From a virus (taxonomy: Duplodnaviria; Caudoviricetes): a stretch of 64,000 nucleotides of DNA. Below, one piece after another: positions 1 through 64,000 of the stretch; the first letter of the stretch is position 1, and each line of letters opens with the position of its first letter. The notes beneath the pieces were generated by a model. That model saw only the letters and a program-made list of their open reading frames with translations, was not told where the DNA came from and ran no database searches. The position numbers and the translations under genes are program-made. Location of the stretch: the IMG/VR virus record IMGVR_UViG_3300020576_004226, positions 1-64,000 of that record; one strand, 5' to 3'.

Positions 1-3000
1 GGTGAAAAGGCTTTCTTGATTATTGACGACAGGGAACACCTGTTCGACGTTGATATGCACTTTGAGTTGACTCTACCGGAGCGCAAGTCGCTTTTGGAGC
101 AAGAGCCGACCGGAATTGTATTTGAATTTGGCAAAAGAATCTATTGGGCTCCATATGATAAGGACTATTACGGGAGCAACCGAAAGGTAAAGATCGCCTT
201 CAATCAGTTCAAATTCATCGGCTCTCCGTTGCTCCAGATAGACATGGAATGGGCGCACCTCGGGGTACATACCGAATATGAGTTGAACAATGGTAATCAC
301 TCCCCTGACGCTTGGTGCGAGAAGGCTAAATTCATTGGTGCAAAAACCATTGCGCTTTGCGACCATAATTCGCTCGGGGGCACGCTGGCTTTCCAACTGG
401 CTTGCGACAAGAAGGGATTGAAGTCAATCATGGGGATGTCCACTACAATAACAAGGCCGAACGGACATAAATTTTCTGCTAAGTTGTTTGTGCAAAACAA
501 GGCTGGCTGGCGCAACCTTCTTCTGATAAGCAAGAACATACATATTGACCAAGACGACGGCGATTCTGTTACAGAGCAATTCCTGTTCAAGCATTCTGAA
601 GGACTTGCTTTTGTGTTCGGTTGCTTCTCGTTGCCAGCGCAGGAAGAGGAGTATGTTGTCATGCAAGGAGTTTTCAAATTGTATGCAAGCCGTTTTCAGC
701 AATGCTTTTGGCAGTTTGATTCGGTGGAGTTTGCAAGTGAGTCAACCGACCTTCGCGTTTTGAATAACTTGAAGTTTCTCAGGAGGGAATGCCCGCTACA
801 GCCTATACTTATCAACGACTCATATTACATAGACAAGGAGATGTGGCTGTTGAAAAAGTACATGAATAAGGCAGGAGGAGTTGCCCACCCGGAAAGCCAC
901 GAGCAGCATTTCAAAACGCTCGATGAGACATTCATAAAAGTCCTTGACCTATTTGGCGCCGAACGGGAAGACGAGGCTCTTGTGTTTTTAACGCAAGCGG
1001 TAGAGAACACCGTAATTTTGTCGGAGACGTGCGATTTTAAAATAGATGTTGGAAGGCACAAACTGCCCAAGTACGAGGTGGTATCGTTGAGTGAGTGCGC
1101 AGGAGACGCCAAACTCCAGCGCATTAGGGAAGCCGCTTTTTGGGAGGGGAGAGGTCTTGAACCCGGTGACATGAGCGGGTTGTTTCATCAATTGCTTGAA
1201 GAAGGTTGGGCAGCCAAATTGAGCCACCTGGATGATGACCAATTCCAAGAATACTACAAGCGGCTCGATACTGAATTGAATGTGATAGTCCCGGCTGGAT
1301 TCATTGACTATTTCCTCATACTTTGGGATTTGATAAGATGGAGCAAGCACGAACGAGGCATTATGGTTGGAAGCGGACGCGGCTCGGTTGCAGGCAGTCT
1401 GATAGCGTTTTTGCTCGACATAACAACGGTTGATCCCATACCATACGGATTGTTGTTTGAACGTTTCATCAATGAGACTCGTGTTTCAGGGGAACGAGCC
1501 ATGCAAGCCGACGCATTACCCGATATTGACTTGGACTTTGAATCAAAGCACCGAGGTGAGGTGAAGCGATATTTGGAATACAAGTATGGGAAGGACTTTG
1601 TCTGCTCTATTGGGGCTTATGGCAGAATGAAGGTCAAGTCAGGCGTGAAGGACTTCGCCAAAATAAAGGGTATTTCATTCTCTGATATGAATTACGTCAC
1701 CTCCTTCATGGATGAGCAATTGCAATGGCTTTGGGAAGATATTTTCAAGTATGCCTTGCAGTCTAAGGTTGTGTACGACTTTGTACAGAAAAACCCGGAA
1801 ATAATCAATGTATTGAACTTCGGCTTGAACCAAGCGACAAATGAATCGGTACACGCTTCCGCTGTAATTATTGTGCCCAAATTCGACCATGAGGGGACGC
1901 CGATGACCATATACGAATGGCTCCCTGTCAAGAAGATGAAAGGCCAAGACGGTGCTTCGATAATTGTGAGCCAATGGGAGGGGAAATATACCGACCGTGG
2001 AGGCTATTTGAAGGAGGACATACTTGGGCTCGACCAACTCGACAAGTTCCACCGCATCAAAGACATAATCATTGCCCAACTGGGTCAAGATGTCATACTC
2101 GAGGATATACCATTCGACGACCATCAAGTGTACAAGGCTTTTGGTAAGGGATGGGTTGAGGACGTGTTCCAATTCGGCTCTGACGGCTTGCGCTCCTACT
2201 CAATACGTTCCAAGCCGAAAGACATTGAGCACTTGATAGCAATGAACGCTCTGTACCGTCCTGGACCGATGTCAAGCAACGCTCACACCGACTTCGCCGA
2301 TATTTTGAACGGCAAGAAGGAGCCAACATATGACTACATGCTCCAGGAGGTTACGGAGCCAACGCTCGGGCTGTACGTTTACCAAGAGCAAATCATGAAG
2401 GCTGTAGTGGTTTTGGGAGGGCTTTCGCTTGTCGAGGCAGACAATTTCCGAACAGCGATCAAGAAGTTCGACAAGGCTAAAATGGCAGCTTACCAGGAGA
2501 AGTTTATTGCAGGCGCCATTGAGCGAGGTTGCCCCGATGACGAGGCAAAATCCATATGGGCTAAACTCCTGCGGTTCTCCGGTTACGGCTTCAACAAGTC
2601 TCACTCGGCGGCTTACTCAATCATGTCATATTGGAGCATGTGGCTGAAGGTTCACTACCCTGTTCCGTTCTGGGCTGCTTCACTGCAATTCAGCCGGGAC
2701 ACTCAAATTCCATACAGGATTTTTGAGATGTCTAAGGTCAATGGAGACATAAAGGTTGTTCCTCCCGATATCAATCATTCTACAAATGAATTTGCTTGTG
2801 ACATACCTTCAAAAACCATATTCTGGTCGCTGACAAAAATCAAAGGCATAGCAGAGAACGGCTTCAACAAAATCATGGCAGAACGGGAAAGAAGCCCATT
2901 CAAATCGGTTGAGGATTTTTTAAAGAGGATGAAGGGTACTGGAATGGGCAAGAGCAAGGCTTTGAGCCTCATTTTATCGGGGTGCTTTGATTCAGCTGAG

Positions 3001-3507
3001 GACATAAAGAAGCCTACAGACCGCATCCGAATCATCAACAAATTGTTTGAGTTGGAAAAGAGCGCAGTACCCGAAGAGTTCAACAGCAAGCAAATTGAGA
3101 AGGAGTATTTTTGGATTATGCTCCAGAGGGATTTGACAGGGTTTGGGGATATTGATTACCCTCACTTGATAGAACAAGTCAACAGAGTTTACACAACATA
3201 TTACACGAAAGCCGAGGATATACCTCTCGTGCGCTCCGGCAAAGAAGTCGTTGTCGCTGGCCAAATAGATGTCATAAGGCCGCGCACCGGGAAAAGAGGC
3301 AAATTTGCTGAAGTACGCATAAGAAACAACAACGGATTCATTGATGTTTTGATGTGGAACGAGGCTTGGGAGAAATATGGTAAAGCGGTCAAAGAGGCTT
3401 GGGAGAACAAAAGCCTTGTGTGTTTGCGTGGTCAAGTCAAAATGGATGATTACCGAGGCTTCAATTGTGTTTACTCTAACGAAAAAACAAGGTTCTTAAT
3501 TCTATGA
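1..3507 (+). CDS. dnaE: DNA polymerase III alpha subunit (phage DnaE); frame open to the window start, probably 5'-partial
   Basis: PHP motifs HLGVHTEY and LCDHNSLGG; GSGRGSVAGSLIAFLLDIT; catalytic LPDIDLDF; KEDILGL; GYGFNKSHSAAY; C-terminal OB fold. No stop between positions 1 and 16. Confidence 0.97.
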   Translation, partial: GEKAFLIIDDREHLFDVDMHFELTLPERKSLLEQEPTGIVFEFGKRIYWAPYDKDYYGSNRKVKIAFNQFKFIGSPLLQIDMEWAHLGVHTEYELNNGNHSPDAWCEKAKFIGAKTIALCDHNSLGGTLAFQLACDKKGLKSIMGMSTTITRPNGHKFSAKLFVQNKAGWRNLLLISKNIHIDQDDGDSVTEQFLFKHSEGLAFVFGCFSLPAQEEEYVVMQGVFKLYASRFQQCFWQFDSVEFASESTDLRVLNNLKFLRRECPLQPILINDSYYIDKEMWLLKKYMNKAGGVAHPESHEQHFKTLDETFIKVLDLFGAEREDEALVFLTQAVENTVILSETCDFKIDVGRHKLPKYEVVSLSECAGDAKLQRIREAAFWEGRGLEPGDMSGLFHQLLEEGWAAKLSHLDDDQFQEYYKRLDTELNVIVPAGFIDYFLILWDLIRWSKHERGIMVGSGRGSVAGSLIAFLLDITTVDPIPYGLLFERFINETRVSGERAMQADALPDIDLDFESKHRGEVKRYLEYKYGKDFVCSIGAYGRMKVKSGVKDFAKIKGISFSDMNYVTSFMDEQLQWLWEDIFKYALQSKVVYDFVQKNPEIINVLNFGLNQATNESVHASAVIIVPKFDHEGTPMTIYEWLPVKKMKGQDGASIIVSQWEGKYTDRGGYLKEDILGLDQLDKFHRIKDIIIAQLGQDVILEDIPFDDHQVYKAFGKGWVEDVFQFGSDGLRSYSIRSKPKDIEHLIAMNALYRPGPMSSNAHTDFADILNGKKEPTYDYMLQEVTEPTLGLYVYQEQIMKAVVVLGGLSLVEADNFRTAIKKFDKAKMAAYQEKFIAGAIERGCPDDEAKSIWAKLLRFSGYGFNKSHSAAYSIMSYWSMWLKVHYPVPFWAASLQFSRDTQIPYRIFEMSKVNGDIKVVPPDINHSTNEFACDIPSKTIFWSLTKIKGIAENGFNKIMAERERSPFKSVEDFLKRMKGTGMGKSKALSLILSGCFDSAEDIKKPTDRIRIINKLFELEKSAVPEEFNSKQIEKEYFWIMLQRDLTGFGDIDYPHLIEQVNRVYTTYYTKAEDIPLVRSGKEVVVAGQIDVIRPRTGKRGKFAEVRIRNNNGFIDVLMWNEAWEKYGKAVKEAWENKSLVCLRGQVKMDDYRGFNCVYSNEKTRFLIL

Positions 3508-4190
3508 AAAACACCATCACACGACGCATGTTATCGGGCGACTTTGACCGTCTGTTCGATACTATCCGCTGGAACAGTAGCCACTTTACTCACCAGCGTG
3601 AAAATCTCGCTTCACACCAATACATGGTTGGAGTTTTGGCGAACGCATTGGCCACTGACCTTTCGTTCGCTCCGGAGTATCGCTTGAATGTTCTTGAATA
3701 CGCTTTGTACCACGACTGGGATGAGATATTCACTGGCGACATAGGCCACGCCGTAAAATACAATACTCATAATGGACCAATTTTGCGCGACACCATTGAT
3801 CAATTGGTCGACTTTACAGCGAAGAAGGAATTCATTGAATCTGCCACTGACGAATCAGAAGTTTTGATTGGACGGGTTTTGAATGGAGAACACGGATACG
3901 CTCCAAGCATACCTATGCTTTCAAAGGTTTGCGATTGGCTTAGCATGCTATTCTTTTGCGTCCGGGAAACTCGGCTTGGTAACACCTATTTCCAAGAAAA
4001 ATTGGTTTATTGTTCCAATTCAACGCTCGGTGCTATCGACAGATTTTGGGAGCAATTCAAGATTGACGTGACCGAAAATGACGCATTCATCACGGTTTTC
4101 GAACCGGATGAGGAGATCATGCAAGAATTGATTGATATCATCAAAGAAATCACTCAATCTACATTACAAGTCGAAATAAAGCAAATATGA
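3504..4190 (+). CDS. HD-domain nucleotide phosphohydrolase (YfbR-like)
   Basis: IRW...ENLASHQYMV...YALYHDWDEIFTGDIGHAVKY...SKVCDWLS matches the YfbR-type HD layout. Confidence 0.85.
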   Translation: MKNTITRRMLSGDFDRLFDTIRWNSSHFTHQRENLASHQYMVGVLANALATDLSFAPEYRLNVLEYALYHDWDEIFTGDIGHAVKYNTHNGPILRDTIDQLVDFTAKKEFIESATDESEVLIGRVLNGEHGYAPSIPMLSKVCDWLSMLFFCVRETRLGNTYFQEKLVYCSNSTLGAIDRFWEQFKIDVTENDAFITVFEPDEEIMQELIDIIKEITQSTLQVEIKQI

Positions 4191-4888
4191 ACTTCGCATT
4201 CTATGGCCGCATCAACGCTGGCAAAGACACAGCAGCAAACATGATGTTTTTCGCTCTTACCTATTGGAAAAAGGGCATTCACAAAAACACTGCTCTTGGC
4301 CAGCCCAATCTCGAAACGATGTGTCAATTCTTTGGCTCTGATTTTGAAAGGGCTAATTTTCATGGAATGATGACCGACGGCAGTCAAACTCCATTCAAAG
4401 ACATAAAGTTTATGTCATTCAGTACTCGCATCCACGAGATGACTGCCTTGTTGACTGGTATACCATTGGAGCAATGCGTTGACCGTCAATTCAAAGATGT
4501 TTTGGTTCCAAGGGGATTTCATAAAACGATTCGTCAAATCATGATTGATATTGGGGAAGGTTTGCGGGCTTCTTACGGCGCCAATGTCTGGGTTGCTCCG
4601 GTGATGAATGCAATTGAAGAAAATCCACGCACCCTTATGTTGATACTCGGTATGCGTCATCCCAATGAGTACTCCGCTTTGGCCTCGTTGGGCAATACAG
4701 TGTTCGTCAAAGTCAAATTGGACTTTGAAGTTGTAAAAGGAGCGGAGTTTGCCGAAGGCTTATTAGAGGAGCATCCTTTTGACGTTGTTCTTGAGAATAC
4801 AAAGGGAGATTTGCGGTTTTTGTGGGAGCAGGTGGTAAACATGGTTTATTATTACGGCGACAAAATAACACTCGATTATGCAAACTGA
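4187..4888 (+). CDS. Deoxynucleoside monophosphate kinase (T4 gp1-like)
   Basis: GRINAGKDTAA P-loop; RQIMIDIGEGLR; NVWV; GMRHPNE. Confidence 0.85.
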   Translation: MNFAFYGRINAGKDTAANMMFFALTYWKKGIHKNTALGQPNLETMCQFFGSDFERANFHGMMTDGSQTPFKDIKFMSFSTRIHEMTALLTGIPLEQCVDRQFKDVLVPRGFHKTIRQIMIDIGEGLRASYGANVWVAPVMNAIEENPRTLMLILGMRHPNEYSALASLGNTVFVKVKLDFEVVKGAEFAEGLLEEHPFDVVLENTKGDLRFLWEQVVNMVYYYGDKITLDYAN

Positions 4889-5444
4889 AAAGTTGGTAAC
4901 CACGCTTGAAATTTCTGGCAAGACGATTGTCTTCGCGCACCGAGGCTTCTCCGATGAGTTTGATATCGAATCAGTACTACGTATTGACGTGGAGCGGCTT
5001 GCCATTGAGATTTTAACATTCCCGGTGGTTCTCAACAGGATTGGATTGTTACTTGCGGAAGCCGACAACGCTGTCAGCGAGGCCAATTTGGACTTGGAAA
5101 TATGGATGTCAAAGGAACGGGAGAGAATCCGCATTGATTTGATTGAAAACCGGGTTGCTGGAGACAAGTTGACCCAGGATGATATGAAGTACAAACAGGA
5201 AGCCAAACTCAAAGGCAGCCCGATGTACCTTGCCAAGAACAAAATTGCATTCGCAGCGAAGAAACGACGTGACTTTGTCAACTCAATCTTCTGGAGCGCA
5301 AAAGACAAAAGCGACAAATTGAATCATTTAGCAACCTCGCTCAAAGGGTGGAAAACACTTGAACAATTGCTTGACGAGGGCTTACTCAATGGATCAATGA
5401 ATGGCGTCAAAATCAAGGTGGGCAAACCACTTTTTGAAGATTAA
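4878..5444 (+). CDS. Helical protein, possibly UvsY-like recombination mediator
   Basis: Coiled-coil character and position just upstream of SSB and RecA; no diagnostic motif. Confidence 0.35.
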   Translation: MQTEKLVTTLEISGKTIVFAHRGFSDEFDIESVLRIDVERLAIEILTFPVVLNRIGLLLAEADNAVSEANLDLEIWMSKERERIRIDLIENRVAGDKLTQDDMKYKQEAKLKGSPMYLAKNKIAFAAKKRRDFVNSIFWSAKDKSDKLNHLATSLKGWKTLEQLLDEGLLNGSMNGVKIKVGKPLFED

Positions 5445-5472
5445 CAATTGTTTAACCAAAACTTATTATCAC

Positions 5473-6822
5473 ATGTCCAATTTACGCGACAAGTACAAAG
5501 CAACTCCGGTGAAGGCTCTGAAAAAGAGCATAACCGAGGAGGATGCCGAGTTCAGTTCAGGCCGTGGTCAGTTTGTTCAACTCACCGACGGTAAGAACCG
5601 AATCCGCTTCTTTCCATCACACAAGGCAAATGAGCGTTTCTACACCCTGCGCGCCTTCTATTGGGTGAAGAATTACGCCGACGACGACAGCGGCGACGAA
5701 ATGTACAACCGTACTGTTTTGTCTGCCCGGTTCCACTACCCAGATGCAAAATGGGATTTGATTGACGAGTACATCGTTGCTGCTCGTTCTTTCATCGAAA
5801 GCAACAGTGATTTTGAAGCCGACGAAAAGGCAGCCAAACTCGAGGTCATCACCAACTGGAAAACAGGCTTGCAGTTGTCCCGTTCCTGGGTTGCTTATTG
5901 CCTCAAAATCTCCGGAGACAAGCGTGAGTTTGGCCTCATTGAGATGAACAAAACCATCCGTGACAAAATCAACTCCGAGGTTCTCCTGGAGGATGAAGAC
6001 GAGCCAATCACAACCGACCCGTTCACTGACCCGGATTCAGGCAAAGTTGTCATCATCAATGTTGACAAATCCAAGCCAAAGGCCGACCAGAAGTACACAA
6101 TCAAAGTGTCAGGCGTGAATGCGCTGGAGGATGAGGAACTTGAAACATTTGACGCTGCTAAGCCGCTCGGCGACCTGTTCCACTACACTGCCAAAGATTG
6201 GGACTCCGGTTTGGAAGGTATCAAAATTTTCGACGACGCAAACGACATCGGCTTGTTCGCTGACAGCGACTGGTTGGAACACGTTGAGGAAATCAAAGCC
6301 CAATTCAATTTCGGCGGCTCGGCTTCCAAAAAGGCCACACCTGGCAAGAAGGCCGCTGCAACCAATGACGATGACGACGACGATGCTCCTCCGCCAACGA
6401 AAAAGGCCGCTCCTGCACCTCCGGTTAAAAAAGCAGCCGCTGCCCCACCTGTATCCAAGAAAGCACCTCCGGTTGTTGAAGAGGAAGAGGAAGAAGAACC
6501 AGCCTCAACCAGTTCAGAAGCAGATGAGTTTGACTCCATGGACAGGGATGAATTGAAGGCTTGGATCGCAGAAAAGCACACAACAAGTGAAGAGGCCGCT
6601 GAAGTTCTGCGTGTCAAGAAGTCAATGACCGATGACGACATCCGGGTGATGATTCGTGAGTTCGTTGCTTCAGAGGATTTGGGTTCTGACGAGCCTGAAC
6701 AAAATGACGACGATGAGGAAGAAACGCCACCACCTGCAAAGAAGGCTGTGACTGCTACCCCTACTAAGGCCACAAGCGTTGAAGATGTGCGTGCGCGTCT
6801 GGCTGGCCTGAAGAAGAAGTGA
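5473..6822 (+). CDS. Single-stranded DNA-binding protein (gp32-like) with long acidic/Pro-Ala-Lys-rich tail
   Basis: GKNRIRFFPS N-terminus; DPFTDPDSGK motif; poly-D/E runs; lies between UvsY-like and RecA genes. Start taken at ATG 5473. Confidence 0.7.
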   Translation: MSNLRDKYKATPVKALKKSITEEDAEFSSGRGQFVQLTDGKNRIRFFPSHKANERFYTLRAFYWVKNYADDDSGDEMYNRTVLSARFHYPDAKWDLIDEYIVAARSFIESNSDFEADEKAAKLEVITNWKTGLQLSRSWVAYCLKISGDKREFGLIEMNKTIRDKINSEVLLEDEDEPITTDPFTDPDSGKVVIINVDKSKPKADQKYTIKVSGVNALEDEELETFDAAKPLGDLFHYTAKDWDSGLEGIKIFDDANDIGLFADSDWLEHVEEIKAQFNFGGSASKKATPGKKAAATNDDDDDDAPPPTKKAAPAPPVKKAAAAPPVSKKAPPVVEEEEEEEPASTSSEADEFDSMDRDELKAWIAEKHTTSEEAAEVLRVKKSMTDDDIRVMIREFVASEDLGSDEPEQNDDDEEETPPPAKKAVTATPTKATSVEDVRARLAGLKKK

Positions 6823-6849
6823 GTTTTGGAACAATAGTTTGACATTAAC

Positions 6850-6897
6850 AGCCCGGCTCGGTTCTTTGCTTGCAGAGTTTACCGTGTCGGGCTTTTT
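6850..6897 (+). terminator. Intrinsic terminator
   Basis: agcccg...cgggct stem with inner pairing, followed by a T run, after the SSB stop. Confidence 0.7.
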
Positions 6898-6920
6898 AAA
6901 TTAACAAAACACATAAAGCA

Positions 6921-8087
6921 ATGGCATTTTTAGATAGATTGCAACAACAATTTGACGGCGGCAAGACCTTCCGCTTTGGACAAGTTGACCCATTCCAAGA
7001 CGTTGGCTCTTGGGTTGGAACAGGCTCTCCCTCACTTGATTTACAATTAGGTACATTCGGCTACCCGACCGGAGTCATTGAGATTCGTGGTGTGAGTCAA
7101 TCAGGGAAAACCACAATGTCGCTTCAAGCGATGAAGACTGCTATTGAAAGTATGGGGGAACGAGCTGTAGTCTCCATTCTTTCCAGCGAACGTCGTGACA
7201 ACCTGGCCTACGCTGCGCAAATGGGAGTCCCGGTCAACCAAATTATCCTCCACCGAATCAAAACTATTGAGGACGTGAAGAACAAAATCTTCCAAACAAT
7301 CCGTAAAGCCGAGGCGCAACTGACGGCTTTCTTTGTTGAAGAAGGGAAGGACGCCAAGGTCAAAAAAGATGAATTGGAAGATTATGTAGCCAAGCGCAGG
7401 AGCGAATTTGGCCAGTTGCATTTCTTCTTCATTTGGGATGCGCTCGGGCAGACTGTTTCTGCCCAGGAACTACAAAAAGCAGAAGACAACGCTGACAAAG
7501 ACGAGACAGGAATGGCCGCTCTCGCTTCGGCTTCGCGAGCACTGCCTAATATGCTTCGGAGCATAAAAGCACTCGAGGATGACCATAACCTCACGCTGAT
7601 GATTATTAACAGAGCCTACGACAAAATAGATGGCACTCCTGGCAAGAAGTCGTACGGCGGCAACGCCATAGAACTTTTCCCGACAATGCGCTTGGAATTG
7701 ACGCGCATACAAGGAATCAAGGTGGGCGATGAGGAAGTGGGGCAAGTAAGCGAAGTTAAAGTCATCAAAAGCGACTTTGGCTCCCCTAAACAGTCGTTCA
7801 AAATCGAAATTGGTTATGGCCTTGGAATCATTCTCAACCAAGACGATATTGACTTCGGAATTGAATGCGGGGTGCTCGAGAAATTCGGGCAAGGTGGCGC
7901 CATTTTCACAATGGGAAAGAAGGAGATGTTGAAGTGGAAGACCCGGCGTGAGTTGTACCAGCTGTACACCGACCGTGACCCGAACTTGAAGATTCTTGTC
8001 AAGTTGCTTACCAGCAAGGCGCACGCTCGGGTGAAGAAGGAACGCGACGACAAGTTGGCCAAACTTCTGAAAGAGGCTGTGAAGTAA
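6921..8087 (+). CDS. recA: RecA/UvsX-like recombinase
   Basis: GSPSLDLQLGTFGYPTG; Walker A GVSQSGKTT; FIWDALG; YGGNAIELFPTMRLEL. Confidence 0.92.
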   Translation: MAFLDRLQQQFDGGKTFRFGQVDPFQDVGSWVGTGSPSLDLQLGTFGYPTGVIEIRGVSQSGKTTMSLQAMKTAIESMGERAVVSILSSERRDNLAYAAQMGVPVNQIILHRIKTIEDVKNKIFQTIRKAEAQLTAFFVEEGKDAKVKKDELEDYVAKRRSEFGQLHFFFIWDALGQTVSAQELQKAEDNADKDETGMAALASASRALPNMLRSIKALEDDHNLTLMIINRAYDKIDGTPGKKSYGGNAIELFPTMRLELTRIQGIKVGDEEVGQVSEVKVIKSDFGSPKQSFKIEIGYGLGIILNQDDIDFGIECGVLEKFGQGGAIFTMGKKEMLKWKTRRELYQLYTDRDPNLKILVKLLTSKAHARVKKERDDKLAKLLKEAVK

Positions 8088-8119
8088 CAGAGTTTTATCA
8101 TACCAGTTCGCCACTAAAC

Positions 8120-8157
8120 GAGCCGGAGTTGCTTTGGTGCGCTCCGGCTCTTCTTTT
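8120..8157 (+). terminator. Intrinsic terminator
   Basis: gagccggag...ctccggctc followed by ttctttt. Confidence 0.75.
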
Positions 8158-8160
8158 GAT

Positions 8161-9204
8161 ATGGAAAGTTTACTGATAACAGACACCCATTTTAGCAACG
8201 ATAACATCGCACAAGTCGATGATGTTATGTCACAGGGAATCAATCTCGCTTCCAAAACGAGAACAAAAACGATGTTCCATTTGGGGGATTGGTTTACCAG
8301 TCGCACAGGCCAGACTTTGACCACTCTAATGGGCATGCTCGTCGTGTTGAACAAAGCACAACAAAAGGGTGTAAAAATCATAACTATACCCGGCAATCAC
8401 GACAAGACAGACCTGGAGGATACCCGCTCCTATTTGGAGGTGTTTCGAAGCCACCCTGCTCTGGAGTTGTTTAGTCAAGAGGGCACAGTCAAATTGTCTA
8501 ATGACATCTTGATCCATCTTTTACCCTATTTTCCGGAAGAAGGGACTTACGCAGAAAGACTTGAAGAGCTGACCCGGCTTTCCAACCCAAAAGTCAAGAA
8601 CATATTGTTGACTCACATAGCGTTGGACGGAGCGCAAAACAATGACGGCTCTGCGCAGAAGAACAGCCTGACCAGAGACAAATTTTCCGCTTTCTTCCGG
8701 GTGCTTTCAGGCCATTACCACAACAGAAGTTCACCATGGGGAAGAGCGCAGTATATTGGCTCGGCTCGGGCTGCAAATTATGGCGAAGACAATGAGAAGG
8801 GCTTTACAATAATCAACCCAGATGGCGGCTTAAAATTTGTTAGATCAAATTTCGTTCAATACCACCAATTCGCTTTCAACCTGGAAAAGATTGAGGGAGA
8901 ACAATTCGTTGTTGATTACCAAGAGGCCACAACGCTTGCCGAGTTGGGTCATAACGTGAGGGCAAATGTGATTGGAACCGATGAGATGTTGGAGGCTTTC
9001 GATTACAAATTATTTGAATTGTATGGTATTGAGGTCGTCAGAAAGAATCTTAACATAGCCAAATCAATACATGATTTAGAGGAGGGCTTGACTGTCAGTT
9101 TTTCAGCGGTCGAAATGAGGAGGGCTTTCGTTGAATACTGCAAACTGAATGGAATAAAGGGCGAACTACTTGCGCTCGGCTTAAAACTTTTCAAAAACAT
9201 ATAA
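8161..9204 (+). CDS. SbcD/Mre11 (gp47-like) metallophosphoesterase nuclease
   Basis: TDTH, HLGDWF, PGNHD, LLTH and SGHYH motifs; adjacent to an SbcC-like ATPase. Confidence 0.92.
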   Translation: MESLLITDTHFSNDNIAQVDDVMSQGINLASKTRTKTMFHLGDWFTSRTGQTLTTLMGMLVVLNKAQQKGVKIITIPGNHDKTDLEDTRSYLEVFRSHPALELFSQEGTVKLSNDILIHLLPYFPEEGTYAERLEELTRLSNPKVKNILLTHIALDGAQNNDGSAQKNSLTRDKFSAFFRVLSGHYHNRSSPWGRAQYIGSARAANYGEDNEKGFTIINPDGGLKFVRSNFVQYHQFAFNLEKIEGEQFVVDYQEATTLAELGHNVRANVIGTDEMLEAFDYKLFELYGIEVVRKNLNIAKSIHDLEEGLTVSFSAVEMRRAFVEYCKLNGIKGELLALGLKLFKNI

Positions 9205-9205
9205 C

Positions 9206-11041
9206 ATGTGGAGGATAACAAAAGTACGCATAAAGAACTTCCGTTCGTTTTTGGATGAAGAGCATGAATTTCTTCAGGACAAAACGACTCTAATATTTGG
9301 GCTACACCGCAAAGCCGCTTTCAGCAACAGCAATGGAACCGGGAAGTCTTCCTTCATGAAGTCAATTGAATTTGCTTTGCTCGGTATTGTTAGTAGAACG
9401 CTTCCCAAAGAGGAATACGTACACAACGGCGAAAAGGAATGCGCTGTAACATTGTGGATGTCTAATGCTGCGACAAAAACTGATTTGATTATCAAGCGCA
9501 GCCTGTTTCGCAGCAAGAGCAAACCTGGGAGAGTTTCTGTTTTTGTCAACGGCGAAGAAAACAAGCAATTGATAAACGAGGTCGAAGCCAATAAGTTCAT
9601 AGAAAGGACGCTTCAAATTGAGAAGGAGGACTTGTTGAATTACTTCATTGTTGGGCAATCAACGCAGATGTCCTTCTTGCGGACAACCGATGCCCGGCAA
9701 AAAGAAATCATTGCCAATTTTGCCAATATAAACATGCTTGACCCGGTTCTGTCAGATGTGAAGGCTTATTTGGAACAATATGATTCTGACATAGCGTTGC
9801 TACGCTCGAATCAGCGGAAAGCAGAAGGCAAGGCAGAATTGTTGCAAGAGCAGATTGAGCAGTTTTTGGAAGAACCTGAAGAAGACAACCTGGAGGCTGA
9901 GATGGAGTATCGCCAATTTGAATCAGAGCAAAAGGAAAGACTAAAGAACGCCGACGCGCAGGTGAAAGAAATCACCCGAGAACTTGCGGAGTTGCGCGAG
10001 ACGCTGACTTCTGCCAACGAGGTGGTAAAAGGGCACAGTAAGGAGCTAAGTTCCGAATTAGAGTCAAATAGCGTGGAGCGCAGAATGAAAAGGAAGCAAC
10101 TTGACCACTACAAGCAGCAGTTGGACGGCGCCATTCAGTGCCCGGCTTGCGGCCACAATTTTCTCCTCGATGAGGAAGTGGAGTTTGACAAACTCCCTGG
10201 GCTCATAGCAGAATTGGAACTTGAAGTTGAGCGGCTTGGTAAGGAGCATGCTGAAATTGAATCAAAAATCGAACGTCAACAACAGGAGTTGAGAAAATTT
10301 AAGAACATACGCTCGGGAGTCGAATCAAAGCAATCTGACTTGGAAGATGCCGAAGGGCTGGTAAAGCGAATTTTGAAAGGGATTGAGGCGAAACAAAAAG
10401 AGTTTGACAAAGTTCAATTGGAAAAGGTCAATCCCAATGAAGGTATAGTATTGAAATTGGCCGAAGATTTAGAGGTTCAACTTGCCGAAATTGAGAAGTA
10501 CAGAAACAAGATTAACACACTCGAAATTGAGTCTGAAAAATACCGATTCTGGCAAAACAATTTTGGCATAAAGGGCTTCAAAACGTTCTTGATAAACAGG
10601 GTGCTCGAGTTGATTCAGGCTAACATAAATTTCTATTTGGCTAAGGTGAGCACTTTCCAAATAAAGATGGAAGGGTACAAAGTGCTGGCCAGTGGAGAGC
10701 TGCGGGAGAAGATAACAATATTAGTGTCCAAGGATGGGAAGAATTGGGACTATTATGAGAAGTTCTCCGGCGGCCAAAAGACTCGGATTGATATTTGCGC
10801 AGTGTTCGCCTTGCGCCGCATCATAAACCAAAATGCAGCTGAAAAGGGAGGAGGGCTCAATTTCCTCGGGCTTGACGAGGCTTTCGACGGCTTAGACGCT
10901 TCAGGACAAAAACACATCATTGACACACTGGATGGAATCGGAGAAACATGCCTTGTAATTAGTCACAGCAATGACAACGTTGCTTTCAAAAACAAAATAA
11001 CAATAGGCTATGACGACTCGGGTGTGAGCAAAATACTTTGA
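9206..11041 (+). CDS. SbcC/Rad50 (gp46-like) SMC ATPase
   Basis: NGTGKSS Walker A; coiled coil with CPAC zinc hook; FSGGQKTR signature; LGLDEAFDGLD Walker B; ISH. Confidence 0.95.
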   Translation: MWRITKVRIKNFRSFLDEEHEFLQDKTTLIFGLHRKAAFSNSNGTGKSSFMKSIEFALLGIVSRTLPKEEYVHNGEKECAVTLWMSNAATKTDLIIKRSLFRSKSKPGRVSVFVNGEENKQLINEVEANKFIERTLQIEKEDLLNYFIVGQSTQMSFLRTTDARQKEIIANFANINMLDPVLSDVKAYLEQYDSDIALLRSNQRKAEGKAELLQEQIEQFLEEPEEDNLEAEMEYRQFESEQKERLKNADAQVKEITRELAELRETLTSANEVVKGHSKELSSELESNSVERRMKRKQLDHYKQQLDGAIQCPACGHNFLLDEEVEFDKLPGLIAELELEVERLGKEHAEIESKIERQQQELRKFKNIRSGVESKQSDLEDAEGLVKRILKGIEAKQKEFDKVQLEKVNPNEGIVLKLAEDLEVQLAEIEKYRNKINTLEIESEKYRFWQNNFGIKGFKTFLINRVLELIQANINFYLAKVSTFQIKMEGYKVLASGELREKITILVSKDGKNWDYYEKFSGGQKTRIDICAVFALRRIINQNAAEKGGGLNFLGLDEAFDGLDASGQKHIIDTLDGIGETCLVISHSNDNVAFKNKITIGYDDSGVSKIL

Positions 11042-11042
11042 C

Positions 11043-11486
11043 ATGAGAATATTGGCATTTGACCCAGCCACCGAAAGCGGCTGGGCTTTCTTCGACACAA
11101 CCGACCCGGCTTCCCTGAAGTATGGCTCTTGCAAAATACCTACAACTAAAGGCACAAAGAAATGGGTTTGGTTTGAGAAGGTTGTCGCAAGTTTGGTTAA
11201 AGTATTTAGCCCCGATATGGTTGTGGCCGAAATGCCTGTAATCAATCACGTAGGAGCAACAATCCACCACGCCAAACTTGTTGTATTGATTGAGAAGGTT
11301 TGCCAGACTAATGACATCAAGTACAAAGAAATTCCACCCAATGTTGTTAAGAAACGCTTCACAGGAAAAGGCAACGCTGACAAGCCTGAAATGCTCCTTG
11401 CCTCCAGGATGCTCGGGTACGACGGTGACAACCATAATATCGCAGACGCATTGTTAATCATGTTTTACCAACTAACAGAAGAATAG
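11043..11486 (+). CDS. RuvC-like Holliday junction resolvase
   Basis: ILAFDPATESGWA; VVAE; TGKGNADK; NIADAL. Confidence 0.85.
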   Translation: MRILAFDPATESGWAFFDTTDPASLKYGSCKIPTTKGTKKWVWFEKVVASLVKVFSPDMVVAEMPVINHVGATIHHAKLVVLIEKVCQTNDIKYKEIPPNVVKKRFTGKGNADKPEMLLASRMLGYDGDNHNIADALLIMFYQLTEE

Positions 11487-11487
11487 T

Positions 11488-11769
11488 ATGTACAAATTTT
11501 GTTGCTTGAATAAAGAACACCCCGACGATGACAAGAAGGACTTCTATTGGGGCGAATCGGCTGAAGATGACGAGTGCCCAGGCTGCGGCGGTAAATTGAA
11601 ATTATTGGGACAAACCTCGCATGTGTTCGCCAAATTCTCGAGCATGTCTCCCGAACAAAAAAGGCTTGTTCTGTCACGTCGCAGTGACGACCACAACAAG
11701 ACCAGTTCGGACATAAAAGAGCGCAGAGAGCGGCTCCATCACGAGCAAGGTCTCATAGAAAAAACCTAA
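11488..11769 (+). CDS. FmdB-like zinc-ribbon protein
   Basis: YKFCC..H and CPGCGG pairs in a 93-aa ORF. Confidence 0.55.
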   Translation: MYKFCCLNKEHPDDDKKDFYWGESAEDDECPGCGGKLKLLGQTSHVFAKFSSMSPEQKRLVLSRRSDDHNKTSSDIKERRERLHHEQGLIEKT

Positions 11770-11776
11770 TCATCTC

Positions 11777-12487
11777 ATGAAGTTAACTTACGATGCCTTA
11801 AAACGGATTGACTCCGGTTACAACTCATTGAGGGCTTTGCTGCTAATTATCCTGATAAGGTTCTCAAAGAGCCAATCAGAGAAGCAGAAGTACAAAATGC
11901 AGCTGTTCGAGATGATGGCTAAGGTCATTGTAAAGAATATTGAGAATTTCTGGTATTTAGCGAAGCCTCACAAATACGCTCACCACATAATAGAAACAGA
12001 AGAATTGATATCAGAATGCTTCATAGCACTGGAAATATCAATCAAGAATTTCGGCGCCAGAAAGACCGGGAATGTGAGGTATAATGTTTTTCAAATAAAA
12101 GATGGTACAACCGATGAGTACATTTATGATTACTCAACGACGCTTGACTTCTACTTTTATTACAACAAGACTTTGACGCAGAGGCTCAATAGGATTGTTC
12201 AGAAGACATTAGCAACAAATTGCCTCCCGTCTGATTCGTTTTTGTATTTGAAGAACAGAACAACAGAAAATCGAAACAATACTGCGGTAGATGCTTCGAT
12301 GCTCATTGAGGCAGGTTTTTCTCCGCAGGAGGTTATTTACGCTGTGTTGAAGTGTAAGGGGTACAACAACACAGAAATAGCCAAAAAGTGTTCAATAAGT
12401 TACTCCACCATAGTCTTCATCAATGCCAATGCAAAGGAGAAGATGATAAACTTTCTAATGTCAACCGATGATAAATACTTTTTCTGA
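11777..12487 (+). CDS. Phage sigma-factor-like transcription regulator
   Basis: EELISECFIALEISIKNF resembles region 2; C-terminal HTH (GYNNTEIAKKCSISYSTI); ends the replication operon. Confidence 0.65.
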   Translation: MKLTYDALKRIDSGYNSLRALLLIILIRFSKSQSEKQKYKMQLFEMMAKVIVKNIENFWYLAKPHKYAHHIIETEELISECFIALEISIKNFGARKTGNVRYNVFQIKDGTTDEYIYDYSTTLDFYFYYNKTLTQRLNRIVQKTLATNCLPSDSFLYLKNRTTENRNNTAVDASMLIEAGFSPQEVIYAVLKCKGYNNTEIAKKCSISYSTIVFINANAKEKMINFLMSTDDKYFF

Positions 12488-12761
12488 TCCGATTTTCCAG
12501 GTGCTGCTCAACTCGGGCTACCGCATACTGACAATATATCCGCACCCGGATATTCAAGCCCACTACATATTCGACGACTTGAGAAATGACTCTGATGAGA
12601 CAGTAGTCGGCGCAGTGGCTATAACAGAGTTTTTGGGTAATCATAGAGGTCAAATTGACCCGGCCACTATTCTTGGTTTGCTGTCAACTTGGCTCGAAAG
12701 AAACAAAACTGTCTCGTTGAGACTTCACAAAATTCCCTATATCACTCATGCTGCTATTTGA
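12468..12761 (+). CDS. Hypothetical protein
   Basis: Overlapping, co-directional ORF in the operon. Confidence 0.55.
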   Translation: MINTFSDPIFQVLLNSGYRILTIYPHPDIQAHYIFDDLRNDSDETVVGAVAITEFLGNHRGQIDPATILGLLSTWLERNKTVSLRLHKIPYITHAAI

Positions 12762-12993
12762 CCGAAATATTTGGCGCAAAGCCGCCCAACAGTACCTTTA
12801 CACCAATCACCCCGAGTTGGTTCCGTTGTTCACTTCCAAGATCATCGACCTCTGCTGCGCTTACATGCGCGGTTACGGCGACTCCCTGGCGAAGAACACC
12901 AACCCACCTCATAATGTTGAGGACATGCGGCAGGACGTTCGCGACGCTGGGATCACCGAGGCCATCAGACTAATTAAGGAACATGAGAAGTAA
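12748..12993 (+). CDS. Hypothetical protein
   Basis: Overlapping operon ORF. Confidence 0.55.
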   Translation: MLLFDRNIWRKAAQQYLYTNHPELVPLFTSKIIDLCCAYMRGYGDSLAKNTNPPHNVEDMRQDVRDAGITEAIRLIKEHEK

Positions 12994-13282
12994 AATGCCT
13001 CTTGATCCAAAATCACTTCCGGTCGTAAAGGAGGTTCTCAAATTCCTGCTCGTTGAACTTCAAAGCGAGTTCATTGCGACTTACGACGGCTGGGGTTGGC
13101 ACCTTCTCACAACCAACTTCGAAGGCTTGCACAATCCAGAATTTGAACTCCTTTTCAAGGGTGTGAGGGAGCAGTTCCCTGAATTCAGATTTTCGTTCGC
13201 CTTCATCGGGCGCAAGGGCTTTGATATCATAGCAACCCAAAGTACGCTCCACGGCAAAAAAGTAATCAGCGTTAAACAGTAA
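12983..13282 (+). CDS. Hypothetical protein
   Basis: Overlapping operon ORF. Confidence 0.6.
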   Translation: MRSKMPLDPKSLPVVKEVLKFLLVELQSEFIATYDGWGWHLLTTNFEGLHNPEFELLFKGVREQFPEFRFSFAFIGRKGFDIIATQSTLHGKKVISVKQ

Positions 13283-13292
13283 AACTTTTGCC

Positions 13293-13751
13293 ATGGAAAA
13301 GAAATACGACTTCTCACTTGTCACACACATAAGAAGAGACTATTACGGTGTGGTCATTGAAATTGTTTACAAAAACCGGAAGTGGAGCAAGAAACTTTTG
13401 CGGGAGCGGTTGCGTTTAGACCCTGATGTTCAGAAGGCCGCTCTGCGCGTGATATTGGAAGCAGAAAAAATTGAAATAAATTTGGACAAGGTCGACAAGA
13501 TTGAATCAAATCGGTTTAGAAGCGATAAAAGCAAGCACCTGGTAGGCTTCGCCCCGAGGGAAGCGAAGTTAGTTCCGACGTTTGAGCACATCTTGAAAAC
13601 CCAAAAGCCTTTGGATGAGATGGAAGTTGTTTCACTGGGCAAGTTCCTTCCTAAATATGCTGAGCAGATTTGGCTCCGCTTGCTTTTGAACTTGAATATC
13701 AAATACCGTGCCCAGACCTTCTCGACTACACGTCGGGCACGCCGCAAGTAA
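13293..13751 (+). CDS. Hypothetical basic protein
   Basis: 152-aa ORF followed by a terminator. Confidence 0.6.
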   Translation: MEKKYDFSLVTHIRRDYYGVVIEIVYKNRKWSKKLLRERLRLDPDVQKAALRVILEAEKIEINLDKVDKIESNRFRSDKSKHLVGFAPREAKLVPTFEHILKTQKPLDEMEVVSLGKFLPKYAEQIWLRLLLNLNIKYRAQTFSTTRRARRK

Positions 13752-13773
13752 AAGGGTAATTCGCCATTCCCCC

Positions 13774-13813
13774 AGCCTGAGATGCGACTACGGTCGTGTT
13801 TTGGGCTTTTTTT
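13774..13813 (+). terminator. Intrinsic terminator
   Basis: agcct...cgac-tacg-gtcg...gggct followed by 6 or more T. Confidence 0.75.
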
Positions 13814-13866
13814 ATTTTCCGAGAATCATTTGAAAATCAACGTTTTAAACATAATGAAAAAAAATA

Positions 13867-13930
13867 TTTAAAAATACTTGTTTAAAAATTTTGTTTTGAA
13901 CAAGAGGCACCCGTATCTTCGTCCTGTTAA
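13867..13930 (+). promoter_or_regulatory. Bacteroidota-type housekeeping-sigma promoter P1
   Basis: TTTG (13890-13893), 20-nt spacer, TATCTTCG (13914-13921); near-duplicate at 15556-15619. Confidence 0.75.
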
Positions 13931-13986
13931 TTAGCCGCAAGGCACACAAAATCACCCACATCATTAAAATTTCTAAATTGTTTGTC

Positions 13987-14874
13987 ATGAAAAATTCAAA
14001 AAAAGTAACCGCCACTCCAGTTGTTGAAATCCCTTCTTACGAGACCATTATCGGCATACTTGCTCCGACGGTTGAAAACAACGACCCATTTGAGATGGAA
14101 CTGTTCCAAGAGATTGAACAAAAGACTGGCTTCGCTTATGAGAACCTGGAGCAAGACTCTAAAAAATTGATTTTTGAGTTCAGAAATGCTGGCCAAATCC
14201 TTTTTATCACTTTCAAGTTCAAAGGTGCCAAACTGGTCGCAACATGGAAGTTTGAGGAAATGGCTGCTCCAGCCGCAACCAATAAAGGTTTGGTTTTCAC
14301 TCCGCTTGAAGAAGTGCAAGCCGGGTTGGCCGCTGAAATTGAGGCTGAATTTGGCTTGACTGAAAATGAAAAAGTGTTCATTGAGACCAACTTTGTTGTT
14401 GACGGTGAAGTAGCAATCTTTCACGCCCATAAGTTGCAAAAATCCAACTCCAAAATGGCCAAGTCCATTGCTGCCAAATTGCACACCTTTGTTGACAACG
14501 CTTCTGGCGTCATGGTTCCAACCAGCTGGCTTCCTGGCATTTACGCTGCTCCGGCTGAAAATAGCCTCCCGTCCATTGAGGAACTTGAAGAGCGCATCAA
14601 TGACTTGCCAACCAAAAAAGGACGCGGTTACGCCAACGCTGGCAAAAAATATGACCACTCGGGTGTACGCGTTGAGGAGTTCAAACTTGGCAAGGCTAAG
14701 GTTAAAAAAGGTGACAAGTTGTTCTTCAAAATCGGTAAGGTTGAGGTTTGCGGTGTGTTCAGCCACTTAAACAAATGCGTCCACTGCCCTGAAGGTTACG
14801 CTGTTATCCGCTTCGAAGGCAAAAATATGGAGCGTCGTCAAAGCCGGGTGAGCCTTACCGCTACCGCTGAATAA
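13987..14874 (+). CDS. Hypothetical protein with C-terminal SH3/KOW-like beta module
   Basis: First ORF after P1; start at aaattgtttgtcATG. Confidence 0.7.
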   Translation: MKNSKKVTATPVVEIPSYETIIGILAPTVENNDPFEMELFQEIEQKTGFAYENLEQDSKKLIFEFRNAGQILFITFKFKGAKLVATWKFEEMAAPAATNKGLVFTPLEEVQAGLAAEIEAEFGLTENEKVFIETNFVVDGEVAIFHAHKLQKSNSKMAKSIAAKLHTFVDNASGVMVPTSWLPGIYAAPAENSLPSIEELEERINDLPTKKGRGYANAGKKYDHSGVRVEEFKLGKAKVKKGDKLFFKIGKVEVCGVFSHLNKCVHCPEGYAVIRFEGKNMERRQSRVSLTATAE

Positions 14875-14900
14875 AACAACATCAAACCAAGGTTTTTGTT

Positions 14901-14940
14901 AACCGGGCAGCGAAACATAACGCTGTCCGGTTTTTTGTTT
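14901..14940 (+). terminator. Intrinsic terminator
   Basis: aaccgggcagcg...cgctgtccggtt followed by a T run. Confidence 0.8.
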
Positions 14941-14941
14941 T

Positions 14942-15355
14942 ATGAATGATTTTGATATGTTTCATCACCCGCAACTCGGCTGGATTGAACTTGATAAAGC
15001 CGAGGCTGATTCCATTGGCATTGAGTTATACATAAACCAACTTCACACCATGGGTTTTGATTCAGCAATGGCAAAGTCCGGTAGACCTAAAAAGTTGGTT
15101 GACGTATTGGCTGAATTCCCCTTTGTTGATGAAGACCTGATGGTTTACGTTTCATTGATGAAAGACGGGTGGAAGCGGCTTCAAATGAGCCATGCTGAAG
15201 ACTTGGGTTGCTCCTTCTTTTTGAATTCAAAGGTCGGCAGGGTTTCTCCCTTATTCAAAACCTTTGGTAATGCAAAATGCGTTTTTGACTTCAACGGCTT
15301 CACGTGGTATTTCGGCTCTAAAAAACTGCTTTACGGCGCACCTCTCCCGTTCTAA
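14942..15355 (+). CDS. Hypothetical protein
   Basis: 137-aa ORF. Confidence 0.55.
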   Translation: MNDFDMFHHPQLGWIELDKAEADSIGIELYINQLHTMGFDSAMAKSGRPKKLVDVLAEFPFVDEDLMVYVSLMKDGWKRLQMSHAEDLGCSFFLNSKVGRVSPLFKTFGNAKCVFDFNGFTWYFGSKKLLYGAPLPF

Positions 15356-15555
15356 TATCCTACAGTGCGAGTTTGCACCTAAATTTGCGCGAGAGCGAAT
15401 TACCCCGTACTAATGAGCCAATACTCACGCATACTTTCGTTCGGTGAATACGCTGAAAATTGCCCTATTTCAAAAATTGTAATATATTTTTGACGTTTTA
15501 AACACGTCGTGTAATACGTTGATTTTCAAGCCTAAACATATTCGTGTAAAAAAAA

Positions 15556-15619
15556 TTTAAAAATACTTTCAAAAAATTTTTGCCGGAAGTTACGGACACC
15601 CGTATCTTCGTCTTGTTAA
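15556..15619 (+). promoter_or_regulatory. Bacteroidota-type housekeeping-sigma promoter P2
   Basis: TTTG (15579-15582), 20-nt spacer, TATCTTCG (15603-15610); 22/23 nt identical to the P1 core. Confidence 0.75.
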
Positions 15620-15673
15620 AACGCGGAAGCGATAAAACATCACTCAAATCTAAAAATCTTAAAATTGTTTGTC

Positions 15674-16618
15674 ATGAATCTCGTTAAAGGTACTCCAGTT
15701 CAGTTTGAAGCACGCGGTGGTCAACTTATGACCGGGAAATTTTCTCACATCACTAAGACCGGGTTGGTTTACATCCATGGAGATGACAACCGTCCTTACG
15801 AGCGCAAAGTAGAAAAAGTTATGGTCACAGGCGAGGCCGCTACCAACTTTGAATATACCGCTGGAGGCTCCAACATGCCAGCCCTTCCTGCCAAGCCCAC
15901 CTTCAATATCAGCGAGCGTTTCAGCTTCTTGGAAAGCCTTGTACGCATGACTATTAAAGGCACTCGGGTGAGCCTTGTAATAACGGGTGAAGGTGGCCTC
16001 GGTAAAACTTACACTGTCAAGCAGCAACTTGAAAGAAGCGGCTTGTTCAGTGACAACCAAGACGCTGACATCAGTGATTACAAATTCGTGAAAGGTTTTG
16101 CCACGGCAAAAGGCTTGTACAACACACTGTACCAGTGGAACGGTAAATTGATTATTTTTGATGACTGCGACGAGGCTCTTCTGAACGACATCAGCAAAAA
16201 CATCCTGAAGGGTGCGCTTGACTCTTATGATGAGCGTATTGTTAGCTGGGTTACCAATAAAGAGGGTGGAGATATCCCAAATGAATTTGTTTTCACTGGA
16301 CGCATCATTTTTATCAGCAACCTGACTCGCTCTAAAATTGACCAAGCAATCCTGAGCCGCTCCAGCACGGTTGACCTGACCATGAGTGCTTCTGATAAAG
16401 TTGAGCGCATGAGCAATATCCTTCACGCTCCTCACTTCAAGCCGACCGTTTCCAAGGAAATCAAAGACGCTGCTTTTGAAGTTGTTATGCAACACGCTGA
16501 CAAATGCAAAGACCTGACCATGCGCACCCTGATTGAAGTTATTGACTACGCTGTTGACGGCTTCGAAGAAGGCACTGAAGATTGGAAAAAATTGGCTGAG
16601 TACGCCATCGCTGGGTAA
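15674..16618 (+). CDS. P-loop (AAA-like) ATPase
   Basis: Walker A GEGGLGKT; Walker B LIIFDDCD; RIIFISN; AILSRS. Confidence 0.8.
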   Translation: MNLVKGTPVQFEARGGQLMTGKFSHITKTGLVYIHGDDNRPYERKVEKVMVTGEAATNFEYTAGGSNMPALPAKPTFNISERFSFLESLVRMTIKGTRVSLVITGEGGLGKTYTVKQQLERSGLFSDNQDADISDYKFVKGFATAKGLYNTLYQWNGKLIIFDDCDEALLNDISKNILKGALDSYDERIVSWVTNKEGGDIPNEFVFTGRIIFISNLTRSKIDQAILSRSSTVDLTMSASDKVERMSNILHAPHFKPTVSKEIKDAAFEVVMQHADKCKDLTMRTLIEVIDYAVDGFEEGTEDWKKLAEYAIAG

Positions 16619-16669
16619 GCCGCTTCAACCCCAAAAAACCATATTCCATCAAATTTTAAATTGTTTGTC

Positions 16670-17053
16670 ATGATTACTTATCAAAATTCAAAAGGAGAAA
16701 TTTTCGAAGTAGCGTTCCATTGCCGTGGCCATGTTGAAACGCTCGTCAAGCCAGGAACCAATGATGAATGGATGAATAGTGAGGAGGTTGCTAAGGCTGT
16801 GTTCGGTGAAACAGCGAAATTTGACCCCGAGACAGCTGAGGAAGGAGATGAGTGGTACGACCTCGGCCAAGCCGCTGCTGAGAAAATAGCAGAATACATC
16901 AATTTGAAATGTTTCAATTTTTTGGTCTCCATTGGCCATAACATAGTGTCTTCGGGTGTTTACAAATCCACGGCTGACTATTCAGCTGAGTTCAGCCACC
17001 CGTTCAACGCTTCGCACGGCTACACAATGGACCATGTATTTAACAAAATCTGA
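16670..17053 (+). CDS. Hypothetical protein
   Basis: Start at the conserved aaattgtttgtcATG leader. Confidence 0.6.
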   Translation: MITYQNSKGEIFEVAFHCRGHVETLVKPGTNDEWMNSEEVAKAVFGETAKFDPETAEEGDEWYDLGQAAAEKIAEYINLKCFNFLVSIGHNIVSSGVYKSTADYSAEFSHPFNASHGYTMDHVFNKI

Positions 17054-17248
17054 AAGTCATGAAGCCATACGGTTCCAAAAAGAACTTCAATGAATTGGAC
17101 GACTTCAACCGCAAAGATTCACGCGACGGTGGAGTCAAAAATTCCAAAGCAAAAGCAACCAAAAAGCGTTGCAACAAAACCCTCAAAGCACGCGCACGTC
17201 GCGTTCGTCACTCCGCTTAATTCACTCAATAAAATTCAATTGTTTGTT

Positions 17249-17836
17249 ATGACACACACCGAAATTATGCACGAAATTGCGCTCCTGCGCGAGTGGAAAA
17301 TCAAAGCCACAGCCATCCCCACCGAACAAACCGGACGTCACTCTCGCCCCGAGTGGGTGCAAGACTGGACAACCTCCGACAACGGTGGAGGCCACTACAC
17401 CACCGTTGACTTCGCAACCATCACTCGGTACGCTTTGGCTGAGTATGTGAAGATGGATCAACACCCCAAATCAATAGGCTACATCATAAGCATGTGCGAC
17501 GAAACTCCGGTCGGCGGCTTTATCAACTTCTCAAAAATCCTCCAAATGGTTGAGCGCAAGATTGAGTTGCTCCAGGAGGAGGTTGAGTTGACCGGCAAAT
17601 TCCGGATTGACTTTTACCATGATTCTTATCAGTTCGCCGAGCCCAAGTACCAGGAAATTTTTTCGGCTGCTGACTTCCGGAATTGGATTGAATTCCATCG
17701 TCACAACCTCGCAATCGCTCGGGCTGGTTCCACCGTCAAGGAAGGCTCTTGGTGGATTACATTCAGCAAGTGGGAAGAAGGCGAAGGCCGCTACGATGAA
17801 TCACTTGAACTCTTCAAACTGCGCGTCAAACTATGA
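17249..17836 (+). CDS. Hypothetical protein
   Basis: Start reassigned to caattgtttgttATG at 17249. Confidence 0.6.
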   Translation: MTHTEIMHEIALLREWKIKATAIPTEQTGRHSRPEWVQDWTTSDNGGGHYTTVDFATITRYALAEYVKMDQHPKSIGYIISMCDETPVGGFINFSKILQMVERKIELLQEEVELTGKFRIDFYHDSYQFAEPKYQEIFSAADFRNWIEFHRHNLAIARAGSTVKEGSWWITFSKWEEGEGRYDESLELFKLRVKL

Positions 17837-18138
17837 AAAACGAAATAATTGCCTCGACATTCAACAGGATTATAGTAAGGCTTGTTTTCAGAATCTTTTT
17901 GTATCTTTCCAAATTCGGTTATTCTGAGCAATCAAAGAGCGAAGTTTACGACAGCCTTGGTCCAATAGACACGCTGGGAAGCAGGACAGAATTTACAAAA
18001 TACACGTTCTTCTATTCAAATGAGATGGTCACAATCTTTGGAATAAAATTGCCTTTCGGTTGTTCTGTTCAATACCACGACGGCGAAGAAAAAGAAGTCC
18101 TCCTCATGAACACACGCATCAAAATGTTTGAATCATGA
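17833..18138 (+). CDS. Hypothetical protein
   Basis: ATGA-overlap coupling at both ends. Confidence 0.5.
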   Translation: MKNEIIASTFNRIIVRLVFRIFLYLSKFGYSEQSKSEVYDSLGPIDTLGSRTEFTKYTFFYSNEMVTIFGIKLPFGCSVQYHDGEEKEVLLMNTRIKMFES

Positions 18139-18509
18139 AGAAAATAGCAAAATACTCTCAATGGCTTATTGACAATGACAAATTGCCTTCAGAAGCCGAC
18201 GTCAGAATGACCTACCTGACCTTGCTCCGGCAAGGTTGGGTTCCATTCTCCGAAATGGGATTGAACAAGAGGAACAATTACGACCCAATCAAGTTGTTCC
18301 CTGGGGCGCAGCCAATTAAGTCTGAAGACGGGCAATTCGCAGAGCCATTAATCTGCGTCGTCGAAGGATTGAGTTTCGGCGTATTTGACGAAACAGGTTT
18401 TGGCTACTACGATTATGACGCAGTAACCGCTCCCAATGGGCTCGATGAGAATAATTTGGATGGGAAAGTTGTATTTTTTCCATACGAGAATGTCAACGCT
18501 TACCGTTAA
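18135..18509 (+). CDS. Hypothetical protein
   Basis: Coupled ORF. Confidence 0.55.
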   Translation: MKKIAKYSQWLIDNDKLPSEADVRMTYLTLLRQGWVPFSEMGLNKRNNYDPIKLFPGAQPIKSEDGQFAEPLICVVEGLSFGVFDETGFGYYDYDAVTAPNGLDENNLDGKVVFFPYENVNAYR

Positions 18510-18523
18510 AATTGAACAAAACC

Positions 18524-18958
18524 ATGGCAAATTTAGCATATTACGGCGGCTCTAAGCCACCATACTCGGATACCAGAACTTTGCTTGAAAAGTACAACAT
18601 TGAGGCACTCGAGGACAACTTCAACGAACAAGATTTGCCTGTTTACGCTGCTTGGGCTTGGGAGACTCTATTCAAATCAACTTCTGAAGATTACATCATC
18701 AAAATATGTGCCAAAAAGAAGTTTGAAATTTACCCTTCCGCTCGCAACAAAGACAAGACGGCTGAACAGGAGACGTTTGAGGCTCTGTTGAAATTCATGA
18801 ATCAGAAGGGAGTCGCCCTGCCGATGGAACTTGTTGCCTGGAGGGAAGACACAAACCAATGGCATCAAATACGGCTCTGGAAAAAGGCTTTGCACTTGCT
18901 TTTGATGAGTCAAGAAGAATACAGAGAACACAAACGGTACAAGGAATCACTGACTTGA
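18524..18958 (+). CDS. Hypothetical protein
   Basis: ORF from ATG 18524. Confidence 0.55.
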   Translation: MANLAYYGGSKPPYSDTRTLLEKYNIEALEDNFNEQDLPVYAAWAWETLFKSTSEDYIIKICAKKKFEIYPSARNKDKTAEQETFEALLKFMNQKGVALPMELVAWREDTNQWHQIRLWKKALHLLLMSQEEYREHKRYKESLT

Positions 18959-18963
18959 TGCTG

Positions 18964-19190
18964 CCTCGTACGAGCGCATAGAGGGGGACACAAGAGGGGA
19001 GACTATAGAGGGGAGATTTGGGGGTGTCAACATTGACAACATTGTCCAATGGAATTAACAACAACCTCCGGTGGTCTAAGAGGACAAAAGTCCTCTTAGA
19101 AATCACCTTGGTAAAGCCGCACCTTCATCAAGTTTTCTGACAATTCCCAGCTTCAAGAATTTTTGCTTTGCTCCTCTCTCGTACGCATCT
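18964..19190. other. Structured non-coding element (G tracts, palindromes, hairpin)
   Basis: Four G4-5 runs at 18983-19024; tgtcaa-ca-ttgaca; ctaagaggac-aaaa-gtcctcttag. Confidence 0.5.
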
Positions 19191-19254
19191 ATGGATAGTA
19201 TGCCAAATTTTGGCTTCCTGTTTTCTGACGACTCGGTTCAGCGTTCTTCTGTGT

Positions 19255-19536
19255 ATGGAACAGCAACAACAAATTCAACAAATACGGAAAATTGTTAGGA
19301 CGCTGAATAAAGCGTTCAACCGCAATCATTTCTACAAAACAGCGATGGCTCCGTTCAAAGGAGTGCTGACAGCCGAAAGAGGTTGGTTGATATTGTGCGA
19401 CGATCATTACACGTGGTCTGACAACCCGAGGTTCAAAGCAGTAAGGCGGCTTACCGCTGTGTTTGATTATCCGTTTCAATTCGAGTTTGAAGGTATGAAA
19501 ACCATAAGACTCACCAAAACATTACTTGTAAAATGA
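19255..19536 (+). CDS. Hypothetical protein
   Basis: ORF from ATG 19255, coupled to the next gene. Confidence 0.45.
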   Translation: MEQQQQIQQIRKIVRTLNKAFNRNHFYKTAMAPFKGVLTAERGWLILCDDHYTWSDNPRFKAVRRLTAVFDYPFQFEFEGMKTIRLTKTLLVK

Positions 19537-20000
19537 ACATATTTTTTCTTGACGAACAACCTTCAAAGGCCGCTGAATACCATTGCGATAAACATGTTGT
19601 TAAGATGATATTGGAAACAGCACAGATTGTGTCAACAGTGTACGAAAGGTATGGCAAACACCACGATGGTCTTTTGAAGCCTTGTTTCCGTAATCACCCA
19701 TGCACGCTTTGGGCTGGCAATAGCAGACAAAATCTGCAATGGCTGGTAAGCCTTGGTATCGAATTGAACAAGCAGTATATGCAGCGATACAAAAGGGAGC
19801 ATAAATACCTCGAAATGTTCCTTGAACTCGGCTCGTTGAAACATGAGTTCATGCCAGATAATGGGTTCACAAAACCCGCTCTCGCTATGCCGCCCGAATG
19901 TCAAATGGTTGACGCTGTGGAAAGTTACAGGCTGTATTACATGACCAACAAGAGGCACATAGTTAGTTGGAAAAACGGTACACCATCATGGTATATTTGA
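19533..20000 (+). CDS. Pyrimidine-dimer DNA glycosylase (DenV/endonuclease V-like family)
   Basis: MNIFFLD...DKHVVKMILETAQ...NHPCTLWA...YRLYY signature. Confidence 0.8.
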   Translation: MNIFFLDEQPSKAAEYHCDKHVVKMILETAQIVSTVYERYGKHHDGLLKPCFRNHPCTLWAGNSRQNLQWLVSLGIELNKQYMQRYKREHKYLEMFLELGSLKHEFMPDNGFTKPALAMPPECQMVDAVESYRLYYMTNKRHIVSWKNGTPSWYI

Positions 20001-20293
20001 TACACTTCGATGAGCCTTTCAAACATGCTTGCCACTACATAGGCTTTTCTCAGACTCCGGCTTGCATGGAAAGAAGGATTGAGCACCACCGGAGCGGCTG
20101 TGGCTCGAGAATCATGAGGGCAGTGACGGAAGCAGGCATTGGCTGGAATGTGGTAAGGGTTTGGGAGGAAGGCGACCGGACATTTGAACGCAAATTAAAA
20201 AACAGAAAGAATTCAAAACAACTTTGTCCAATATGTTCACAAAAAGAATCAACATCGACGGCCAAACTTACTTGTTCAACGGAACACTTGTAA
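19988..20293 (+). CDS. Small GIY-YIG-like nuclease
   Basis: VYLIHF...HYIGFS...RIEHHRSG...ERKLK...LCPIC. Confidence 0.7.
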   Translation: MVYLIHFDEPFKHACHYIGFSQTPACMERRIEHHRSGCGSRIMRAVTEAGIGWNVVRVWEEGDRTFERKLKNRKNSKQLCPICSQKESTSTAKLTCSTEHL

Positions 20294-20709
20294 AAGGCGA
20301 AGAACACCCCAACGGCCATTGGTACTCAATGGATTTTTCCTTGCGCTTCAATTGCATTTTATCAAACCAGCAAGTGCAATTCGTTTTGAATAATCCTGGG
20401 ATGTTCGAGGCGTGCAAAAGAATGGTTGTTAAGAAAGACGAATTGGCGTTCACAATATACAAGGAGAGTATTGTTTCAATTGATTTCATTGTCGACGACC
20501 CAGGCGAACCGTCTGTAGGGCTTTTCCCAGCTCAAACCAATGTGTCAATTTTGATATCTCCTTCCGAACCAGCTGCCATTGACGAGGAGGTGACTGACTT
20601 TTGGCGCCAATCTGTTGCTGACTTTCTTGATGCTCCAGGTTGTGTTCAGACAGTGTCAGAGTTTAATCTTGAACAAGAGCGAATATCAAAATTCGAATCC
20701 GAACAATAA
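20233..20709 (+). CDS. Hypothetical protein
   Basis: ORF from ATG 20233. Confidence 0.55.
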   Translation: MFTKRINIDGQTYLFNGTLVKGEEHPNGHWYSMDFSLRFNCILSNQQVQFVLNNPGMFEACKRMVVKKDELAFTIYKESIVSIDFIVDDPGEPSVGLFPAQTNVSILISPSEPAAIDEEVTDFWRQSVADFLDAPGCVQTVSEFNLEQERISKFESEQ

Positions 20710-20726
20710 AATTTTTCAACAAAATT

Positions 20727-21137
20727 ATGGAAGACTTTTTCAACAAACTCTCCGACGCCTACAAAAGCGGTCAAAACCCGCTCGCAGCATTTCTTTCTGC
20801 TGGAGCACCCGCAGCAGCCCCTGCTCCTCAAACAGTGAGAGGCTGGTTCGAAGAATGGCTTTACAATCAAGGCATTTTCGAGACCCAAGCGAAACAAATT
20901 ATGGAATATGTCATTCCAAAGGTGGACGAGCAAATGCAAGCCCAAGCAACAGAAGGCTCCACTGGCTACAAGATCACTTGGGATCGTCCATCGAGCGAAT
21001 ATCCTGTCGCATTCTATGGTGTCTTGATAATGACGCACAAAATTAAGCAGCATGTATTCGATTGGGCAGAAGAGAATATGCCGCTCGCTTGGTGGAAGCC
21101 AATGTTTGACCCCAACTTCAAAATGCCTGAGCAATAA
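20727..21137 (+). CDS. Hypothetical protein
   Basis: 136-aa ORF. Confidence 0.6.
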   Translation: MEDFFNKLSDAYKSGQNPLAAFLSAGAPAAAPAPQTVRGWFEEWLYNQGIFETQAKQIMEYVIPKVDEQMQAQATEGSTGYKITWDRPSSEYPVAFYGVLIMTHKIKQHVFDWAEENMPLAWWKPMFDPNFKMPEQ

Positions 21138-21169
21138 CAAAACATTAAATACTCAATTCGATTTCAATC

Positions 21170-21535
21170 ATGAAAAAACTCGGAACTTTCATCGCAACTT
21201 TTTGCCTCCTCTTGGTTTGTCAGTCATTCTCCCAGAATGCCACTAACAGCAAGGGCTACACCGAACAAACAGCAACACTCATAGTGTTCGAAATTGAAAA
21301 AGATCACAAGACATTGCTCGTTGGGGACGGGCTTTCACCACTGTACTGGCGTTTCAGAGTGCCTGATTCCAAATGGGATGCTGTCGATGGATTCATCAAA
21401 GAAGAAGACCAGGTTTGCCTGACTTGGATTGGTCCGGAACTTTCTGACCCGGCTTCCTTGGCTACTTCGGATGAATACAATGGGCTTTGCGTTCTAAGGG
21501 GAATCACAGTATTCAAACCCGTGAAGTTGTTTTAA
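21170..21535 (+). CDS. Exported protein with signal peptide
   Basis: MKKLGTFIATFCLLLVCQSFSQ is a Sec-type leader. Confidence 0.65.
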   Translation: MKKLGTFIATFCLLLVCQSFSQNATNSKGYTEQTATLIVFEIEKDHKTLLVGDGLSPLYWRFRVPDSKWDAVDGFIKEEDQVCLTWIGPELSDPASLATSDEYNGLCVLRGITVFKPVKLF

Positions 21536-21738
21536 TAAATTGAATCAAACGAGTGCCGGCTGTAATGCCTGCTAAAGCCCTTGCAAGTTGAGAAGCGCAA
21601 TCACTCAACTCGGGAAAAGGTTGGGGAAGAAGAGCCCAACCCGCTCAAGAACCGCTGCCGAGTCATTATCCACCATCAGATTATGAACCACTACTCGAAA
21701 ATGATGATCCACTTTATCAGAATCGAAATTATCCAAAC

Positions 21739-21972
21739 ATGAGTCATTTACCACCCGTCGTCAAGAGGCGCCAATTTCATCCGGTAGTTTGGTCAGAAGT
21801 CACAATTCACTTTTCCAATGATCTGCACGTATCGTCAAACCAAGTTCAGAAAAGAAAAGTTTTCACAAAGCAGCAATGCACAATAACAGAAGCCGTTATT
21901 GCTCTTGTGAAACAGGAAAAAGGGAAAGATGTTAGATTTTGGCCGACCGGGAAGAGCGTGTTTGTAAAGTAA
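21739..21972 (+). CDS. Hypothetical protein
   Basis: 77-aa ORF followed by a terminator. Confidence 0.5.
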   Translation: MSHLPPVVKRRQFHPVVWSEVTIHFSNDLHVSSNQVQKRKVFTKQQCTITEAVIALVKQEKGKDVRFWPTGKSVFVK

Positions 21973-21995
21973 ATACAAATCTCTGACTTCAATTA

Positions 21996-22038
21996 AGCCG
22001 TGGCGTGTTGCAGTGAAGCGCATTCCACGGCTATTTTT
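21996..22038 (+). terminator. Intrinsic terminator
   Basis: agccgtgg...ccacggct followed by attttt. Confidence 0.65.
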
Positions 22039-22056
22039 ATTCAAAACAATTTGGCG

Positions 22057-23532
22057 ATGAAACATTCTGTTTACCAGAATTTGATATTTAATTTCGTGAA
22101 GTACTCCGAAGCGAATGCGGTTGTAGAAGCCGTTGCTGGCTCAGGCAAGACGACTACAGCTGTGCACGCTATGAGGCATGTGCCTTCATACATGAACATT
22201 CTGTTCGCCGCTTTCAATAAGTCAATTGTTGAGGAACTTGAAAGAAGGGTGCCAGAAGGAGTGACTGTCAAGACTATGCACTCGCTTGGCTGGAGTGCAA
22301 TGAAGCGCCATTACGGTGGCGATATACAGTTGGTTGAGCGAAAGTCGTTCTCGCACGCAGAGAAGTTGTTCTACAAGATGCGAAGGGAGAAGTGGTACTG
22401 GGGCTACCTTCACAACATAATGAAGTTGGCCGATATTGTGCGACAAAACGTGGAATTTGATGAGCAGACTATTGAGGAAGCAATGGACAAGCATGCCATA
22501 AGCATTTTGACCGGAGACGAGCCTCTTCACGTAATGCAGTTGATAAAGAGTATGTGTGGTGATTTGGATGTATTTGATTTCACTGACATGATATTCTTCC
22601 CAGCGATCAACCCGGATATCAGAATGCCCAAGTTTGATTTTGTATTTATTGACGAGTTGCAAGACCTCAACCGAGCGCAACAAGTCATGATAGAGCGCAT
22701 GTTCAACAAGAAGAGCAGGTTCATAGGCGTGGGCGACTCGAGGCAAGCAATCTACGGCTTTCGAGGCAGCGACGAGCAGTCCTTCACCCGCTTCCGGCAG
22801 ATGCCTAACACCTCTGGCTTGCCGCTTTCCATTTGTTACAGATGTGGAAAGGCTATTGTTGAAGAGGCCAAACTCATTGTGCCACAAATACAATGGTATC
22901 CATTCCAAGAGGATGGCAAGGTTAGGACAGGGACAGTCGATGAGATAACAGGAGGCGATTGGGTTATTTGCAGAAATACAAAGCCGCTCGTCGTTCTCGC
23001 TTTCATTCTGATATCGGATGGAAAGAAGGCGAAAATCAAGGGGAAGGAGATTGGGGAGAACATAATAGCGTTGTTGCAGTCGACAGGAGTAAATATGCAA
23101 TCGGTAGCATTGCGCATATTGAAATCAAAAAGGGATCAACTATTACTTCAATATCGGGATCATTACAAAATGGAAAAACCCGAGTTGCACCCAAAGGTAA
23201 TTTCGTTGGAAGAGAACATAGGAGTCATTGAATTCCTGTTCGACAAAATGGGTGGGGACGTGCGAAGAGTCATCAAGTTCTTGCAAGAAACTTTTTCTGA
23301 TGACCACGCCGACATTATGCTTTCCACAATACATAAAGCAAAAGGGCTTGAGAATGACAGGGTTTTCTTCCTGCGTCCTGACCTCATACCGAGCCGCTAC
23401 GCTGTTAACGCTTGGCAAAAAGAACAGGAAGAAAATCTGAAATATGTAGCAATCACGAGGGCTAAAAAGGAACTTGTTTACGTTCATGATTTCCCTTATG
23501 AGCAACTTTCAAAAATGATACTCAATACGTGA
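22057..23532 (+). CDS. SF1 UvrD/Rep-like helicase
   Basis: EAVAGSGKTT; FIDELQDLN; VGDSRQAIYGFRGS; LSICYRCG; STIHKAKGLE; YVAITRAK. Confidence 0.92.
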   Translation: MKHSVYQNLIFNFVKYSEANAVVEAVAGSGKTTTAVHAMRHVPSYMNILFAAFNKSIVEELERRVPEGVTVKTMHSLGWSAMKRHYGGDIQLVERKSFSHAEKLFYKMRREKWYWGYLHNIMKLADIVRQNVEFDEQTIEEAMDKHAISILTGDEPLHVMQLIKSMCGDLDVFDFTDMIFFPAINPDIRMPKFDFVFIDELQDLNRAQQVMIERMFNKKSRFIGVGDSRQAIYGFRGSDEQSFTRFRQMPNTSGLPLSICYRCGKAIVEEAKLIVPQIQWYPFQEDGKVRTGTVDEITGGDWVICRNTKPLVVLAFILISDGKKAKIKGKEIGENIIALLQSTGVNMQSVALRILKSKRDQLLLQYRDHYKMEKPELHPKVISLEENIGVIEFLFDKMGGDVRRVIKFLQETFSDDHADIMLSTIHKAKGLENDRVFFLRPDLIPSRYAVNAWQKEQEENLKYVAITRAKKELVYVHDFPYEQLSKMILNT

Positions 23533-23993
23533 TGGATAACATCGAAAAAATACAACAAGAAATTCAAGAGGCCGCTTCCCGTTTCAGGGAGGTTGTCGAC
23601 CGTCACGGTGTAAGGTCGTTTTTGTTTGTTATGATGCCCGGTACTGTCCAGAGGTTTTATGATTCCAACCTTTGGCCTGGAGACCCTGCGTTCCACTATT
23701 TGAGTCAGGCCGTCGCCACCGACGCAACTTTGAAGCAAGAGTACGACCGTTGGAAGCATCAAGTCATTGGCAATCAGATGCCTTTCATGGTTATATGCAC
23801 AAACAACATAGAGCAGGAATCTTGTTTGAAGTTGCACAAGCGTTATTGTGTTGTTAGCGTTTTGCGAGCGGTTGACGGATATTGTTTTGTGCTGACAGAC
23901 GAATTTGGGAAACACATAAGGCCACCCGAAGGTCATTCTGGCTTTCACTCCAGCCGATTCCAGCCTGATATAATTACAATGAGCAACAATTGA
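23529..23993 (+). CDS. Hypothetical protein
   Basis: Coupled ORF. Confidence 0.5.
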   Translation: MMDNIEKIQQEIQEAASRFREVVDRHGVRSFLFVMMPGTVQRFYDSNLWPGDPAFHYLSQAVATDATLKQEYDRWKHQVIGNQMPFMVICTNNIEQESCLKLHKRYCVVSVLRAVDGYCFVLTDEFGKHIRPPEGHSGFHSSRFQPDIITMSNN

Positions 23994-23994
23994 T

Positions 23995-24438
23995 ATGGCT
24001 TCTGAATTGAAAATATGGTTTGACGGAGCATGCCACAATGCCAAAGGTGCATTGACTCCTATGGGAGTCGGGCTTGTAATAAAGATGGATGATGAAACGA
24101 TTGTTGAGATGGGGTATGCTCCTCCGTTGCTTGGCACAAGTAACGTGGCAGAATGGATTGGTTGTTACTTAGCAATAACAAGAGCCATCGAATTAGTTGA
24201 AAAACACCACATTCGTTCAATAGAAATATTCTCGGATAGCCTCTTGATTGTTTCTCAGATGAACGGGCAATTTGAAGTAAGGAGTGAACAGTTGCGCCCA
24301 TACTTCGATATTTGCACAACACTATTCAAGAAAATAAAGAAATTTTCAACCATAACTCACGTGAGAAGGGAGTTCAACAAGGAAGCCGACGTACAAAGCA
24401 AAATCGGCTTGCGGAACAGCCTGTATCACCTAAACTAA
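23995..24438 (+). CDS. Ribonuclease HI
   Basis: WFDGAC; TSNVAEW; IFSDSLLIVSQMNGQF; HVRREFNKEAD. Confidence 0.9.
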   Translation: MASELKIWFDGACHNAKGALTPMGVGLVIKMDDETIVEMGYAPPLLGTSNVAEWIGCYLAITRAIELVEKHHIRSIEIFSDSLLIVSQMNGQFEVRSEQLRPYFDICTTLFKKIKKFSTITHVRREFNKEADVQSKIGLRNSLYHLN

Positions 24439-24443
24439 AGGTC

Positions 24444-25439
24444 ATGAAGTTTTTTACTCAATTCTCCCGCTTCTGCTCAATGTTCGCTCTTTTTACGCTT
24501 ACGTCGTTTTTTGCAGAAAGCAATGTCAACTCTGGCTTCGCCAACTTCGATGAACTCGAGCAAATCGAGGCTGACTCTGTTGAATCAGAAGCAGCTGAAG
24601 TAAAAGGGTTTTTCGCTCCACCTGCTTGGTTGTTCCAAGAAGAGGACGCGAGTCAGGCCAAAGAAGTCGCTTTGAGCGTACTGCCTGGTTCTTTGAAGAA
24701 GAAGGCCGAAAAGATGTCGGCTTCCGACTTCCTAACAATTGACCAATTGGTTAAATACGGGAAGGGTAATTTCCCCAAAACTGAATGGAACATTTTCCGA
24801 TTTGAAGTTTGGCAAATAGCCGAGCGTACCAAGCAAAAATACAATGTTGGTTGCTCTGCTTATCAAATGTATGATTGGATGATGAAAACCTTTCGCTTGG
24901 AAAGCGGCTTCCGTTCTGACATCAAGACCCCACTCGGCTCTGCTGCTGGGTTGTTCCAGTGTACAAAGGGCAACCGGGACAAACTTGGCTTTCCGAAGAA
25001 CTGGCGAGACCTTTCTCCGCTCCAGCAATTACCTTGGTATCAAGTTTATTTGTGGCGTGCGCTCGACAACTTGAATTGCCCTGAGATTAAGGACAGATGC
25101 GACTTCTACATGATCAATTTCATGCCAGCCTTCGCCGACAAATCTGATAATTCAAGACTGGCTTCCGCTTGCGGAGGAACTTGTAAAAAGTTCCATCGGA
25201 GCAAGAAGTTCTACTGTGCGTATCATGCCAACACCGCATTTGACTTGAACAAAGATGGACGCATATTCAAATACGAGGTAGCTGCGCTCTTGACAAAGAA
25301 ATTCACACCCGGTACAAAGCATTATTTGGGTGCTATCTTTCCCTTGTTAAACAACGTCAAAGTTTCAGTAAACAACGAGCACATTGATATGCTCGCGTTT
25401 GCACTCAAGATGCCGTTAACAAATTGTCAATCGCTATGA
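24444..25439 (+). CDS. Exported lytic transglycosylase (SLT/lysozyme-like fold)
   Basis: Hydrophobic N-terminal leader; FRLESGF catalytic Glu; AAGLFQ; QQL..YQVYL; DLNKDGRI. Confidence 0.7.
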   Translation: MKFFTQFSRFCSMFALFTLTSFFAESNVNSGFANFDELEQIEADSVESEAAEVKGFFAPPAWLFQEEDASQAKEVALSVLPGSLKKKAEKMSASDFLTIDQLVKYGKGNFPKTEWNIFRFEVWQIAERTKQKYNVGCSAYQMYDWMMKTFRLESGFRSDIKTPLGSAAGLFQCTKGNRDKLGFPKNWRDLSPLQQLPWYQVYLWRALDNLNCPEIKDRCDFYMINFMPAFADKSDNSRLASACGGTCKKFHRSKKFYCAYHANTAFDLNKDGRIFKYEVAALLTKKFTPGTKHYLGAIFPLLNNVKVSVNNEHIDMLAFALKMPLTNCQSL

Positions 25440-25765
25440 ATTCGTTGAAGAGACCTTGCTCAAAATGCCCTTTCCGTAAGGATTGTTTGAAGGGATGGTT
25501 GGGCAAGGCTCGGATGCAAGAGATTTGCGATGAAACAATCAACGGCGACGAATATTTCATATGCCACGAGACAACTGATTTGCCTGCGAGAAAGCAAAGG
25601 CTTTGCGCTGGAAAGTTGCTGCTCGAAAGCAAGGCAAACCCATACGGCAACAAGTCCACACGAATGGCAGTTGCATTTGGTTTTCTTCCTGGAGGATATG
25701 AATTTCTTGAAGGTGAAGAACTAATTTTTGACACGGTTGAAGAAGCCGTTAAACATCATTCTTGA
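25436..25765 (+). CDS. Cys-rich hypothetical protein
   Basis: PCSKCPFRKD, FICHET and LCAG motifs. Confidence 0.6.
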   Translation: MNSLKRPCSKCPFRKDCLKGWLGKARMQEICDETINGDEYFICHETTDLPARKQRLCAGKLLLESKANPYGNKSTRMAVAFGFLPGGYEFLEGEELIFDTVEEAVKHHS

Positions 25766-26277
25766 TGTATGTTTACAAAACCGTTTGTTTAGTAAACGGA
25801 AAAATTTACATAGGACAATGCTGCAATTCTCCGGAGCGTTCAAGTAACTACTTGGGTAGCGGAGTATCCATTTCCAATGCAATAAGGCTATATGGTAAAC
25901 AAAATTTTGTAAAAGAAATTTTGGTAAGAGACGTCCCAGGTCAAAAGCAACTTGATATACTCGAGCAAATTTACATAAAGAAATTTGGCTCTTGTAATCG
26001 TTCAATTGGGTATAATATTCTTCCTGGTAGCGCAAATGGATTTAGAGAAAACCCGGCTCGCTTGGAACATTCAAAGATTGCGGTTGCTGAATCAAATAGG
26101 AGAAGGAAATATGACGGTTCTGAAATGAGCGAACGTTTGAAGGGAAAACCAAAAACTGAAGAACACAAAGACAAAATACGTATGTCTTTGATAGGATCAA
26201 AGTTTTCTGAACAAAGGAAACAAAACATAAGTATCGCAAAAAAGAAATATCATGAAAGACTTGAACGAAAAGTTTGA
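25765..26277 (+). mobile_element. Free-standing GIY-YIG homing endonuclease with NUMOD3-like repeats
   Basis: YVYKTVCLVNGKIYIGQ; YLGSG; GYNI; GKPKTEEHKDKIRMSLIG; visibly AT-richer than its flanks. Confidence 0.82.
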
Positions 26278-27337
26278 CCTCTCCAAAAAGTTGAGCGACA
26301 AAAGACTTCGCCAATTTGCAACAATATTGCTCGGCATTCAAGAGAAGTTGGATTTCAAAGTGTCTTCAAGGGGCTGGGCGTATCAATTAGAACAACTCCG
26401 GTGGATTAACAAAGACCAATTCGACAAGGTTGAAGAGGCAATAAACACTGCGCGTAAACGCGGCTATCTTCCCGTTGACTTTGTCGCTGAAGAGGCTGCT
26501 CGCCAATTTTCCGGTGTAGAAATTCCTTCTACTGGAGAGCCGAGGGATATTGTACCACGCTTCCTGCATGGCATCATCGACGGCTGGAGATACTTCACTC
26601 CAGAGTGGTGGGAAGGTGAAGAATACTACATCCAAGTTGTGGTAGAAAAGATTGACTTGAAGACTCTGTTTGAACCAGTTTGTCACTCATTCCATATTCC
26701 CATCGCAAACAGCAAAGGTTGGAGCAGTGTATTACAAAGAGCGGAGTACGCTCGGCGATTCAAGCAGGCAGAAGACATGGGTTTGAAATGTGTACTTTTG
26801 TATTGCGGAGACCACGACCCTGATGGCTTGCGTATCAGCGATACCCTGCGCAAGAACCTTTCTGATTTGAGCGATATTGTTTGGGGAGACGGCACGCTCG
26901 GGTACAACCCGGAGAATTTGATCGTTGACCGCTTTGGGCTCAACCTGGATTTCATAAACGAGAACAAATTGACCTGGATTGATAATCTCATTACAGGCTC
27001 AGGAAAGGATTTGAATGATCCAAAGCACCCAAACTACGACCTGGCGTATTTGAAAGAATACAAGAAGGCAATTGGCATCCGGAAATGCGAAGCGAATGCT
27101 ATTGTGGTCATTCCAGAAGCCGCTCGGGAAATGATGAGACAGGTCATTCTCAGCTACTTGGGTGACGACGCTCCCGACCGTTTCAGAGCGAAGGTTCTGG
27201 AGGTTCGCACTGCTTATGATAAGTTCATTGAGGAAAGCGGTTTGGGCAACTCGGTAAGGGCTGCGCTCAAATTGTTTGATTCCAAAAATATTGCAGAAGA
27301 TGATAGCAACGACGATTCAACCTTACCATCTGAATAA
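26252..27337 (+). CDS. TOPRIM-domain protein (TopoVI-A/JetD-like)
   Basis: QVVVEKIDL; KGWSS; LLYCGDHDPDGLRI DxD motif; RFGLN; CEANA. Confidence 0.65.
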   Translation: MKDLNEKFDLSKKLSDKRLRQFATILLGIQEKLDFKVSSRGWAYQLEQLRWINKDQFDKVEEAINTARKRGYLPVDFVAEEAARQFSGVEIPSTGEPRDIVPRFLHGIIDGWRYFTPEWWEGEEYYIQVVVEKIDLKTLFEPVCHSFHIPIANSKGWSSVLQRAEYARRFKQAEDMGLKCVLLYCGDHDPDGLRISDTLRKNLSDLSDIVWGDGTLGYNPENLIVDRFGLNLDFINENKLTWIDNLITGSGKDLNDPKHPNYDLAYLKEYKKAIGIRKCEANAIVVIPEAAREMMRQVILSYLGDDAPDRFRAKVLEVRTAYDKFIEESGLGNSVRAALKLFDSKNIAEDDSNDDSTLPSE

Positions 27338-27347
27338 GTTGGATGAC

Positions 27348-27620
27348 ATGTTCCTTGAATACATAAGGGAGCGCCACGTAAGGATACAAGCAAGACTTCA
27401 AGAATTGATTGATTCAAACGGCATAAGAGTTAATCTGTCAGAAGTTGACTTGAACAAGCCAGAAGAGGCCAAGAATGTTCTCAAAGAGATGGGAGTAGAA
27501 TTGATACAAGAAACTCACACTCATACTTTTCCTCACACCGAGATTTGGAAGATTAAGAAGGACGGCGAAGTCGTTGGTTCCTTCAAAGTTGACCAATACG
27601 GAATTGTAACAGACATATGA
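27348..27620 (+). CDS. Hypothetical protein
   Basis: ORF from ATG 27348. Confidence 0.5.
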   Translation: MFLEYIRERHVRIQARLQELIDSNGIRVNLSEVDLNKPEEAKNVLKEMGVELIQETHTHTFPHTEIWKIKKDGEVVGSFKVDQYGIVTDI

Positions 27621-28156
27621 AATACGCAATTCAAACAGAGGACGGCAAATCGCTCGGGCTTGCCATCGAGGATACCCGTTACGTAAACAACGAGGGCTTC
27701 CGCTGGTTCGGAATGAAGTTGTTGCTTGGGGTGTTCGCCGTCCATTTTGTCATTGTATTCCTTGGGCTGTATTTAGCGGGTTTTTACGCTGATATTCCTG
27801 GATACCAAGGCTTGGCTAAATTGATATTGTTTGTTGTTCCGGGTATGTCGTTGTTGCTCGGTGGGGTTGAGTTGATATTCATTATGATTCTGGCTTGGGA
27901 ATTGAAGACGTCAAATCATCTTGATATTGTGTTAGTCGAAATGTACACTCTGCCGGAAGATTTTCAAGACGAGGACTTCGAACGATTGATTTCCGAAGTT
28001 GACCCGGTTGAGGCTTCCTTCCCAGTGAAACAGTGCATGACATTCATAGAGCAATCAGACAAGTTTGATTCAGTAAAATATGAATATGAGACAATAGGCT
28101 TGGCTTTCGCTGGTGGCAAAATGACTTACAAAGAATTCAGGCAAAAGGGTTGCTGA
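27617..28156 (+). CDS. Membrane protein
   Basis: Two long hydrophobic segments. Confidence 0.6.
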   Translation: MKYAIQTEDGKSLGLAIEDTRYVNNEGFRWFGMKLLLGVFAVHFVIVFLGLYLAGFYADIPGYQGLAKLILFVVPGMSLLLGGVELIFIMILAWELKTSNHLDIVLVEMYTLPEDFQDEDFERLISEVDPVEASFPVKQCMTFIEQSDKFDSVKYEYETIGLAFAGGKMTYKEFRQKGC

Positions 28157-28192
28157 AATAGCCTTGCGCGTTGGATACAAAGGACATCAGCA

Positions 28193-28384
28193 ATGGAACA
28201 CATAATGATTGAAATAGTTTGCTTACTTCTTTGGGCGACCGGATTCGGCTTCTCATACAGAGTCGAGCAGCATGAAATTATCCTTCAAAGGAATTGGGCT
28301 TTCTTCTTGAAGATGAACGCTTACCTATGGCCTATCACAATTCTCATTTACGCACTCCGGTGCAGACTCGAAATGATGCTATGA
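28193..28384 (+). CDS. Small membrane protein
   Basis: Hydrophobic 63-aa ORF coupled to the next gene. Confidence 0.4.
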   Translation: MEHIMIEIVCLLLWATGFGFSYRVEQHEIILQRNWAFFLKMNAYLWPITILIYALRCRLEMML

Positions 28385-28971
28385 GCAACCAGGAAATTGA
28401 ACGTCGTAATGAGGCTATTGCCTTCATGCTCGGCTGGGTAAAAGCGAAGTCTTTTGTTTCTCATTGGACTTCCATATCAACCAACGAGCGAGTTGAACTT
28501 GCTAATGAATATTGGATTGAGAACTTAGGCGAATCGCTGGTTTACCATGTGAATGGCCTCAACTTTCATAAGAGCGATATCCTGCTTGAAGCTGCCGTCC
28601 ACTTCATTGTCAACCACCACAATGTGTCGGTTCATCGTTGTCTGTTTCCGGAAGGCTGGGAAGTGCAAATCAAGAGCAACAAAGACATCACCCGCGCAGT
28701 ACATTACAACAAGACCGGAGAAAAGAAGTTTTGCCCGCTGGCATATTTGCCGTCCTCGTCACCTCGAGAGGCTCTGTTCCTGGCCTTGTCGGACTTCTCA
28801 GCCCAATTCTTGCCTACGACCATTGAGCGCATTCTCGAGCAAATTAGCGTGCAAGAGCAAATTACCATCCACGCTGGGTCGTTCACGGCTGCGATTGACT
28901 CCAGATGCAATGACCTGGGACTGGAGGTTTATTATGACGGCGACCTTGTGACCATTCGCCGACGCAGGTAA
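28381..28971 (+). CDS. Hypothetical protein
   Basis: ORF from ATG 28381. Confidence 0.55.
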   Translation: MSNQEIERRNEAIAFMLGWVKAKSFVSHWTSISTNERVELANEYWIENLGESLVYHVNGLNFHKSDILLEAAVHFIVNHHNVSVHRCLFPEGWEVQIKSNKDITRAVHYNKTGEKKFCPLAYLPSSSPREALFLALSDFSAQFLPTTIERILEQISVQEQITIHAGSFTAAIDSRCNDLGLEVYYDGDLVTIRRRR

Positions 28972-29009
28972 TACAAATTCGTAACAAAATCAACAATACT
29001 ACACAACAC

Positions 29010-29666
29010 ATGAAACACCCATTGCTTTTTATCGCTCTGCTGTTCTTAGCCTTCCAAGGCTTCTCCCAAGACAGCCTACAAACACCCGCTACGCTCGTAG
29101 TTGATTGCACGCTCCCATGCGACTCCACAGTAGAACCGGAAGTGCATCTTGACCTCATTACCGTTGAAGTTGTCAAAGTCTATGACGGAGACGGCTGCCG
29201 AGCGTTGTTCCCAGATGGTACGGTTCGCAAACTCCGATTCGCAAATTTGGATGCTCCTGACATCAAAAACGCTTATGTGGATATTGATTCCACCCAGCCA
29301 TTTGCCATTGCAAGTCGAGACAGTTTACGGCGGATGATTTTGCATAAGCAGATACAAATTGATACACTTCCTTTCGGCGACGCAAAATACAGTTACGGAA
29401 GGTTGCTTGTTGATGCCTATACCCTACCACTTGAAGAAGGCGAACCAACGGTTTACTTGAATCAATTGATTGTATCGAAAGGCTGGGCTTGGGCGGTTTC
29501 TTCCAGGAAAAATCAAGTGCGTGCAAACGGCTTCCTGTATGGCCTGATTGAAGAAGGATTTGCCCGAGCCAAGGCTGAAAAGCAGGGTTTATGGAAAGGT
29601 AAGGGAAGGAAATACAGCCCTGGGTATTGGAGGACAAACCCATGGAGAAAGTCCAAGACCGCATAG
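29010..29666 (+). CDS. Exported thermonuclease (SNase-like)
   Basis: Signal peptide; VVKVYDGDG; LRFANLDAPD; YGRLL; LNQLIVSKGWAWA; AKAEKQGLW. Confidence 0.88.
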   Translation: MKHPLLFIALLFLAFQGFSQDSLQTPATLVVDCTLPCDSTVEPEVHLDLITVEVVKVYDGDGCRALFPDGTVRKLRFANLDAPDIKNAYVDIDSTQPFAIASRDSLRRMILHKQIQIDTLPFGDAKYSYGRLLVDAYTLPLEEGEPTVYLNQLIVSKGWAWAVSSRKNQVRANGFLYGLIEEGFARAKAEKQGLWKGKGRKYSPGYWRTNPWRKSKTA

Positions 29667-29706
29667 GTGAGGAGGTTAGTTTTTTCATAGATGTTTTTGT
29701 TTTGAG

Positions 29707-29746
29707 AATTGCCGTGGGACTAAACCCCTGCGGCAGTTTTTGTTTT
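29707..29746 (+). terminator. Intrinsic terminator
   Basis: aattgccgtggg...ccctgcggcagtt followed by T runs. Confidence 0.7.
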
Positions 29747-29777
29747 CACAAGGTTATTAAAACAAAAGCGAATCAGT

Positions 29778-30266
29778 ATGATACCTAAATTCATTGTCAA
29801 CTTATTCAAAACAATAGCCAAAGAGGCGAAGTTGATTGTTGACAAAAATGAGCCTTCCTGGGACGGGCGCAGGAAGTCCTATTTGAGTCCGTGCACGCCA
29901 GAGTTACACGACACAATATGCAAGGGCTGCGGGAAGAGGATAGCCGACCACGAGTTCAAAACCAACAGCACTACGGCTCGTTGGGAAATGATGAAGCGCA
30001 TATATGACTTGCAGACGTGCGCTCCTTTGCCCGAGGGTTGGAGCCTACACTCTGAACCGAATGGCTTTGGCAAATGTTACACCTATTGGGCGTGCTCTGA
30101 CGAGGATGACCAAGATGCGTTCTTCAAACAAAAGCGCGTCTGTGAAGGTTGCGGTCACAAATACAAAAAGCCAATTCGTTGGATAGCAGACTTCCGAGCA
30201 GATTGTCAGAATCCAAAAGGCTGCGGTTGGATGATATTCAAGGACGGCACTCAAACTTTCGATTGA
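29778..30266 (+). CDS. Cys-rich hypothetical protein
   Basis: Several CxxC-like pairs. Confidence 0.55.
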   Translation: MIPKFIVNLFKTIAKEAKLIVDKNEPSWDGRRKSYLSPCTPELHDTICKGCGKRIADHEFKTNSTTARWEMMKRIYDLQTCAPLPEGWSLHSEPNGFGKCYTYWACSDEDDQDAFFKQKRVCEGCGHKYKKPIRWIADFRADCQNPKGCGWMIFKDGTQTFD

Positions 30267-30267
30267 T

Positions 30268-30780
30268 ATGAAAAAGTACCCTAAATTCGAGGCCACCCGA
30301 GCCTACAACGCAGATGGCACTCGCATGCAGTGCAAACACATTCCAGACCTTCGCATTCTTGAGTTCCTCTATGAACACCAAGACCACCCGGTTATTGATT
30401 GGAGGAATGAGTATGACCCGAGTTCAATTATGTTCAGAACTGTTCAGGTTGTCAAAGTTGAGCCTATGGTTTTTGTAGTTGACAAGGATGTAAACGTCTC
30501 TGGTCACGAATTGAAGAAAGGACAAAGAGTTTTGGCAAAAAACCTTACCGAAATTAAGCACAGCGACTTCACTTTGACGGTTGCCGGCTTATTCCCTCCC
30601 AACGTGCCACAAAAGTTGATTCGTGCCAAGATGAATAGCCTAATGAACCGAGGCTTGATTGAAGGAGGAGACGGCAGCCCGAGCGGAAATGGCAACCGGG
30701 TTGGAAGCCGCTTTGACGCCAAAATCACCGAGAAGGGGAAGAAGTACGTTGAATCAATAACTCATTGCGACTTGTTCTGA
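30268..30780 (+). CDS. Hypothetical protein
   Basis: 170-aa ORF; C-terminus may be a winged helix. Confidence 0.55.
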   Translation: MKKYPKFEATRAYNADGTRMQCKHIPDLRILEFLYEHQDHPVIDWRNEYDPSSIMFRTVQVVKVEPMVFVVDKDVNVSGHELKKGQRVLAKNLTEIKHSDFTLTVAGLFPPNVPQKLIRAKMNSLMNRGLIEGGDGSPSGNGNRVGSRFDAKITEKGKKYVESITHCDLF

Positions 30781-30781
30781 T

Positions 30782-30979
30782 ATGCCACGTTTCTACAACC
30801 ACAAATGGGACATATTAGGCGAAGTTTGCGAACGTTGCAAATTAGAACGTCGAGCGAAGGCCATAATGGTTGGTTCCAGGAGAGCATTCAAATACGAATA
30901 CTACGTCAACGGCAAGTGGGTTGAAGAAAGACCCGGCTGCCACGACAATAAACAATTCAATCAAACATACATAAGATGA
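30782..30979 (+). CDS. Small hypothetical protein
   Basis: CERC motif; coupled ORF. Confidence 0.45.
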   Translation: MPRFYNHKWDILGEVCERCKLERRAKAIMVGSRRAFKYEYYVNGKWVEERPGCHDNKQFNQTYIR

Positions 30980-31386
30980 TGAACGCACTTGACTTGGAGA
31001 AATTATCCGAAACGATGGCCGTCCTAAAGACCAACCGGCATATTGAGTTAGAAGCCTTAGAGTTGATGCTAAGGGAGTCGGTTGCTAAAGGCCACAACAA
31101 TACACTCATCGGCTTTATCACTTGGCTCGAGGCAAATTTCGACATCGCTCCGAACGGTGGAGTAATTGACAAACTCAAAGAGTTTCTATTCTTCACCCGT
31201 CCTGTAGAATTTCACTTCATTCCTTCGGTAGCAAAGAAGGAGAATCTGCCTGAAGAACCTGAAGAAAATACGGCTTGCTTCCTGGAGGAGGAGACAGACG
31301 GCTTCGGCAATAACCTTATGGCATTTTGGAGAATGGAAGTTGGAAAGTGGGAATGCATACCTATTTCTGAATTAGCACAAAAATAA
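30976..31386 (+). CDS. Hypothetical protein
   Basis: Coupled ORF. Confidence 0.55.
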   Translation: MMNALDLEKLSETMAVLKTNRHIELEALELMLRESVAKGHNNTLIGFITWLEANFDIAPNGGVIDKLKEFLFFTRPVEFHFIPSVAKKENLPEEPEENTACFLEEETDGFGNNLMAFWRMEVGKWECIPISELAQK

Positions 31387-31391
31387 TCGCT

Positions 31392-31697
31392 ATGGACATT
31401 CCAACCCGGCTTTACGCGGCAATTCGTTCCCTTCCGAAGCCTCGCAAGACCAAGTACGACAAGAATGGTACTCACGTCAAATTCTATTATCGAATTGTTG
31501 AATTAGGTAAAGTTCCCGGCTTGACAATCGCCCGAAACGGATTCATATACGCTCTTGACTCGCATCAAGCCGTTGACAAGTTAGCAAGCCGATACGACCT
31601 ATGCGGTGGAGGCTTAATTGAGAAGCCGCTCCCTGACGACTGCGAAGGCCGGGAAGAAGTTCAACCAGTTTTAACACTATACAGATTCATCAAGTAA
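31392..31697 (+). CDS. Hypothetical protein
   Basis: Coupled ORF. Confidence 0.5.
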   Translation: MDIPTRLYAAIRSLPKPRKTKYDKNGTHVKFYYRIVELGKVPGLTIARNGFIYALDSHQAVDKLASRYDLCGGGLIEKPLPDDCEGREEVQPVLTLYRFIK

Positions 31698-32164
31698 TGG
31701 TACTCAAATACATCATCATCAAAAACTCGGGAGCCATATTGTTCCCTGAAATCATAAGCCATTCGCAGGTCGGCAACCTATTCAATCAAGAGCCGATGAT
31801 ACCCGAAAGCGCAGGATTCGCTGTTATGGAAGACGGCAAGTGCGTTGGGGTATATGGTAACGCCGTATCGATGAAAGGCTTACCAAGTTTACCCGGCGAC
31901 GAGCACGTAATCAACGACTTCTTGTCTCCTGCAAGCCTCATCAAATATTACCACGCGTCAACTCAATCGGTAAGGGAGGAAGGCTTGGAGAAAGCGGACA
32001 AAAACAGACCTGGAATGCTCATTGTCAAAGTGCCGGATAATTGGACAGAGCAGAACGTAAGACAATTCAGGGAGACTTGGCAACGATTGATAGAGAGTCC
32101 CGGTAATGCCGTCAAAATAACGCTCGTGGACGTATTTGATAATACCAATCAAGTTGTCAAGTAA
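31697..32164 (+). CDS. Hypothetical protein
   Basis: TAATG-coupled ORF. Confidence 0.55.
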   Translation: MVLKYIIIKNSGAILFPEIISHSQVGNLFNQEPMIPESAGFAVMEDGKCVGVYGNAVSMKGLPSLPGDEHVINDFLSPASLIKYYHASTQSVREEGLEKADKNRPGMLIVKVPDNWTEQNVRQFRETWQRLIESPGNAVKITLVDVFDNTNQVVK

Positions 32165-32231
32165 CGGTTTGAAATTACATCATTCCAAAGTTCCAAAATA
32201 CCAAAATCCATTTTAAAGATTCACATCAGCC

Positions 32232-33464
32232 ATGGCAGAGAAAATAGTGACGCAACCGAACGTTCATCAAAGTGTCAAAAGGGACAAACTTGACCCGGAT
32301 ATTCTTAACAAACCCGTTGAAATAGACGAGATTGTCAAAGACCCCAATGCGTACAGGATGTGGCTCCAATTGGAGAAGGTGGATTGGCTCAATGATAAGA
32401 GGACATATGAAGCGTCAGACGGCAGTTTGATTGACCTCGCAATCATCGCACCCTGGCTGAAGAGACGTATCACCCACCTGCCCGCTAAGGAGCAGGAGCA
32501 TATTTGGGACATCAAGAACAACCACTATCAGAAGGCTCGGCTGTTAGCCAACCAATGGAAGAAGAAAGCCTTTGGGACAATACCCGGTCCAAAGAAGCAA
32601 GCCAAGGAGGGCGACGACAACAAGCGTCAAAAGCAGATTGAGAACGCCAACGTCGCCCGATTTGCGATGCTCATACCGAGGACTCCCGAGTTGATTGAAT
32701 TGTTCGGAAGGATGTTCACAATTGATGAGGTATTCGTCATGTGCGTTGAGGACTGGGGCTTGCCGGTAAATAAGAAGATGCTGTCCGAGTTTCGCAACCA
32801 TTATGCTGAAATCATTGCGGACAAAATCAACCACCACAAGAAGTCATTTGCTGATTTGAGATTGGGCATCAAGAAGTCCCGACTGGAGGAGTTTTGTTGG
32901 ATATATGCCGAGTTGAAGAAGGACTACAAGAAGACCCGTCAAGTCAAAATGATTGAGCAAATGCGGGGTGTTCTTCAGGATATTCGCAAGGAGATTGAAG
33001 GTGACAAGATCATCATCGAAGGCAACCTGGACATCAACATCGAGGCTTCCGTCAATGACCACCTTCAGAACGAGGTTCTCAAGAATTTGAGCATCCGTGA
33101 TTTGATTATCGGAAGGGTAGCGGCTCGAGTGGGGAGCAACCCGGCTCTTTTGGTTTACTATTTGACCAAGTCATATTATGCCAAATTCTCGGGCACAACT
33201 GGACCAATTGAAGACACGGCTTACGAGACAATTCAATATCCAAACGACGCTGGGTACGACTTTGATATGATTGAGAAGAACCAACAGCGTCTCCTGAATG
33301 AGCCTAATCAGCCCGAGTTGGTCGCTCCTTTGCCTTCGACCGTTGATATGACCGCAGGGGAGAAACTCCGTCAGAGGCTGCTTAGCATTGCTCTCGCCAA
33401 AACCTCGGACATGGAGCGCAACCAAACAGCCAACACCATAGTTTTATCCCCAAAGCAAAAGTAA
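32232..33464 (+). CDS. Possible terminase small subunit-like protein
   Basis: Central helical region (LIELFGRMFTIDEV...KSRLEEF...IRKEIEG..IIIEGNLDINI) recalls DUF2280/TerS-like proteins; tentative. Confidence 0.4.
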   Translation: MAEKIVTQPNVHQSVKRDKLDPDILNKPVEIDEIVKDPNAYRMWLQLEKVDWLNDKRTYEASDGSLIDLAIIAPWLKRRITHLPAKEQEHIWDIKNNHYQKARLLANQWKKKAFGTIPGPKKQAKEGDDNKRQKQIENANVARFAMLIPRTPELIELFGRMFTIDEVFVMCVEDWGLPVNKKMLSEFRNHYAEIIADKINHHKKSFADLRLGIKKSRLEEFCWIYAELKKDYKKTRQVKMIEQMRGVLQDIRKEIEGDKIIIEGNLDINIEASVNDHLQNEVLKNLSIRDLIIGRVAARVGSNPALLVYYLTKSYYAKFSGTTGPIEDTAYETIQYPNDAGYDFDMIEKNQQRLLNEPNQPELVAPLPSTVDMTAGEKLRQRLLSIALAKTSDMERNQTANTIVLSPKQK

Positions 33465-33599
33465 CGCCATGGCAGTTTACAGAGAATAAACAGAAGCGTA
33501 TGGACGCCAAAGTTCACCTTACTGTTAAACAATATCTTGCTGATTTCTCCTCTTTCGAGGGTATTGAGGCTTTCATTGGCAACGAAATAAGACAAAACA

Positions 33600-34559
33600 A
33601 TGGGTAAGAACCACGTATTCATCATAGCAAGGGACTCGAACACCCGGCTTCGCGTTCCTTGCTGCGTTCGCAAGTACGGCGCCAAGAAAGAGTACGGCGC
33701 TGAGAATGTCTATCCGACACGCGAGGCTTGCGCCTCTGCAATTATCCAGGATGAGGTGTTCGAATATACCCAAAGAGACGGGCAAAAGGTTCTCGTCACC
33801 CTCGCGCACATCCGAAAGCACTGCAAATGCCTGGGAAGCGACGAGTGCGCCAAGGATGAGTTTGATATCGCTTTCCAACGCTCCGGTTTGGTGAGGAACG
33901 ACTTCACCCGAGTGCTTGATATGGGGGATGTTTTGGTCAGCAACTTCAATATGTTTTTCTGGATTTGTGACTGCGGAACAAATGAGTTGTGGGTAAGGGA
34001 AGAGGATTGTCGTTTCATCAAGAAGATTGACGCCATCCATTCCATTGGTCCAGTATTTGATCCAGAAAAACTTGACAATCTGATAATCGGCGCTGACTTC
34101 GCTACCGGAGAAGATACAACCAATTTTTCATTGTTCAAGAAGCATAACGACGGCACATTTGAGTTGCTTCCACCCGGTGAATTTCCGGTTGACTCTCCCA
34201 AGATCAACAAATTGTTCCCTATGCACTTTGCTCATATCGGAGACGCTGATGCGAGCCGGTATCCGTTCAAGGTAAGCGATGAAGCATGGCAACAATTTCA
34301 AAAGGAATATCTCAACGCACCCGTCGCCCACAACGATGTTGCTTGTCAGGCTCTTGCTGAGTATGACCGTCTTGCTACGGCTCGGGATATTGCCATGTTC
34401 GAGCAAATCCCTGGACCAAACGGCGAATTGATAAACGGAAGGCGTCTCAATACCCCGAGTATCCCTTTGGTAAGCATGTATTCAATAGCACAACAATACG
34501 GAACAACAGTCAAGGAAATGAAAGAACACTGGCGTTGCCATAAACAACAAGGACAATGA
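33600..34559 (+). CDS. Hypothetical protein
   Basis: 319-aa ORF with Cys clusters. Confidence 0.6.
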   Translation: MGKNHVFIIARDSNTRLRVPCCVRKYGAKKEYGAENVYPTREACASAIIQDEVFEYTQRDGQKVLVTLAHIRKHCKCLGSDECAKDEFDIAFQRSGLVRNDFTRVLDMGDVLVSNFNMFFWICDCGTNELWVREEDCRFIKKIDAIHSIGPVFDPEKLDNLIIGADFATGEDTTNFSLFKKHNDGTFELLPPGEFPVDSPKINKLFPMHFAHIGDADASRYPFKVSDEAWQQFQKEYLNAPVAHNDVACQALAEYDRLATARDIAMFEQIPGPNGELINGRRLNTPSIPLVSMYSIAQQYGTTVKEMKEHWRCHKQQGQ

Positions 34560-34701
34560 TACTCGTAAACATTTGGTTCGACACGCCGCAAGGCAATTAC
34601 AACTATTTGGGTATGGTAACGACCCGCATAATCTCACCTTCAAAACTGTTCCGGAAGGCTTTCGGCTTCAACATGCCTGAGCATACGGAAGTGACTTTGA
34701 T

Positions 34702-34998
34702 ATGACAACATTATTGACGACATTCGTTGAGACGCATTACTCCTTCCATGTAAGCGCCAACGGGTATTCCTTTGTTTGTACAGTGACTTGGGACGGCAAC
34801 TCCTACCGCACCTGCGTGCTCGGTAAGCCCAACAGAATTGGCAAGCAAAACCATAAGACAATGCAAGATGCCATACTGGAGTGCTTTGGCTTTTGTGGCT
34901 CTTCGGAAGGCGACGCAATCAACTTGACAATAGACCTTACAAGGAAATTTCTCAACCTCGGCGAGCATGACGCTGTCGGCAACTTGAAGAAAATATGA
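34702..34998 (+). CDS. Hypothetical protein
   Basis: Coupled ORF. Confidence 0.5.
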   Translation: MTTLLTTFVETHYSFHVSANGYSFVCTVTWDGNSYRTCVLGKPNRIGKQNHKTMQDAILECFGFCGSSEGDAINLTIDLTRKFLNLGEHDAVGNLKKI

Positions 34999-35267
34999 CA
35001 CACAAAATTATGTTCTTTCTCACCTTGCTGCTATTCATTTTGGCAGCTGGTTCGCTCTGGAAATGGATCAACACAAAGTACAAGCGGCCACCCGAGCCTC
35101 CTCGCTTCAATCACGAAATATTGGAATTGTTTTGGGACAACAAAGACCGCTCCGTCGCTTCTCAGGTTTGCCGCGACCGGGTGCTGGAGAAGTTCACCTT
35201 GCGCAACCTTTGGCTGGCCTGGAAATACAAGATTGAGTTGAGGCTTTACAAATACATAGGCAAATGA
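34995..35267 (+). CDS. Membrane-anchored hypothetical protein
   Basis: N-terminal hydrophobic helix. Confidence 0.5.
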   Translation: MTHKIMFFLTLLLFILAAGSLWKWINTKYKRPPEPPRFNHEILELFWDNKDRSVASQVCRDRVLEKFTLRNLWLAWKYKIELRLYKYIGK

Positions 35268-35593
35268 GACACCGTATCAAGAAATATGATTTTGTCCTTC
35301 TGCGTTTTGAGACTCGGGAAGGAATTGATGAGAAGCGGTTTGAGAACTGCTCGGTTGGGAAGGCCGTCCGCACACTCGTATCCGACATCAAGATGCCGGT
35401 AATTCTCCACAAGGTTAACACAAGTGAATCGCACTTGCACGTGGCTGTTCAGAAAGTCAAGAACCGTTGTAACAGTTACGAGGGCTTGGTTGATGGAAAG
35501 CCTGGAGTAAGACAACCCGGCGAAAGCGACGGGTGGGAGCGCAGAGATGCGTTCTTTGCGGAAGAAAAACGTAATTATCTCAATTCAAATTAA
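35264..35593 (+). CDS. Hypothetical protein
   Basis: Coupled ORF. Confidence 0.5.
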   Translation: MRHRIKKYDFVLLRFETREGIDEKRFENCSVGKAVRTLVSDIKMPVILHKVNTSESHLHVAVQKVKNRCNSYEGLVDGKPGVRQPGESDGWERRDAFFAEEKRNYLNSN

Positions 35594-35600
35594 CAACATA

Positions 35601-35903
35601 ATGAAACTCGTACAAGCACAGAAACTCATGCTCATGCACGCCCTGGGCTACCTCGTCAAAATCGAAGACAATCACTATGAAGATCAACCAGCTACGGATA
35701 TCTACGAGGCCACGGAAACGGACGCTGCGGATAGTGACGGAGAAGTGAAGGAAGGCGAGATCGTCTATGACAGTTCGGTTTACTCGGCTCGGCCATTGCG
35801 TGTTGTGAATGCTGAAAGCGTGAAGACCTACATTCCATTTGATTGGAAGAATCAGGAGGTTGACCCGAACACAGATGTTTCAATTGACGACCTCCCGTTC
35901 TAA
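35601..35903 (+). CDS. Acidic hypothetical protein
   Basis: ORF from ATG 35601. Confidence 0.55.
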   Translation: MKLVQAQKLMLMHALGYLVKIEDNHYEDQPATDIYEATETDAADSDGEVKEGEIVYDSSVYSARPLRVVNAESVKTYIPFDWKNQEVDPNTDVSIDDLPF

Positions 35904-35906
35904 GCC

Positions 35907-36449
35907 ATGAGAATCATAACTACAAACCGCTCTGCAGACGTACATGCTCAGGTTGAAGGGAGACCCGAAATTTGGGGCTGTGGACCAACTCGAAATGCCG
36001 CCATTGGCAACTTGATTGCCGCTCATCAGGAATTATTCAACGTATCGGTACTTGACCAAGGCCAAACTTTACCCAACGATATGAAAAGGAAAATCATCAT
36101 CAAGCATGAAGTCCCTGACGGCTTCTACGACGACATCATGGTCACTGCGCTTGAAGGAGGCATCAACTACTGGTGCTCAAAGGCGACCGCTAAGGACGGT
36201 AACTTCTTTGGTGCAGAGTTTGTTTCAGACGTGATATCTAAGGGAGGCATTGTCATTATCCACCCGGACGACGAAAGTGGCGAGGAGCCAAAAGAGTTGA
36301 CCGCAGACATGATTGATTTGGCGCTTCAGCAACTCATCGACCGCCATGGCCAGGAATGGATTGACAAACTGATGTCCCAGGATATTGACGCTGGAGACGC
36401 AGACACCATTATTCAACAAGCCATATTCGGCGAACAAATCTTTGGATAG
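35907..36449 (+). CDS. Two-module protein (HicB-like N-terminus plus conserved phage module)
   Basis: VHAQVEGRPEIWGCGPTRNAAIGNL; ALEGGINYW...DAGDADTIIQQAIFGE. Confidence 0.5.
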   Translation: MRIITTNRSADVHAQVEGRPEIWGCGPTRNAAIGNLIAAHQELFNVSVLDQGQTLPNDMKRKIIIKHEVPDGFYDDIMVTALEGGINYWCSKATAKDGNFFGAEFVSDVISKGGIVIIHPDDESGEEPKELTADMIDLALQQLIDRHGQEWIDKLMSQDIDAGDADTIIQQAIFGEQIFG

Positions 36450-36451
36450 CC

Positions 36452-36682
36452 ATGTCATACTTTGAGAACAAGGCAAAACTCAAAACGGCTCTTGAAGTCA
36501 TTGAGTCAGACCGTCGCACCAAGACTCAATATGATTTGAGGGAGAAAAACCGAAAATTGGAGCGAATCGTGGCTACTTTAGTTGTTGCTCTGCTTGCCGG
36601 GTTCATTATATTCTTTGTATTACCAAAGCCTAAACAAAATGGTCTGGATAGACGCCACCAAGGGACTACCGCGCAAGAATGA
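36452..36682 (+). CDS. Small membrane protein
   Basis: Single transmembrane segment. Confidence 0.5.
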   Translation: MSYFENKAKLKTALEVIESDRRTKTQYDLREKNRKLERIVATLVVALLAGFIIFFVLPKPKQNGLDRRHQGTTAQE

Positions 36683-36890
36683 CGCAACCCAGCGCAATCA
36701 AAACCTCAACTACAGCGTGCGGGTAATTGTTTGCGTATATCACACCAATGGCAACTTTGAGTCGCTTTCGTTTGGACGCTACTCATTCGAGTCTGGCGAA
36801 TGGATGGTAGAGGGCTTCGGCGGCAATTGGGTGATTACTCATTGGACTTATCAAATACACCCTGTTACAAAACAAATCATTTTAGAATAA
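36639..36890 (+). CDS. Hypothetical protein
   Basis: MVWIDATKGLP...VITHW, a pattern seen in small phage ORFs. Confidence 0.55.
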   Translation: MVWIDATKGLPRKNDATQRNQNLNYSVRVIVCVYHTNGNFESLSFGRYSFESGEWMVEGFGGNWVITHWTYQIHPVTKQIILE

Positions 36891-36891
36891 T

Positions 36892-37404
36892 ATGGAATCA
36901 AAGAACAAAATGTCCGAGTTGAGTGTTGCAAACGGACAGTACGCTCGTTCTCGCAACCTATACAGAATGAATCTTGGTCCGCATGCTTTGAGTAACGATA
37001 CAGAAGACGGCGTGCCTCAACCCACTTCATTGGATTCGCCCGACGTTTGGCTGCTGTATGCCGATGTTATTCAACATAAGCAGAAGAAGGAGGCATTGAA
37101 GGCTGCTCTACAGCGTTGCATCAATGCTTGCGAATACCTCGTCAAATTAGTTCAACGCAATTCTCCCAGTATCAGCAATAAAGATCAATGGAGAACGCTC
37201 GTGTACCCGTATGAGTATTGCCAGAATGAGGCACGCGTTGACTTCAACAGCCTTCAACAACCAATAATTGCTCAAGCCTTTGCTGAACAATTGGGCAAGC
37301 AAATATTTGATTTCAACGGAGGTGAATACTCCGCTTGCTATGTTGAATATATGCAACAGCCTCCGAACGACCATGATGGAGTGCGCTTCTATTTTGTCAA
37401 GTAA
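36892..37404 (+). CDS. Hypothetical protein
   Basis: 170-aa ORF. Confidence 0.55.
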   Translation: MESKNKMSELSVANGQYARSRNLYRMNLGPHALSNDTEDGVPQPTSLDSPDVWLLYADVIQHKQKKEALKAALQRCINACEYLVKLVQRNSPSISNKDQWRTLVYPYEYCQNEARVDFNSLQQPIIAQAFAEQLGKQIFDFNGGEYSACYVEYMQQPPNDHDGVRFYFVK

Positions 37405-37441
37405 AACAAGCAAAGTTTTTTAATACATAACGCACCACGCA

Positions 37442-37753
37442 ATGAGATTCATACTCCTTTTTTCGCTCCTGTTCGTCTGCTTTTCAGCTTCGGCTCAAAC
37501 CGATTCCAACGGCAATATTTCAATCCAACCTGGAGACATCATTCGATTCACACCACATTTTGATGCTACAAAACCAATTGAGGTGAAGTACACCAAGTCA
37601 TGGCAACCCGCTGGTCAGTCGTACACGTTGTATGGATACAAGCAGATTGTTATACTTAAACAAAACCGAAACGGCTCGTTTGAGTTCGCCAAATACAGAG
37701 ACGCATTCATGGCAGCAGTAGAAGACTACAGGTCTTTGACTCAAAGAAATTGA
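37442..37753 (+). CDS. Exported protein with signal peptide
   Basis: MRFILLFSLLFVCFSASAQ leader. Confidence 0.65.
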   Translation: MRFILLFSLLFVCFSASAQTDSNGNISIQPGDIIRFTPHFDATKPIEVKYTKSWQPAGQSYTLYGYKQIVILKQNRNGSFEFAKYRDAFMAAVEDYRSLTQRN

Positions 37754-37758
37754 AGAAT

Positions 37759-37832
37759 ATCCAGTGGGGAAGGGAGGCCGCGCAAAGTGTCGCTTGAAAG
37801 CGTTCCGACAGAGCCGAACTTCCCCTATGGAT
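37759..37832 (+). ncRNA. Candidate structured intergenic RNA element
   Basis: atcca/tggat and ggggaag/cttcccc outer stems enclosing cgct-tgaa-agcg. Confidence 0.3.
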
Positions 37833-37855
37833 TTTAAACACAACAACAAAAAGTT

Positions 37856-38092
37856 ATGAGCAACCTGATTAACACATTCGACCCGGCTGCGCTTGACAGC
37901 AAAGACTACCCAGCTGTACTTTTGTTCTTTGCCAATTTGAAGAAGAAAGCCGAGCAACACGGCTTCTCAGGTTTTGAATTGGCGGTGAATGAAGATGGAG
38001 TTGTGGATGTACTCGGATTTGAGCAAGAAGACGGCACTGTTCACCCCAACACAATAGCCGAGATTGACAGGCTTTTGGAACCTTATTTGTAA
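37856..38092 (+). CDS. Hypothetical protein
   Basis: 78-aa ORF. Confidence 0.55.
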   Translation: MSNLINTFDPAALDSKDYPAVLLFFANLKKKAEQHGFSGFELAVNEDGVVDVLGFEQEDGTVHPNTIAEIDRLLEPYL

Positions 38093-38095
38093 GAC

Positions 38096-38380
38096 ATGTA
38101 CACATTCAAATTCACAGCAAACAAGGTCGCGGTCATGTTTGTTATAGGCTTCCTTTGCTACAATATCGCAGGGCAGCTGACTCGCTGGTTGTACGAGCAC
38201 GATGTGTTTATTGTGCTCTGCTTCATTTTCATACTCTGGGGTATTTCCTACTTCCCAGTTTGGATTGTTGATTGGGCTTTATACAAAATGGCTGAATGGA
38301 CAGAAGACGCCAAACGGAAAGCGAACGCGCAGAAGTATGGCCACACCTACACCAAGTTCAAAGAGACAAAAAAGAAATGA
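38096..38380 (+). CDS. Membrane protein
   Basis: Two hydrophobic helices. Confidence 0.55.
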   Translation: MYTFKFTANKVAVMFVIGFLCYNIAGQLTRWLYEHDVFIVLCFIFILWGISYFPVWIVDWALYKMAEWTEDAKRKANAQKYGHTYTKFKETKKK

Positions 38381-39216
38381 CATACAGCAACTTCCAATTC
38401 GCAAAACCCATCACATTTGACCGCCACTCGGCTTCCAGAGCATTGACCCGGTACATTGTCTTTCCAGCTGGAGACAACCGCACTGCCATAATTATGACGC
38501 TTGACGTCCCATTCGAGGAAGTGCCTCGCTATATGAGGAATGATTGGCAAGTAACTTCTTGCGACAGTGAGGAGGAGTTTGTTTCTCGCTTTGGTAAGCC
38601 GCTTTACGACCTCATCGTTGCGGAGTACGCCAAGGTAGAGGACAAAGATGCCGCTAAGCGTGAATTAGGTGTTAAATTAGCAGCGATCATTCATCAGATT
38701 CCAGCAGCCATTGCTTCCGAGATTGAGAGCAGCACTCTGGTTGACCCGGAAGCGGTTTGGAAAGCCAAGTTCGCCTTCATTCAAAACCTCCATCGCCTCA
38801 ACAATATCAAAGACCATATGTATGGAATGATGGGAGCGGAAGAGGCTGCCGGGTATTATTCCAAGGAGGTTGAGCAAGAGTTTGAAGCCTTCCTTACTGT
38901 CAACGGACAATACGTGCTCCATATTTTGGCGGCAATCAACCCTTTGTACGAAAAACACGGACACAACACTACAATTCAGATGGACTTTGAAGTCCCTATC
39001 ATGTCGGAACAACCAGACGCAATGCAGATGAGGCGCCACAACCGAGCGCACAGCTCCGCTGGAGTAAAGACGTTCAAGCAAATGCTCGAGGTGTTCTTGG
39101 AACGGGTGCGGCTCGTCAGGGAGGAAGAAAGCCTTGCAACAATATCGGCTTTGATGGTGGCTCATACTATGTGCCATGAAGCAATACGAGGTTTCAAACT
39201 TTTTGAACAAGAATAG
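38377..39216 (+). CDS. Hypothetical protein
   Basis: ORF from ATG 38377. Confidence 0.6.
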   Translation: MTYSNFQFAKPITFDRHSASRALTRYIVFPAGDNRTAIIMTLDVPFEEVPRYMRNDWQVTSCDSEEEFVSRFGKPLYDLIVAEYAKVEDKDAAKRELGVKLAAIIHQIPAAIASEIESSTLVDPEAVWKAKFAFIQNLHRLNNIKDHMYGMMGAEEAAGYYSKEVEQEFEAFLTVNGQYVLHILAAINPLYEKHGHNTTIQMDFEVPIMSEQPDAMQMRRHNRAHSSAGVKTFKQMLEVFLERVRLVREEESLATISALMVAHTMCHEAIRGFKLFEQE

Positions 39217-39302
39217 GGGCAGTTATCACTTACTTACCACCGTTATTAGAGTGGACAACGTATTGATTCTCTGAAACTTATCATCAAAAAGATTGACTTA
39301 AC

Positions 39303-41276
39303 ATGTCGGATTTGCAACAAGATTACACGGCGGCAGGATTTGCTGCGCCTTCGGACACACGGCTTCCTGAATCACTATTGAGAACAGCGCACAGCCAAAA
39401 ACAAACAGTAAACCCAAACAAAGTATTGAGCGAATTGACCGTATGGATGAAATACGCTCGCTACATCCGGGACAAACAACGGCGTGAAACATGGACAGAG
39501 ATTTGCGACCGTAATCGGGAAATGCACCTGGAAAAATACCCTTGCCTTGCCGAGACAATCAACCGTATTTATGACGAGTTGGTAATTCCCAAGAAGATTC
39601 TCCCCTCAATGCGTTCCATGCAGTTTGCCGGCAGAGCAATTAAGCAACAAAACAGCCGAATGTTCAACTGCGCCTACGCTCCGATTGATTCCATTGACTC
39701 ATTTGGCGAAATTATGTTCCTGTTACTCGGTGGTACAGGCATGGGCTATTCAGTTCAACAACGCCACATTCAACAACTACCTTCTATCACCCGTCCAATG
39801 ACTGGTTCGGTTGAGGAGTTTGTCGTTGATGATTCGATTGAAGGCTGGGGTGACGCTGTCAAACAACTCATGGAATGCTACACCGAGTCAGGCCATGGAT
39901 ACCCTAAGTTTGATTTGAGTCATATTCGCCCAAGAGGAGCTGAATTGGTAACGTCAGGCGGCAAAGCACCTGGACCAGAACCGCTTCGCCTTTGCTTGAC
40001 TCGAGTTGAGGAGATTCTGCAGCGTCATCAGACCGGAGAGCGGCTTACCGACGTGGAAGTACATGACATCATTTGTCACATTGCGGATGCGGTTTACGCA
40101 GGTGGTATTCGCCGAGCGGCTTTGATTTGTTTATTCGACCGCTCTTCCATTGATATGCTCAACTGTAAAAGCGGAGCATGGTGGGAAAACAACCCGCAAA
40201 GAGGCCGCGCAAACAATTCTGCCGTACTTCCAAGAGGCGAAGTAAGCGAAGCCGAGTTCAAACAAATTTGGGCTGCCGTGGAGGCTTCTGGTTCCGGTGA
40301 ACCTGGCGTGTATTGGACAAATGACGAGGACTGGGGAACCAACCCTTGCGTTGAGACAGCCTTGCGTCCATACCAGTTCTGCAACCTCGTTGAAATCAAT
40401 GCTTCTGACATCACTTCAGAAAAGGATTTGTACGCTCGGGTTTGGGGAGCAACCGTCCTTGGAACGCTTCAAGCAGGTTACACTGATTTCAACTACCTGC
40501 GCAGTTGTTGGAAGGAGAACACTGAGAAGGACGCATTGCTGGGCGTTTCCATGACAGGTCTCGCTTCGCGTCGTCTCGAGCAATTAGGGACAAATCTCGC
40601 GCAACTCGCTCAGTTCGCTAAGGAGGTGAACGTATCATTTGCCGAAAAGATTGACATAAACCCTTCCGCACGTATCACTTGTATCAAGCCTGCAGGCACA
40701 ACCTCACTCACGCTTGGCACCTCGTCAGGCGTACACGCTTGGCACGATGAATACTACATTCGCCGGGTGCGCGTTGGGAAGCAAGAAGCCATATACAATT
40801 TCCTGGCTACCAACAACCCTGAATTGGTTGAAGATTGCAAGTTCAACCCGACTGCTACTGCGGTTGTTTCTATGCCGCAGCGTGCTCCGGTCGGCTCTTT
40901 GATTCGCACAGGTGAGACGGCTCTGGAAATGCTCGAAAGGGTAAAACATATTTACATGAATTGGGTGTTGGGAGGACATGCGGACGGCATCAACACCCAT
41001 AATATCAGCGCCACAATTTCGTTGCTTCCCGAGGAGTGGGAAAAGGTTGGTAATTGGATGTGGCACAACCGTGATTGCTACAACGGCATTAGCGTCCTTC
41101 CGTTTGACGGAGGCACTTACGTACAGGCGCCATTTGAGACAATCACCGAGGAACAATACCACTCAATGCTTCCGCTCGTTGGTGATATTGATTTGAGTCA
41201 AGTTTTGGAAGCGCAAGACGGGACAGACCTCGTACACGAATTGGCTTGCGCTGGAGGAGTTTGCGAGATCAATTGA
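39303..41276 (+). CDS. nrdJ: Class II (adenosylcobalamin-dependent) ribonucleotide reductase
   Basis: PSMRSMQFAG; MFNCAY; TNPCVET; QFCNLVEIN; TCIKPAGTTS; C-terminal ELACAGGVCEIN; no NrdB or NrdG nearby. Confidence 0.92.
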   Translation: MSDLQQDYTAAGFAAPSDTRLPESLLRTAHSQKQTVNPNKVLSELTVWMKYARYIRDKQRRETWTEICDRNREMHLEKYPCLAETINRIYDELVIPKKILPSMRSMQFAGRAIKQQNSRMFNCAYAPIDSIDSFGEIMFLLLGGTGMGYSVQQRHIQQLPSITRPMTGSVEEFVVDDSIEGWGDAVKQLMECYTESGHGYPKFDLSHIRPRGAELVTSGGKAPGPEPLRLCLTRVEEILQRHQTGERLTDVEVHDIICHIADAVYAGGIRRAALICLFDRSSIDMLNCKSGAWWENNPQRGRANNSAVLPRGEVSEAEFKQIWAAVEASGSGEPGVYWTNDEDWGTNPCVETALRPYQFCNLVEINASDITSEKDLYARVWGATVLGTLQAGYTDFNYLRSCWKENTEKDALLGVSMTGLASRRLEQLGTNLAQLAQFAKEVNVSFAEKIDINPSARITCIKPAGTTSLTLGTSSGVHAWHDEYYIRRVRVGKQEAIYNFLATNNPELVEDCKFNPTATAVVSMPQRAPVGSLIRTGETALEMLERVKHIYMNWVLGGHADGINTHNISATISLLPEEWEKVGNWMWHNRDCYNGISVLPFDGGTYVQAPFETITEEQYHSMLPLVGDIDLSQVLEAQDGTDLVHELACAGGVCEIN

Positions 41277-41305
41277 TTGACAAAAATTCATGGGATTATA
41301 CAAGC

Positions 41306-41347
41306 AAGAAGGTAGCGTTGAAAAGCAGCGTTACCTTTCTTGTTTTT
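41306..41347 (+). terminator. Intrinsic terminator
   Basis: agaaggtagcg...cgttacctttct followed by a T run. Confidence 0.65.
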
Positions 41348-41367
41348 AAACAACTTAACAACGTTTT

Positions 41368-41859
41368 ATGCAAAAGAAAGTTTCAATCAAATTATTGCGC
41401 GACCTGGCTGTAATGCCTTCCTACGCTACTGAAGGCTCGGCTGGGCTTGACGTTTGCGCTTGCTTTACTTCAGCTGCTGACTTGAAGAGCCCAGAAGGTG
41501 TTGTTTCCATGATCGGAGACACGCTTTTTATCTCACCCGGCCAACGTGTTCTCATTCCAACGGGACTCGCATTGTCAATGCCAGAAAACACCGAGGCGCA
41601 AGTGCGTCCACGCTCCGGTCTCGCTCTGAAGCAGGGCTTGACGGTTCTCAACGCACCGGGAACAATTGACAGCGACTACCGTGGAGAAGTAGGCATCATC
41701 CTCATCAATCTTTCTCAGACTGTTCAGCAAGTCAAAAGCGGCGACCGCATTGCCCAGTTGGTATTTGCAGAGGTTTGGAAGCCTACCGAATTGGAGGAGG
41801 TTGTTGACTTGGACGCAACTCAAAGAGGCGCAGGTGGATTCGGTTCTACTGGGAAGTAA
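41368..41859 (+). CDS. dut: Trimeric dUTPase
   Basis: GSAGLDV; RPRSGLA; GTIDSDYRGE; DRIAQLV; RGAGGFGSTG. Confidence 0.97.
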   Translation: MQKKVSIKLLRDLAVMPSYATEGSAGLDVCACFTSAADLKSPEGVVSMIGDTLFISPGQRVLIPTGLALSMPENTEAQVRPRSGLALKQGLTVLNAPGTIDSDYRGEVGIILINLSQTVQQVKSGDRIAQLVFAEVWKPTELEEVVDLDATQRGAGGFGSTGK

Positions 41860-41886
41860 TTGCTAAAGGTCAGGTAACAATCATTT

Positions 41887-41926
41887 GAGCCTGGAGTTGT
41901 CATTTCGGCACGCTCCAGGCTTTCTT
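41887..41926 (+). terminator. Intrinsic terminator
   Basis: agcctggag...ctccaggct followed by ttctt. Confidence 0.7.
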
Positions 41927-41959
41927 GTATCAAATATAGTCTTTACAAATAATTGAATC

Positions 41960-42445
41960 ATGGCAGATCAAAAGATATCCGAATTGACCTCCACCGGGAC
42001 GCTCCAAGCAACCGATGAGCGGCCAATTGCGAGGAGCGGACAGAATTACAAAATAACAGCTGCGAACGAGGCTAAATTCTTTGGCATCAAGATACAACTC
42101 TCGAGTGTAGGGTACATCCCAGGGGCAACAGGCAACCCGGATAGCAATAAGGTTGCACCCGGCTCGGATGGATTCTACTATTTGTTCGACGCCAACGGAG
42201 ACGCCATAAAGATTCTTGATTTGTTGGCTGGGCAGGTCATTGTGCAAGATAAGTTTTACGAGCACACACAGGGTGTTTCTTCCGCAACTTGGACTGTAAA
42301 CCATAATCTAAACAAATACCCGGCTGTTCAGGCTTATGACTCCGGAGGTACGCAGGTTGCAATATTAGAGGTGAACCACACAAATGTAAACACATGTGTA
42401 GTCACTCTTGCTTTCAGCACGTCAGGTAAGGTATACTGCAATTGA
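41960..42445 (+). CDS. Putative tail/virion structural protein
   Basis: HTQGVSSATWTVNHNLNKYPAVQAYDS motif typical of fibre-associated proteins. Confidence 0.6.
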   Translation: MADQKISELTSTGTLQATDERPIARSGQNYKITAANEAKFFGIKIQLSSVGYIPGATGNPDSNKVAPGSDGFYYLFDANGDAIKILDLLAGQVIVQDKFYEHTQGVSSATWTVNHNLNKYPAVQAYDSGGTQVAILEVNHTNVNTCVVTLAFSTSGKVYCN

Positions 42446-42486
42446 ACTTGATAAATTTCATCAGTCATAACAAATAATTTCCGAAC

Positions 42487-43911
42487 ATGGCAGCTCCTGC
42501 TTTATCACAATTAAACATGAACGGGCTTGAGATTCTCAATGCTCGGTTCCAAAATTTGGCGGCCAACCCTGGAACACCCGGTGTAGGCCAATACTACTAC
42601 AATACGAGCACGCTCAAATTGAGAATCTACAACGGTTCTACTTGGGATGAACTTGGCACTGGTAGTGGTACGGTAACTTCCGTTGCTCAAACCGTTCCAA
42701 CAGGTTTTGCCATCGCTGGTTCGCCAATTACTGGCTCTGGCACTTTGGCAATCACGGCTTCCGGTACAAGCGGTGGTATCCTATATTACGCTTCCACAAC
42801 AACATTCGGCGTTTCCGCTCTTTTGACGGCCAACGGTGTTATGATTGGTGGTGGCGCAGGAGCTGCTCCTTCAACAATCGCCGTGGGTACGAACAACCAA
42901 GTGCTGAGAGGCAACACTGGCGCTGCTCCAACATTCGGCTCTCTGGTTCAAGCGGACTTACCGTCCTCTGTTCCAGTTTCCTACTGGGCTGCAGCAACAG
43001 CCAACGTCGCAATGGGAACGTTCAAAATCACTGGCCTCGGCGACCCAACCAACCCACAAGACGCTGCCACAAAAGCATACGTTGACCAAGTGGCGCAAGG
43101 GCTTGATGTAAAAGGTTCTGTGCGTGTAGCGACAACGGCGAACGGCACTCTTGCTACAGCCTTTGCGAACGCTCAAACGGTTGACGGTGTTACACTCGCA
43201 ACCAACGACCGCATCCTCATCAAAAACCAATCCGCTCCAGCAGAGAACGGAGTTTACGTTGTTCAGGCTTCTGGCGCTCCGGTTCGTGCAACAGACTTTG
43301 ACGCTTGGACTGATGTTCCTGGCGCCTTCTTCTTTGTAGAGGTTGGGACGACCAATGCCGATACAGGTTGGGTTTGTACTTCTGACCAAGGCGGCACGCT
43401 CAACACAACTGCAATCAACTTCGCACAATTCTCTGGCGCAGGTTCCATCACAGCTGGCGCTGGTATGACCAAGACTGGTAACACGCTTGATGTTGTTGCC
43501 TTTGACTCCTCCATCACCGTAAACGCCGACAGCATCCAGGTCGCAGTGGACAACTCAACCATTGAGGTTTCTACAGGTTTGCGCGTGAAAGACAGTGGTA
43601 TCACTTTCGCAAAAATCGCCTCGGGTGTTTGGGGTACTTCGCTTGATACTACAGGCTCGGTTGTCAATGTAAAGGGATACACTTTCGTGACCAACTTTAC
43701 AGTCGCCCGGATTCGCGTTATCAGCCAATCCATTGTGAACGGCTCAAACACCATCACTCACTCCCTGGGAACGGCTGATGTAGCGGTACACGTTCTTGAC
43801 GCTTCAAACCGCCATGTTGACATTATTGATGTTGTGAATACGAATACCACGACGGTGACAATTCAGAACGATAGCACAACCTTCTCCGGAAAGGTTATTG
43901 TCATCGGCTAA
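42487..43911 (+). CDS. Tail-fibre-like structural protein
   Basis: T/G/A-rich; DPTNPQDAATKAYVD; QTVDGVTLATNDRILIKNQ. Confidence 0.75.
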   Translation: MAAPALSQLNMNGLEILNARFQNLAANPGTPGVGQYYYNTSTLKLRIYNGSTWDELGTGSGTVTSVAQTVPTGFAIAGSPITGSGTLAITASGTSGGILYYASTTTFGVSALLTANGVMIGGGAGAAPSTIAVGTNNQVLRGNTGAAPTFGSLVQADLPSSVPVSYWAAATANVAMGTFKITGLGDPTNPQDAATKAYVDQVAQGLDVKGSVRVATTANGTLATAFANAQTVDGVTLATNDRILIKNQSAPAENGVYVVQASGAPVRATDFDAWTDVPGAFFFVEVGTTNADTGWVCTSDQGGTLNTTAINFAQFSGAGSITAGAGMTKTGNTLDVVAFDSSITVNADSIQVAVDNSTIEVSTGLRVKDSGITFAKIASGVWGTSLDTTGSVVNVKGYTFVTNFTVARIRVISQSIVNGSNTITHSLGTADVAVHVLDASNRHVDIIDVVNTNTTTVTIQNDSTTFSGKVIVIG

Positions 43912-43939
43912 TCAAGCCTTTCTTTTCAAAGTTTGCAAG

Positions 43940-43982
43940 GACAGGAGTCTCAGGGTACAACTTCTGGACTCCTGTCTTAATT
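43940..43982 (+). terminator. Hairpin, probable terminator
   Basis: gacaggagtc...gactcctgtc 10-bp stem. Confidence 0.55.
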
Positions 43983-44000
43983 TAAAACACAACACGAATA

Positions 44001-47000
44001 ATGGCGGCACCAGCTAAGTCAATACTTGATATGGGGAGCAATAAGATAATTGCTCTCCTGGATGGCACGGCCAACACCGATGCCATTAATCTTGGGCAAT
44101 TGAATAGCAGCCAAGACGCCCAACCATTCAAAAAGAAAGTAAGGGCTGCTACAACCGCAAACATAACATTAAGTGGAACGCAAACGGTTGACGGAGTTGG
44201 TCTTCTGGCCAACGAGCGTTGCCTTGTCAAAGATCAATCAACAGCGTCTCAAAATGGCATATACGTGGTTTCAGCTGGAGCGTGGAGCCGGGCAACGGAC
44301 GCTGATGTAACAGCTGACTTTGCTGATGGGCAGACCGTGCAAGTCGCCGAGGGTACTCTTCATGCCGATTCTTTGTGGGTGTTGACAACAGATTCGGCAA
44401 TCACCGTAGGAACAACGAGTTTGGCGTATAAGCGACTAAGCAGGGCTAACCAGGCTACCGCTGGTACGTATGGCTCGGCATCGCAGGTGCCAGTAGCAGT
44501 GCTCAACGACGATGGAACGGTCTCGAGTTTTACTAACACTGCCATTTCTATAGGCGCATCTGGAGTTACCGGATTGACTGCTGGGCAAGTATTGTATGGA
44601 GGCTCTGGAGGAGCAATAGCCCAAGACGCCAATATATTTTGGGACAGCTCATTGTTGAATTTCAAAATAGGGCAGCCTGCATCCGGAACAGCTCGTATTA
44701 TAGCAAAGGGAAGCACAACGAATGATACAGGCTACATTTTACAAGGCTTCAATTCTACTCCAACTGAGACCATACGTGTAAGTAACGACGGGTATTATCA
44801 AGGAAACGGTCTTGGGAAAATCGGTAAGGTAACTACATCTGACTTCGCCATTGTCGCAACTTTAGATCAATCAATTACCCTATCAGATACTTCAGGAAGC
44901 CGAGACTTCTATGGGATAAAATCAGGAGTAGCCCCTACTTCTGGCACGGCGACCTTCAATTTCATAAATTTAGGTGGTAGCATAAACCAGACCGGAGGTG
45001 CCAATGGCATCACGTCTGGTGTGAAGGTAGGAACGACTTTGACAGCAGCAGCTGATTATAGAGCTGTTTGGATTGCCACTACTTCTCAAAAAGGACTTTG
45101 GCAGGATAGCGCGACACCAACCAACTTGTTGGCTGGCAAGACTGGATTGGGAACACAAACAAGTCCTTCTTACATACTTGATATAGGCGATACAGGAGGT
45201 ATACGCATTCCAGTGGGAACAACTGCTCAACGTCCCACAACCAATACAGGTGTAATTCGCTATAATACAGATTTGACGCAATATGAGGGCTGGAATGGTT
45301 CTGCTTGGTCTGCGCTCGGGGCTGGTTCTGTATCTATTTCGGCATTAGTTGCAGCTACAGGCAACAATACCATAGACAATACCAACTTTGCGCAGACTTG
45401 GAACTGGTCAACTTTGACTACTGGAACCGCTTTGACGATGACATCAAGCGGCATGACAACGGGAAGCCTCGTTTCTTTGAGTGCGTCGAATGCTTCGCTA
45501 AACTCATCAAATGGAGTTTTGTATGTCGGTAATGGAAGTAGCTCAACAAGCGGCACTGTTTTCAAAGTACAGTCTAACAACAACGTAGCTGGGGCTGGCT
45601 TGATTGTTAGAGCGAATGCTTACGTTGGCATAGGCACGACATCTCCGGTTGCTCCGCTTTCAGTAGCTGGTATTCCATTTGTTTCCAATATAGGTGTTTC
45701 TGGTATGCTTGTTTCCTTAGATGGAAGTCTTGGAATAACAGACAATGTGACAGCTGTAAGCGGCACGGTTGCTAATACCGCAGTCGTAGGAGTTCCAATC
45801 ACCACAATATACGCAGCCAATACGTCGGTCACTTACACAAATGCAAGTAGTGTTTACATAGCAGGTGCACCCGCAGCTGGAACAAACCTGACTATAACAA
45901 ATCCGTATTCTTTGTATGTAAACGCAGGGAATGCTTATTTTGGAGGCAGTATTGGAGTCGGTATCAAGCCTGTTTATCCGATTGACGTTAACAGTACAGG
46001 AGCGATTCGCATTCCAGTGGGGACAGCGGCACAACAACCAACAGCAGCTGCAGGTTTGATCAGGCTTAATTCAACCAATCCATCGTTTGATTACCACGAT
46101 GGCACGGCGTGGAGAACGGTCATAACAACTGCGGTTGCTGCAGTTGGGCAAGGCTCTGGAAACAATCAGTTGACTTATTTCTCAACTGTCGGCAATATAA
46201 CGTCGAATGCAAATGGGTCGTTCAATGGGACATACATGGGACTCGGGGTTACGTTTACCACAGGCCAAAGATTGACAATCGTAGGTTCTGGCGCAACTTC
46301 CGCTACATATGCATTGAGAGTGCATAACAGTGGAGGAACAAACAACCAATTGGTTGTTAGAAATGATGGAAGAGTTGGTATTTTAGTTGATCCACTTTAT
46401 ACATTTCACGTCAACGGAGTTGCTTCTATAGGCGATTCTGTTACTGCTTCAAACTCAACGAGGGCTTTAAACTTAGCATCAACTACAGCGGTTATGCGTA
46501 TATTGCGTATTTCTGCCGATTCCATCACCGCTGCTCCTGCCTTTGAGTTGATGCACAGAACAACCAGCGATGGTTCTAACGACGTTTATTATGATGTATT
46601 TGCAGACACAACTGGTTTATCGTTTCGAGATAGATTCAATCTTGCTGACATAAAAGTTCTGCAAATAGGCGTAAACGGAAAAGCAACGAACAGGTGTGTT
46701 GACGCAGCAACAGCAGCACTCGTTACGACCCAGACATACAGCCTAAACTCATCCGGAACAGCAGCGGCAAACTTCGGTGCGAGAACATTATGGCAATTGG
46801 AAAGTAGCACAACAAATGACCAAGACGCTGCGAGTATTGATACTTATTGGACTGTGGCAACTCACGGCACAAGAACTGCTGGAATGTCCTTTAAAATTGT
46901 TACGAGCGCAGCGGCATTGGCAGAAATATTTCTTCTGAATAATGGTTTAGCAAAAACGACAGGGAATAGTCAAGCAACTGGTCAGTCTTGGGCAGGTCAG

Positions 47001-47294
47001 TTCGCTTTGACCGATGGGGCGACTATTAACACCAACTGGAATAATGGTAATACCCAGACCGTTACACTTGCTGGCAACCGCACAATGGCTACTCCAACAA
47101 ATCCTCAAACCGGAGCGACGTACACGTACATAATCAAGCAAGACGCGACTGGTGGTCGAACGCTTACTTGGTACACAATACGTTGGGCGGGTGGTGTTGC
47201 TCCGACTTTGACAGCCACTGCGAATAAGTGGGACATTATCACTTTGAAGTATGATGGAACAAACTATTTTGGAACGGCTTCGCTAAATTTCTAA
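44001..47294 (+). CDS. Long tail fibre / receptor-binding protein
   Basis: 1097 aa, T/G/S/A-rich beta repeats; C-terminal LTDGATINTNW...IKQDATGGRTLTW...WDIITL module. Confidence 0.8.
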   Translation: MAAPAKSILDMGSNKIIALLDGTANTDAINLGQLNSSQDAQPFKKKVRAATTANITLSGTQTVDGVGLLANERCLVKDQSTASQNGIYVVSAGAWSRATDADVTADFADGQTVQVAEGTLHADSLWVLTTDSAITVGTTSLAYKRLSRANQATAGTYGSASQVPVAVLNDDGTVSSFTNTAISIGASGVTGLTAGQVLYGGSGGAIAQDANIFWDSSLLNFKIGQPASGTARIIAKGSTTNDTGYILQGFNSTPTETIRVSNDGYYQGNGLGKIGKVTTSDFAIVATLDQSITLSDTSGSRDFYGIKSGVAPTSGTATFNFINLGGSINQTGGANGITSGVKVGTTLTAAADYRAVWIATTSQKGLWQDSATPTNLLAGKTGLGTQTSPSYILDIGDTGGIRIPVGTTAQRPTTNTGVIRYNTDLTQYEGWNGSAWSALGAGSVSISALVAATGNNTIDNTNFAQTWNWSTLTTGTALTMTSSGMTTGSLVSLSASNASLNSSNGVLYVGNGSSSTSGTVFKVQSNNNVAGAGLIVRANAYVGIGTTSPVAPLSVAGIPFVSNIGVSGMLVSLDGSLGITDNVTAVSGTVANTAVVGVPITTIYAANTSVTYTNASSVYIAGAPAAGTNLTITNPYSLYVNAGNAYFGGSIGVGIKPVYPIDVNSTGAIRIPVGTAAQQPTAAAGLIRLNSTNPSFDYHDGTAWRTVITTAVAAVGQGSGNNQLTYFSTVGNITSNANGSFNGTYMGLGVTFTTGQRLTIVGSGATSATYALRVHNSGGTNNQLVVRNDGRVGILVDPLYTFHVNGVASIGDSVTASNSTRALNLASTTAVMRILRISADSITAAPAFELMHRTTSDGSNDVYYDVFADTTGLSFRDRFNLADIKVLQIGVNGKATNRCVDAATAALVTTQTYSLNSSGTAAANFGARTLWQLESSTTNDQDAASIDTYWTVATHGTRTAGMSFKIVTSAAALAEIFLLNNGLAKTTGNSQATGQSWAGQFALTDGATINTNWNNGNTQTVTLAGNRTMATPTNPQTGATYTYIIKQDATGGRTLTWYTIRWAGGVAPTLTATANKWDIITLKYDGTNYFGTASLNF

Positions 47295-47297
47295 TCA

Positions 47298-47820
47298 ATG
47301 TCTCAAATCACTTCTTACTACCCAACAGCCTCGGCAGGAGCGGCTTCGGTAACTCTTGGTGCTGGCACCGATATAGTAACAGCCGTACAAACAAATGGAT
47401 ACAGATACTGGCTACATCTATGCTGCGTCAAGAGGAGGTGTGAAAGCAGCCAATTATACGGTTGATGCTAATGCTATACAGTTTGATGCTGCCATAGCAA
47501 GCGTCACCATATATGCTTGGTGCGCAGCGGGTACAGGCACAACTACAGGTCTTGCAGCAGATTGCGGAGTAAGAATAGGCACAACAGTTTACCTTTCTGG
47601 TTCTCCTGTTTCAGTTACCTCGCAAACTTACGGGCTTGTCTCAAAGACGTTTGCGTTGAACCCGGCGACATCTTCTGCTTGGACTAAATATGATATTGAC
47701 GCACTTCAAATAGTCATATCATTGAATGGAGGTTCTGGCACAGCGTTATTGAAATGTAGTCAAGTTTATGCTGATGTACAATACGAGCCGACTACTGACG
47801 CTATTATGTTCGGCTCTTAA
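47298..47820 (+). pseudogene. Fibre-associated gene split by an apparent +1 frameshift near 47395-47400
   Basis: ORF 47298-47465 begins just after the fibre stop; the +1 frame (47395-47820) continues the same T/A/G-rich composition and is closed upstream by TAA at 47377. Confidence 0.5.
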
Positions 47821-47836
47821 AATCACAATATCAAAA

Positions 47837-48217
47837 ATGGCAAATCTGAATTACACTCTCGCAAAAGATTTGGTTGTCTCTTCTCGTGGAGACTTGCAAA
47901 TGGCTTATTTCTTGTTCAAAGCAGCTGAACACGGACTCACTTACAACGTCATAACAGATGCTCGTAATTCGATCATCTATATGACGCTCCAAGTATATCA
48001 TGAAGAAACAGGAGTTTTGTTGTACGATCTTGAGCGTTGGACTGTCACTAAAGAAGGCTTTCCTGTTACCGACGAAAAGGGAGAAATAATCAATTATGTA
48101 AACCGATATGATGATGTCATCAACTACCTGAATAGTGAGGGATGTTTGACGAAAGACGGATTGGAATGGGCAAAGAGCACGCCTTTCAACGGAGGTGTTG
48201 TAGGAGATTGGATTTGA
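47837..48217 (+). CDS. Hypothetical protein
   Basis: ORF from ATG 47837. Confidence 0.55.
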   Translation: MANLNYTLAKDLVVSSRGDLQMAYFLFKAAEHGLTYNVITDARNSIIYMTLQVYHEETGVLLYDLERWTVTKEGFPVTDEKGEIINYVNRYDDVINYLNSEGCLTKDGLEWAKSTPFNGGVVGDWI

Positions 48218-48252
48218 TAAATCAAAGTTTTTTATTCAAAATTCAACAAACA

Positions 48253-48591
48253 ATGGCAAAAGCAAAACAAAGTATCGCCCCATCTAAAAATAAAGATGAA
48301 GTTTTCATCCTTCCTGGATATTTGTTCGAAGATGTTCAAAAACTCGAGAACGCCAAGAGAGAGCTTCAAGTCAAACTCAAACTTGTAGAGTCTGAATACA
48401 ACAAAACGGCTGCAGAAGTACAAGGCATTGAGGGAGCAATTTACGCCTATTTCAGAACTAATGCATTGGCAAATGGGCAGATGAAAGAAGGACATGTCAT
48501 TGAGTACCAAGGCGACTTCAAGTATAAGGTAAAAGAAGCCAATACCACTGATGCCGTTTCTGACGGAGCGGCTGAAGAAGGAAAGGTATAG
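48253..48591 (+). CDS. Coiled-coil hypothetical protein
   Basis: ORF from ATG 48253. Confidence 0.55.
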   Translation: MAKAKQSIAPSKNKDEVFILPGYLFEDVQKLENAKRELQVKLKLVESEYNKTAAEVQGIEGAIYAYFRTNALANGQMKEGHVIEYQGDFKYKVKEANTTDAVSDGAAEEGKV

Positions 48592-48626
48592 GCAAAATAA
48601 TTTTACCAATTAAAATTATCAATCAC

Positions 48627-48998
48627 ATGTTCAAGAAATTGCTTCCATTTCTGAAGGGTTTGCTCCGGCACAGTATTTCCATTGCCAGCGGGGTGTTGGT
48701 CATGTCTGGCATTCTCAGCGAGACCCAATCAATCGAAATCATTGGCTATGTTACAGCTTTGATCGCCACGATTCAGTCTGTTTCGTCCAGCACAAAAGAG
48801 ACTTTCGTCCAGCAATTCCAAGGTGCCATTCGTCACATTTTGACGTTCCTTGGAGGTGTAGGATTCCTGAAAGGGTGGTTTAGTTCGGAGCTGTTTATGG
48901 AAGTCGCTGCTTCTGTTTCGACCATAATCGGGCTTGTTTGGAGTTACATGGCTAAGAAAGACCTGCCGCCAATTACACCGAACACTCCGGAGTCGTAA
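48627..48998 (+). CDS. Putative holin
   Basis: Small multi-TM protein with a duplicated RH-x-I module, downstream of tail genes. Confidence 0.55.
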   Translation: MFKKLLPFLKGLLRHSISIASGVLVMSGILSETQSIEIIGYVTALIATIQSVSSSTKETFVQQFQGAIRHILTFLGGVGFLKGWFSSELFMEVAASVSTIIGLVWSYMAKKDLPPITPNTPES

Positions 48999-49085
48999 GC
49001 CGGGAATACCAAGGTTTTCATTTCAGGACACAAGTGCCTCTTGTTTGGGTCTCCCATCTGAGAGGCACTTTTCAATTATCACAAC

Positions 49086-49427
49086 ATGGCAAAGAAAAAC
49101 TGGAAAAGCGATGATGATTTTGGCAACGACAGTGCTTCCTATGACGACATAAAAGGAGCAGCCCGAAAGCCTCGTCATATCAAATACTTCATAACATTTG
49201 AAGGTAAAATGATACAACCTGGCAATATCGAACGTGTTGACCAGAATGAGACAGCTAATGAAGAAAGCCTCGGTGGTGAGGATGATTGTTTGATATTCAA
49301 TTTGATATTACACATGAAAGACTATCCTTTCGTGCTCACATTTCCATTTTACACGGAGGAGAGTCGGGCAGATGCGCTCGTTTTGCTCCAGGCTCAAATG
49401 GTTGATAACCGTATTTCTGTACAATGA
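49086..49427 (+). CDS. Hypothetical protein
   Basis: 113-aa ORF. Confidence 0.55.
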   Translation: MAKKNWKSDDDFGNDSASYDDIKGAARKPRHIKYFITFEGKMIQPGNIERVDQNETANEESLGGEDDCLIFNLILHMKDYPFVLTFPFYTEESRADALVLLQAQMVDNRISVQ

Positions 49428-49651
49428 ACTTTACAAACGATCACACCTGGGAAATTACATTCATGAGCCTGCATGAGAACCCACCGCAAGAGGACACAAT
49501 TGAGATGCATTGGTCAGAAGAAATTCCACCAAATGACCGTATGATTGAAGCCATACTTGTTCAGCGTCCAGAACTTGTTCGCTTTAAACACCATATCAGC
49601 GTTCAACGATATCAGCGTGTGGATACGCAATATCAATCAACGATCATATGA
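49424..49651 (+). CDS. Hypothetical protein
   Basis: Coupled ORF. Confidence 0.5.
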   Translation: MNFTNDHTWEITFMSLHENPPQEDTIEMHWSEEIPPNDRMIEAILVQRPELVRFKHHISVQRYQRVDTQYQSTII

Positions 49652-50298
49652 AAGGAAATTACATTGTTCTCGACTGCGAGACGGGAGGGCTCAAATCAAC
49701 TGAAAATCCCATCACACAAATCGCCTTACTGGGTCTTGATGCAAAAACCGGGAAGGAGCTGGGACGCTATGAGACTTACATAAAGCCTTACAATGATTTT
49801 ACGATCAACCCGGTCGCATTGTCGAAGACCATGGTAGATATCAACGACGTTATGCGAGGTGCTGACTTTAAGGTTGTTGTCAAGAATATCATTGACTTTT
49901 GCAAAATGGTCGCTGGAGGCAAATTAGGACAATGGACGGCGCCAATCATAGTCGGCCACAACGTTCCTTTCGACATAGCCTTCATAGAAGTGTTATTCTA
50001 CCTTGCTGACAAGCGAATGACAGATTGCTTCGCCAATAACAATGGAATTGTGTATCACCGGGACACCCAGCAGATGGCAAGGGACTTTTGGCCAAAGGAA
50101 GCCTCAATCAAACTCGGCGATTGTTGCGAGCGGGCAGGAATACGTCTTGTTGACGCGCACGGTGCAATGAATGATGTCATTGCAACAAAAAATCTTTTCC
50201 TTTGGTATCGTTCGCGCATCAGCAATACCTCGGGCGCAGTCAATCAAACAGAATCAACGGAAGTTACAACAAATCATCGTAAATTTTTCTCAATTTGA
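49648..50298 (+). CDS. DEDDh 3'-5' exonuclease (DnaQ/epsilon-like)
   Basis: VLDCETGG; VGHNVPFDIAF; AHGAMNDV. Confidence 0.92.
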   Translation: MKGNYIVLDCETGGLKSTENPITQIALLGLDAKTGKELGRYETYIKPYNDFTINPVALSKTMVDINDVMRGADFKVVVKNIIDFCKMVAGGKLGQWTAPIIVGHNVPFDIAFIEVLFYLADKRMTDCFANNNGIVYHRDTQQMARDFWPKEASIKLGDCCERAGIRLVDAHGAMNDVIATKNLFLWYRSRISNTSGAVNQTESTEVTTNHRKFFSI

Positions 50299-50299
50299 C

Positions 50300-51094
50300 A
50301 TGGCAGACAACATTAAACAAATCTTGAACGTACCCGAGGCCACGGAAGAACAATTGGTCATTGCAGAACAGGAAAGCGAAGGCATTGAAATTCATGACAT
50401 CAATTCTCCTGAAGGCTTGGAGAAGTTGGGCTACATGCGCAAAATTCCATTGTTCATCGGAACCACTGCAGCTCACATGAATTTCGGTTCTGTTGTTGAG
50501 TTTATTCAGCAAAAGTTCCAAGAGGAATACCCGGACGTAATGCCTATCATTATGGACGTGCCGACCTCGCGTCAGGTTGAGAAGTTCATCTTCTCCAAGA
50601 CAAGGGAAATCAACAAAATCATTGAATTCCAGAAACTTCGCCAAAGTCCAGAGAATGTTCAACAGGTTCTTTCGGCTGCGATGCGATTGAAGTCTTTGAT
50701 GGGTGCTAAGCCTTTCCGACTCAAAACTTGCGTTGACCGCACTAAGCACACGTACAAGAACGCTTCAGACTTGCTCGTTCTGATGTACGTTATGGGCTTT
50801 GTTGTACGGTGGAAAGCGGAGGGCGAATGGATGTACCAAATCATTTCCAGCCAAGCAGACTTTGAAGCCTTCGCCCAGCGTCGCATTGAGGAAGCCGCTC
50901 AACTTATTTATGAGCAGGAAATGTACATTGATCAACTCCGCAAACTTGCCAACTTCAAGCCGAACGATGCTGAGATTCTCAATGAGGCTTTGATGCCGGC
51001 TGAAGATGTTGTTCCTGAAGTGGTTGAGAAGACCAAGAAGCCACGGCGCAAAAAGAATGACTTGGTCAAACGCGAAACACCCGAATCAGAATGA
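50300..51094 (+). CDS. Hypothetical protein coupled to TerL
   Basis: ORF from ATG 50300; ATGA overlap with the terminase gene. Confidence 0.6.
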   Translation: MADNIKQILNVPEATEEQLVIAEQESEGIEIHDINSPEGLEKLGYMRKIPLFIGTTAAHMNFGSVVEFIQQKFQEEYPDVMPIIMDVPTSRQVEKFIFSKTREINKIIEFQKLRQSPENVQQVLSAAMRLKSLMGAKPFRLKTCVDRTKHTYKNASDLLVLMYVMGFVVRWKAEGEWMYQIISSQADFEAFAQRRIEEAAQLIYEQEMYIDQLRKLANFKPNDAEILNEALMPAEDVVPEVVEKTKKPRRKKNDLVKRETPESE

Positions 51095-52788
51095 TTGCCA
51101 CTGATAGCAAAACATTCCAAGCACAGATCAATGAACAGGCAACACTAACAAAGTTGACCGAGACAGCCCGCATTGTTGAGGAAATCATAAGCAACCTCGA
51201 GCCAGAGGCACTTTCCCAGATTTTCTCGCAATGCGGGAATGACTTTAATCACACTTACGACATATTGTTTGACGAGTCTTACCGTGTACTTTTTGGCTCC
51301 AGAGGTGTAATCAAAGAAGCGCACCTCGGGTACATGGACAGACTTGCTGAAAATATGGAGGAGACGCTGAGAATAGAAAGCCTCAACTACTTCCTTGCGA
51401 GTGTGTTCCCTGAATTTGATATCAACTGGCACCACTTGGAATGGGGAAATATGGCTCAACAATATAGGAGACTTGCCATCGAAGCACCACGCGACCATGG
51501 CAAGTCTTACTATTTTTCCAATGTCTTCCCAGCTTGGAAAATGTATCGCTACAAGCCCAAAAATGCATTCATTGGCAACCCGAGACCGGACATTTACCTT
51601 TCCGAATTTGGCGCACTGATAACCAACGAGGCTTCACTTGGGGAAGAACTGCTCGAGATTCTGAAGAACTCAATAGAAAGCAACCCTATTTTGCGCGATA
51701 GACTTTACCCAGGCAAAGGTTCAGCCGCCCAAACGAGTTGGGCTATGCGCAAAATAAAGTGCAGGAACGGTGCGCGTCTTATCACCAAATCTTATGGGAC
51801 CAAGTTTCGTGGACGTCACCCTGGATGGATGGTATGCGATGACTTCATGGATGACTCGAGCCTGTATTCAAAAGAACAACGGGAGAAGTTTGTCAATTAC
51901 TTTCAATCGGTCTTGATGAACGCGGTTCTGAAGGAAGGACAAGTCATCAATGTCGGGACGCCATTCCATGAGAACGACCTTTTCGGCGTATTGAAGAAGC
52001 GGAAGGGCTGGAGGGTATTTGTGTATCCTGCCATTACTCCAGAAGGCCGGGTGCTTTGGTCAAGCCGCTATTCATTCCAAGACCTCATGGATAAGCGTGA
52101 CGAAAATGGACCCATTGCCTTCTCGCGTGAGCAGCTGTGCAAACCCATTGTTAGTGACGCTTCAATTTTCCCCTACTCGCTTGTATCCAAAGCCTTCAAA
52201 GGAATGGAGAATTACAGGCTGGTACAGAACCGTGAATCCTTCCCAATAAGGTTCAACCGAGTTGTGACTGCGGGCGACTTTGCTATGTCAGCAAACACTG
52301 GCGCCGACTACACCGTATTCATGACATTTGGCATTGACAATGATGACAACCGTTGGCTGTTAAACTTCTGGAGAGCCAAGGGTAAAACATTCCAAGAGCA
52401 GATGCTCCAGTTGAGGCGTATCAACACCGAGTTTCGCCCTGATTGTATCATGCTCGAGTCAAACCAATTCCAACAGATTTTCGTTCAAGAAGCCGACCGC
52501 CAAGGACTTCCCGTTTTGCCGCATAATACCAACACCAACAAGTATGACATGAAGGAAGGCGTGCCCGGTTTGGCGTTGACATTTGAGCGTCAAAAGTTCC
52601 GCTTCCCGAGGGGCGACCAATTTAGTATTGATGCTACTGACCTTGTTGCTTCAGAATTGGGTTCTATTGCGTATACTGATAAAGGACTTCAAGGAGTTGG
52701 TGAACATGACGATACTGTTATGTGCCTTTGGATTGCCGAATGCAATGTCAGGTATGTTTCGACAGGCTTTAAGTTCTCCACTGCTTGA
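51091..52788 (+). CDS. terL: Terminase large subunit
   Basis: APRDHGKS Walker A; RGRHPG..VCDD Walker B; VGTP; nuclease GDFA..DYT, ESNQFQ, HDDTVMCLW. Confidence 0.95.
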   Translation: MIATDSKTFQAQINEQATLTKLTETARIVEEIISNLEPEALSQIFSQCGNDFNHTYDILFDESYRVLFGSRGVIKEAHLGYMDRLAENMEETLRIESLNYFLASVFPEFDINWHHLEWGNMAQQYRRLAIEAPRDHGKSYYFSNVFPAWKMYRYKPKNAFIGNPRPDIYLSEFGALITNEASLGEELLEILKNSIESNPILRDRLYPGKGSAAQTSWAMRKIKCRNGARLITKSYGTKFRGRHPGWMVCDDFMDDSSLYSKEQREKFVNYFQSVLMNAVLKEGQVINVGTPFHENDLFGVLKKRKGWRVFVYPAITPEGRVLWSSRYSFQDLMDKRDENGPIAFSREQLCKPIVSDASIFPYSLVSKAFKGMENYRLVQNRESFPIRFNRVVTAGDFAMSANTGADYTVFMTFGIDNDDNRWLLNFWRAKGKTFQEQMLQLRRINTEFRPDCIMLESNQFQQIFVQEADRQGLPVLPHNTNTNKYDMKEGVPGLALTFERQKFRFPRGDQFSIDATDLVASELGSIAYTDKGLQGVGEHDDTVMCLWIAECNVRYVSTGFKFSTA

Positions 52789-52837
52789 TGAAACTTGAAG
52801 CAGTTATTTTTGAATAAACGTCATTACAATTACAACA

Positions 52838-53629
52838 ATGAGCGATTATAGCATTTTAGATTTTGACGGGCGCAACGGACGTGCTCTGAATTTGGAAGGG
52901 TTCACGAACTTCCAAAAGCCTATTCCCGTATCGGATATCGAGAAAGCCGTTGCGGAAGGCACAATCGTAGCAATTTCTCCGGAAGGGCTTTCCAGGCTCA
53001 ACGACGACCTTGCCAAAGCAATCAAAACAGACTTTGAAGGGATTGACAAGTTCAATTCTGCTGTCTTGGAGATTCGCACCTATCGCAACGTGATTGTTGA
53101 CCGAGGTGGCAAACATGTTGAATACCTCATCAAAGCCGTTCCACAAAAGGAAGAGGCCGCTGACAACCTCGAAAAAGGCGATGAATACTGGGCATTGCGC
53201 GGTGGAATTGCCGAGGGTGAAAAGCAGATTCCCCTGAAGAAAACTGGAGCGGAAATCAAAACTGCTTTCGAAGGCGTTATCACTCGTCTCAAACTTGAAA
53301 ATGGTATCCTTTCCGCTAAGATGTCGGAGTGCGTTGTCGCTTTGGGTAAGTCGCCTACTGACCAGCCATATGACTCATTCGACCGCACAATTGGCAACCG
53401 TTACTCCTGGGAAGACTGCCGTGCGCTTGACCCGGTTGAAGGAGCGATGAACACTGTCAATATGGAGTCTGCTCCCGCAACTGCCAACCATTGCCGCATG
53501 TACAATTCAGCCTTCGAAACTCTGTGTAGCAACATTAAGGCCATCAAGATGGCAAGTGCTTACATAGCCAACGTAGAAGACAATAAGTCATACGACCTCA
53601 AACCTGACTTGTATCTACTTTTGTTCTAA
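52838..53629 (+). CDS. Putative head-associated protein
   Basis: Follows TerL; repeated DIEKA/DLAKA/NLEKG motifs. Confidence 0.45.
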   Translation: MSDYSILDFDGRNGRALNLEGFTNFQKPIPVSDIEKAVAEGTIVAISPEGLSRLNDDLAKAIKTDFEGIDKFNSAVLEIRTYRNVIVDRGGKHVEYLIKAVPQKEEAADNLEKGDEYWALRGGIAEGEKQIPLKKTGAEIKTAFEGVITRLKLENGILSAKMSECVVALGKSPTDQPYDSFDRTIGNRYSWEDCRALDPVEGAMNTVNMESAPATANHCRMYNSAFETLCSNIKAIKMASAYIANVEDNKSYDLKPDLYLLLF

Positions 53630-53662
53630 ACCATCACACACAAACTTGTCAATACAAAAGAA

Positions 53663-54340
53663 ATGAATAAGCAAGTATCCATCTATCTCCGGAACAGCTC
53701 CAACAACAGCATCCGCATGAATGGTTTCTCCCTGGAGGACAATAAAATCATGCTCCACAGTGTTGATACCAGCGCAACCTTTGACACGGCTTTGGCAGCC
53801 AACCTGCGCCAACCGTTTCAAATCGGCTTGACTTACACCTACGCCGAAATTGCGGACTTTTTCCTTGTTCAGATCAAGCATGTTGTTGATTTCACACCCA
53901 ATGCTATCATTGAGCAAGAAGGAGTTGCCGACGTCAATTTGAGCACCAAACTTGGCGCCGCAACAATCGTCGTCAAAGGTAACAACGTGTCAATCGCAGA
54001 CGGTGACGGCACTCCGAGCCTGACTGACCACACTGACTTTGGCACCCAAGCGGCTTCCTCTGGCTCTGTGACTCGCACCTTCTCTATCACCAACACTGGC
54101 CTCGGCTCATTGCTTCTTTCCGGCAGCCCTGCGGTTGTTTTGGCTGGAACCAATGCAGATCAATTCTCGGTTGTCCAGCCTATCAATAAGGTTGTGAAGC
54201 CTGGAGCGGTTGTGACGTTCTCTGTAACATTCGACCCAAGTTCGTCTGGAGCAAAAACTGCCACACTCTCGTTGGCGAACAACGACTCTGGCTCGGGTAA
54301 GAACCCATTCAACTTTACCATTGGTGGCACTGGCTCGTAA
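53663..54340 (+). CDS. Ig-like (choice-of-anchor D / ASH-type) domain protein, probably virion-displayed
   Basis: GNNVSIADGDGTPSLTDHTDFG...TRTFSITNTG...TFSVTFDP...ANND..KNPFNFTIGGTG. Confidence 0.75.
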   Translation: MNKQVSIYLRNSSNNSIRMNGFSLEDNKIMLHSVDTSATFDTALAANLRQPFQIGLTYTYAEIADFFLVQIKHVVDFTPNAIIEQEGVADVNLSTKLGAATIVVKGNNVSIADGDGTPSLTDHTDFGTQAASSGSVTRTFSITNTGLGSLLLSGSPAVVLAGTNADQFSVVQPINKVVKPGAVVTFSVTFDPSSSGAKTATLSLANNDSGSGKNPFNFTIGGTGS

Positions 54341-54404
54341 TACCAAGGTTTTTTAAGATATCAACCGACACAACAATAGTTTCGCCAACCAATTTTACAA
54401 GCGC

Positions 54405-54890
54405 ATGAGAAACAAACTTTCTTTGCTCCTGGGTTGTTTGACGCTGGTTTTGTTTGGTTTGTTCACCACTCCTGTTCAGGCTGAAGACAATTCGCCAACG
54501 CAGGTCTTTGTGGATCAAGCCGACCTTTCCTTCGATCAAGCCGTACCATCTGCCGTTCTGCTTTTGAACGCTCCGCTGCCCATTCTGTCGCCTCAATCCA
54601 TTTTGGAAGTCCCCGGCGATGTTGGTTCCATTGCAACCGGAAATTTCGATGCTGATTGGCCTCCTGGCTCCACCACCGCGCAAGCAATAAATTTTGACAA
54701 CTTGCTGAGGTGTGGATATCATGAAAATTACGGCTATACCAACCTGAACTGGCAAAGCAACCAAAACTCCTGCTACAACACCACATTAACCGGAATTGAT
54801 ATTGACCGATCATGTGGCTTGAATCAGGATGTTACTCCGCTCGTTACCAGCACAGCCAATCAAACCACCCGGCATGTTCTGATGTGTTAG
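54405..54890 (+). CDS. Exported protein with signal peptide
   Basis: MRNKLSLLLGCLTLVLFGLFTTPVQA leader. Confidence 0.6.
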   Translation: MRNKLSLLLGCLTLVLFGLFTTPVQAEDNSPTQVFVDQADLSFDQAVPSAVLLLNAPLPILSPQSILEVPGDVGSIATGNFDADWPPGSTTAQAINFDNLLRCGYHENYGYTNLNWQSNQNSCYNTTLTGIDIDRSCGLNQDVTPLVTSTANQTTRHVLMC

Positions 54891-54987
54891 CGAGAAGCAT
54901 GCACAAATGTCCCCCACGATTGAAGAAGTCGCTGCCTTGCTTGACCGCTCGGTAGCGACTTTTATTTTGCACAAGGTTTTTAAGCAT

Positions 54988-55650
54988 ATGGACAATAAAT
55001 ATGTTATATGGTTTTTAGGAGCAAATGCTTCCGGCAAGTCAACTTTGTCTGCACTCATCCAGAGGGAATTGAGCGAACGTTACCCGAGGCGCAAGGACGC
55101 AAGAACTGATTTTGTGATTGATCAAAGCAACGGAGTCATATTGACTTTGACGTCAACGAATAGTGCCAACTTAGGTAAGTTCAATCACCCTGTTCTTTAT
55201 GAAGGAAAGGTCAAAACCAATGCATGCTGCGGCACTGACACGCTCCCAAAGAAGGATTTGATAGGGAGGGCTTTGGAGGTTGCTGGCTCAAATGAAATTA
55301 AATTCATTTTTGTTGAGGGTATTATGGCCACCCGACAATGGGTTGACCTATTCCCGGAAGGCTATCGAATTTTGCTCATATTGCTTGATATTGACATTGA
55401 GAACTGCATCCTGCGCCTTACCCAGCGAAGAAGTGAGAAGTCCGGTCTCGAGCAAAGAGAGGTGCTCGAATCGCTGACCGAGAAGACGGTGGAGAACGTC
55501 ACCGGGAAAATAAACGGCTTCCGCAGGATGTACGATGACCTGGTTTTGAGGCGAGATATTGTAGGAATGAAGTACGCTGTGGACCAAAGTTTTAACAGCG
55601 TCGAGATATCCAAACACATAGCAAATCTTTTAATTCATGGAAAAATTTGA
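54988..55650 (+). CDS. 5-hmdU DNA kinase-like P-loop kinase (copy 1)
   Basis: GANASGKST; LGKF...ACCGTDTL; IFVEGIM; CILRLTQRR; cluster context. Confidence 0.75.
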   Translation: MDNKYVIWFLGANASGKSTLSALIQRELSERYPRRKDARTDFVIDQSNGVILTLTSTNSANLGKFNHPVLYEGKVKTNACCGTDTLPKKDLIGRALEVAGSNEIKFIFVEGIMATRQWVDLFPEGYRILLILLDIDIENCILRLTQRRSEKSGLEQREVLESLTEKTVENVTGKINGFRRMYDDLVLRRDIVGMKYAVDQSFNSVEISKHIANLLIHGKI

Positions 55651-56539
55651 GACCCACGTGCTCATCATCGGGGCTGGCTTGTTCGGCTCCATGACCCAGA
55701 AACTCCTTCGCTCCAAAGGCATTGAGTCATTGATTGTTGACCGACGCGACCCGCTCTCCGCAAGCAAGTGCTCTTCAGGAATTTGGCGTCCAGGCTGGGC
55801 TGGAAAAATTGCTCCGCAAGTTGAGCAAAGTATCCCAACAATCAGCCTTTTCACGGCGATTGACACGCTTCCAATTTATGATGCCGACAAGGACACTGAG
55901 ACAAGCATCGACTTCATTGATTGCAACAACATTCTAAATGAAGACTTCCTGGAGGGTGATGTTATTGGCTGTAATTTTGTTGACAATCGCCCGAACGCCA
56001 AAGTGCGCTCCGTAATTGTTGATGTTGACGGAGTCAAAGTGGAAATTGGTTGCACACAACTCGTCATTTGCGCAGGAGCATTTACCAACGCAGTGCTCGA
56101 GAAACTCAAACTCCCTGTTCTTTACGGGCTTGACGCGCATTGGGGAGCGGTTCTGCACTGCCGAGAGAAATTGACGCAAAACTTCATCCAGAATTGGGCT
56201 CCATACAAGCAATTGTACGGCTTAAACTTGATTCGAGACGGTAAAGAGGTGTCATACTTCACAATGGGTATGTCAGCAAAAAATCCTCCAAAGGGAGGTG
56301 ACAACCGAACGCTTGCCATAGGTGAGAAAATGGAGGCCGCAGCCCGAGGCTTCAAAATGAAAAACATCATTGAGATACCCGAGGGCAACCGTCCTTTCTT
56401 TGCCGAGAAGGACGTTGATTTTGTCAACAAGCATACTGTCAACGTCTGGTCAGCAACTGGAGGCGCAAAAAACAGCACTCTGTTGTGCGGATATGTCGCT
56501 CAACGTCTTTTTCAAGAAATAACAGGCCATGCCCAATAG
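55637..56539 (+). CDS. FAD-dependent oxidoreductase/lyase (DAO/glycine-oxidase-like)
   Basis: IIGAGLFG Rossmann motif; ASKCSSG; VICAGAF; EGNRP; ATGGAKNSTL. Confidence 0.85.
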   Translation: MEKFETHVLIIGAGLFGSMTQKLLRSKGIESLIVDRRDPLSASKCSSGIWRPGWAGKIAPQVEQSIPTISLFTAIDTLPIYDADKDTETSIDFIDCNNILNEDFLEGDVIGCNFVDNRPNAKVRSVIVDVDGVKVEIGCTQLVICAGAFTNAVLEKLKLPVLYGLDAHWGAVLHCREKLTQNFIQNWAPYKQLYGLNLIRDGKEVSYFTMGMSAKNPPKGGDNRTLAIGEKMEAAARGFKMKNIIEIPEGNRPFFAEKDVDFVNKHTVNVWSATGGAKNSTLLCGYVAQRLFQEITGHAQ

Positions 56540-56540
56540 T

Positions 56541-56708
56541 ATGGAATGGAAATCAAAGTTAATTTTGCAAATAAAACACGGCATGCATAACGGCACAATC
56601 AAGCGTTCGATGGCACAAGAGATTGTAAATTTGATGCGCGAGAATAAGCCGTTTCGGTTGTTGTACAACCAAAACCGAGGCTACGTGGGATTCCAGTACA
56701 CATCATAA
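56541..56708 (+). CDS. Small ORF (55 aa) below the ORF-track cutoff
   Basis: ATG one base after the flavoenzyme stop; MEWKSKLILQIKHG...QYTS. Confidence 0.4.
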   Translation: MEWKSKLILQIKHGMHNGTIKRSMAQEIVNLMRENKPFRLLYNQNRGYVGFQYTS

Positions 56709-56732
56709 GTTTAACCAAAACTATTTAGCACC

Positions 56733-57041
56733 ATGGCAAAGGCCACCGACAAAAAGACTGCAAGCAAAGCAGCACCCGCTACCAAGCCGGCATCCAAACT
56801 CACCCCTGACGCAAAGGGCAACTACCCGCACCAATTGTACTCTGTGAAGCAGAAGACTTTTGTTGATCTGGCCAAGAAGCCTCTGCCTGTTTTGACTTCC
56901 ACCGGACGCGGCGCATACATGTGCAAAGGTCAGGATGTTGAAGGAAACACGCTGGCGATGATCGTGAGCAAATTGGTTGCTGCCAACTGGGTTGAACGCA
57001 AACTCGCTGTGTACGCAGAAGGTTCTGAACCGGAAGCGTAG
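56733..57041 (+). CDS. Small basic protein with K/A/P-rich histone-like N-terminus
   Basis: MAKATDKKTASKAAPATKPASK. Confidence 0.6.
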   Translation: MAKATDKKTASKAAPATKPASKLTPDAKGNYPHQLYSVKQKTFVDLAKKPLPVLTSTGRGAYMCKGQDVEGNTLAMIVSKLVAANWVERKLAVYAEGSEPEA

Positions 57042-57069
57042 TCTGTCCGACTGTTTGCGTTTTTCTACT

Positions 57070-57113
57070 TCCTGCCGGGACACCTCTCCATGGTTAAGAC
57101 CCGGCAGGATTTT
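57070..57113 (+). terminator. Intrinsic terminator
   Basis: tcctgccggg...cccggcagga followed by tttt. Confidence 0.7.
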
Positions 57114-57127
57114 AATTTTGAAACATC

Positions 57128-57715
57128 ATGAAATTCAAGCAAATATCAAAAACTGAATTGTACCCTTGGCTGAATTATATCAGCAAAACCTTCCGTGGGA
57201 TAATGCCTCCCAAAGAAAAGAAATTCCTTGGCGAAATTCGGGTTGGGGTTTTGTACAATTGCACAATGGTGGTCTTGGAAGATGAAGAAGTTGATGGTCA
57301 CCCGTTCTTGTCCCTTATCAGTTACACAATCACAAAAAGGTATCTGAACATCTATTTTATGTACACAACTCCAGGCTTCCGTGGTATAGGACTCAACAAT
57401 GCCATTTTGGATTATGTCATGGAAAATCACGCAGCTGAGATCGACCGTATATACGTCATCACCTCAACACTCGACAGCGTGGCGTTCTATTTCAACAAGG
57501 GCTTCAAGTTTTGGGGCTTAGACAAAAACCGTTGCCTTGTCGCAGAGTTTGATATAACAGCAACTGAACAACCGCGCAAGTCAGAGAAGGTGTGTAAGGA
57601 ACTTTACTTGGGAGAGCCTTTGAATGACGAGCGAATTGTTGACGAGTTGACGATGAATCAAAATCCAAATTACAATCACTCCGTCAAAGAATTGATGGCA
57701 AAGAAGATTCTATGA
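57128..57715 (+). CDS. GNAT-family acetyltransferase
   Basis: YFMYTTPGFRGIGL acetyl-CoA motif A; AFYFNKGF motif B. Confidence 0.82.
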   Translation: MKFKQISKTELYPWLNYISKTFRGIMPPKEKKFLGEIRVGVLYNCTMVVLEDEEVDGHPFLSLISYTITKRYLNIYFMYTTPGFRGIGLNNAILDYVMENHAAEIDRIYVITSTLDSVAFYFNKGFKFWGLDKNRCLVAEFDITATEQPRKSEKVCKELYLGEPLNDERIVDELTMNQNPNYNHSVKELMAKKIL

Positions 57716-58674
57716 GCGACACTAAAATCTACAAAGACTTTGACCTTTACAGCCGAGCGTTGATGGGCAGCAATGATGTCGACCCGACGTATCCGGTAAT
57801 CAAGTCAATCGTTGAGAAAGAGGGATTTGACCCTTATTGGTTTTCATTCGTGTATGTAGCGTTCTACAGCCTGGAGACGGCAATCAAAATGTGCCGGGAA
57901 ATGCCAACTCACGAGGCTTGGGACAGTAAGTTGTTTGCTCAAAAGCGGAGCAGCCGAGAGTGGAGCAAATTCGGTCACGAGCGCAGGGGAACTGCGAGGA
58001 ACATCTTGACCCAAATCAATAATTTCGAGCATATAAAGTTGTTCTTGGAATACTTCACAACTCCCACCGGAGAAATTGACCCGAGCCAATATCCAAAAGA
58101 ATGGGCAAAACTACACCAAGACCAAGCCTCATTCAGAGCAGCTCTTCAGACTTTACCGTTCCACGGCGGCTGGGCTTCTTTTAAGTTGGCTGAGATATGG
58201 GAGAAGGCTTTTGATTGGAGTCACTTTGAGATTCCAGACCTTGGAGTCATTGGCCGCGACCCGAATAGCAACGATGGTCCAGTTGGTGGCTTACGTTGGC
58301 TCTACGGAAGGGAGCACACCTACGATGACACTTGGTATGGCATATGGGATGATCTTGGCTCTAAGTTGGCGAGAGCGTGGCGAGTCGACATCGGGAGAGT
58401 TGAGACGTGCTTCTGCAAATTCCATAAGTTGGTAAGCGGCAAGTATTACATTGGTCATGACATACACGAGTTTCACGAGTTGGAGCCTGTATTGGGTCGG
58501 AGGGTTTACCGCTCCATAATGGAAGAACATTTTGACCCGGAAATTTGGCAAGACTTCCACGGTGTACAAAAACAATTCAAATCAGTTTACGCAACCAAAG
58601 GCAATTTGTTATTCAGCAACTTCGCTGACAAACACCCAGAGGCTGACGTACTACAAATTATGTTGGATCAATGA
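57712..58674 (+). CDS. Amino acid:DNA transferase (aGPT-Pplase clade 2)
   Basis: DVDPTY; YVAFYSL; ERRG; GGWASFKLAE; ETCFCKFHKLVSGKYYIGHDI. Confidence 0.85.
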   Translation: MSDTKIYKDFDLYSRALMGSNDVDPTYPVIKSIVEKEGFDPYWFSFVYVAFYSLETAIKMCREMPTHEAWDSKLFAQKRSSREWSKFGHERRGTARNILTQINNFEHIKLFLEYFTTPTGEIDPSQYPKEWAKLHQDQASFRAALQTLPFHGGWASFKLAEIWEKAFDWSHFEIPDLGVIGRDPNSNDGPVGGLRWLYGREHTYDDTWYGIWDDLGSKLARAWRVDIGRVETCFCKFHKLVSGKYYIGHDIHEFHELEPVLGRRVYRSIMEEHFDPEIWQDFHGVQKQFKSVYATKGNLLFSNFADKHPEADVLQIMLDQ

Positions 58675-59042
58675 AAAAGAAAGGAATGGAGGAGGACGTT
58701 GTGCGACTTCTCACTATCAATACTTCAACTGGCAAAGTTAGCAAACACATGCTGGTCGGCTCCAAGCGAGTTTTCATCGATTTGGAGCGTTGTCGCTGTC
58801 ACGTTCCTGGGGAGTCGAAATACCAATACAAGCATCTTGGTGTAGGTTGGAACGACTGCGAGTTGAACGTGGAAGACCCGAGCCTCGTCATTGTATTGCC
58901 TAATTGGCGGGTGCGCTTTGCCCAGAAAATTTGGGAGGGCGTGTTCTGCGACGACTTCGACAGCGGCAAGAATGATACGATATTGTTGAACATAAAAGAC
59001 TTGACCCGTTATGTGGGACAAGGCAAATGGAAGAAAATATGA
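58671..59042 (+). CDS. Hypothetical protein inside the modification operon
   Basis: ATGA overlaps at both ends. Confidence 0.6.
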   Translation: MKKKGMEEDVVRLLTINTSTGKVSKHMLVGSKRVFIDLERCRCHVPGESKYQYKHLGVGWNDCELNVEDPSLVIVLPNWRVRFAQKIWEGVFCDDFDSGKNDTILLNIKDLTRYVGQGKWKKI

Positions 59043-59674
59043 AGATTTTATGGTTGATAGGCTCTATGGCCTCTGGCAAAACCACGCAACACAAGTTGCT
59101 CATCGAGTTGCTCGGCGACGGTACGCTTGATGTCAATAATGGCTGCAAAGACCCGCTCCCTTTTTGCTTTTCAGTTTCTGGCGAGGTTGGTTCGCTTGGG
59201 CTTCTGAAAGAAGGAGTACAAACTTGTGGAATTGACCCGGTTTACGGCGACCTCAAAAAAGAAGGGCTTCGCCGCTCCATTGCGATGGCTCACGAGAAAG
59301 GCGCAGAGTTGATTATTATGGAGGGTGCACAAGCGTCTATGGAATGGTACAAGCAAGTCATTCTACCGCAATACTACGATGCGGAGCTGTACGTCGTCCA
59401 CCTGTCAATATCTTATGACCACAACTTGCAAAGACTCCGGCAACGGCGGTGGCTAAAAACTCACGACACATTGGAAGGCTTCACTGGCTCTGACCAGATG
59501 GTTTTGGAAGACCGGACGTATGACAATGTGCTCGGAAAGAACAAACAATACCGCAGCCTATTCCGGGCATTAACAAAGCAGTCTGAAAAGGACGGCTTCA
59601 AGACTCTGGAGATTGATGCGCTGCTTGATCGTTATCAAATTCTTGAACAAATTGCTGAATTCATATATGCCTAA
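59039..59674 (+). CDS. 5-hmdU DNA kinase-like P-loop kinase (copy 2)
   Basis: GSMASGKTT; SLG...TCGID; IIMEG; NLQRLRQRR; parallels copy 1. Confidence 0.72.
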   Translation: MKILWLIGSMASGKTTQHKLLIELLGDGTLDVNNGCKDPLPFCFSVSGEVGSLGLLKEGVQTCGIDPVYGDLKKEGLRRSIAMAHEKGAELIIMEGAQASMEWYKQVILPQYYDAELYVVHLSISYDHNLQRLRQRRWLKTHDTLEGFTGSDQMVLEDRTYDNVLGKNKQYRSLFRALTKQSEKDGFKTLEIDALLDRYQILEQIAEFIYA

Positions 59675-60365
59675 ATCACTCATTTTCTGCGACGACTCCC
59701 TGAAAGTATTGAAGCGTTTCCCGGCTCGCCACTTCGCTGTCAGCTGCTTCTCTCCACCCTATGGCGTCAATTCCTTCTTTGATATCAGAACCGACTTTGA
59801 CAGCCCAGAAAGCAAGTTCCTCACTTATTTTCAGGAGATCACTCGGGTGTGCGATATCACTGCAATCAATTTCACCCAGTTGCTTGAAGGTGACAAGCGC
59901 AATTCCCTCTTCATTGAGAAATTGATTATCAACGCGGCTTGCATGGGTGTCAACCTTTACGACCGTTGGGTAATTGAGAAGCCTTCGGTGAAGCCGAGGA
60001 GAGGCGAACGTCCTTTGAGCGGCTATGAGTTTGTGCTGCTGTTTTTGAACCCTAACATGACCGAGAAGGACGTTGTTTTGAACCAAGATGCTTACAACTT
60101 CCGTACAAACATAAAGGCTTCCGGACACGCAAACTACAAGAAGTCGGATGAATTCCGTTACACTGGAACCACCCCGTATTTCCCTGAGATTCCACGTCAG
60201 GTCATTTCCATATATGGCAGTGGTCGGGTGCTTGATCCATTTTCTGGCTCCGGTACGACGTTGGTTGAGGCTTTGAAGTTGGGGAAGGATTGCGTTGGGG
60301 TTGATATCATTCCGGAAATTGTTGAATTTTCAAGAAACAATTGCAGACAATATGAAAGTCACTGA
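59667..60365 (+). CDS. Beta-class amino-methyltransferase fold (N4C/N6A MTase-like)
   Basis: SPPY near the N-terminus; VLDPFSGSGTT SAM-binding motif near the C-terminus. Confidence 0.85.
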   Translation: MPKSLIFCDDSLKVLKRFPARHFAVSCFSPPYGVNSFFDIRTDFDSPESKFLTYFQEITRVCDITAINFTQLLEGDKRNSLFIEKLIINAACMGVNLYDRWVIEKPSVKPRRGERPLSGYEFVLLFLNPNMTEKDVVLNQDAYNFRTNIKASGHANYKKSDEFRYTGTTPYFPEIPRQVISIYGSGRVLDPFSGSGTTLVEALKLGKDCVGVDIIPEIVEFSRNNCRQYESH

Positions 60366-61416
60366 TATGCGCGACATAGTTGGCTACAATTTCGCCAACG
60401 GCATTGACCTGAGAAAGCCGCTCGAGTGGGTCGGTTCTCTTCCCAGCCCCGAGGTTGACGTGGATGAAGCGCACCTTGCCACGTTCTTTGAGATCATGAA
60501 AGAACGCCAAAAAATTTGGGTCAGGCGTTCGCTCCTTGACAAACCCGCTCCGTGGACTAAAAATCCCATTCTGCGCGACTACAAGTACACCAATGTGTAC
60601 AGGGAACTTGATCGAGCAAGCCAATTCATGATTAAGCACATCTTGACCCAAGATATGACGATTGAAGAAAAACTGTTCAAATTGCTCGTTTTCCGTTTCT
60701 ACAACCAACCCGATTCTTTCCGGCAGAACGGCGGCTTGATTGACCTTCCGAGTTATGAAAATTGGGACGTCAAAAAGATTTGGGCGCAAACAGTGGCACA
60801 GCGTCAAAAGTCCAACCCTTGGCACGTCGCTTACATGATGAACATGGCGTTCGCTCCGAAGTTGGAGAAGCCTTGGAGCAAGCCTGGACTGTACAAAGAC
60901 TGGGCATACACTCACATTGTATTCAATGCTATTCATAAGGTGATACCCGGCTTGGTTACTGTGCTCGATCAAGCCAAAAGACCGGAAGACATAATTGAAT
61001 GCCTGGAAACAATTCCTGCTGTCTCCACTTTCCAATCGCACGAATTTTACATTGACTTCACATATTTCAGCCGTTACTCGGAAGACGACGCCATAATGAG
61101 TTTTGACGCGAATGATTTTACAAATGTGGGTCCAGGGGCATCGCTCGGGTTGCGGTTGATATTCCCATCAATGCGTCCAGCCGACCAGAAAGCAGGGCTT
61201 TACTACCTACACGAATTGGCTGAGAATTACTTGGGGGAGGACTTTCCGTATCTCGTGTGGAATAAAGATCAAAAGAAATATTATGTTGTACACGAGTACG
61301 ACCGCAATCTGTTCACGCTTCACCAAATTGAAATGTTTTTGTGCGAATTTTCTAAGTACTGGAAAATGGTAATTGGTGCAGGAAAGCAGAGATCAAAATT
61401 CAAACCACATGTGTAA
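60352..61416 (+). CDS. aGPT-Pplase clade 1 protein (5-hmdU modification, helical domain)
   Basis: ERQKIW..R..PAPWTKNPILRDYKYTNVYRELDR; FRFYN; VGPGASLGL; IEMFLCEFSKY. Confidence 0.88.
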   Translation: MKVTDMRDIVGYNFANGIDLRKPLEWVGSLPSPEVDVDEAHLATFFEIMKERQKIWVRRSLLDKPAPWTKNPILRDYKYTNVYRELDRASQFMIKHILTQDMTIEEKLFKLLVFRFYNQPDSFRQNGGLIDLPSYENWDVKKIWAQTVAQRQKSNPWHVAYMMNMAFAPKLEKPWSKPGLYKDWAYTHIVFNAIHKVIPGLVTVLDQAKRPEDIIECLETIPAVSTFQSHEFYIDFTYFSRYSEDDAIMSFDANDFTNVGPGASLGLRLIFPSMRPADQKAGLYYLHELAENYLGEDFPYLVWNKDQKKYYVVHEYDRNLFTLHQIEMFLCEFSKYWKMVIGAGKQRSKFKPHV

Positions 61417-61423
61417 CAAAGGC

Positions 61424-61933
61424 ATGAGAATTCATTCTGAAGAATTCAAGCGAAAAATAAGAGAAAAACTCAATCCTCCTGGTAGAAGTTATTCGACAAC
61501 GAAAGGCTGTAAATTGACTTTGAGTGAATCCCAGAGGGAAGATTTGAGAAACAGAGCCAAGAAAAATAATGAGCGTGGTTTCGAGAATAAAGGTGGTCGT
61601 TGCCAATTTTATCAAGTCGATGGCATCGTTTTGCAAGGTCGCTACGAGTTGGTGTATTATCTTGGATGCAGTGAAAAACCCAAGCGAGCACCACGGATAA
61701 AAACTCCTTTCGGTTGGTATTCTCCTGATTTTGAGTTTGAAGATAGATTTGTAGAAATTAAATCAATTTACACAATCAAAACTTGCATTGCCAACGGACA
61801 GTACAAGAAAATTGCTTGGGTCAGAAAAAATATCAAAAACATTGAAATCAAGGTTCTCAATGAGGAAGATTCTCGGTTGTTCTTGTTGCAGCATGACATA
61901 TCGAAGTTGCGATACCGACCGTCAAAGAATTAG
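61424..61933 (+). mobile_element. Free-standing PD-(D/E)xK homing-endonuclease-like gene
   Basis: HSEEFKRKIRE NUMOD3-like motif; YSPDFEFEDRFVEIKS; AT-richer than the upstream gene. Confidence 0.6.
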
Positions 61934-61983
61934 TAAACAGGTATTTTAACTTCATTTGAACACGAACTAATTTTCCAATTTCA

Positions 61984-63480
61984 ATGGATACTTTACAAGA
62001 ACTCAAACGTCAAAGAGGAGTTATTGCACGCAATATCTTATCAACCATCCAGTTGCCTGCTTCAGATGGGCTTCCAGTATATCACGAATCAGATTTTGAA
62101 AAGGCCGTCTCAGATGGCTTGATCGAAGTTTTTGAGGTTGAGAAAGTTTCCCAATTTGTTCGCAATTTACAGAAAGCCGAGGTTGACGCCAACGGAGACA
62201 CCACGCTTCTTGAGGAAATTGAGAAGGCAAGAAGGGATGTTTCCAAACTTATCAAAGTAAAGAAGCAAGACAAGCGTGGAAAAATGACCACTGTATATGT
62301 CCGGGCTGGCGAAAAAGCGAAAGAAGGCGATTCTGGAAAAAAGTCTGAGGCCGCTTCTGGAGATGGCGGCGAAGCAAAAATAGGTAAAATATCTCGTTCG
62401 CATGCCGAGTCCAATCCAGATGATGCCATTCATACCTACTCAAAGGAAATTGCGCACCACTCCGGTATGTCGCACGATGAATACAATAAGTTGCATCCGG
62501 CTTCAAAGAAGGAATTGCTGAAAACCCTTCTCACTCATCCAGCGCACAATGCGGAAGGAAGTAAGACTGTTCCTGCAGATGACAAGAAGGAAGAGCCTGA
62601 TTACCACTCGCTCGGCAGGATTTTGTCTCATGACTTTGATCATACGAAAAAACACTTAGGTGACAAATATGTTTCAAAAGACGGCAAAAGAATTGATCAA
62701 CACGCCATATTGGCAGATCATCCAGGAGACAAATTAAAACAAGCAGCCGACAAATTGGATGATGCTAAGAAAGGCAAAAGCGATCACAAAGACCTCGGTA
62801 AAGTTCACCCGGTTGACTGGGATGGACCGAGCAAGGTGAAGGTTGTCGGCGCTGACGACAAGCAAGTACATGTGAAGCGAGTTGGAAAGGATGGCAAGGA
62901 AATGCAGGGAGATGAACACAGCATGTCATATTCGCACAAGGAATGGGATGAGGAAAAACAAACAGGAAAAGCACTTCACGGACAAGACCCAAAGGCTTTT
63001 GGAGATGATAACCCAGACGAATCTCATGGCCAAAAAGGTAAACGTCCAAAAGAATGGAAAAATCCTGATTACTATAAAAATTGGGATGTGGATGAGCTAA
63101 AGGGAGCTATAAAACATGGAGAAGATACAGCTGACTACGAGGAGGGAGATGAGATTCACCAAGAATTAGAAGCAATGAAAGTGGCTTTGAAATCAAAAGC
63201 AAAGCAAGAAAAATCTCATGTCCAATCTCTTTCAGAAGATTTATTTGAGAATTACATCAATCCTTCGATGAATTGGAAGAATGACATGAAGCAAATTTGG
63301 GAGAAAAACGGAAAGCCTTCAAAGATTGCAATGCACACAAAGTTGAATGAATTACTTTCAAATGAGTATGATTCCGCTTCAGAAGGTGGTTTTCCGTATG
63401 AAGGAACTAAAGAAGAATTCATCAATGCTGTACGTTCTGACATTTTGTCGGCAATTTTTGGAGAAACAAATAAAGGATAA
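61984..63480 (+). CDS. Highly charged protein, putative internal head protein
   Basis: DFEKA/NLQKA/EIEKA motifs; K/D/H-rich; directly upstream of the portal gene. Confidence 0.5.
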   Translation: MDTLQELKRQRGVIARNILSTIQLPASDGLPVYHESDFEKAVSDGLIEVFEVEKVSQFVRNLQKAEVDANGDTTLLEEIEKARRDVSKLIKVKKQDKRGKMTTVYVRAGEKAKEGDSGKKSEAASGDGGEAKIGKISRSHAESNPDDAIHTYSKEIAHHSGMSHDEYNKLHPASKKELLKTLLTHPAHNAEGSKTVPADDKKEEPDYHSLGRILSHDFDHTKKHLGDKYVSKDGKRIDQHAILADHPGDKLKQAADKLDDAKKGKSDHKDLGKVHPVDWDGPSKVKVVGADDKQVHVKRVGKDGKEMQGDEHSMSYSHKEWDEEKQTGKALHGQDPKAFGDDNPDESHGQKGKRPKEWKNPDYYKNWDVDELKGAIKHGEDTADYEEGDEIHQELEAMKVALKSKAKQEKSHVQSLSEDLFENYINPSMNWKNDMKQIWEKNGKPSKIAMHTKLNELLSNEYDSASEGGFPYEGTKEEFINAVRSDILSAIFGETNKG

Positions 63481-64000
63481 TGAGCGACACAAAACCTCAC
63501 AAATTAGACGCCATTTCTGGTGCTATAGCTAAATTGGAATTGCTCCGGCTGAAGACGCTGGAGCAAAGCCTTGTTTCTAATGATCCACATGAGATAATGA
63601 AGGCTGAAACTGTGCTCGCTTCTGTTCAGAATAGGGATGAAAGCGATCGCAAGAGCTATCAAATTGATCCAAACGATTTTTACAGTGCATTTGGATACAA
63701 GGAGCGCAGAACTGGGATGTCTTATGGATTGTTGCGTAATATGGCTAAAACGCCTATTATCAACGCCATTATTCGAACCCGTATCAACCAAGTCGCATCG
63801 TTCAGTGAACCACAGGAAGATAGGTATTCTTTGGGTTTTGTTATTGAGAAGAAGCCACTTCGTCATGATGACAAAGATTCATCAAAGAAATTGACGAAGC
63901 AAGAGATGAAGGAAATTGACTTTTTGACCGATTTCATCAATAATTGCGGAGTAAACAATTCATTTGAGGGAGACGATTTTGACACGTTCATAAGGAAAAT
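63480..64000 (+). CDS. Portal protein (5' part; runs off the window)
   Basis: My translation gives MSDTKPHK...PIINAIIRTRINQVASF...GFVIEKK...FINNCG...DDFDTFIRK, resembling Herelleviridae-type portal N-termini; frame open to 64000. Confidence 0.8.
   Translation, partial: MSDTKPHKLDAISGAIAKLELLRLKTLEQSLVSNDPHEIMKAETVLASVQNRDESDRKSYQIDPNDFYSAFGYKERRTGMSYGLLRNMAKTPIINAIIRTRINQVASFSEPQEDRYSLGFVIEKKPLRHDDKDSSKKLTKQEMKEIDFLTDFINNCGVNNSFEGDDFDTFIRK

Follow-up and report, generated by a model that had tools for sequence, protein, structure and literature searches.

The closest described system is that of the Pseudomonas phage PaMx11, whose 5-AcNmdU pathway comprises the glycine:DNA transferase gp46, the flavin-dependent lyase gp47, the acetyltransferase gp48, the 5-hmdU DNA kinase gp49, the PF18723 protein gp50, and the thymidylate-synthase-like gp51 (PMC8989533, PMC11472151). 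The functions of gp46 to gp50 have been reconstituted (PMC8989533), and the structures of gp46 and gp47 have been published (PMC11472151). Phages ViI and SP10 already possess two kinases each, and in SP10 gp186 the PF18723 domain is fused to a kinase (PMC5889632, Table 3). The donors of known amino acid:DNA transferases (AADTs) are glycine, serine, or putrescine (PMC8989533, Table 1), and the flavin lyase is homologous to MnmC1 (PMC8989533). In actinophages such as Gordonia phage Wooper and Rhodococcus phage Tonitrus, clusters with an aGPT-Pplase2 start from a TET/JBP dioxygenase (PMC11955845, PMC13229309).

We analyzed the first 64,000 nucleotides (the window) of the IMG/VR record IMGVR_UViG_3300020576_004226. 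Positions 54988 to 61416 are a genuine thymine-decorating gene cluster of an uncultured phage. With a probability of roughly 0.72, we read it as a PaMx11-type operon for the post-replicative hypermodification of thymidine. Its phage, of ~110 kb, uses DnaE for replication and has a probable Bacteroidota host. The features discussed below, from a plus-strand list of open reading frames whose gene starts were then refined, are as follows.

1..3507, plus strand: dnaE, truncated at its 5' end; the expected 5-hmdU supply gene would lie just beyond the record
3504..4190, plus strand: HD-domain 5'-deoxynucleotidase, YfbR-like (PF12917, 3e-17; phrog_7076, 2e-13)
4187..4888, plus strand: deoxynucleoside monophosphate (dNMP) kinase (phrog_139, 8e-19)
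54988..55650, plus strand: k1, P-loop kinase resembling 5-hmdU DNA kinase, paralogue 1
55637..56539, plus strand: FAD-dependent lyase of the N-alpha-glycinylthymine oxidase type (PaMx11 gp47/NGTO)
56529..56708, plus strand: s59, small ORF
56733..57041, plus strand: s102, small protein with a Lys/Ala/Pro-rich N terminus
57128..57715, plus strand: GNAT-fold acyltransferase, counterpart of PaMx11 gp48
57712..58674, plus strand: AADT, aGPT-Pplase clade 2
58671..59042, plus strand: u123, small protein in which a DLERxRxHxPG motif is conserved
59027..59674, plus strand: k2, P-loop kinase resembling 5-hmdU DNA kinase, paralogue 2, usually the gene immediately before hel
59667..60365, plus strand: SPPY beta-class amino-methyltransferase of a small cluster-linked subfamily
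60352..61416, plus strand: hel, PF18723 protein (aGPT-Pplase clade 1)
61409..61933, plus strand: u186, probable TnsA-like PD-(D/E)xK endonuclease adjoining the cluster

The cluster, whose limits coincide with the k1 start codon (ATG) and the hel stop codon, holds ten genes in one direction, with neighbors overlapping by 4 to 16 nt at seven of the nine junctions; this bears out the gene order and the mostly overlapping, codirectional arrangement given in the first-pass annotation. Terminase and portal genes flank it, and no terminator-like site was found within it on the plus strand. The block of cluster genes is kept in at least 10 related metagenomic contigs, which excludes a chance set of open reading frames. 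In every relative with DNA examined, k1, the lyase, the AADT, and hel are present, and most also have a copy of k2.

Profile, PDB, and fold searches agree with the gene families that had been assigned by eye, and each PaMx11 protein from gp46 to gp50 has a one-to-one counterpart here (AADT, flavin lyase, acetyltransferase, kinase, and PF18723 protein, respectively), so the assignment to thymidine hypermodification stands. The likeness to PaMx11 extends to every enzyme class, to the catalytic residues of gp46 and gp47, to a gp51-like gene in syntenic relatives of this phage, and to an HD protein in the nucleotide module. The two systems differ in that the proteins here share only 20 to 28% identity with their counterparts, the gene order is another, and the cluster sits between terminase and portal genes rather than in the replication module. 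The present locus also has two kinase paralogues, three added small ORFs, and an inserted SPPY methyltransferase that parts the kinase from its PF18723 partner. The first-pass annotation had further proposed that a single linear pathway would not need all the catalytic parts of the locus, which may make several or new thymidine derivatives. The surplus of parts is not supported as stated: the five enzyme classes are those of PaMx11 gp46 to gp50, two kinases occur already in ViI and SP10, and only the methyltransferase and the three small ORFs are truly extra. Since each of the PaMx11 genes gp46 to gp50 has a counterpart, the core product is likely 5-aminomethyl- or 5-acetylaminomethyl-dU, with no new scaffold.

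We infer every chemical step of the pathway, and its amino acid donor, from sequence comparison. As a first step, a thymidylate-synthase-family dUMP hydroxymethylase, aided by the HD deoxynucleotidase and the dNMP kinase, would allow replication with 5-hmdU in place of T. The HD nucleotidase gene and then the dNMP kinase gene follow dnaE, and in PaMx11 the HD protein gp52 adjoins the thymidylate-synthase-like gene. A search of all 85,321 bases of the record gave no match to PF00303 or PF12851, as might be expected if the cluster were idle, in a phage lacking both sources of 5-hmdU, a hydroxymethylase and a thymine dioxygenase. We regard such idleness as highly improbable: all cluster genes are intact and conserved, and the record is ~76% complete and begins 33 codons inside dnaE, base 1 corresponding to residue 34 of the 89% identical DnaE of L030. 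Moreover, the gene immediately preceding dnaE in the syntenic relatives G003 (a complete genome bearing direct terminal repeats), L029, and L030 encodes a PF00303 protein of 399 to 415 aa that shares 35 to 42% identity with PaMx11 gp51. The neighboring proteins in these relatives are 75 to 79% identical to those of this phage, and this synteny would place a hydroxymethylase gene just beyond the left end of the record. Whereas the actinophage clusters start from a thymine dioxygenase, no PF12851 domain was found here or in four relatives, and a thymidylate-synthase-family gene is present in relatives instead.

In the second step, k1, and k2 with its PF18723 helical partner, would phosphorylate 5-hmdU in DNA to 5-phosphomethyl-dU. 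The Walker A motifs are GANASGKST in k1 and GSMASGKTT in k2. Both fall under the Pfam cutoff for PF18748 (k1 at 9e-5), as does k1 for PF18751. PaMx11 gp49 is matched by k1 in blastp (2e-8) and by the family profiles of k1 (6e-8) and k2 (6e-11); among ~700 phage proteins outside the clade, the two profiles match only gp49 and its L027 homologue. The kinases are paralogues of each other (hhalign E value, 5e-38); k1 is conserved in all relatives examined, and k2 directly adjoins hel in L003, L022, L024, and G003. Hel matches PF18723 at 3e-44 (152 bits; cutoff, 25), phrog_2396 at 1e-45, and PaMx11 gp50 over its full length at 6e-18. As the current Pfam name of PF18723 is 5-hmdU DNA kinase helical domain, and as the domain is fused to a kinase in SP10 gp186, hel gives no evidence for a second transferase, and a helical partner of the kinase is its putative role. 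ViI and SP10 resemble this phage in having two 5-hmdU DNA kinase-type genes per genome and a kinase linked to the PF18723 domain; they differ in PLP or radical-SAM tailoring without a flavin lyase, and SP10 gp186 is a fusion of what are separate genes here.

The AADT would then displace the phosphate, through Cys235, with an amino acid, most likely glycine. The single sequence matches PF18724 only below threshold, and most of its 85 homologues carry PF18724. A profile of 34 sequences has only two PDB matches, the AADT 25qc (6e-11) and the PaMx11 glycinyltransferase 8z2m (2e-8). The PaMx11 residues D24, W146, K150, D175, E243, and the catalytic C247 correspond to D24, W154, K158, D183, E231, and C235 here, all invariant in the 34 sequences except D183, which is kept in 32. 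The relationship to gp46 is distant (blastp, 0.007), and the donor therefore need not be glycine. The nearest cultured relatives, 25 to 28% identical, are the aGPT-Pplase2 proteins of the dioxygenase-start actinophage clusters. Together with the range of donors that known AADTs accept and the three conserved small ORFs left without explanation, this would fit an AADT that installs another amino acid or an amine, so that the flavoenzyme and the GNAT tailor a different adduct and the product is unlike any PaMx11 intermediate. We think this unlikely, because the flavoenzyme is homologous over its full length to the N-alpha-glycinyl-T oxidase and keeps the base-binding and wedge residues, which speaks for an enzyme acting on a glycine adduct.

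With glycine as the most likely donor, the flavin lyase would cleave N-alpha-glycinyl-T to 5-aminomethyl-dU. The enzyme matches the PaMx11 flavin-dependent lyase structures 8z2o and 8z79 over its full length (4e-16) and phrog_16743 (3e-19), and W51, Y180, Q182, and K268 of gp47 are kept as W54, Y190, Q192, and K278. In the last core step, the GNAT would acetylate the amine to give 5-acetylaminomethyl-dU. This protein matches PF13508 only below threshold, and its similarity to gp48 is weak (hhalign, 53% across the AcCoA-binding motif). In its AF2 model (pLDDT, 87.8), the top Foldseek matches listed from the PDB are all GNAT or putative acetyltransferases with a probability of 1.0. Among the relatives, the closest ones alone have it, and it is missing from the clade's more distant members.

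The new element of the cluster is the SPPY amino-methyltransferase. It matches PF01555 (3e-13), and the nearest folds of its AF2 model (pLDDT, 91) are CcrM, M.PvuII, a rotifer N4-cytosine methyltransferase, M.RsrI, and M.MboIIA. It is an accessory part, which comes and goes among close relatives, and the odds are about even between methylation of a side-chain nitrogen and an ordinary m4C or m6A methylase coselected with the cluster. The first of these roles, to which we give somewhat less than an even chance, would have it methylate either the nitrogen that the flavin lyase uncovers or the acetamide that the GNAT generates. This would yield 5-methylaminomethyl-dU or an N-methyl-acetamidomethyl-dU, a DNA counterpart of the tRNA nucleoside mnm5U made by MnmC. 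In MnmC, an FAD domain converts cmnm5U to nm5U and a methyltransferase domain converts nm5U to mnm5U. A flavin lyase predicted to act on the same glycine-derived side chain, and encoded with a SAM methyltransferase, recalls that arrangement; the substrate is tRNA there and DNA here, and the methyltransferase here is a beta-class PF01555 DNA amino-methylase in which no resemblance to MnmC2 was found. The likeness would be functional.

A part in the pathway is suggested by the company that the methyltransferase keeps. Its subfamily is small and distinct, with 19 representatives at E ≤ 1e-30 among 1.84 billion and a sharp drop beyond, and was found only in metagenomes. Of four lineages in which its context could be seen, three (its own clade, L027, and L028) have it inside a cluster with AADT and flavin lyase, whereas AADT, hel, lyase, or kinase neighbors occurred at none of 80 generic phage PF01555 loci. 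The relatives in L027 and L028 are 45% identical; the order in L027, which has a different terminase type, is AADT, methyltransferase, FAD lyase, kinase, GNAT, and hel, and in the M6/PaMx11-like cluster of L028 the methyltransferase occupies the position of the PaMx11 acetyltransferase. In L007 and L008, a nonhomologous FkbM methyltransferase fills the same slot just before hel. The methyltransferase is also the best-conserved gene of the cluster (99% in L019 and 90% in L025, versus 75 to 81% for AADT and hel) and is compact (232 aa), with PYxPEIP in place of the usual HP..KP motif. That unrelated phages also have it within clusters of this kind is a hint of a methylated base not yet described. 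However, L027 and L028 may derive from one ancestral cassette, in which case the lineages are perhaps not fully independent; L003, L022, and L024 thrive without the gene; and L026 has a subfamily member with no hypermodification genes across the 13 kb seen. Moreover, the fold and the invariant SPPY are those of an ordinary beta-class DNA N4-cytosine/N6-adenine methylase, and (D/N/S)PPY pockets are known to accept planar amino and amide nitrogens, not alkylamines.

These last features lead to the other role, a conventional sequence-specific m4C (or m6A) DNA methylase, which we likewise place a little under even. It would travel with the cluster because T-free restriction sites lie beyond the protection that thymine hypermodification affords. 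An SPPY motif IV is typical of N4-cytosine methylases, JGI annotates one relative as cytosine-N4-specific, and the nearest folds also favor this role. Presence and absence among near-identical clusters resembles that of a mobile accessory gene, and homing-endonuclease-like genes lie nearby (a GIY-YIG gene in L019 and the TnsA-like u186). On the other hand, a conventional methylase leaves unexplained why one small subfamily, and not methylases at large, recurs in these clusters and why an FkbM-type enzyme occupies the same slot in sister phages; we know of no FkbM-family enzyme that acts on DNA bases.

That the phage probably infects Bacteroidota, as first proposed, is plausible on indirect grounds: every cultured DnaE match listed is from a phage that infects Chryseobacterium, Cellulophaga, Tenacibaculum, or Bacteroides, the best TerL matches are Bacteroides phages, and Shine-Dalgarno-like cores are depleted. 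PaMx11, in contrast, is a Pseudomonas siphovirus. The statement that the characterized hypermodifying phages are not phages of Bacteroidota also agrees with our searches, in which the matches listed for the lyase, this type of AADT, and PF18723 included no Bacteroidota-infecting phage from GenBank.

The three small ORFs are conserved to different extents. For s59, L022 has an 87% identical ORF, and 54-aa ORFs lie at the same position in L024 and L025. s102, for which family searches gave no match, is 63 to 84% identical in L022, L024, and L025 and 34% identical in the distant L007. u123 has homologues in L019, L024, and L025 and is absent from L003 and L022; family and fold searches gave no lead. 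The adjoining u186, which carries a PDF...VEIK motif visible by eye, probably stands outside the hypermodification pathway. Its look-alikes in the ESM Atlas, a lead only, bear TnsA_N, NUMOD3, and DUF1064 domains, and the gene is kept in G003, L019, and L024.

Ten plus-strand open reading frames (ORFs) were found at 54988-61416 exactly in the order claimed by the first-pass annotation, and family, profile, residue, and fold searches showed that its family calls were right. The window is the initial 64 kb of a linear IMG/VR virus record of 85,321 bp (about 76% complete by CheckV), and its plus strand holds almost all genes. The features that frame our analysis are as follows.

51091-52788: large terminase gene
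54988-61416, plus strand: modification cluster of ten ORFs, between terminase and portal
from 63480: portal gene

The cluster encodes, in order, a kinase (k1), an FAD-dependent lyase, two small proteins (s59 and s102), a GNAT-fold putative acetyltransferase, an amino acid:DNA transferase (AADT), a protein without a family (u123), a second kinase (k2), a methyltransferase (MTase), and a PF18723 protein (hel). Seven of its nine junctions are overlaps of 4 to 16 nt, and no terminator-like sites were found on the plus strand inside it.

Judged from sequence, the core of the cluster is predicted to be the known pathway of Pseudomonas phage PaMx11 and not an expanded one. The PaMx11 locus runs gp46 (AADT), gp47 (lyase), gp48 (acetyltransferase), gp49 (kinase), gp50 (PF18723 protein), gp51 (thymidylate-synthase-like), and gp52 (HD); gp46 to gp50 have one counterpart each in the cluster and the lyase residues are conserved, which is the basis of this assignment. 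With the PaMx11 enzymes, Lee et al. reconstituted the route from 5-hmdU through 5-PmdU, N-alpha-GlyT, and 5-NmdU to 5-AcNmdU (PMC8989533). Because the predicted core steps match PaMx11, the earlier proposal of an expanded pathway shrinks to an accessory MTase, an extra kinase paralogue for which there is precedent, and three unexplained small ORFs. For s59 and s102, family searches gave no match, and u123 returned neither a family nor a usable ESM Atlas match. Novelty lies in the probable Bacteroidota host, in the placement within the packaging module, and in a cluster-linked MTase subfamily, and the PaMx11-type pathway is extended to a clade of roughly 100- to 110-kb DnaE-replicating phages whose hosts are probably Bacteroidota. 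Thymidine hypermodifications shield phage DNA against restriction and some CRISPR nucleases, and they are a source of new enzymes whose substrates are bases in DNA.

As single sequences, the kinases, the GNAT protein, and the AADT score under the Pfam cut-offs. For the AADT, the match to PF18724 (ADDT, aGPT-Pplase clade 2) reached 20.5 bits against a gathering cut-off of 26.2. At least 85 homologues were found, on contigs of up to 110 kb, and most of the 85 carry PF18724. A profile of 34 sequences matched only two PDB entries, the AADT 25qc (6e-11) and the PaMx11 glycinyltransferase 8z2m (2e-8). Residues D24, W154, K158, D183, E231, and C235 align with gp46 D24, W146, K150, D175, E243, and C247, the last being catalytic (PMC11472151), and are invariant across the 34 sequences, except for D183 (32/34). 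Given PF18724 in most homologues and these residue and profile results, we treat the AADT as a divergent, predicted member of PF18724. The flavoenzyme matched the PaMx11 flavin-dependent lyase (PDB 8z2o and 8z79) over its full length (4e-16), with W54, Y190, Q192, and K278 conserved as gp47 W51, Y180, Q182, and K268. The GNAT model has a pLDDT of 87.8, and the top fold matches listed are GNAT proteins or putative acetyltransferases; in sequence it resembles gp48 only within the AcCoA-binding motif (hhalign, 53%).

The partner protein hel is a clear member of PF18723 (HMUDK_hel, aGPT-Pplase clade 1), matching profile positions 3 to 276 of 281 at 3e-44 (151.9 bits against a cut-off of 25). The kinases are more divergent from PF18748 (HMUDK_HMUD1): k1 scored 22.5 bits, under the gathering cut-off of 27, k2 gave no match, and only 4 of 18 members of the clade matched, all with E-values typical of sub-threshold scores. 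Nevertheless, k1 and k2 are paralogous (hhalign E, 5e-38), and PaMx11 gp49 was matched by the k1 (6e-8), k2 (6e-11), and merged (2e-13) profiles. In a search of about 700 phage proteins, the only matches of the k1 and k2 profiles beyond their own clade were gp49 and its homologue in the comparison locus L027. Two kinases already occur in phages ViI and SP10, and SP10 gp186 is a kinase fused to PF18723 (PMC5889632). In four relatives (L003, G003, L022, and L024), k2 directly adjoins hel, as gp49 adjoins gp50 in PaMx11 and as in the SP10 fusion. On the basis of this direct adjacency, k2 and hel are read as a split form of the kinase-PF18723 pair. A separate adduct, made by a second transferase module of k2, MTase, and the PF18723 protein, is not favored, as k2 and hel are contiguous in relatives and the MTase is inserted between them. 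The complete relative G003 (L009:10924-12218) encodes three 5-hmdU-DNA-kinase-like kinases, k1 and two tandem copies of k2.

The first-pass annotation had also suggested searching the rest of the genome for a dUMP hydroxymethylase. The 85-kb record, which begins inside dnaE, contains no PF00303 or PF12851 gene; in three syntenic relatives (G003, L029, and L030), a PF00303 gene lies directly upstream of dnaE. G003 is complete (110,210 bp, with terminal repeats) and syntenic along its whole length, and its thymidylate-synthase-family gene, directly before dnaE, encodes 399 aa that are 42% identical to PaMx11 gp51. The two closer relatives, L029 and L030, whose HD proteins are 75 to 79% identical to ours, have a primase, a helicase, and a thymidylate-synthase-family gene that overlaps the dnaE start. 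Base 1 of the window corresponds to residue 34 of their DnaE (87 to 89% identity), and this alignment together with their gene order places the break of the record about 100 nt downstream of the expected end of that gene. We infer that an incomplete assembly is the simplest explanation for the missing gene. An exact look-up of the HD protein for a leftward extension of the record found no entry. Thymine dioxygenase was rejected as a source of hmdU, PF12851 being missing from four relatives as well. At the left end of the window, DnaE, an HD 5'-deoxynucleotidase, a dNMP kinase, and RecA-like and SbcCD-like proteins are recognizable. The first three genes overlap in series (1-4888); with the thymidylate-synthase-family gene of the relatives, they resemble a single operon for the nucleotide pool and replication.

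The MTase belongs to PF01555 (3e-13, 50.7 bits against a cut-off of 26.7). Modeled at a pLDDT of 91, it folds like a beta-class DNA amino-methylase (TMq of 0.72 to 0.80 to TTHA0409, CcrM, and M.PvuII), and its motif IV, SPPY at residues 29 to 32, precedes motif I, DPFSGSGTT, at 190 to 198. Across 1.84 billion representatives, a full HMMER search delimited a subfamily of 19 representatives at an E-value of ≤1e-30, followed by a sharp drop to generic methylases. No members were found in GenBank phages, and searches of IMG/VR with the single protein or the small alignment A2 found no close relatives of the AADT or MTase. The SPPY MTase is present in the window phage and in L019 to L021 and L025, and absent from L003, L022, and L024, whose AADTs are equally close (73 to 80%). 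In phages that have it, no other gene of the cluster is as well conserved (99% and 90% identity). Two further lineages place it among hypermodification genes: L027, with a different terminase type, has the order AADT-MTase-lyase-kinase-GNAT-hel, and the M6/PaMx11-like contig L028 has AADT-lyase-MTase, the MTase occupying the position of the PaMx11 acetyltransferase. The fourth lineage with known context, L026, showed no hypermodification genes within 13 kb. As a control, AADT, hel, lyase, or kinase neighbors were found at 0 of 80 generic phage PF01555 loci, the sole return of the wider alignment A8. The subfamily is known from metagenomes alone and found almost only inside hypermodification clusters, and this association is not chance. 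Three long proteins matching the MTase (P0120 to P0122) were considered as fusions to hypermodification enzymes and are instead concatenated methylases.

By its genomic neighborhood, the MTase may belong to the hypermodification pathway, although the association admits two readings. In the first, for which tRNA MnmC offers an analogue, the side chain would be methylated. In two sister phages (L007 and L008), a nonhomologous FkbM methyltransferase fills the MTase slot before hel. We propose, with a probability of about 40%, that the SPPY subfamily and these FkbM enzymes were recruited into flavin-lyase-type clusters as N-methyltransferases of the aminomethyl or acetamidomethyl side chain, yielding 5-methylaminomethyl-dU or N-methyl-acetamidomethyl-dU. 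In the second reading, the MTase is a co-selected m4C methylase that covers sites without T; SPPY, typically a hallmark of N4-cytosine enzymes, is invariant in the subfamily. The literature searched contained no report of either nucleoside in DNA or of a methyltransferase in such clusters. Side-chain methylation, if true, would lengthen the list of natural DNA modifications by one base and provide a methyltransferase for alkylamines or amides in DNA as a new enzymatic tool, and 5-methylaminomethyl-dU in phage DNA would mirror the mnm5U of tRNA. An m4C methylase would show phages pairing two modification layers to cover T-less restriction sites. As a candidate enzyme for a new tailoring step, the MTase is amenable to testing.

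With respect to the host, the assignment to Bacteroidota stands as probable, resting on DnaE and TerL likeness and few Shine-Dalgarno cores, but no direct host link was found. All cultured phages listed as DnaE matches have hosts in Chryseobacterium, Cellulophaga, Tenacibaculum, or Bacteroides, and the TerL search ranked Bacteroides phages highest. A Shine-Dalgarno-like core lies upstream of 6% of genes, compared with 15% at random positions; this scarcity fits Bacteroidota, since they largely lack such sites. The TAnnTTTG promoter motif was not enriched, no tRNA genes were found in the window, and the only match in a host search across genome contigs was a distant one to Brevibacterium. PF18723 was found in none of five cultured phages of such Bacteroidota hosts. 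The GenBank phages listed as carrying the lyase have Pseudomonas, Stenotrophomonas, or Rhizobium as hosts, and those listed with the AADT type of this cluster are actinophages. If the host is as predicted, thymidine hypermodification would be predicted here for the first time in phages probably infecting Bacteroidota.

Whereas the clusters of PaMx11 and M6 lie beside replication genes, the present one lies in the packaging module (51091-64000), a position that may couple late expression to packaging. The placement between terminase and portal is kept in all relatives examined. Two genes that relatives also retain lie in the gap between terminase and cluster (53663-54890); one encodes a HYDIN/DUF1573-type Ig-like-domain protein, and the other a protein of 161 aa that apparently bears a signal peptide. 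Within the cluster, k1, lyase, AADT, and hel are present in all relatives with DNA examined, and k2 is missing in some and present in two copies in G003. The GNAT gene is limited to the nearest relatives; elsewhere in the clade, a PRA-PH/MazG-like pyrophosphohydrolase or an NYN-domain protein replaces it inside the cluster (L005:9188-9787; L008:7181-7822), which suggests further pathway variants. Co-variation of u123 with the MTase was ruled out, since L024 has u123 without the MTase.

Mobile endonucleases may drive the mosaic makeup of the clusters. In the close relative L019, an inserted GIY-YIG endonuclease gene (L019:10103-10618) separates the AADT from the u123 homologue, and the contig of another relative carries a terminase gene with intein/homing-endonuclease domains (P0009). 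The gene that follows hel, u186 (61409-61933), encodes a motif of the PD...(E)xK-like type, its ESM Atlas look-alikes contain TnsA-like, NUMOD3, and DUF1064 endonuclease domains, and its product is probably a homing-type endonuclease; it is kept 3' of hel in G003, L019, and L024.

Follow-up and report, generated by a model that had tools for sequence, protein, structure and literature searches.

The modification cluster lies at positions 54907 to 61416 of the window (the whole 64,000-nucleotide stretch of DNA analyzed here) and encodes a kinase, a FAD lyase, a GNAT, a clade-2 amino-acid:DNA transferase (AADT), a second kinase, and a clade-1 aGPT-Pplase. The window is part of an 85,321-bp record, ~76% complete, from an uncultured phage with a genome of ~110 kb, and all features described below are on the plus strand. 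The four enzyme types named in an earlier sequence-only reading (kinase, flavoenzyme, GNAT, and clade-2 transferase) are borne out at the positions it gave; the second kinase and the clade-1 aGPT-Pplase, a homologue of PaMx11 gp50, are cluster members missing from that reading. Among six sampled relatives, the kinase, FAD enzyme, AADT, and clade-1 gene are found together, adjoining the portal gene, in every case (6/6), and because the same gene set is kept, we regard the association as more than chance.

Kinase paralogue 1 (54907 to 55650) is recognized as a 5-hmdU DNA kinase by its similarity to PaMx11 gp49 (BLASTP, 2e-9), by phrog_800 (5.7e-9), and by family motifs, with its score against Pfam HMUDK_HMUD1 (PF18748) being under the cut-off (22.4 bits versus 27). 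The open reading frame opens at 54907, and translation may in fact begin at Met28 (54988), the plausible start already chosen in the sequence-only reading. Paralogue 2 (59027 to 59674) is tied by tblastn to the kinase genes of two relatives (L010 and L012). Walker A, LG..C.G.D, EG, and RLxxRR are common to both window kinases, gp49, M6 gp54, and Wooper gp4, and by these motifs both proteins are P-loop kinases of the 5-HMUDK family. The clade-1 aGPT-Pplase (HMUDK_hel; 60295 to 61416, with the ATG at 60352 as its likely start) belongs to PF18723 (151.9 bits, E = 3e-44, cut-off 25) and is homologous to M6 gp55 and, by BLASTP, to PaMx11 gp50 (7e-19), with a conserved E-x-x-x-C-E-F motif.

An overlapping chain of ORFs runs from the GNAT gene to the clade-1 gene. 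An N6/N4-type DNA amino-methyltransferase gene (59667 to 60365; Pfam N6_N4_Mtase, 3e-13; FSPPY and DPFSGSGTT) is an insertion peculiar to this record, placed between kinase 2 and the clade-1 gene; L010, L012, and L014 lack it. On the other side of the GNAT lies a gene for a basic protein of 102 aa with a Lys/Ala-rich N-terminus (56733 to 57041; pI 9.6, 65% identity to the closest relative, L010, and no Pfam or PHROG match), followed by a terminator-like hairpin with a G+C-rich stem of 9 to 10 bp and a T-run (57071 to 57119; RNA fold −25.1 kcal/mol, z = −3.0 versus shuffles) that divides the FAD-enzyme unit from the GNAT/AADT unit.

The flavoenzyme (55637 to 56539) is a predicted FAD-dependent N-alpha-glycinylthymine lyase/oxidase (NGTO). 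It matches PDB 8z2o/8z79, the "flavin-dependent lyase" gp47 of PaMx11 (phmmer, E = 4.3e-16), over its full length (residues 5 to 295 of 300 versus 2 to 285 of 8z2o) at 23% identity to the PaMx11 counterpart, as well as phrog_16743 (3.3e-19) and Pfam DAO (1.8e-9), and the N-terminal FAD-binding GxGxxG is present as GAGLFGS. In gp47, the cage around the flipped thymine consists of W51, Y180, Q182, and K268, and R242 is the Arg modelled on the glycyl carboxylate. The corresponding residues here (W54, Y190, Q192, K278, and R252, respectively) are at positions invariant across the window flavoenzyme, three relatives, and gp47, and K215, which matches gp47 K202, is likewise invariant. Three DNA-contact residues of gp47, F52, R210, and Y244, are replaced by A, N, and F, respectively. 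Judged by its full-length homology, base cage, and carboxylate Arg, the protein is a member of the gp47/NGTO group that differs in these three DNA contacts.

The clade-2 aGPT-Pplase/AADT (57712 to 58674) matches phrog_6364 (3.6e-16) and scores below the cut-off against Pfam ADDT (PF18724; 20.5 versus 26.2 bits), with most of its 85 homologues carrying a precomputed PF18724 match. Its AF2 model is all-helical (pLDDT 94.4), and the top three fold matches are to gp46, followed by Ogg/AGOG glycosylases. E231/T232/C235 align with the catalytic E243/T244/C247 described for gp46 (PMC11472151, PMC8989533); E231 and C235 show no variation across the 87 aligned sequences, 80 of which also have T232. Homology and the model together identify this protein as an AADT with the E-T-x-x-C motif and an HhH glycosylase-like helical fold. 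With respect to the donor, the glycine contacts D24, W146, and K150 of gp46 are matched by D24, W154, and K158, the gp46/YuA determinants K248 and Y257 by K236 and Y245, and gp46 D262 and E265 by D250 and E253. A Lys after the catalytic Cys and a Tyr nine residues later are the reported glycine-type determinants (PMC13458397, PMC11472151), and K248 plus Y257 of YuA suffice to convert a diamine transferase to glycine (PMC13458397). In the characterized enzymes for diamines and serine, these two positions are occupied by G, W, D, or N. The signature of K236, Y245, W154, K158, and D24 is conserved in the AADT clade (K236 in 82 and Y245 in 84 of the 87 sequences), and we predict that the enzyme transfers glycine to 5-PmdU in DNA.

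Genes that may serve the nucleotide pool are found at the other end of the window. The DnaE-based replisome put forward in the sequence-only reading is confirmed by a DnaE-type DNA polymerase III alpha gene at 1 to 3507 (Pfam DNA_pol3_alpha, 1.3e-58, with PHP, finger, and HHH_6), which is truncated at its 5' end, where the record starts, as alignment to relatives indicates. Overlapping its stop codon is the gene for an HD-domain YfbR-like 5'-deoxynucleotidase (3504 to 4190; Pfam YfbR-like, 3.3e-17), a candidate for clearing dTMP/dTTP from the pool, and next to it is a dNMP kinase gene (4187 to 4888; phrog_139 deoxynucleoside monophosphate kinase, 7.8e-19), a candidate hmdUMP kinase. A dUMP hydroxymethylase is absent from the 85-kb record. 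Three relatives (L016, L017, and L018) have a ThyA-family (PF00303) gene directly upstream of DnaE that is closer to PaMx11 gp51 (E = 4e-46) than to canonical thymidylate synthases (about 1e-14), and from these relatives we infer that the hydroxymethylase gene is situated immediately outside the record on its 5' side.

We consider it reasonably probable that the cluster encodes a PaMx11-type post-replicative thymidine-hypermodification pathway, operating in an uncultured ~110-kb DnaE phage. Weighing against this reading are the hairpin between the two units, the three altered DNA contacts of the flavoenzyme, and the sub-cut-off Pfam scores of the AADT and the kinase. As the relatives suggest, a ThyA-family hydroxymethylase, the HD nucleotidase, and the dNMP kinase would allow replication with 5-hmdU replacing T. 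Based on homology and conserved residues, kinase 1, possibly aided by its paralogue, would then make 5-phosphomethyl-dU in DNA; Cys235 of the transferase would attack C6, with the phosphate being expelled and the alpha-amine of glycine being added to give N-alpha-glycinylthymidine; and the flavoenzyme would oxidize the N-C-alpha bond, with hydrolysis yielding 5-aminomethyl-dU and glyoxylate. Finally, the GNAT would acylate the freed amine, most simply to 5-acetylaminomethyl-dU. All steps of the PaMx11-type route that can be examined at the sequence level agree, which supports the route, and the portion leading to 5-aminomethyl-dU through glycine transfer and flavin cleavage is well supported. 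The 5-AcNmdU-type product proposed in the sequence-only reading is thereby upheld by sequence as far as the aminomethyl intermediate, and its N-acetylation by gene context only; an N-acylated form is probably a further product of the cluster.

The last step is where the main alternative arises, namely, that the pathway ends at 5-aminomethyl-dU or that the amine is tailored otherwise, with the GNAT being cargo that acts on a protein, a polyamine, or a host metabolite. The protein itself (57128 to 57715), a proposed 5-NmdU N-acetyltransferase, is a GNAT-fold acyl-CoA N-acyltransferase with an acetyl-CoA-binding motif according to sequence and model: Pfam Acetyltransf_7 gives 21.8 bits, under the cut-off, sub-cut-off Pfam GNAT matches occur in six of the seven members of its clade, and the AF2 model (pLDDT 84.8) has 289 Foldseek matches in the PDB at E ≤ 1e-3, almost all of those among the matches listed being GNAT-family acetyltransferases. 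Its R-G-I-G-L-N aligns with K-G-L-G-L-G of PaMx11 gp48. The similarity to gp48 is generic, however, with 56 to 60 residues aligning in the acetyl-CoA core (BLASTP, E = 6e-4; hhalign probability, 66%) and neither BLASTP nor hhalign indicating gp48-specific relatedness beyond that core, and the proteins differ in length (195 versus 140 aa) and in pI (6.8, not basic, versus 9.0). Furthermore, the GNAT appears to be recent in the lineage, since its eight homologues are all in the nearest relatives and no recognizable GNAT is found in the clusters of L012, L014, L020, and L021. As the protein is not demonstrably a gp48 orthologue and is limited to nearest relatives, the acetyl step is drawn from context. 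That context nevertheless speaks for a role in the pathway: the GNAT stop codon overlaps the AADT start codon, the gene is conserved at this site in L010 (55% identity), no second GNAT occurs in the record, and PaMx11 offers a precedent with a GNAT between lyase and kinase (PMC8989533). We therefore regard an end point before acylation as on balance unlikely, although it deserves weight.

Quite improbable, in our view, is that the AADT installs another alpha-amino acid via its amine, or another carboxylate-bearing amine, from which the flavoenzyme would produce 5-NmdU and a different keto acid, or a different product. The transferase is not a close relative of gp46. In a quick tree, its clade is deep, uncharacterized, and apart from every characterized enzyme, including the PaMx11/M6 pair, so that the donor choice is read from the pocket residues alone; the clade thus does not fall inside a characterized glycine-transferase clade in this tree, in which the PaMx11/M6 pair groups with diamine enzymes and the deep placement is unsure because branches are long. 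Identity to gp46 and M6 gp51 is about 15 to 21%, gp46 K261 is replaced by His in the pocket, and many Pplase2 clusters have donors not yet known (PMC13458397). Actinophage AADT homologues with uncharacterized donors also keep W, K, and Y. Against another donor, the three glycine contacts and the two carboxylate determinants have all been retained, the partner flavoenzyme retains its carboxylate Arg, and the AADT clade profile retrieves from the PDB the glycine:DNA transferases 25qc (8.8e-11) and 8z2m (gp46; 4.2e-8), with no further AADT at E ≤ 1. That the flavoenzyme and the transferase instead act on tRNA or small molecules, with genes unrelated to DNA being co-located incidentally, is extremely improbable: gp47 has the tRNA enzyme MnmC as a relative (PMC8989533) and the kinase and AADT Pfam scores are below cut-offs, but the strong matches, the best ones included, are all to DNA-acting phage enzymes, five genes of the PaMx11 cluster are again found together in the window with synteny fixed in six relatives, and relatives carry the hydroxymethylase-type ThyA homologue.

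The preferred reading, a PaMx11-type pathway, is in line with the known 5-AcNmdU cluster gp46 to gp50 (PMC8989533, PMC11472151), which has the same five families (clade-2 AADT, FAD lyase, GNAT, 5-HMUDK, and clade-1 aGPT-Pplase) and the same catalytic and glycine-binding residues in gp46 and cage and carboxylate residues in gp47. PaMx11 also has an HD protein (gp52) in its cluster, the present record has one too, and PaMx11 shares the ThyA-family hydroxymethylase with relatives of the present phage. The sequences are nevertheless very distant (23% identity for the FAD enzyme, about 15 to 17% for the AADT, and the acetyl-CoA core only for the GNAT), and the genes are arranged differently, two small ORFs and the hairpin lying between lyase and GNAT, a second kinase paralogue and the methyltransferase being inserted, and the nucleotide-pool genes being ~50 kb away beside DnaE. 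PaMx11 is a 60-kb siphovirus, unlike this ~110-kb phage with DnaE replication.

Other known systems match less completely. The 5-NedU cluster of M6/YuA shares the 5-HMUDK, a glycine-type AADT (K248/Y257 signature), and the clade-1 protein, but M6 tailors N-alpha-GlyT by a radical-SAM isomerase and a PLP decarboxylase, in place of which we find the flavin lyase and GNAT. The lack of PLP and radical-SAM genes noted in the sequence-only reading extends from the window to the entire 85,321-bp record (~76% complete), in which no radical-SAM, PALP, or ViI gp226-like PLP enzymes were found. The nearest cultured-phage AADT homologues (tblastn, 1e-8 to 2e-14) are in actinophage clusters of Tet/JBP, aGPT-Pplase2, and kinase (Gordonia phage Wooper gp2 to gp4), where the AADT gene adjoins a 5-hmU DNA kinase gene close to the terminase. 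These phages make 5-hmU by a Tet/JBP dioxygenase, of which none was found here; their AADTs form a separate clade, and in them the catalytic Cys is followed by Asp in place of Lys; and the annotation of the examined Wooper and Kozie regions lists neither a FAD lyase nor a GNAT. In tRNA, MnmC (cmnm5U to nm5U to mnm5U), to which gp47 has reported homology (PMC8989533), carries out what is by description the same chemistry, flavin cleavage of a glycyl adduct on the C5-methyl of uracil to aminomethyl. It acts on tRNA, whereas the system here would act on DNA, and its follow-up enzyme is a fused Rossmann methyltransferase domain, in place of which the present cluster has a GNAT; the DNA-type methyltransferase close by is unrelated.

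Since the full PaMx11 enzyme set is present, the cluster would add a new and distant case to an anti-restriction DNA chemistry that is already known and would not be a new kind of system, with the modified bases shielding the DNA against host nucleases. Candidate tailoring genes vary by relative, with a GNAT in the window and L010, the amino-methyltransferase in the window, and, occupying the same slot in L020, an FkbM-type methyltransferase. A speculative and rather improbable extension is that 5-aminomethyl-dU is a branching hub, made by a fixed core of kinase, glycine transferase, flavin lyase, and clade-1 protein and tailored by interchangeable genes across relatives, with a further mark perhaps added by the second kinase and the clade-1 protein. 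If so, close relatives would bear different N-substituted aminomethyl-uracils, among which an N-methyl form, so far undescribed, would be the DNA counterpart of tRNA mnm5U.

The four enzyme types from which the sequence-only reading had predicted a PaMx11-type route of thymidine hypermodification are all present, and they belong to a larger set of related genes. A 5-hydroxymethyl-dU (5-hmdU) DNA kinase with Walker A and downstream family motifs (54907-55650; match to PaMx11 gp49, 2e-9) precedes a 300-aa flavoenzyme with an N-terminal FAD-binding motif (55637-56539; Pfam DAO, 1.8e-9), a 195-aa GNAT with sub-threshold family hits (57128-57715) and a 320-aa clade-2 amino-acid:DNA transferase (AADT; 57712-58674) that scores just under the Pfam cut-off for ADDT, a family formerly named aGPT-Pplase2. 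Beyond the stretch covered by that reading, we observe a second 5-hmdU DNA kinase paralogue (59027-59674) and a clade-1 aGPT-Pplase (60295-61416; Pfam, 3e-44) whose match to PaMx11 gp50 (7e-19) identifies it as the counterpart of that protein, so that the five consecutive PaMx11 genes gp46 to gp50 all have counterparts within 6.5 kb. All six sampled relatives, whose transferases share 39-73% identity with the window AADT, have the kinase, DAO-type flavoenzyme, AADT and clade-1 protein in this order immediately upstream of the portal gene. Radical-SAM, PALP-type and ViI gp226-type enzymes were undetectable across the whole 85,321-bp record, which bears out the earlier statement that no PLP or radical-SAM gene is visible. 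In the proposed pathway, the kinase would act on 5-hmdU DNA, the AADT would transfer glycine (or another amino acid), the flavoenzyme would cleave the adduct to 5-aminomethyl-dU (5-NmdU), and the GNAT would then N-acylate the product. We regard the steps as far as 5-NmdU as likely, further N-acylation by the GNAT as evenly poised, and the combined statement, N-acylation included, as moderately favored.

The flavoenzyme aligns over essentially its whole length with the crystal-structure sequence of the PaMx11 gp47 "flavin-dependent lyase" (8z2o, 8z79; E = 4e-16). In the gp47 structure, the flipped base is caged by W51, Y180, Q182 and K268, DNA is contacted by F52, K202, R210 and Y244, and R242 is placed by modelling at the glycyl-adduct carboxylate (PMC11472151). 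W54, Y190, Q192, K215, R252 and K278 (window numbering) are shared by gp47, the window protein and the homologues from three relatives, while the window protein has A, N and F in place of gp47 F52, R210 and Y244; thus, the catalytic and substrate-recognition core is retained and some DNA contacts have drifted. This fits the reaction of gp47, the conversion of N-alpha-glycinylthymidine to 5-aminomethyl-dU and glyoxylate. Gene calling splits the flavoenzyme of one relative (L021, 5777-6599) into pieces of 185 and 104 aa, which may reflect a frameshift or an assembly error.

With respect to the transferase, a profile of 31 clade members matches two solved amino-acid:DNA transferases in the PDB, 25qc (8.8e-11) and the PaMx11 gp46 "glycinyltransferase" (8z2m, 4.2e-8), and nothing else of note. 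The best three fold matches of the AADT model (pLDDT 94.4) are gp46, followed by HhH DNA glycosylases, and identity of the window AADT to gp46 and M6 gp51 is ~15-21%. There are at least 85 transferase homologues in the lineage, many on 80-110-kb contigs. In a quick maximum-likelihood tree, whose deep order is unreliable because branches are long, the window AADT sits in its own well-populated clade, apart from the glycine (PaMx11, M6), diamine (PhiW-14, SH-Ab 15599), serine (ViI) and actinophage Tet/JBP-linked groups. Placement in the subfamily of the nearest cultured homologues, the actinophage proteins, is rejected on this separation and on the Asp, not Lys, that they carry directly after the catalytic Cys. 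In the comparison with PaMx11 homologues suggested earlier, the clade is separate from PaMx11 and M6, and the glycine-type pocket residues are kept.

These residues are more informative on the donor than the tree. In the gp46-DNA-glycine structure, the catalytic centre is formed by E243, T244 and C247, and glycine is contacted by W146, K150 and D24 (PMC11472151). In SH-Ab 15599, G227 (directly after the catalytic Cys) and D238 (eleven positions on) correspond to K248 and Y257 in the YuA glycine enzyme, and swapping these two residues alone is enough to make a diamine transferase use glycine (PMC13458397). The window equivalents are E231, T232 and C235 for catalysis, W154, K158 and D24 for the glycine contacts, and K236 and Y245 for donor choice; at the last two positions, 82 of 87 aligned sequences have the Lys and 84 have the Tyr, against G/D or W/N in the diamine and serine enzymes that have been characterised. 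Conservation of K236/Y245 and the pocket residues is the strongest available argument for a glycine donor, and we infer glycine, or at the least some alpha-amino acid held through its carboxylate, as the donor.

The GNAT is the weak link of the pathway reading. For its AlphaFold model (pLDDT 84.8), built on a seven-member family, Foldseek finds 289 matches (E<=1e-3), and among the matches listed nearly all are GNAT-family acetyltransferases; an ESM Atlas search returned generic viral GNAT clusters only. Orthology with gp48 is not supported, as the alignment is limited to the ~60-residue acetyl-CoA-binding core (BLASTP, 6e-4; hhalign probability, 66%), and the window protein is 55 residues longer, with a pI near neutral. 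A database of 5.8 billion proteins holds eight homologues, all in the closest relatives; the relative L010 keeps the GNAT neighbourhood (55% GNAT identity), a GNAT match is absent from the L012 and L014 clusters, and the gene calls for L019, L020 and L021 record no GNAT family. The single candidate examined there, the 152-aa ORF that immediately precedes the L019 AADT, gave no match in Pfam. The window gene is the only GNAT in the whole record, and its stop codon overlaps the AADT start codon. In PaMx11, the GNAT in the same context acetylates the lyase-freed amine (PMC8989533). The most economical reading makes the window protein a candidate N-acyltransferase for 5-NmdU, independently recruited. 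Directly ahead of the GNAT lies a strong terminator-like hairpin (57071-57119; z -3.0), preceded by a basic 102-aa ORF (56733-57041) with a Lys/Ala/Pro-rich, histone-H1-like N-terminus that is conserved in L010.

The second kinase is paired with the clade-1 gene in the window, and in L010 (11030-12731) the corresponding genes overlap directly, recalling the kinase/clade-1 fusion SP10 gp186; L012 encodes three kinase paralogues. The clade-1 protein keeps an E-x-x-x-C-E-F motif resembling the clade-2 catalytic centre. In addition to the GNAT of the window and L010, the variable extras include a MazG/PRA-PH-like protein in L014 and three GIY-YIG homing-endonuclease-like genes among the modification genes of L020 (3305-3976, 6099-6677, 7926-8663). 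An N6/N4-type DNA amino-methyltransferase (FSPPY, DPFSGSGTT), found in the window only, lies between the second kinase and the clade-1 gene (59667-60365), and the equivalent position in L020 (8653-9396) is occupied by an FkbM-type methyltransferase unrelated to it, the only useful result of Pfam scans of small or unknown ORFs in the relatives' clusters. The window enzyme would ordinarily be read as performing m4C or m6A anti-restriction methylation; alternatively, it might N-methylate 5-aminomethyl-dU, like tRNA MnmC.

The same relatives help to define the phage. The window spans bases 1-64,000 of the IMG/VR record, which is ~76% complete (CheckV), and every plausible gene of the window lies on the plus strand. 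Recognisable genes encode a DnaE-type polymerase, HD nucleotidase, RecA, SbcCD-like nuclease pair, UvrD-type helicase, class II ribonucleotide reductase-like protein, DEDDh exonuclease, large terminase, clamp-loader-like protein and topoisomerase, and the same genes are found in relatives on 80-110-kb contigs, which together indicate a large uncultured tailed phage with the DnaE-based replisome expected from the sequence. The reductase-like protein (39303-41276, 657 aa) has sub-threshold weak matches to the ribonucleotide reductase barrel and a B12-dependent RNR insertion domain and may be a divergent class II enzyme. Relatives were drawn from the protein database; IMG/VR pattern-based searches with the AADT and with DnaE recovered none, and window 54900-58700 has no DNA-level match among 50,697 phage records.

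The record holds no ThyA homologue, and ThyX and Tet/JBP, considered as alternative sources of C5 chemistry, are absent from it too. It starts ~35 codons inside DnaE. In three relatives, whose DnaE-upstream region was reached through homologues of the HD protein, a ThyA-family gene of 411-420 aa immediately precedes DnaE, with which it overlaps (L016, 5137-6399; L017, 5167-6414; L018, 5185-6420), in one case on the same 94.9-kb contig as a syntenic modification cluster. Its product matches PaMx11 gp51 (4e-46) and the CMP hydroxymethylase MilA (3e-23) better than canonical thymidylate synthases (~1e-14) and has both the catalytic Cys and the uracil-type Asn in place; it is unusually long for the family, and its last ~160 residues are without match. 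In the window, an HD YfbR-like 5'-nucleotidase and a dNMP kinase (3504-4888) overlap in series with DnaE. Such enzymes are the usual partners in replacing dTTP with hmdUTP, and here they likely form a nucleotide-pool module that excludes dTTP and supplies hmdUTP. Given the truncated DnaE, the upstream gene in relatives and the pool genes, the missing hydroxymethylase is best explained by the contig break.

To our knowledge, biochemical proof of the flavin-lyase branch of thymidine hypermodification comes from PaMx11 only, and PaMx11 native DNA has never been analysed. Lee et al. (PMC8989533) described the logic of the pathway, which enzyme families take part and how such genes spread combinatorially in IMG/VR contigs, flavin-oxidoreductase combinations included, and this cluster leaves the general understanding of these pathways as it was. 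What is new is one particular deep and well-populated transferase clade with an apparent glycine-type pocket, the constant association of this clade with a gp47-type lyase across a lineage of ~110-kb phages that replicate with DnaE, and a GNAT that, judged by its alignment, is non-orthologous to gp48. Enzymes that write defined groups onto DNA are a possible use. The lineage represents the same chemistry spread to an unrelated group of large DnaE-replicating phages via an uncharacterised transferase clade. It is a natural system in which to test the published rule that two residues set donor choice, and its close relatives, differing only in tailoring genes (the GNAT and two methyltransferase types), are useful for learning what sets the final DNA chemistry.

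Follow-up and report, generated by a model that had tools for sequence, protein, structure and literature searches.

The window analysed here is the whole stretch of 64,000 nucleotides taken from a Caudoviricetes virus record (IMGVR_UViG_3300020576_004226), which is 85 kb long and 76% complete and begins inside dnaE. It contains a gene cluster, lying between the terminase and portal genes, whose products resemble enzymes of DNA hypermodification (Table 1). From the GNAT gene to the clade-1 gene the stop and start codons overlap; in the case of kinase 2, the ATG overlaps the TGA of the ORF directly upstream. Kinase 2, the methyltransferase and the clade-1 gene were all confirmed as real genes at the coordinates listed.

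Table 1 Genes of the modification cluster, in order along the window.
Feature	Coordinates	Strand	Remarks
Kinase 1	54907..55650	+	P-loop kinase; Walker A GANASGKS
FAD-dependent oxidoreductase	55637..56539	+	PF01266 1.8e-9; counterpart of PaMx11 gp47 (glycinyl-thymine lyase)
Small conserved ORF	56733..57041	+	67-88% identical copies in related contigs L002, L004, L005, L006, L007
GNAT-like acetyltransferase	57128..57715	+	Counterpart of PaMx11 gp48; kept in relatives
Clade-2 amino acid:DNA transferase (AADT)	57712..58674	+	PF18724 4.4e-4, under cut-off
Variable small ORF	58671..59042	+	123 aa; between AADT and kinase 2
Kinase 2	59039..59674	+	211 aa; diverged P-loop kinase, translationally coupled to both flanking genes
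Beta-class N6/N4 amino-methyltransferase	59667..60365	+	232 aa; PF01555; between kinase 2 and the clade-1 gene
Clade-1 aGPT-Pplase (Pfam HMUDK_hel)	60352..61416	+	354 aa; PF18723; helix-hairpin-helix, glycosylase-like

Gene content of the cluster

The protein types of the PaMx11-type 5-AcNmdU pathway, namely a kinase, an AADT, a FAD lyase and an acetyltransferase, are all present. In PaMx11 the product of gp46-gp50 is 5-acetylaminomethyl-dU (Lee et al. 2021, PMC8989533; structures in PMC11472151). The oxidoreductase aligns by blastp with PaMx11 gp47 (23% identity over 301 aa, E 2e-18). The GNAT protein matches PF13508 (2.5e-4, under the cut-off) and the acetyltransferase family phrog_3810 (5e-4). 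In the AADT, E231-T232-x2-C235 aligns with the motif of the solved AADT 25qc_A, and in an alignment with M6 gp51 E231, T232 and C235 do not vary. As a member of such a pathway, this AADT would be of the glycine type.

Neither small ORF has a family match. The one upstream of kinase 2 has a 36% identical copy in L004, and the same slot in L005 holds a 109-aa ORF that tblastn does not match to it; no ORF was called there in L002, L006, L007 or L008. Searches of the 85-kb, 76% complete record for a source of 5-hmdU, either a ThyA-like dUMP hydroxymethylase (PF00303) or a TET/JBP dioxygenase (PF12851), were empty. The record encodes an HD 5'-deoxynucleotidase and a dNMP kinase. A blastn search of phage records with the cluster gave no match.

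The two kinases

An earlier note on this DNA described kinase 2 as a diverged protein with the layout of the kinase encoded upstream, and this description holds. The two sequences are 25.9% identical over 232 aa (E 1.8e-9). The Walker A motif (GSMASGKT in kinase 2), EGAQ, RLRQRR and GKNKQY are common to both, and vary little or not at all among 10 homologues. The model of kinase 2 (pLDDT 84.9) has an NMP/dN-kinase fold, matched by Foldseek to dN, NMP and adenylate kinases with probability 1.0.

Kinase 1 weakly matches both PF18748 (HMUDK_HMUD1; 22.4 bits, under the cut-off) and phrog_800, the family that includes M6 gp54 (5.7e-9). Kinase 2 matches neither, its sole Pfam match at E <= 1 being AAA_18 (E 0.068); tblastn against phage records found nothing, and a sequence search of the PDB nothing meaningful. 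A profile of the kinase 1 / kinase 2 family does match PaMx11 gp49, a verified kinase, at 6e-19. In direct comparisons gp49 is 28% identical to kinase 1 and 25% identical to kinase 2 (blastp E 1.5e-4, calculated for a small database). The most likely activity of kinase 2 would be phosphorylation of 5-hmdU in DNA.

A profile search found 97 relatives of kinase 2. Apart from a few that are shorter fragments they measure about 200 aa, and all are too short for a kinase / clade-1 fusion. An origin of kinase 2 from a fusion of the SP10 type was dropped because no such fused forms were found.

The clade-1 protein

The clade-1 aGPT-Pplase family was first predicted in 2013, and its Pfam entry PF18723 is at present named HMUDK_hel. 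The window protein matches this entry clearly (151.9 bits against a cut-off of 25, E 3e-44), and also phrog_2396 (1.4e-45). It does not match PF18724, PF18723 being its only Pfam match, and a comparison of the two clades by hhalign shows no significant similarity (E 0.31). A sequence search of the PDB gave nothing meaningful.

AlphaFold2 produced a confident model (pLDDT 94.2), with a predicted all-helical, helix-hairpin-helix fold like that of DNA glycosylases. The closest structure is PUGT (8z2m_A), with an rmsd of 3.7 over 211 residues and a Z of 9.8, a value within the range that helical proteins reach by chance. The others of the top 25 VIA matches are helix-hairpin-helix glycosylases and their relatives (DUF2419, AlkA, OGG, EndoIII and MutY among them). 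Foldseek against the PDB returned nothing at E <= 0.001.

The residues E327-x3-C331-E332 are invariant in 45 clade-1 homologues, as part of a C-terminal family motif E-x3-C-E-[FY]-x-K-Y. E-x3-C-E is also kept in M6 gp55, in YungSlug (Bacillus), in L108 and G001, and in PaMx11 gp50 as EHTLCE. In the sole local profile alignment found, which is weak, it aligns with the catalytic E-T-x2-C of clade 2 (E243, T244 and C247 in PUGT). Compared with that motif, E327-M-W-L-C331 of the window keeps the spacing of Glu and Cys and has Met in place of Thr; the equivalence of the two motifs depends on this one alignment together with the overall structural match. With a PUGT-like predicted fold and an invariant E-x3-C-E, the clade-1 protein looks catalytic.

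The literature consulted on these systems, including that of 2024 and 2026, reports no biochemical activity for any clade-1 protein. The earlier note had tied clade 1 to phages with putrescinyl- and glutamyl-thymine, a premise that is now out of date. In the account given in PMC8989533, the proven transferases all belong to clade 2, the putrescine transferase of PhiW-14 among them, and M6 gp55, the clade-1 protein, was dispensable when glycine transfer was reconstituted.

Many clade-1 genes stand apart from a kinase gene. A kinase lies within 8 kb in only 4 of 80 IMG/VR clade-1 loci (collected by an alignment-based scan; single-sequence scans with the clade-1 protein and with DnaE were empty). 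Two complete genomes that carry clade 1, G001 and G004, encode no kinase or AADT at E <= 1. A phosphate leaving group therefore cannot be needed by the clade-1 protein everywhere. Pfam scans of the genes flanking the solitary clade-1 gene of G001 offered no clue to its role.

Gene order and selection

The coupling of kinase 2 to a clade-1 gene, proposed by the earlier note, is borne out by the overlapping genes and by the match to PF18723; its grouping of kinase, methyltransferase and clade 1 into a single module is not. Among seven related contigs, the methyltransferase was found, besides in the window, only in L005. It is missing from five of the seven (L002, L004, L006, L007 and L008), and there the stop and start codons of kinase 2 and the clade-1 gene overlap directly. 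The order of kinase then clade 1 is a standard pairing, seen in PaMx11, where gp50 is a clade-1 member directly after the kinase gp49, in the adjacent M6 genes gp54 (kinase) and gp55 (clade 1), and in fused form in SP10 gp186. Judged from gene order, the methyltransferase is apparently a later insertion into the kinase 2 / clade-1 pair, in one sub-lineage.

Compared with their relatives, the three genes have a pN of 0.06-0.24 and a pS of 0.70-0.89 (saturated). With few non-synonymous differences and saturated synonymous sites, all three are thus under purifying selection. The reading of kinase 2 or clade 1 as a decaying pseudogene is rejected, because this selection is strong.

A proposed pathway

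We tentatively favour a PaMx11-type pathway in which the ancestral kinase 2 / clade-1 pair forms a second branch, leading to thymine, and to which the methyltransferase is a later addition. This translationally coupled pair would be the split form of a kinase / clade-1 unit. Kinase 1, the flavoenzyme, the GNAT protein and the clade-2 transferase would complete the PaMx11-type pathway. The main route would run from 5-hmdU through 5-PmdU, glycinyl-T and aminomethyl-dU to acetylaminomethyl-dU, the second kinase being an extra one as in ViI and SP10, which each have two kinases (PMC5889632).

We suggest that the clade-1 protein works by base flipping and has a Glu...Cys catalytic helix like that of the amino acid:DNA transferases, and that it most likely acts on the activated 5-hmdU base in this second branch. 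The likeliest outcome of the branch, in preference to a second amine adduct, would be loss of the activated hydroxymethyl group wherever a site escapes hypermodification, leaving thymine, because in phages with the pair a single hypermodified base occurs beside ordinary thymine and no 5-hmdU is left over. According to PMC8989533, 5-hmdU has two fates at the polymer level, becoming the hypermodified base or thymine, and borohydride reduction of an enzyme-bound methylene yields thymidine.

Points against a thymine-forming role include the clade-1 genes without a kinase noted above. A hydride donor would also be needed, and no cofactor domain for one is visible. The only aGPT-Pplase of SP10, moreover, belongs to clade 1, yet this phage has glutamyl-thymine (PMC5889632), which fits a transferase.

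The methyltransferase

The methyltransferase matches PF01555 well (50.7 bits against a cut-off of 26.7, E 3e-13). Motif IV, S29-P-P-Y32, lies ahead of motif I, LDPFSGSGT (FxGxG), and both are kept in all five members of its subfamily, which is rare, with only five clusters among 5.8 billion proteins. One member, 45% identical, comes from L108, where an unrelated PaMx11-like cluster has the order AADT, MTase, FAD, kinase, GNAT, clade 1 and the other proteins are just 21-26% identical to their counterparts in the window. Another lies two genes upstream of a UDG-PolA fusion; the title of a 2026 paper links polymerases of this type with T-modified phages.

If the window phage makes a second modified base, its source could be this enzyme and not clade 1, by N-methylation of the 5-aminomethyl-dU that the flavoenzyme would make. 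This would be a DNA counterpart of the tRNA step nm5U to mnm5U, and would compete with or follow acetylation by the GNAT protein. We consider it unlikely. In its favour, the enzyme is of the amino-group type with its motifs intact, and since its subfamily turns up again in an unrelated cluster of the PaMx11 kind, it may serve to tailor the aminomethyl base. The UDG-PolA fusion near another member is in keeping with this, as is L009, where a cluster lacking GNAT has an FkbM-type methyltransferase in the slot just upstream of clade 1. PaMx11 gp47, moreover, is homologous to MnmC1 (PMC8989533).

On the other side are the absence of the gene from five of the seven close relatives and the homologue in L107, which lies outside any recognisable cluster. 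In DNA the family normally acts on N6 of adenine or N4 of cytosine, and phages often carry orphan methylases. An N-methylated 5-aminomethyl-dU base is unreported in the literature searched. The protein may serve to tailor the aminomethyl base, or it may be an ordinary DNA methylase of the N6A/N4C kind.

Other roles for the clade-1 protein

The clade-1 protein might instead be a non-catalytic accessory of the kinase, which binds DNA, presents the base or specifies the sequence context. The kinases would then be redundant or differ only in site preference, and a single modified base would result. The Pfam name, 'kinase helical domain', suggests such a role, as do the fusion to a kinase in SP10, the adjacency of the genes in M6, PaMx11 and the lineage of the window, and the translational coupling of kinase 2 and clade 1 in relatives. 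Both ViI kinases act on the same substrate, 5-hmdU DNA (PMC8989533), as this proposal would have it. However, the same source reports that the SP10 kinase is active without its C-terminal domain. Catalysis is indicated by the E-x3-C-E, invariant throughout the family, and by many invariant polar residues, and for most close clade-1 homologues no kinase lies nearby or elsewhere in the genome. On balance we find the accessory role rather doubtful.

The earlier note went further, proposing that two kinase/transferase pairs could give two modified bases. The pairs themselves can be recognised, kinase 1 with the clade-2 AADT and kinase 2 with clade 1, each with a kinase and a helix-hairpin-helix protein, and clade 1 keeps the Glu/Cys motif and a transferase-like fold; the glutamyl-thymine of SP10 would also be explained. 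The step from two pairs to two bases does not follow. ViI and M6 have both clades, and in the description of PMC8989533 each has one hypermodified base replacing a subset of thymidines, the rest being thymine; PaMx11 has both clades too, and the paper names one hypermodified base for this phage. This architecture therefore does not predict two. The dispensability of M6 gp55 and the clade-2 membership of the putrescine transferase speak against it too. A second modified base from the kinase 2 / clade-1 pair is unlikely, and the form of the proposal in which the pair uses another amine or amino acid, or another sequence context, is distinctly improbable.

Implications

For the favoured reading, with a thymine-forming branch, it is relevant that the literature consulted on the pathway, including that of 2024 and 2026, names no enzyme that restores thymine from leftover 5-hmdU in hypermodifying phages. 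The lineage offers a natural test bed, with kinase 1 beside a proven transferase type and kinase 2 coupled to clade 1, and its value is increased by sister genomes that differ only in the presence of the methyltransferase. Should the methyltransferase act on the aminomethyl base, the product would be 5-methylaminomethyl-dU or its N-methyl-N-acetyl form, made by a DNA copy of the tRNA route cmnm5U to nm5U to mnm5U, and sister phages with and without the gene would differ in DNA chemistry. The practical stake is new enzymes for site-specific derivatisation of DNA, and new restriction-resistant DNA chemistries.

Comparison with known systems

The best structural matches of the clade-1 model are PUGT (PaMx11 gp46, PDB 8z2m) and YuA Pplase2. 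They share with it the helix-hairpin-helix fold and a Glu...Cys of the same spacing on the C-terminal helix. The sequence similarity is not significant, the Thr after Glu is replaced by Met, and the clade-1 protein is larger, with a β-hairpin in its C-terminal part.

M6 gp54-gp55 and SP10 gp186 resemble the window in combining a kinase with PF18723, and E-x3-C-E is shown for M6 gp55. Unlike these, the window pair is split by a methyltransferase, and kinase 2 is too diverged for PF18748 or phrog_800.

ViI has, like the window, two paralogous kinases (gp67 and gp243) and both clades (gp160, clade 1; gp247, clade 2), yet one hypermodified base is described for it (PMC5889632, PMC8989533). Its genes are scattered, to judge from the gene numbers, whereas those of the window form one overlapping chain. 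The ViI transferase uses serine and is followed by a PLP decarboxylase.

PaMx11 shares with the window the clade-2 AADT, FAD lyase, acetyltransferase and P-loop 5-hmdU DNA kinase, and clade 1 after the kinase. The full-length matches are 23-28% identical, and the AADT and GNAT proteins align just locally. What sets the window apart from PaMx11 is an additional kinase, the inserted N6/N4 methyltransferase, two small ORFs and a different gene order, and its cluster lies between terminase and portal, with no adjoining ThyA-like gene.

Gene organisation

The IMG/VR record is 85,321 nt long and about 76% complete, the window being its first 64 kb. In a gene map built from the longest ORFs, nearly all genes of the window are on the + strand. 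The genes of interest form a chain within the packaging module (positions 51091-65147), flanked by the large terminase on one side and the portal gene on the other. From the GNAT-like gene to the PF18723 (clade-1) gene, which is the last of the chain, stop and start overlap at every junction.

Coordinates of the genes discussed, as positions in the window
Feature	Position	Remarks
HD 5'-deoxynucleotidase, YfbR-like	3504-4190	overlaps adjoining genes
dNMP kinase	4187-4888	phrog_139; overlaps HD gene
Large terminase	51091-52788	
Kinase 1	54907-55650	
FAD oxidoreductase	55637-56539	
Small conserved ORF	56733-57041	
GNAT-like protein	57128-57715	
Clade-2 amino acid:DNA transferase (AADT)	57712-58674	
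Variable ORF	58671-59042	123 aa
Kinase 2	59039-59674	
N6/N4 methyltransferase	59667-60365	
PF18723 protein (clade 1)	60352-61416	
Portal gene	63480 onward	

In comparison with relatives, kinase 2, the methyltransferase and the clade-1 gene have low pN (0.06-0.24) and saturated pS (0.70-0.89), which shows that selection maintains all three.

Wherever the contig of a relative extends to the portal gene (L002, L004, L005, L007, L009 and L010), the clade-1 gene is one to three genes upstream of it. Contig L011, where no clade-1 gene was recognised, likewise has cluster genes and then the portal gene. The order in L011:3-2605 is a second kinase-like fragment, a distant kinase 2 relative (37% identical), a GNAT homologue (41% identical) and, just upstream of the portal gene, a 318-aa protein that gave no family match. 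In the close relative L005 the gene in the terminase position (L005:811-3534) codes for a 907-aa protein containing Hom_end_hint (intein/homing endonuclease) domains, which suggests an intein-bearing terminase.

Kinase 2 and its pairing with clade 1

The description of kinase 2 in the earlier note, as a diverged P-loop kinase with the layout of kinase 1, holds good: Walker A is present, and the two are 26% identical (E 1.8e-9). Its motifs are invariant or nearly so across ten homologues, and the predicted model has the NMP/dN-kinase fold.

Only 13 word-sharing relatives of kinase 2 were found, and the contigs of four of these were read. In L002, L004, L006, L007 and L008 the methyltransferase is absent, and the clade-1 gene comes immediately after kinase 2, its start overlapping the kinase stop. 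Among the related contigs the methyltransferase occurs only in L005, in the same position as in the window; one further cluster that bears it is probably on a 21.6-kb contig. The old unit is therefore kinase 2 plus clade 1, with the methyltransferase inserted later, and the proposal that all three genes make up one module has to be given up. Both kinases are retained in all relatives whose contigs extend far enough. In L009, which is more distantly related, the cluster (L009:1913-9038) has a single kinase, a flavoenzyme, an AADT and clade 1; a GNAT is lacking, and three GIY-YIG endonuclease genes break the cluster up.

We tentatively propose that kinase 2 and the clade-1 protein would form another catalytic branch, with activated 5-hmdU as its substrate; the most likely outcome would be a return to thymine at those sites that escape hypermodification.

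The methyltransferase

The middle gene of the three does encode a methyltransferase, with motif IV (SPPY) before motif I (FSGSG), the order of the beta class. The subfamily of this protein, METHYLTRANSFERASE, amounts to only five clusters in a large protein collection. A 45% identical homologue occurs in an unrelated phage (L108:151-4567), in the order AADT, N6/N4 methyltransferase, FAD enzyme, kinase, GNAT, clade 1; the remaining members of that cluster are only 21-26% identical to their counterparts in the window. It is thus a PaMx11-like set with the same rare methyltransferase. In L109:124-2344 another homologue (43% identical) is found two genes upstream of one that joins a UDG domain to a family-A polymerase exonuclease domain. 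A third, on L107, has a dCMP deaminase gene nearby but no recognisable cluster around it. In L009 a methyltransferase of the FkbM family is found just upstream of clade 1, overlapping the start of that gene.

That the subfamily recurs in clusters, and that L009 has the FkbM enzyme, suggests that these pathways can include methylation as an optional tailoring step. In tRNA, the MnmC1 step is followed by N-methylation. The flavoenzyme PaMx11 gp47 is homologous to MnmC1, according to PMC8989533, and the title of a 2026 paper links polymerases of the UDG-PolA type with phages whose genomes are T-modified. An extra base made by the methyltransferase, which would be compatible with the other readings, is rather unlikely. 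Alternatively, the protein is an ordinary orphan N6A/N4C methylase.

The clade-1 protein

As had been claimed, the third protein belongs to clade 1, with a strong match to PF18723 (151.9 bits), a family that was aGPT-Pplase clade 1 and is now named '5-hmdU DNA kinase, helical domain' in Pfam. The AF2 model is confident (pLDDT 94.2). Foldseek with this model gave no significant match. In an exhaustive structural alignment the top match was PUGT, the PaMx11 clade-2 transferase (rmsd 3.7 over 211 residues, Z 9.8, which taken alone could arise by chance between helical proteins), and the next matches, DUF2419, AlkA, OGG, EndoIII and MutY, make a coherent list.

Across 45 clade-1 homologues, 38 residues are invariant, including E327, C331 and E332. 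The motif E-x3-C-E-[FY]-x-K-Y is likewise retained in M6 gp55, a Bacillus phage protein, L108, the complete phage genome G001 and PaMx11 gp50. Clade 2 has a motif E-T-x2-C of the same spacing (E231/T232/C235 in the AADT of the window; E243/T244/C247 in PUGT), and the sole local profile alignment between the clades, although not significant, pairs exactly these motifs. We take this invariant Glu/Cys motif, with its clade-2-like spacing and pairing, to be good evidence for clade 1 as an enzyme with related chemistry rather than an inert helical domain. A non-catalytic accessory role for the clade-1 protein is unlikely.

Of 80 IMG/VR loci that encode clade-1 homologues (40-49% identical), only four have a member of the kinase family within 8 kb, and an AADT is present at none. 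Five genomes of about 100 kb each, complete or nearly so, were checked; all have a ThyA-like gene, and none has a match to PF18724, our own AADT profile, PF18748 or PF18751, although the AADT negatives are weak because no control genome gave a match in either search. Two are the complete phage genomes G001 (L095-L100; clade-1 gene at G001:84017-85129) and G004 (L101-L106), both of which carry a PF18723 gene along with a long ThyA-like gene. Searched in full, G001 and G004 gave no kinase-family match even at E <= 1. Since they carry a PF18723 gene, with the kinase family and AADT undetected, clade 1 can stand alone, and its tie to a kinase is not universal.

Source of 5-hmdU

The record begins inside its first ORF, of 1163 aa, and this ORF, the HD 5'-deoxynucleotidase and the dNMP kinase (window 16-4888 region) make up the set of dNTP-pool rewiring genes that hmU phages typically have. 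The adjacency of the last two to dnaE points to a pre-replicative route to 5-hmdU. As to its source, no ThyA-like or TET/JBP gene was found in the incomplete 85-kb record.

Comparison with known hypermodifying phages

The comparison set was CHARACTERISED phages: PaMx11, M6, SP10 and ViI. PaMx11 has an AADT (gp46), a FAD lyase (gp47), an acetyltransferase (gp48) and a kinase (gp49); the next gene after the kinase, gp50, encodes a clade-1 protein that has the E-x3-C-E motif of the window's protein. In M6, the kinase gp54 adjoins the clade-1 gp55. PMC5889632 describes SP10 gp186 as a kinase/clade-1 fusion, and two kinases each in ViI and SP10. In a 2021 study (PMC8989533), each of the two ViI kinases was active on 5-hmdU DNA, phosphorylating it, the SP10 kinase is active without its C-terminal domain, glycine transfer proceeds without M6 gp55, the proven transferases are all clade 2, including the PhiW-14 putrescine enzyme, and 5-hmdU in these phages becomes either one hypermodified base or ordinary thymine.

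The premise that clade 1 goes with putrescinyl or glutamyl products is out of date, and a second amine adduct made by the pair is improbable. Nor does the architecture predict the two kinds of hypermodified base that the earlier note had suggested. From the architecture of the four phages and the 2021 results it follows that the so-called second module is the canonical pair of a known pathway, and that the true extra is one more kinase. We conclude with high confidence that the cluster is of the PaMx11 type, with the canonical kinase/clade-1 pair, a lineage-specific methyltransferase, and a second kinase, a feature shared with ViI and SP10.
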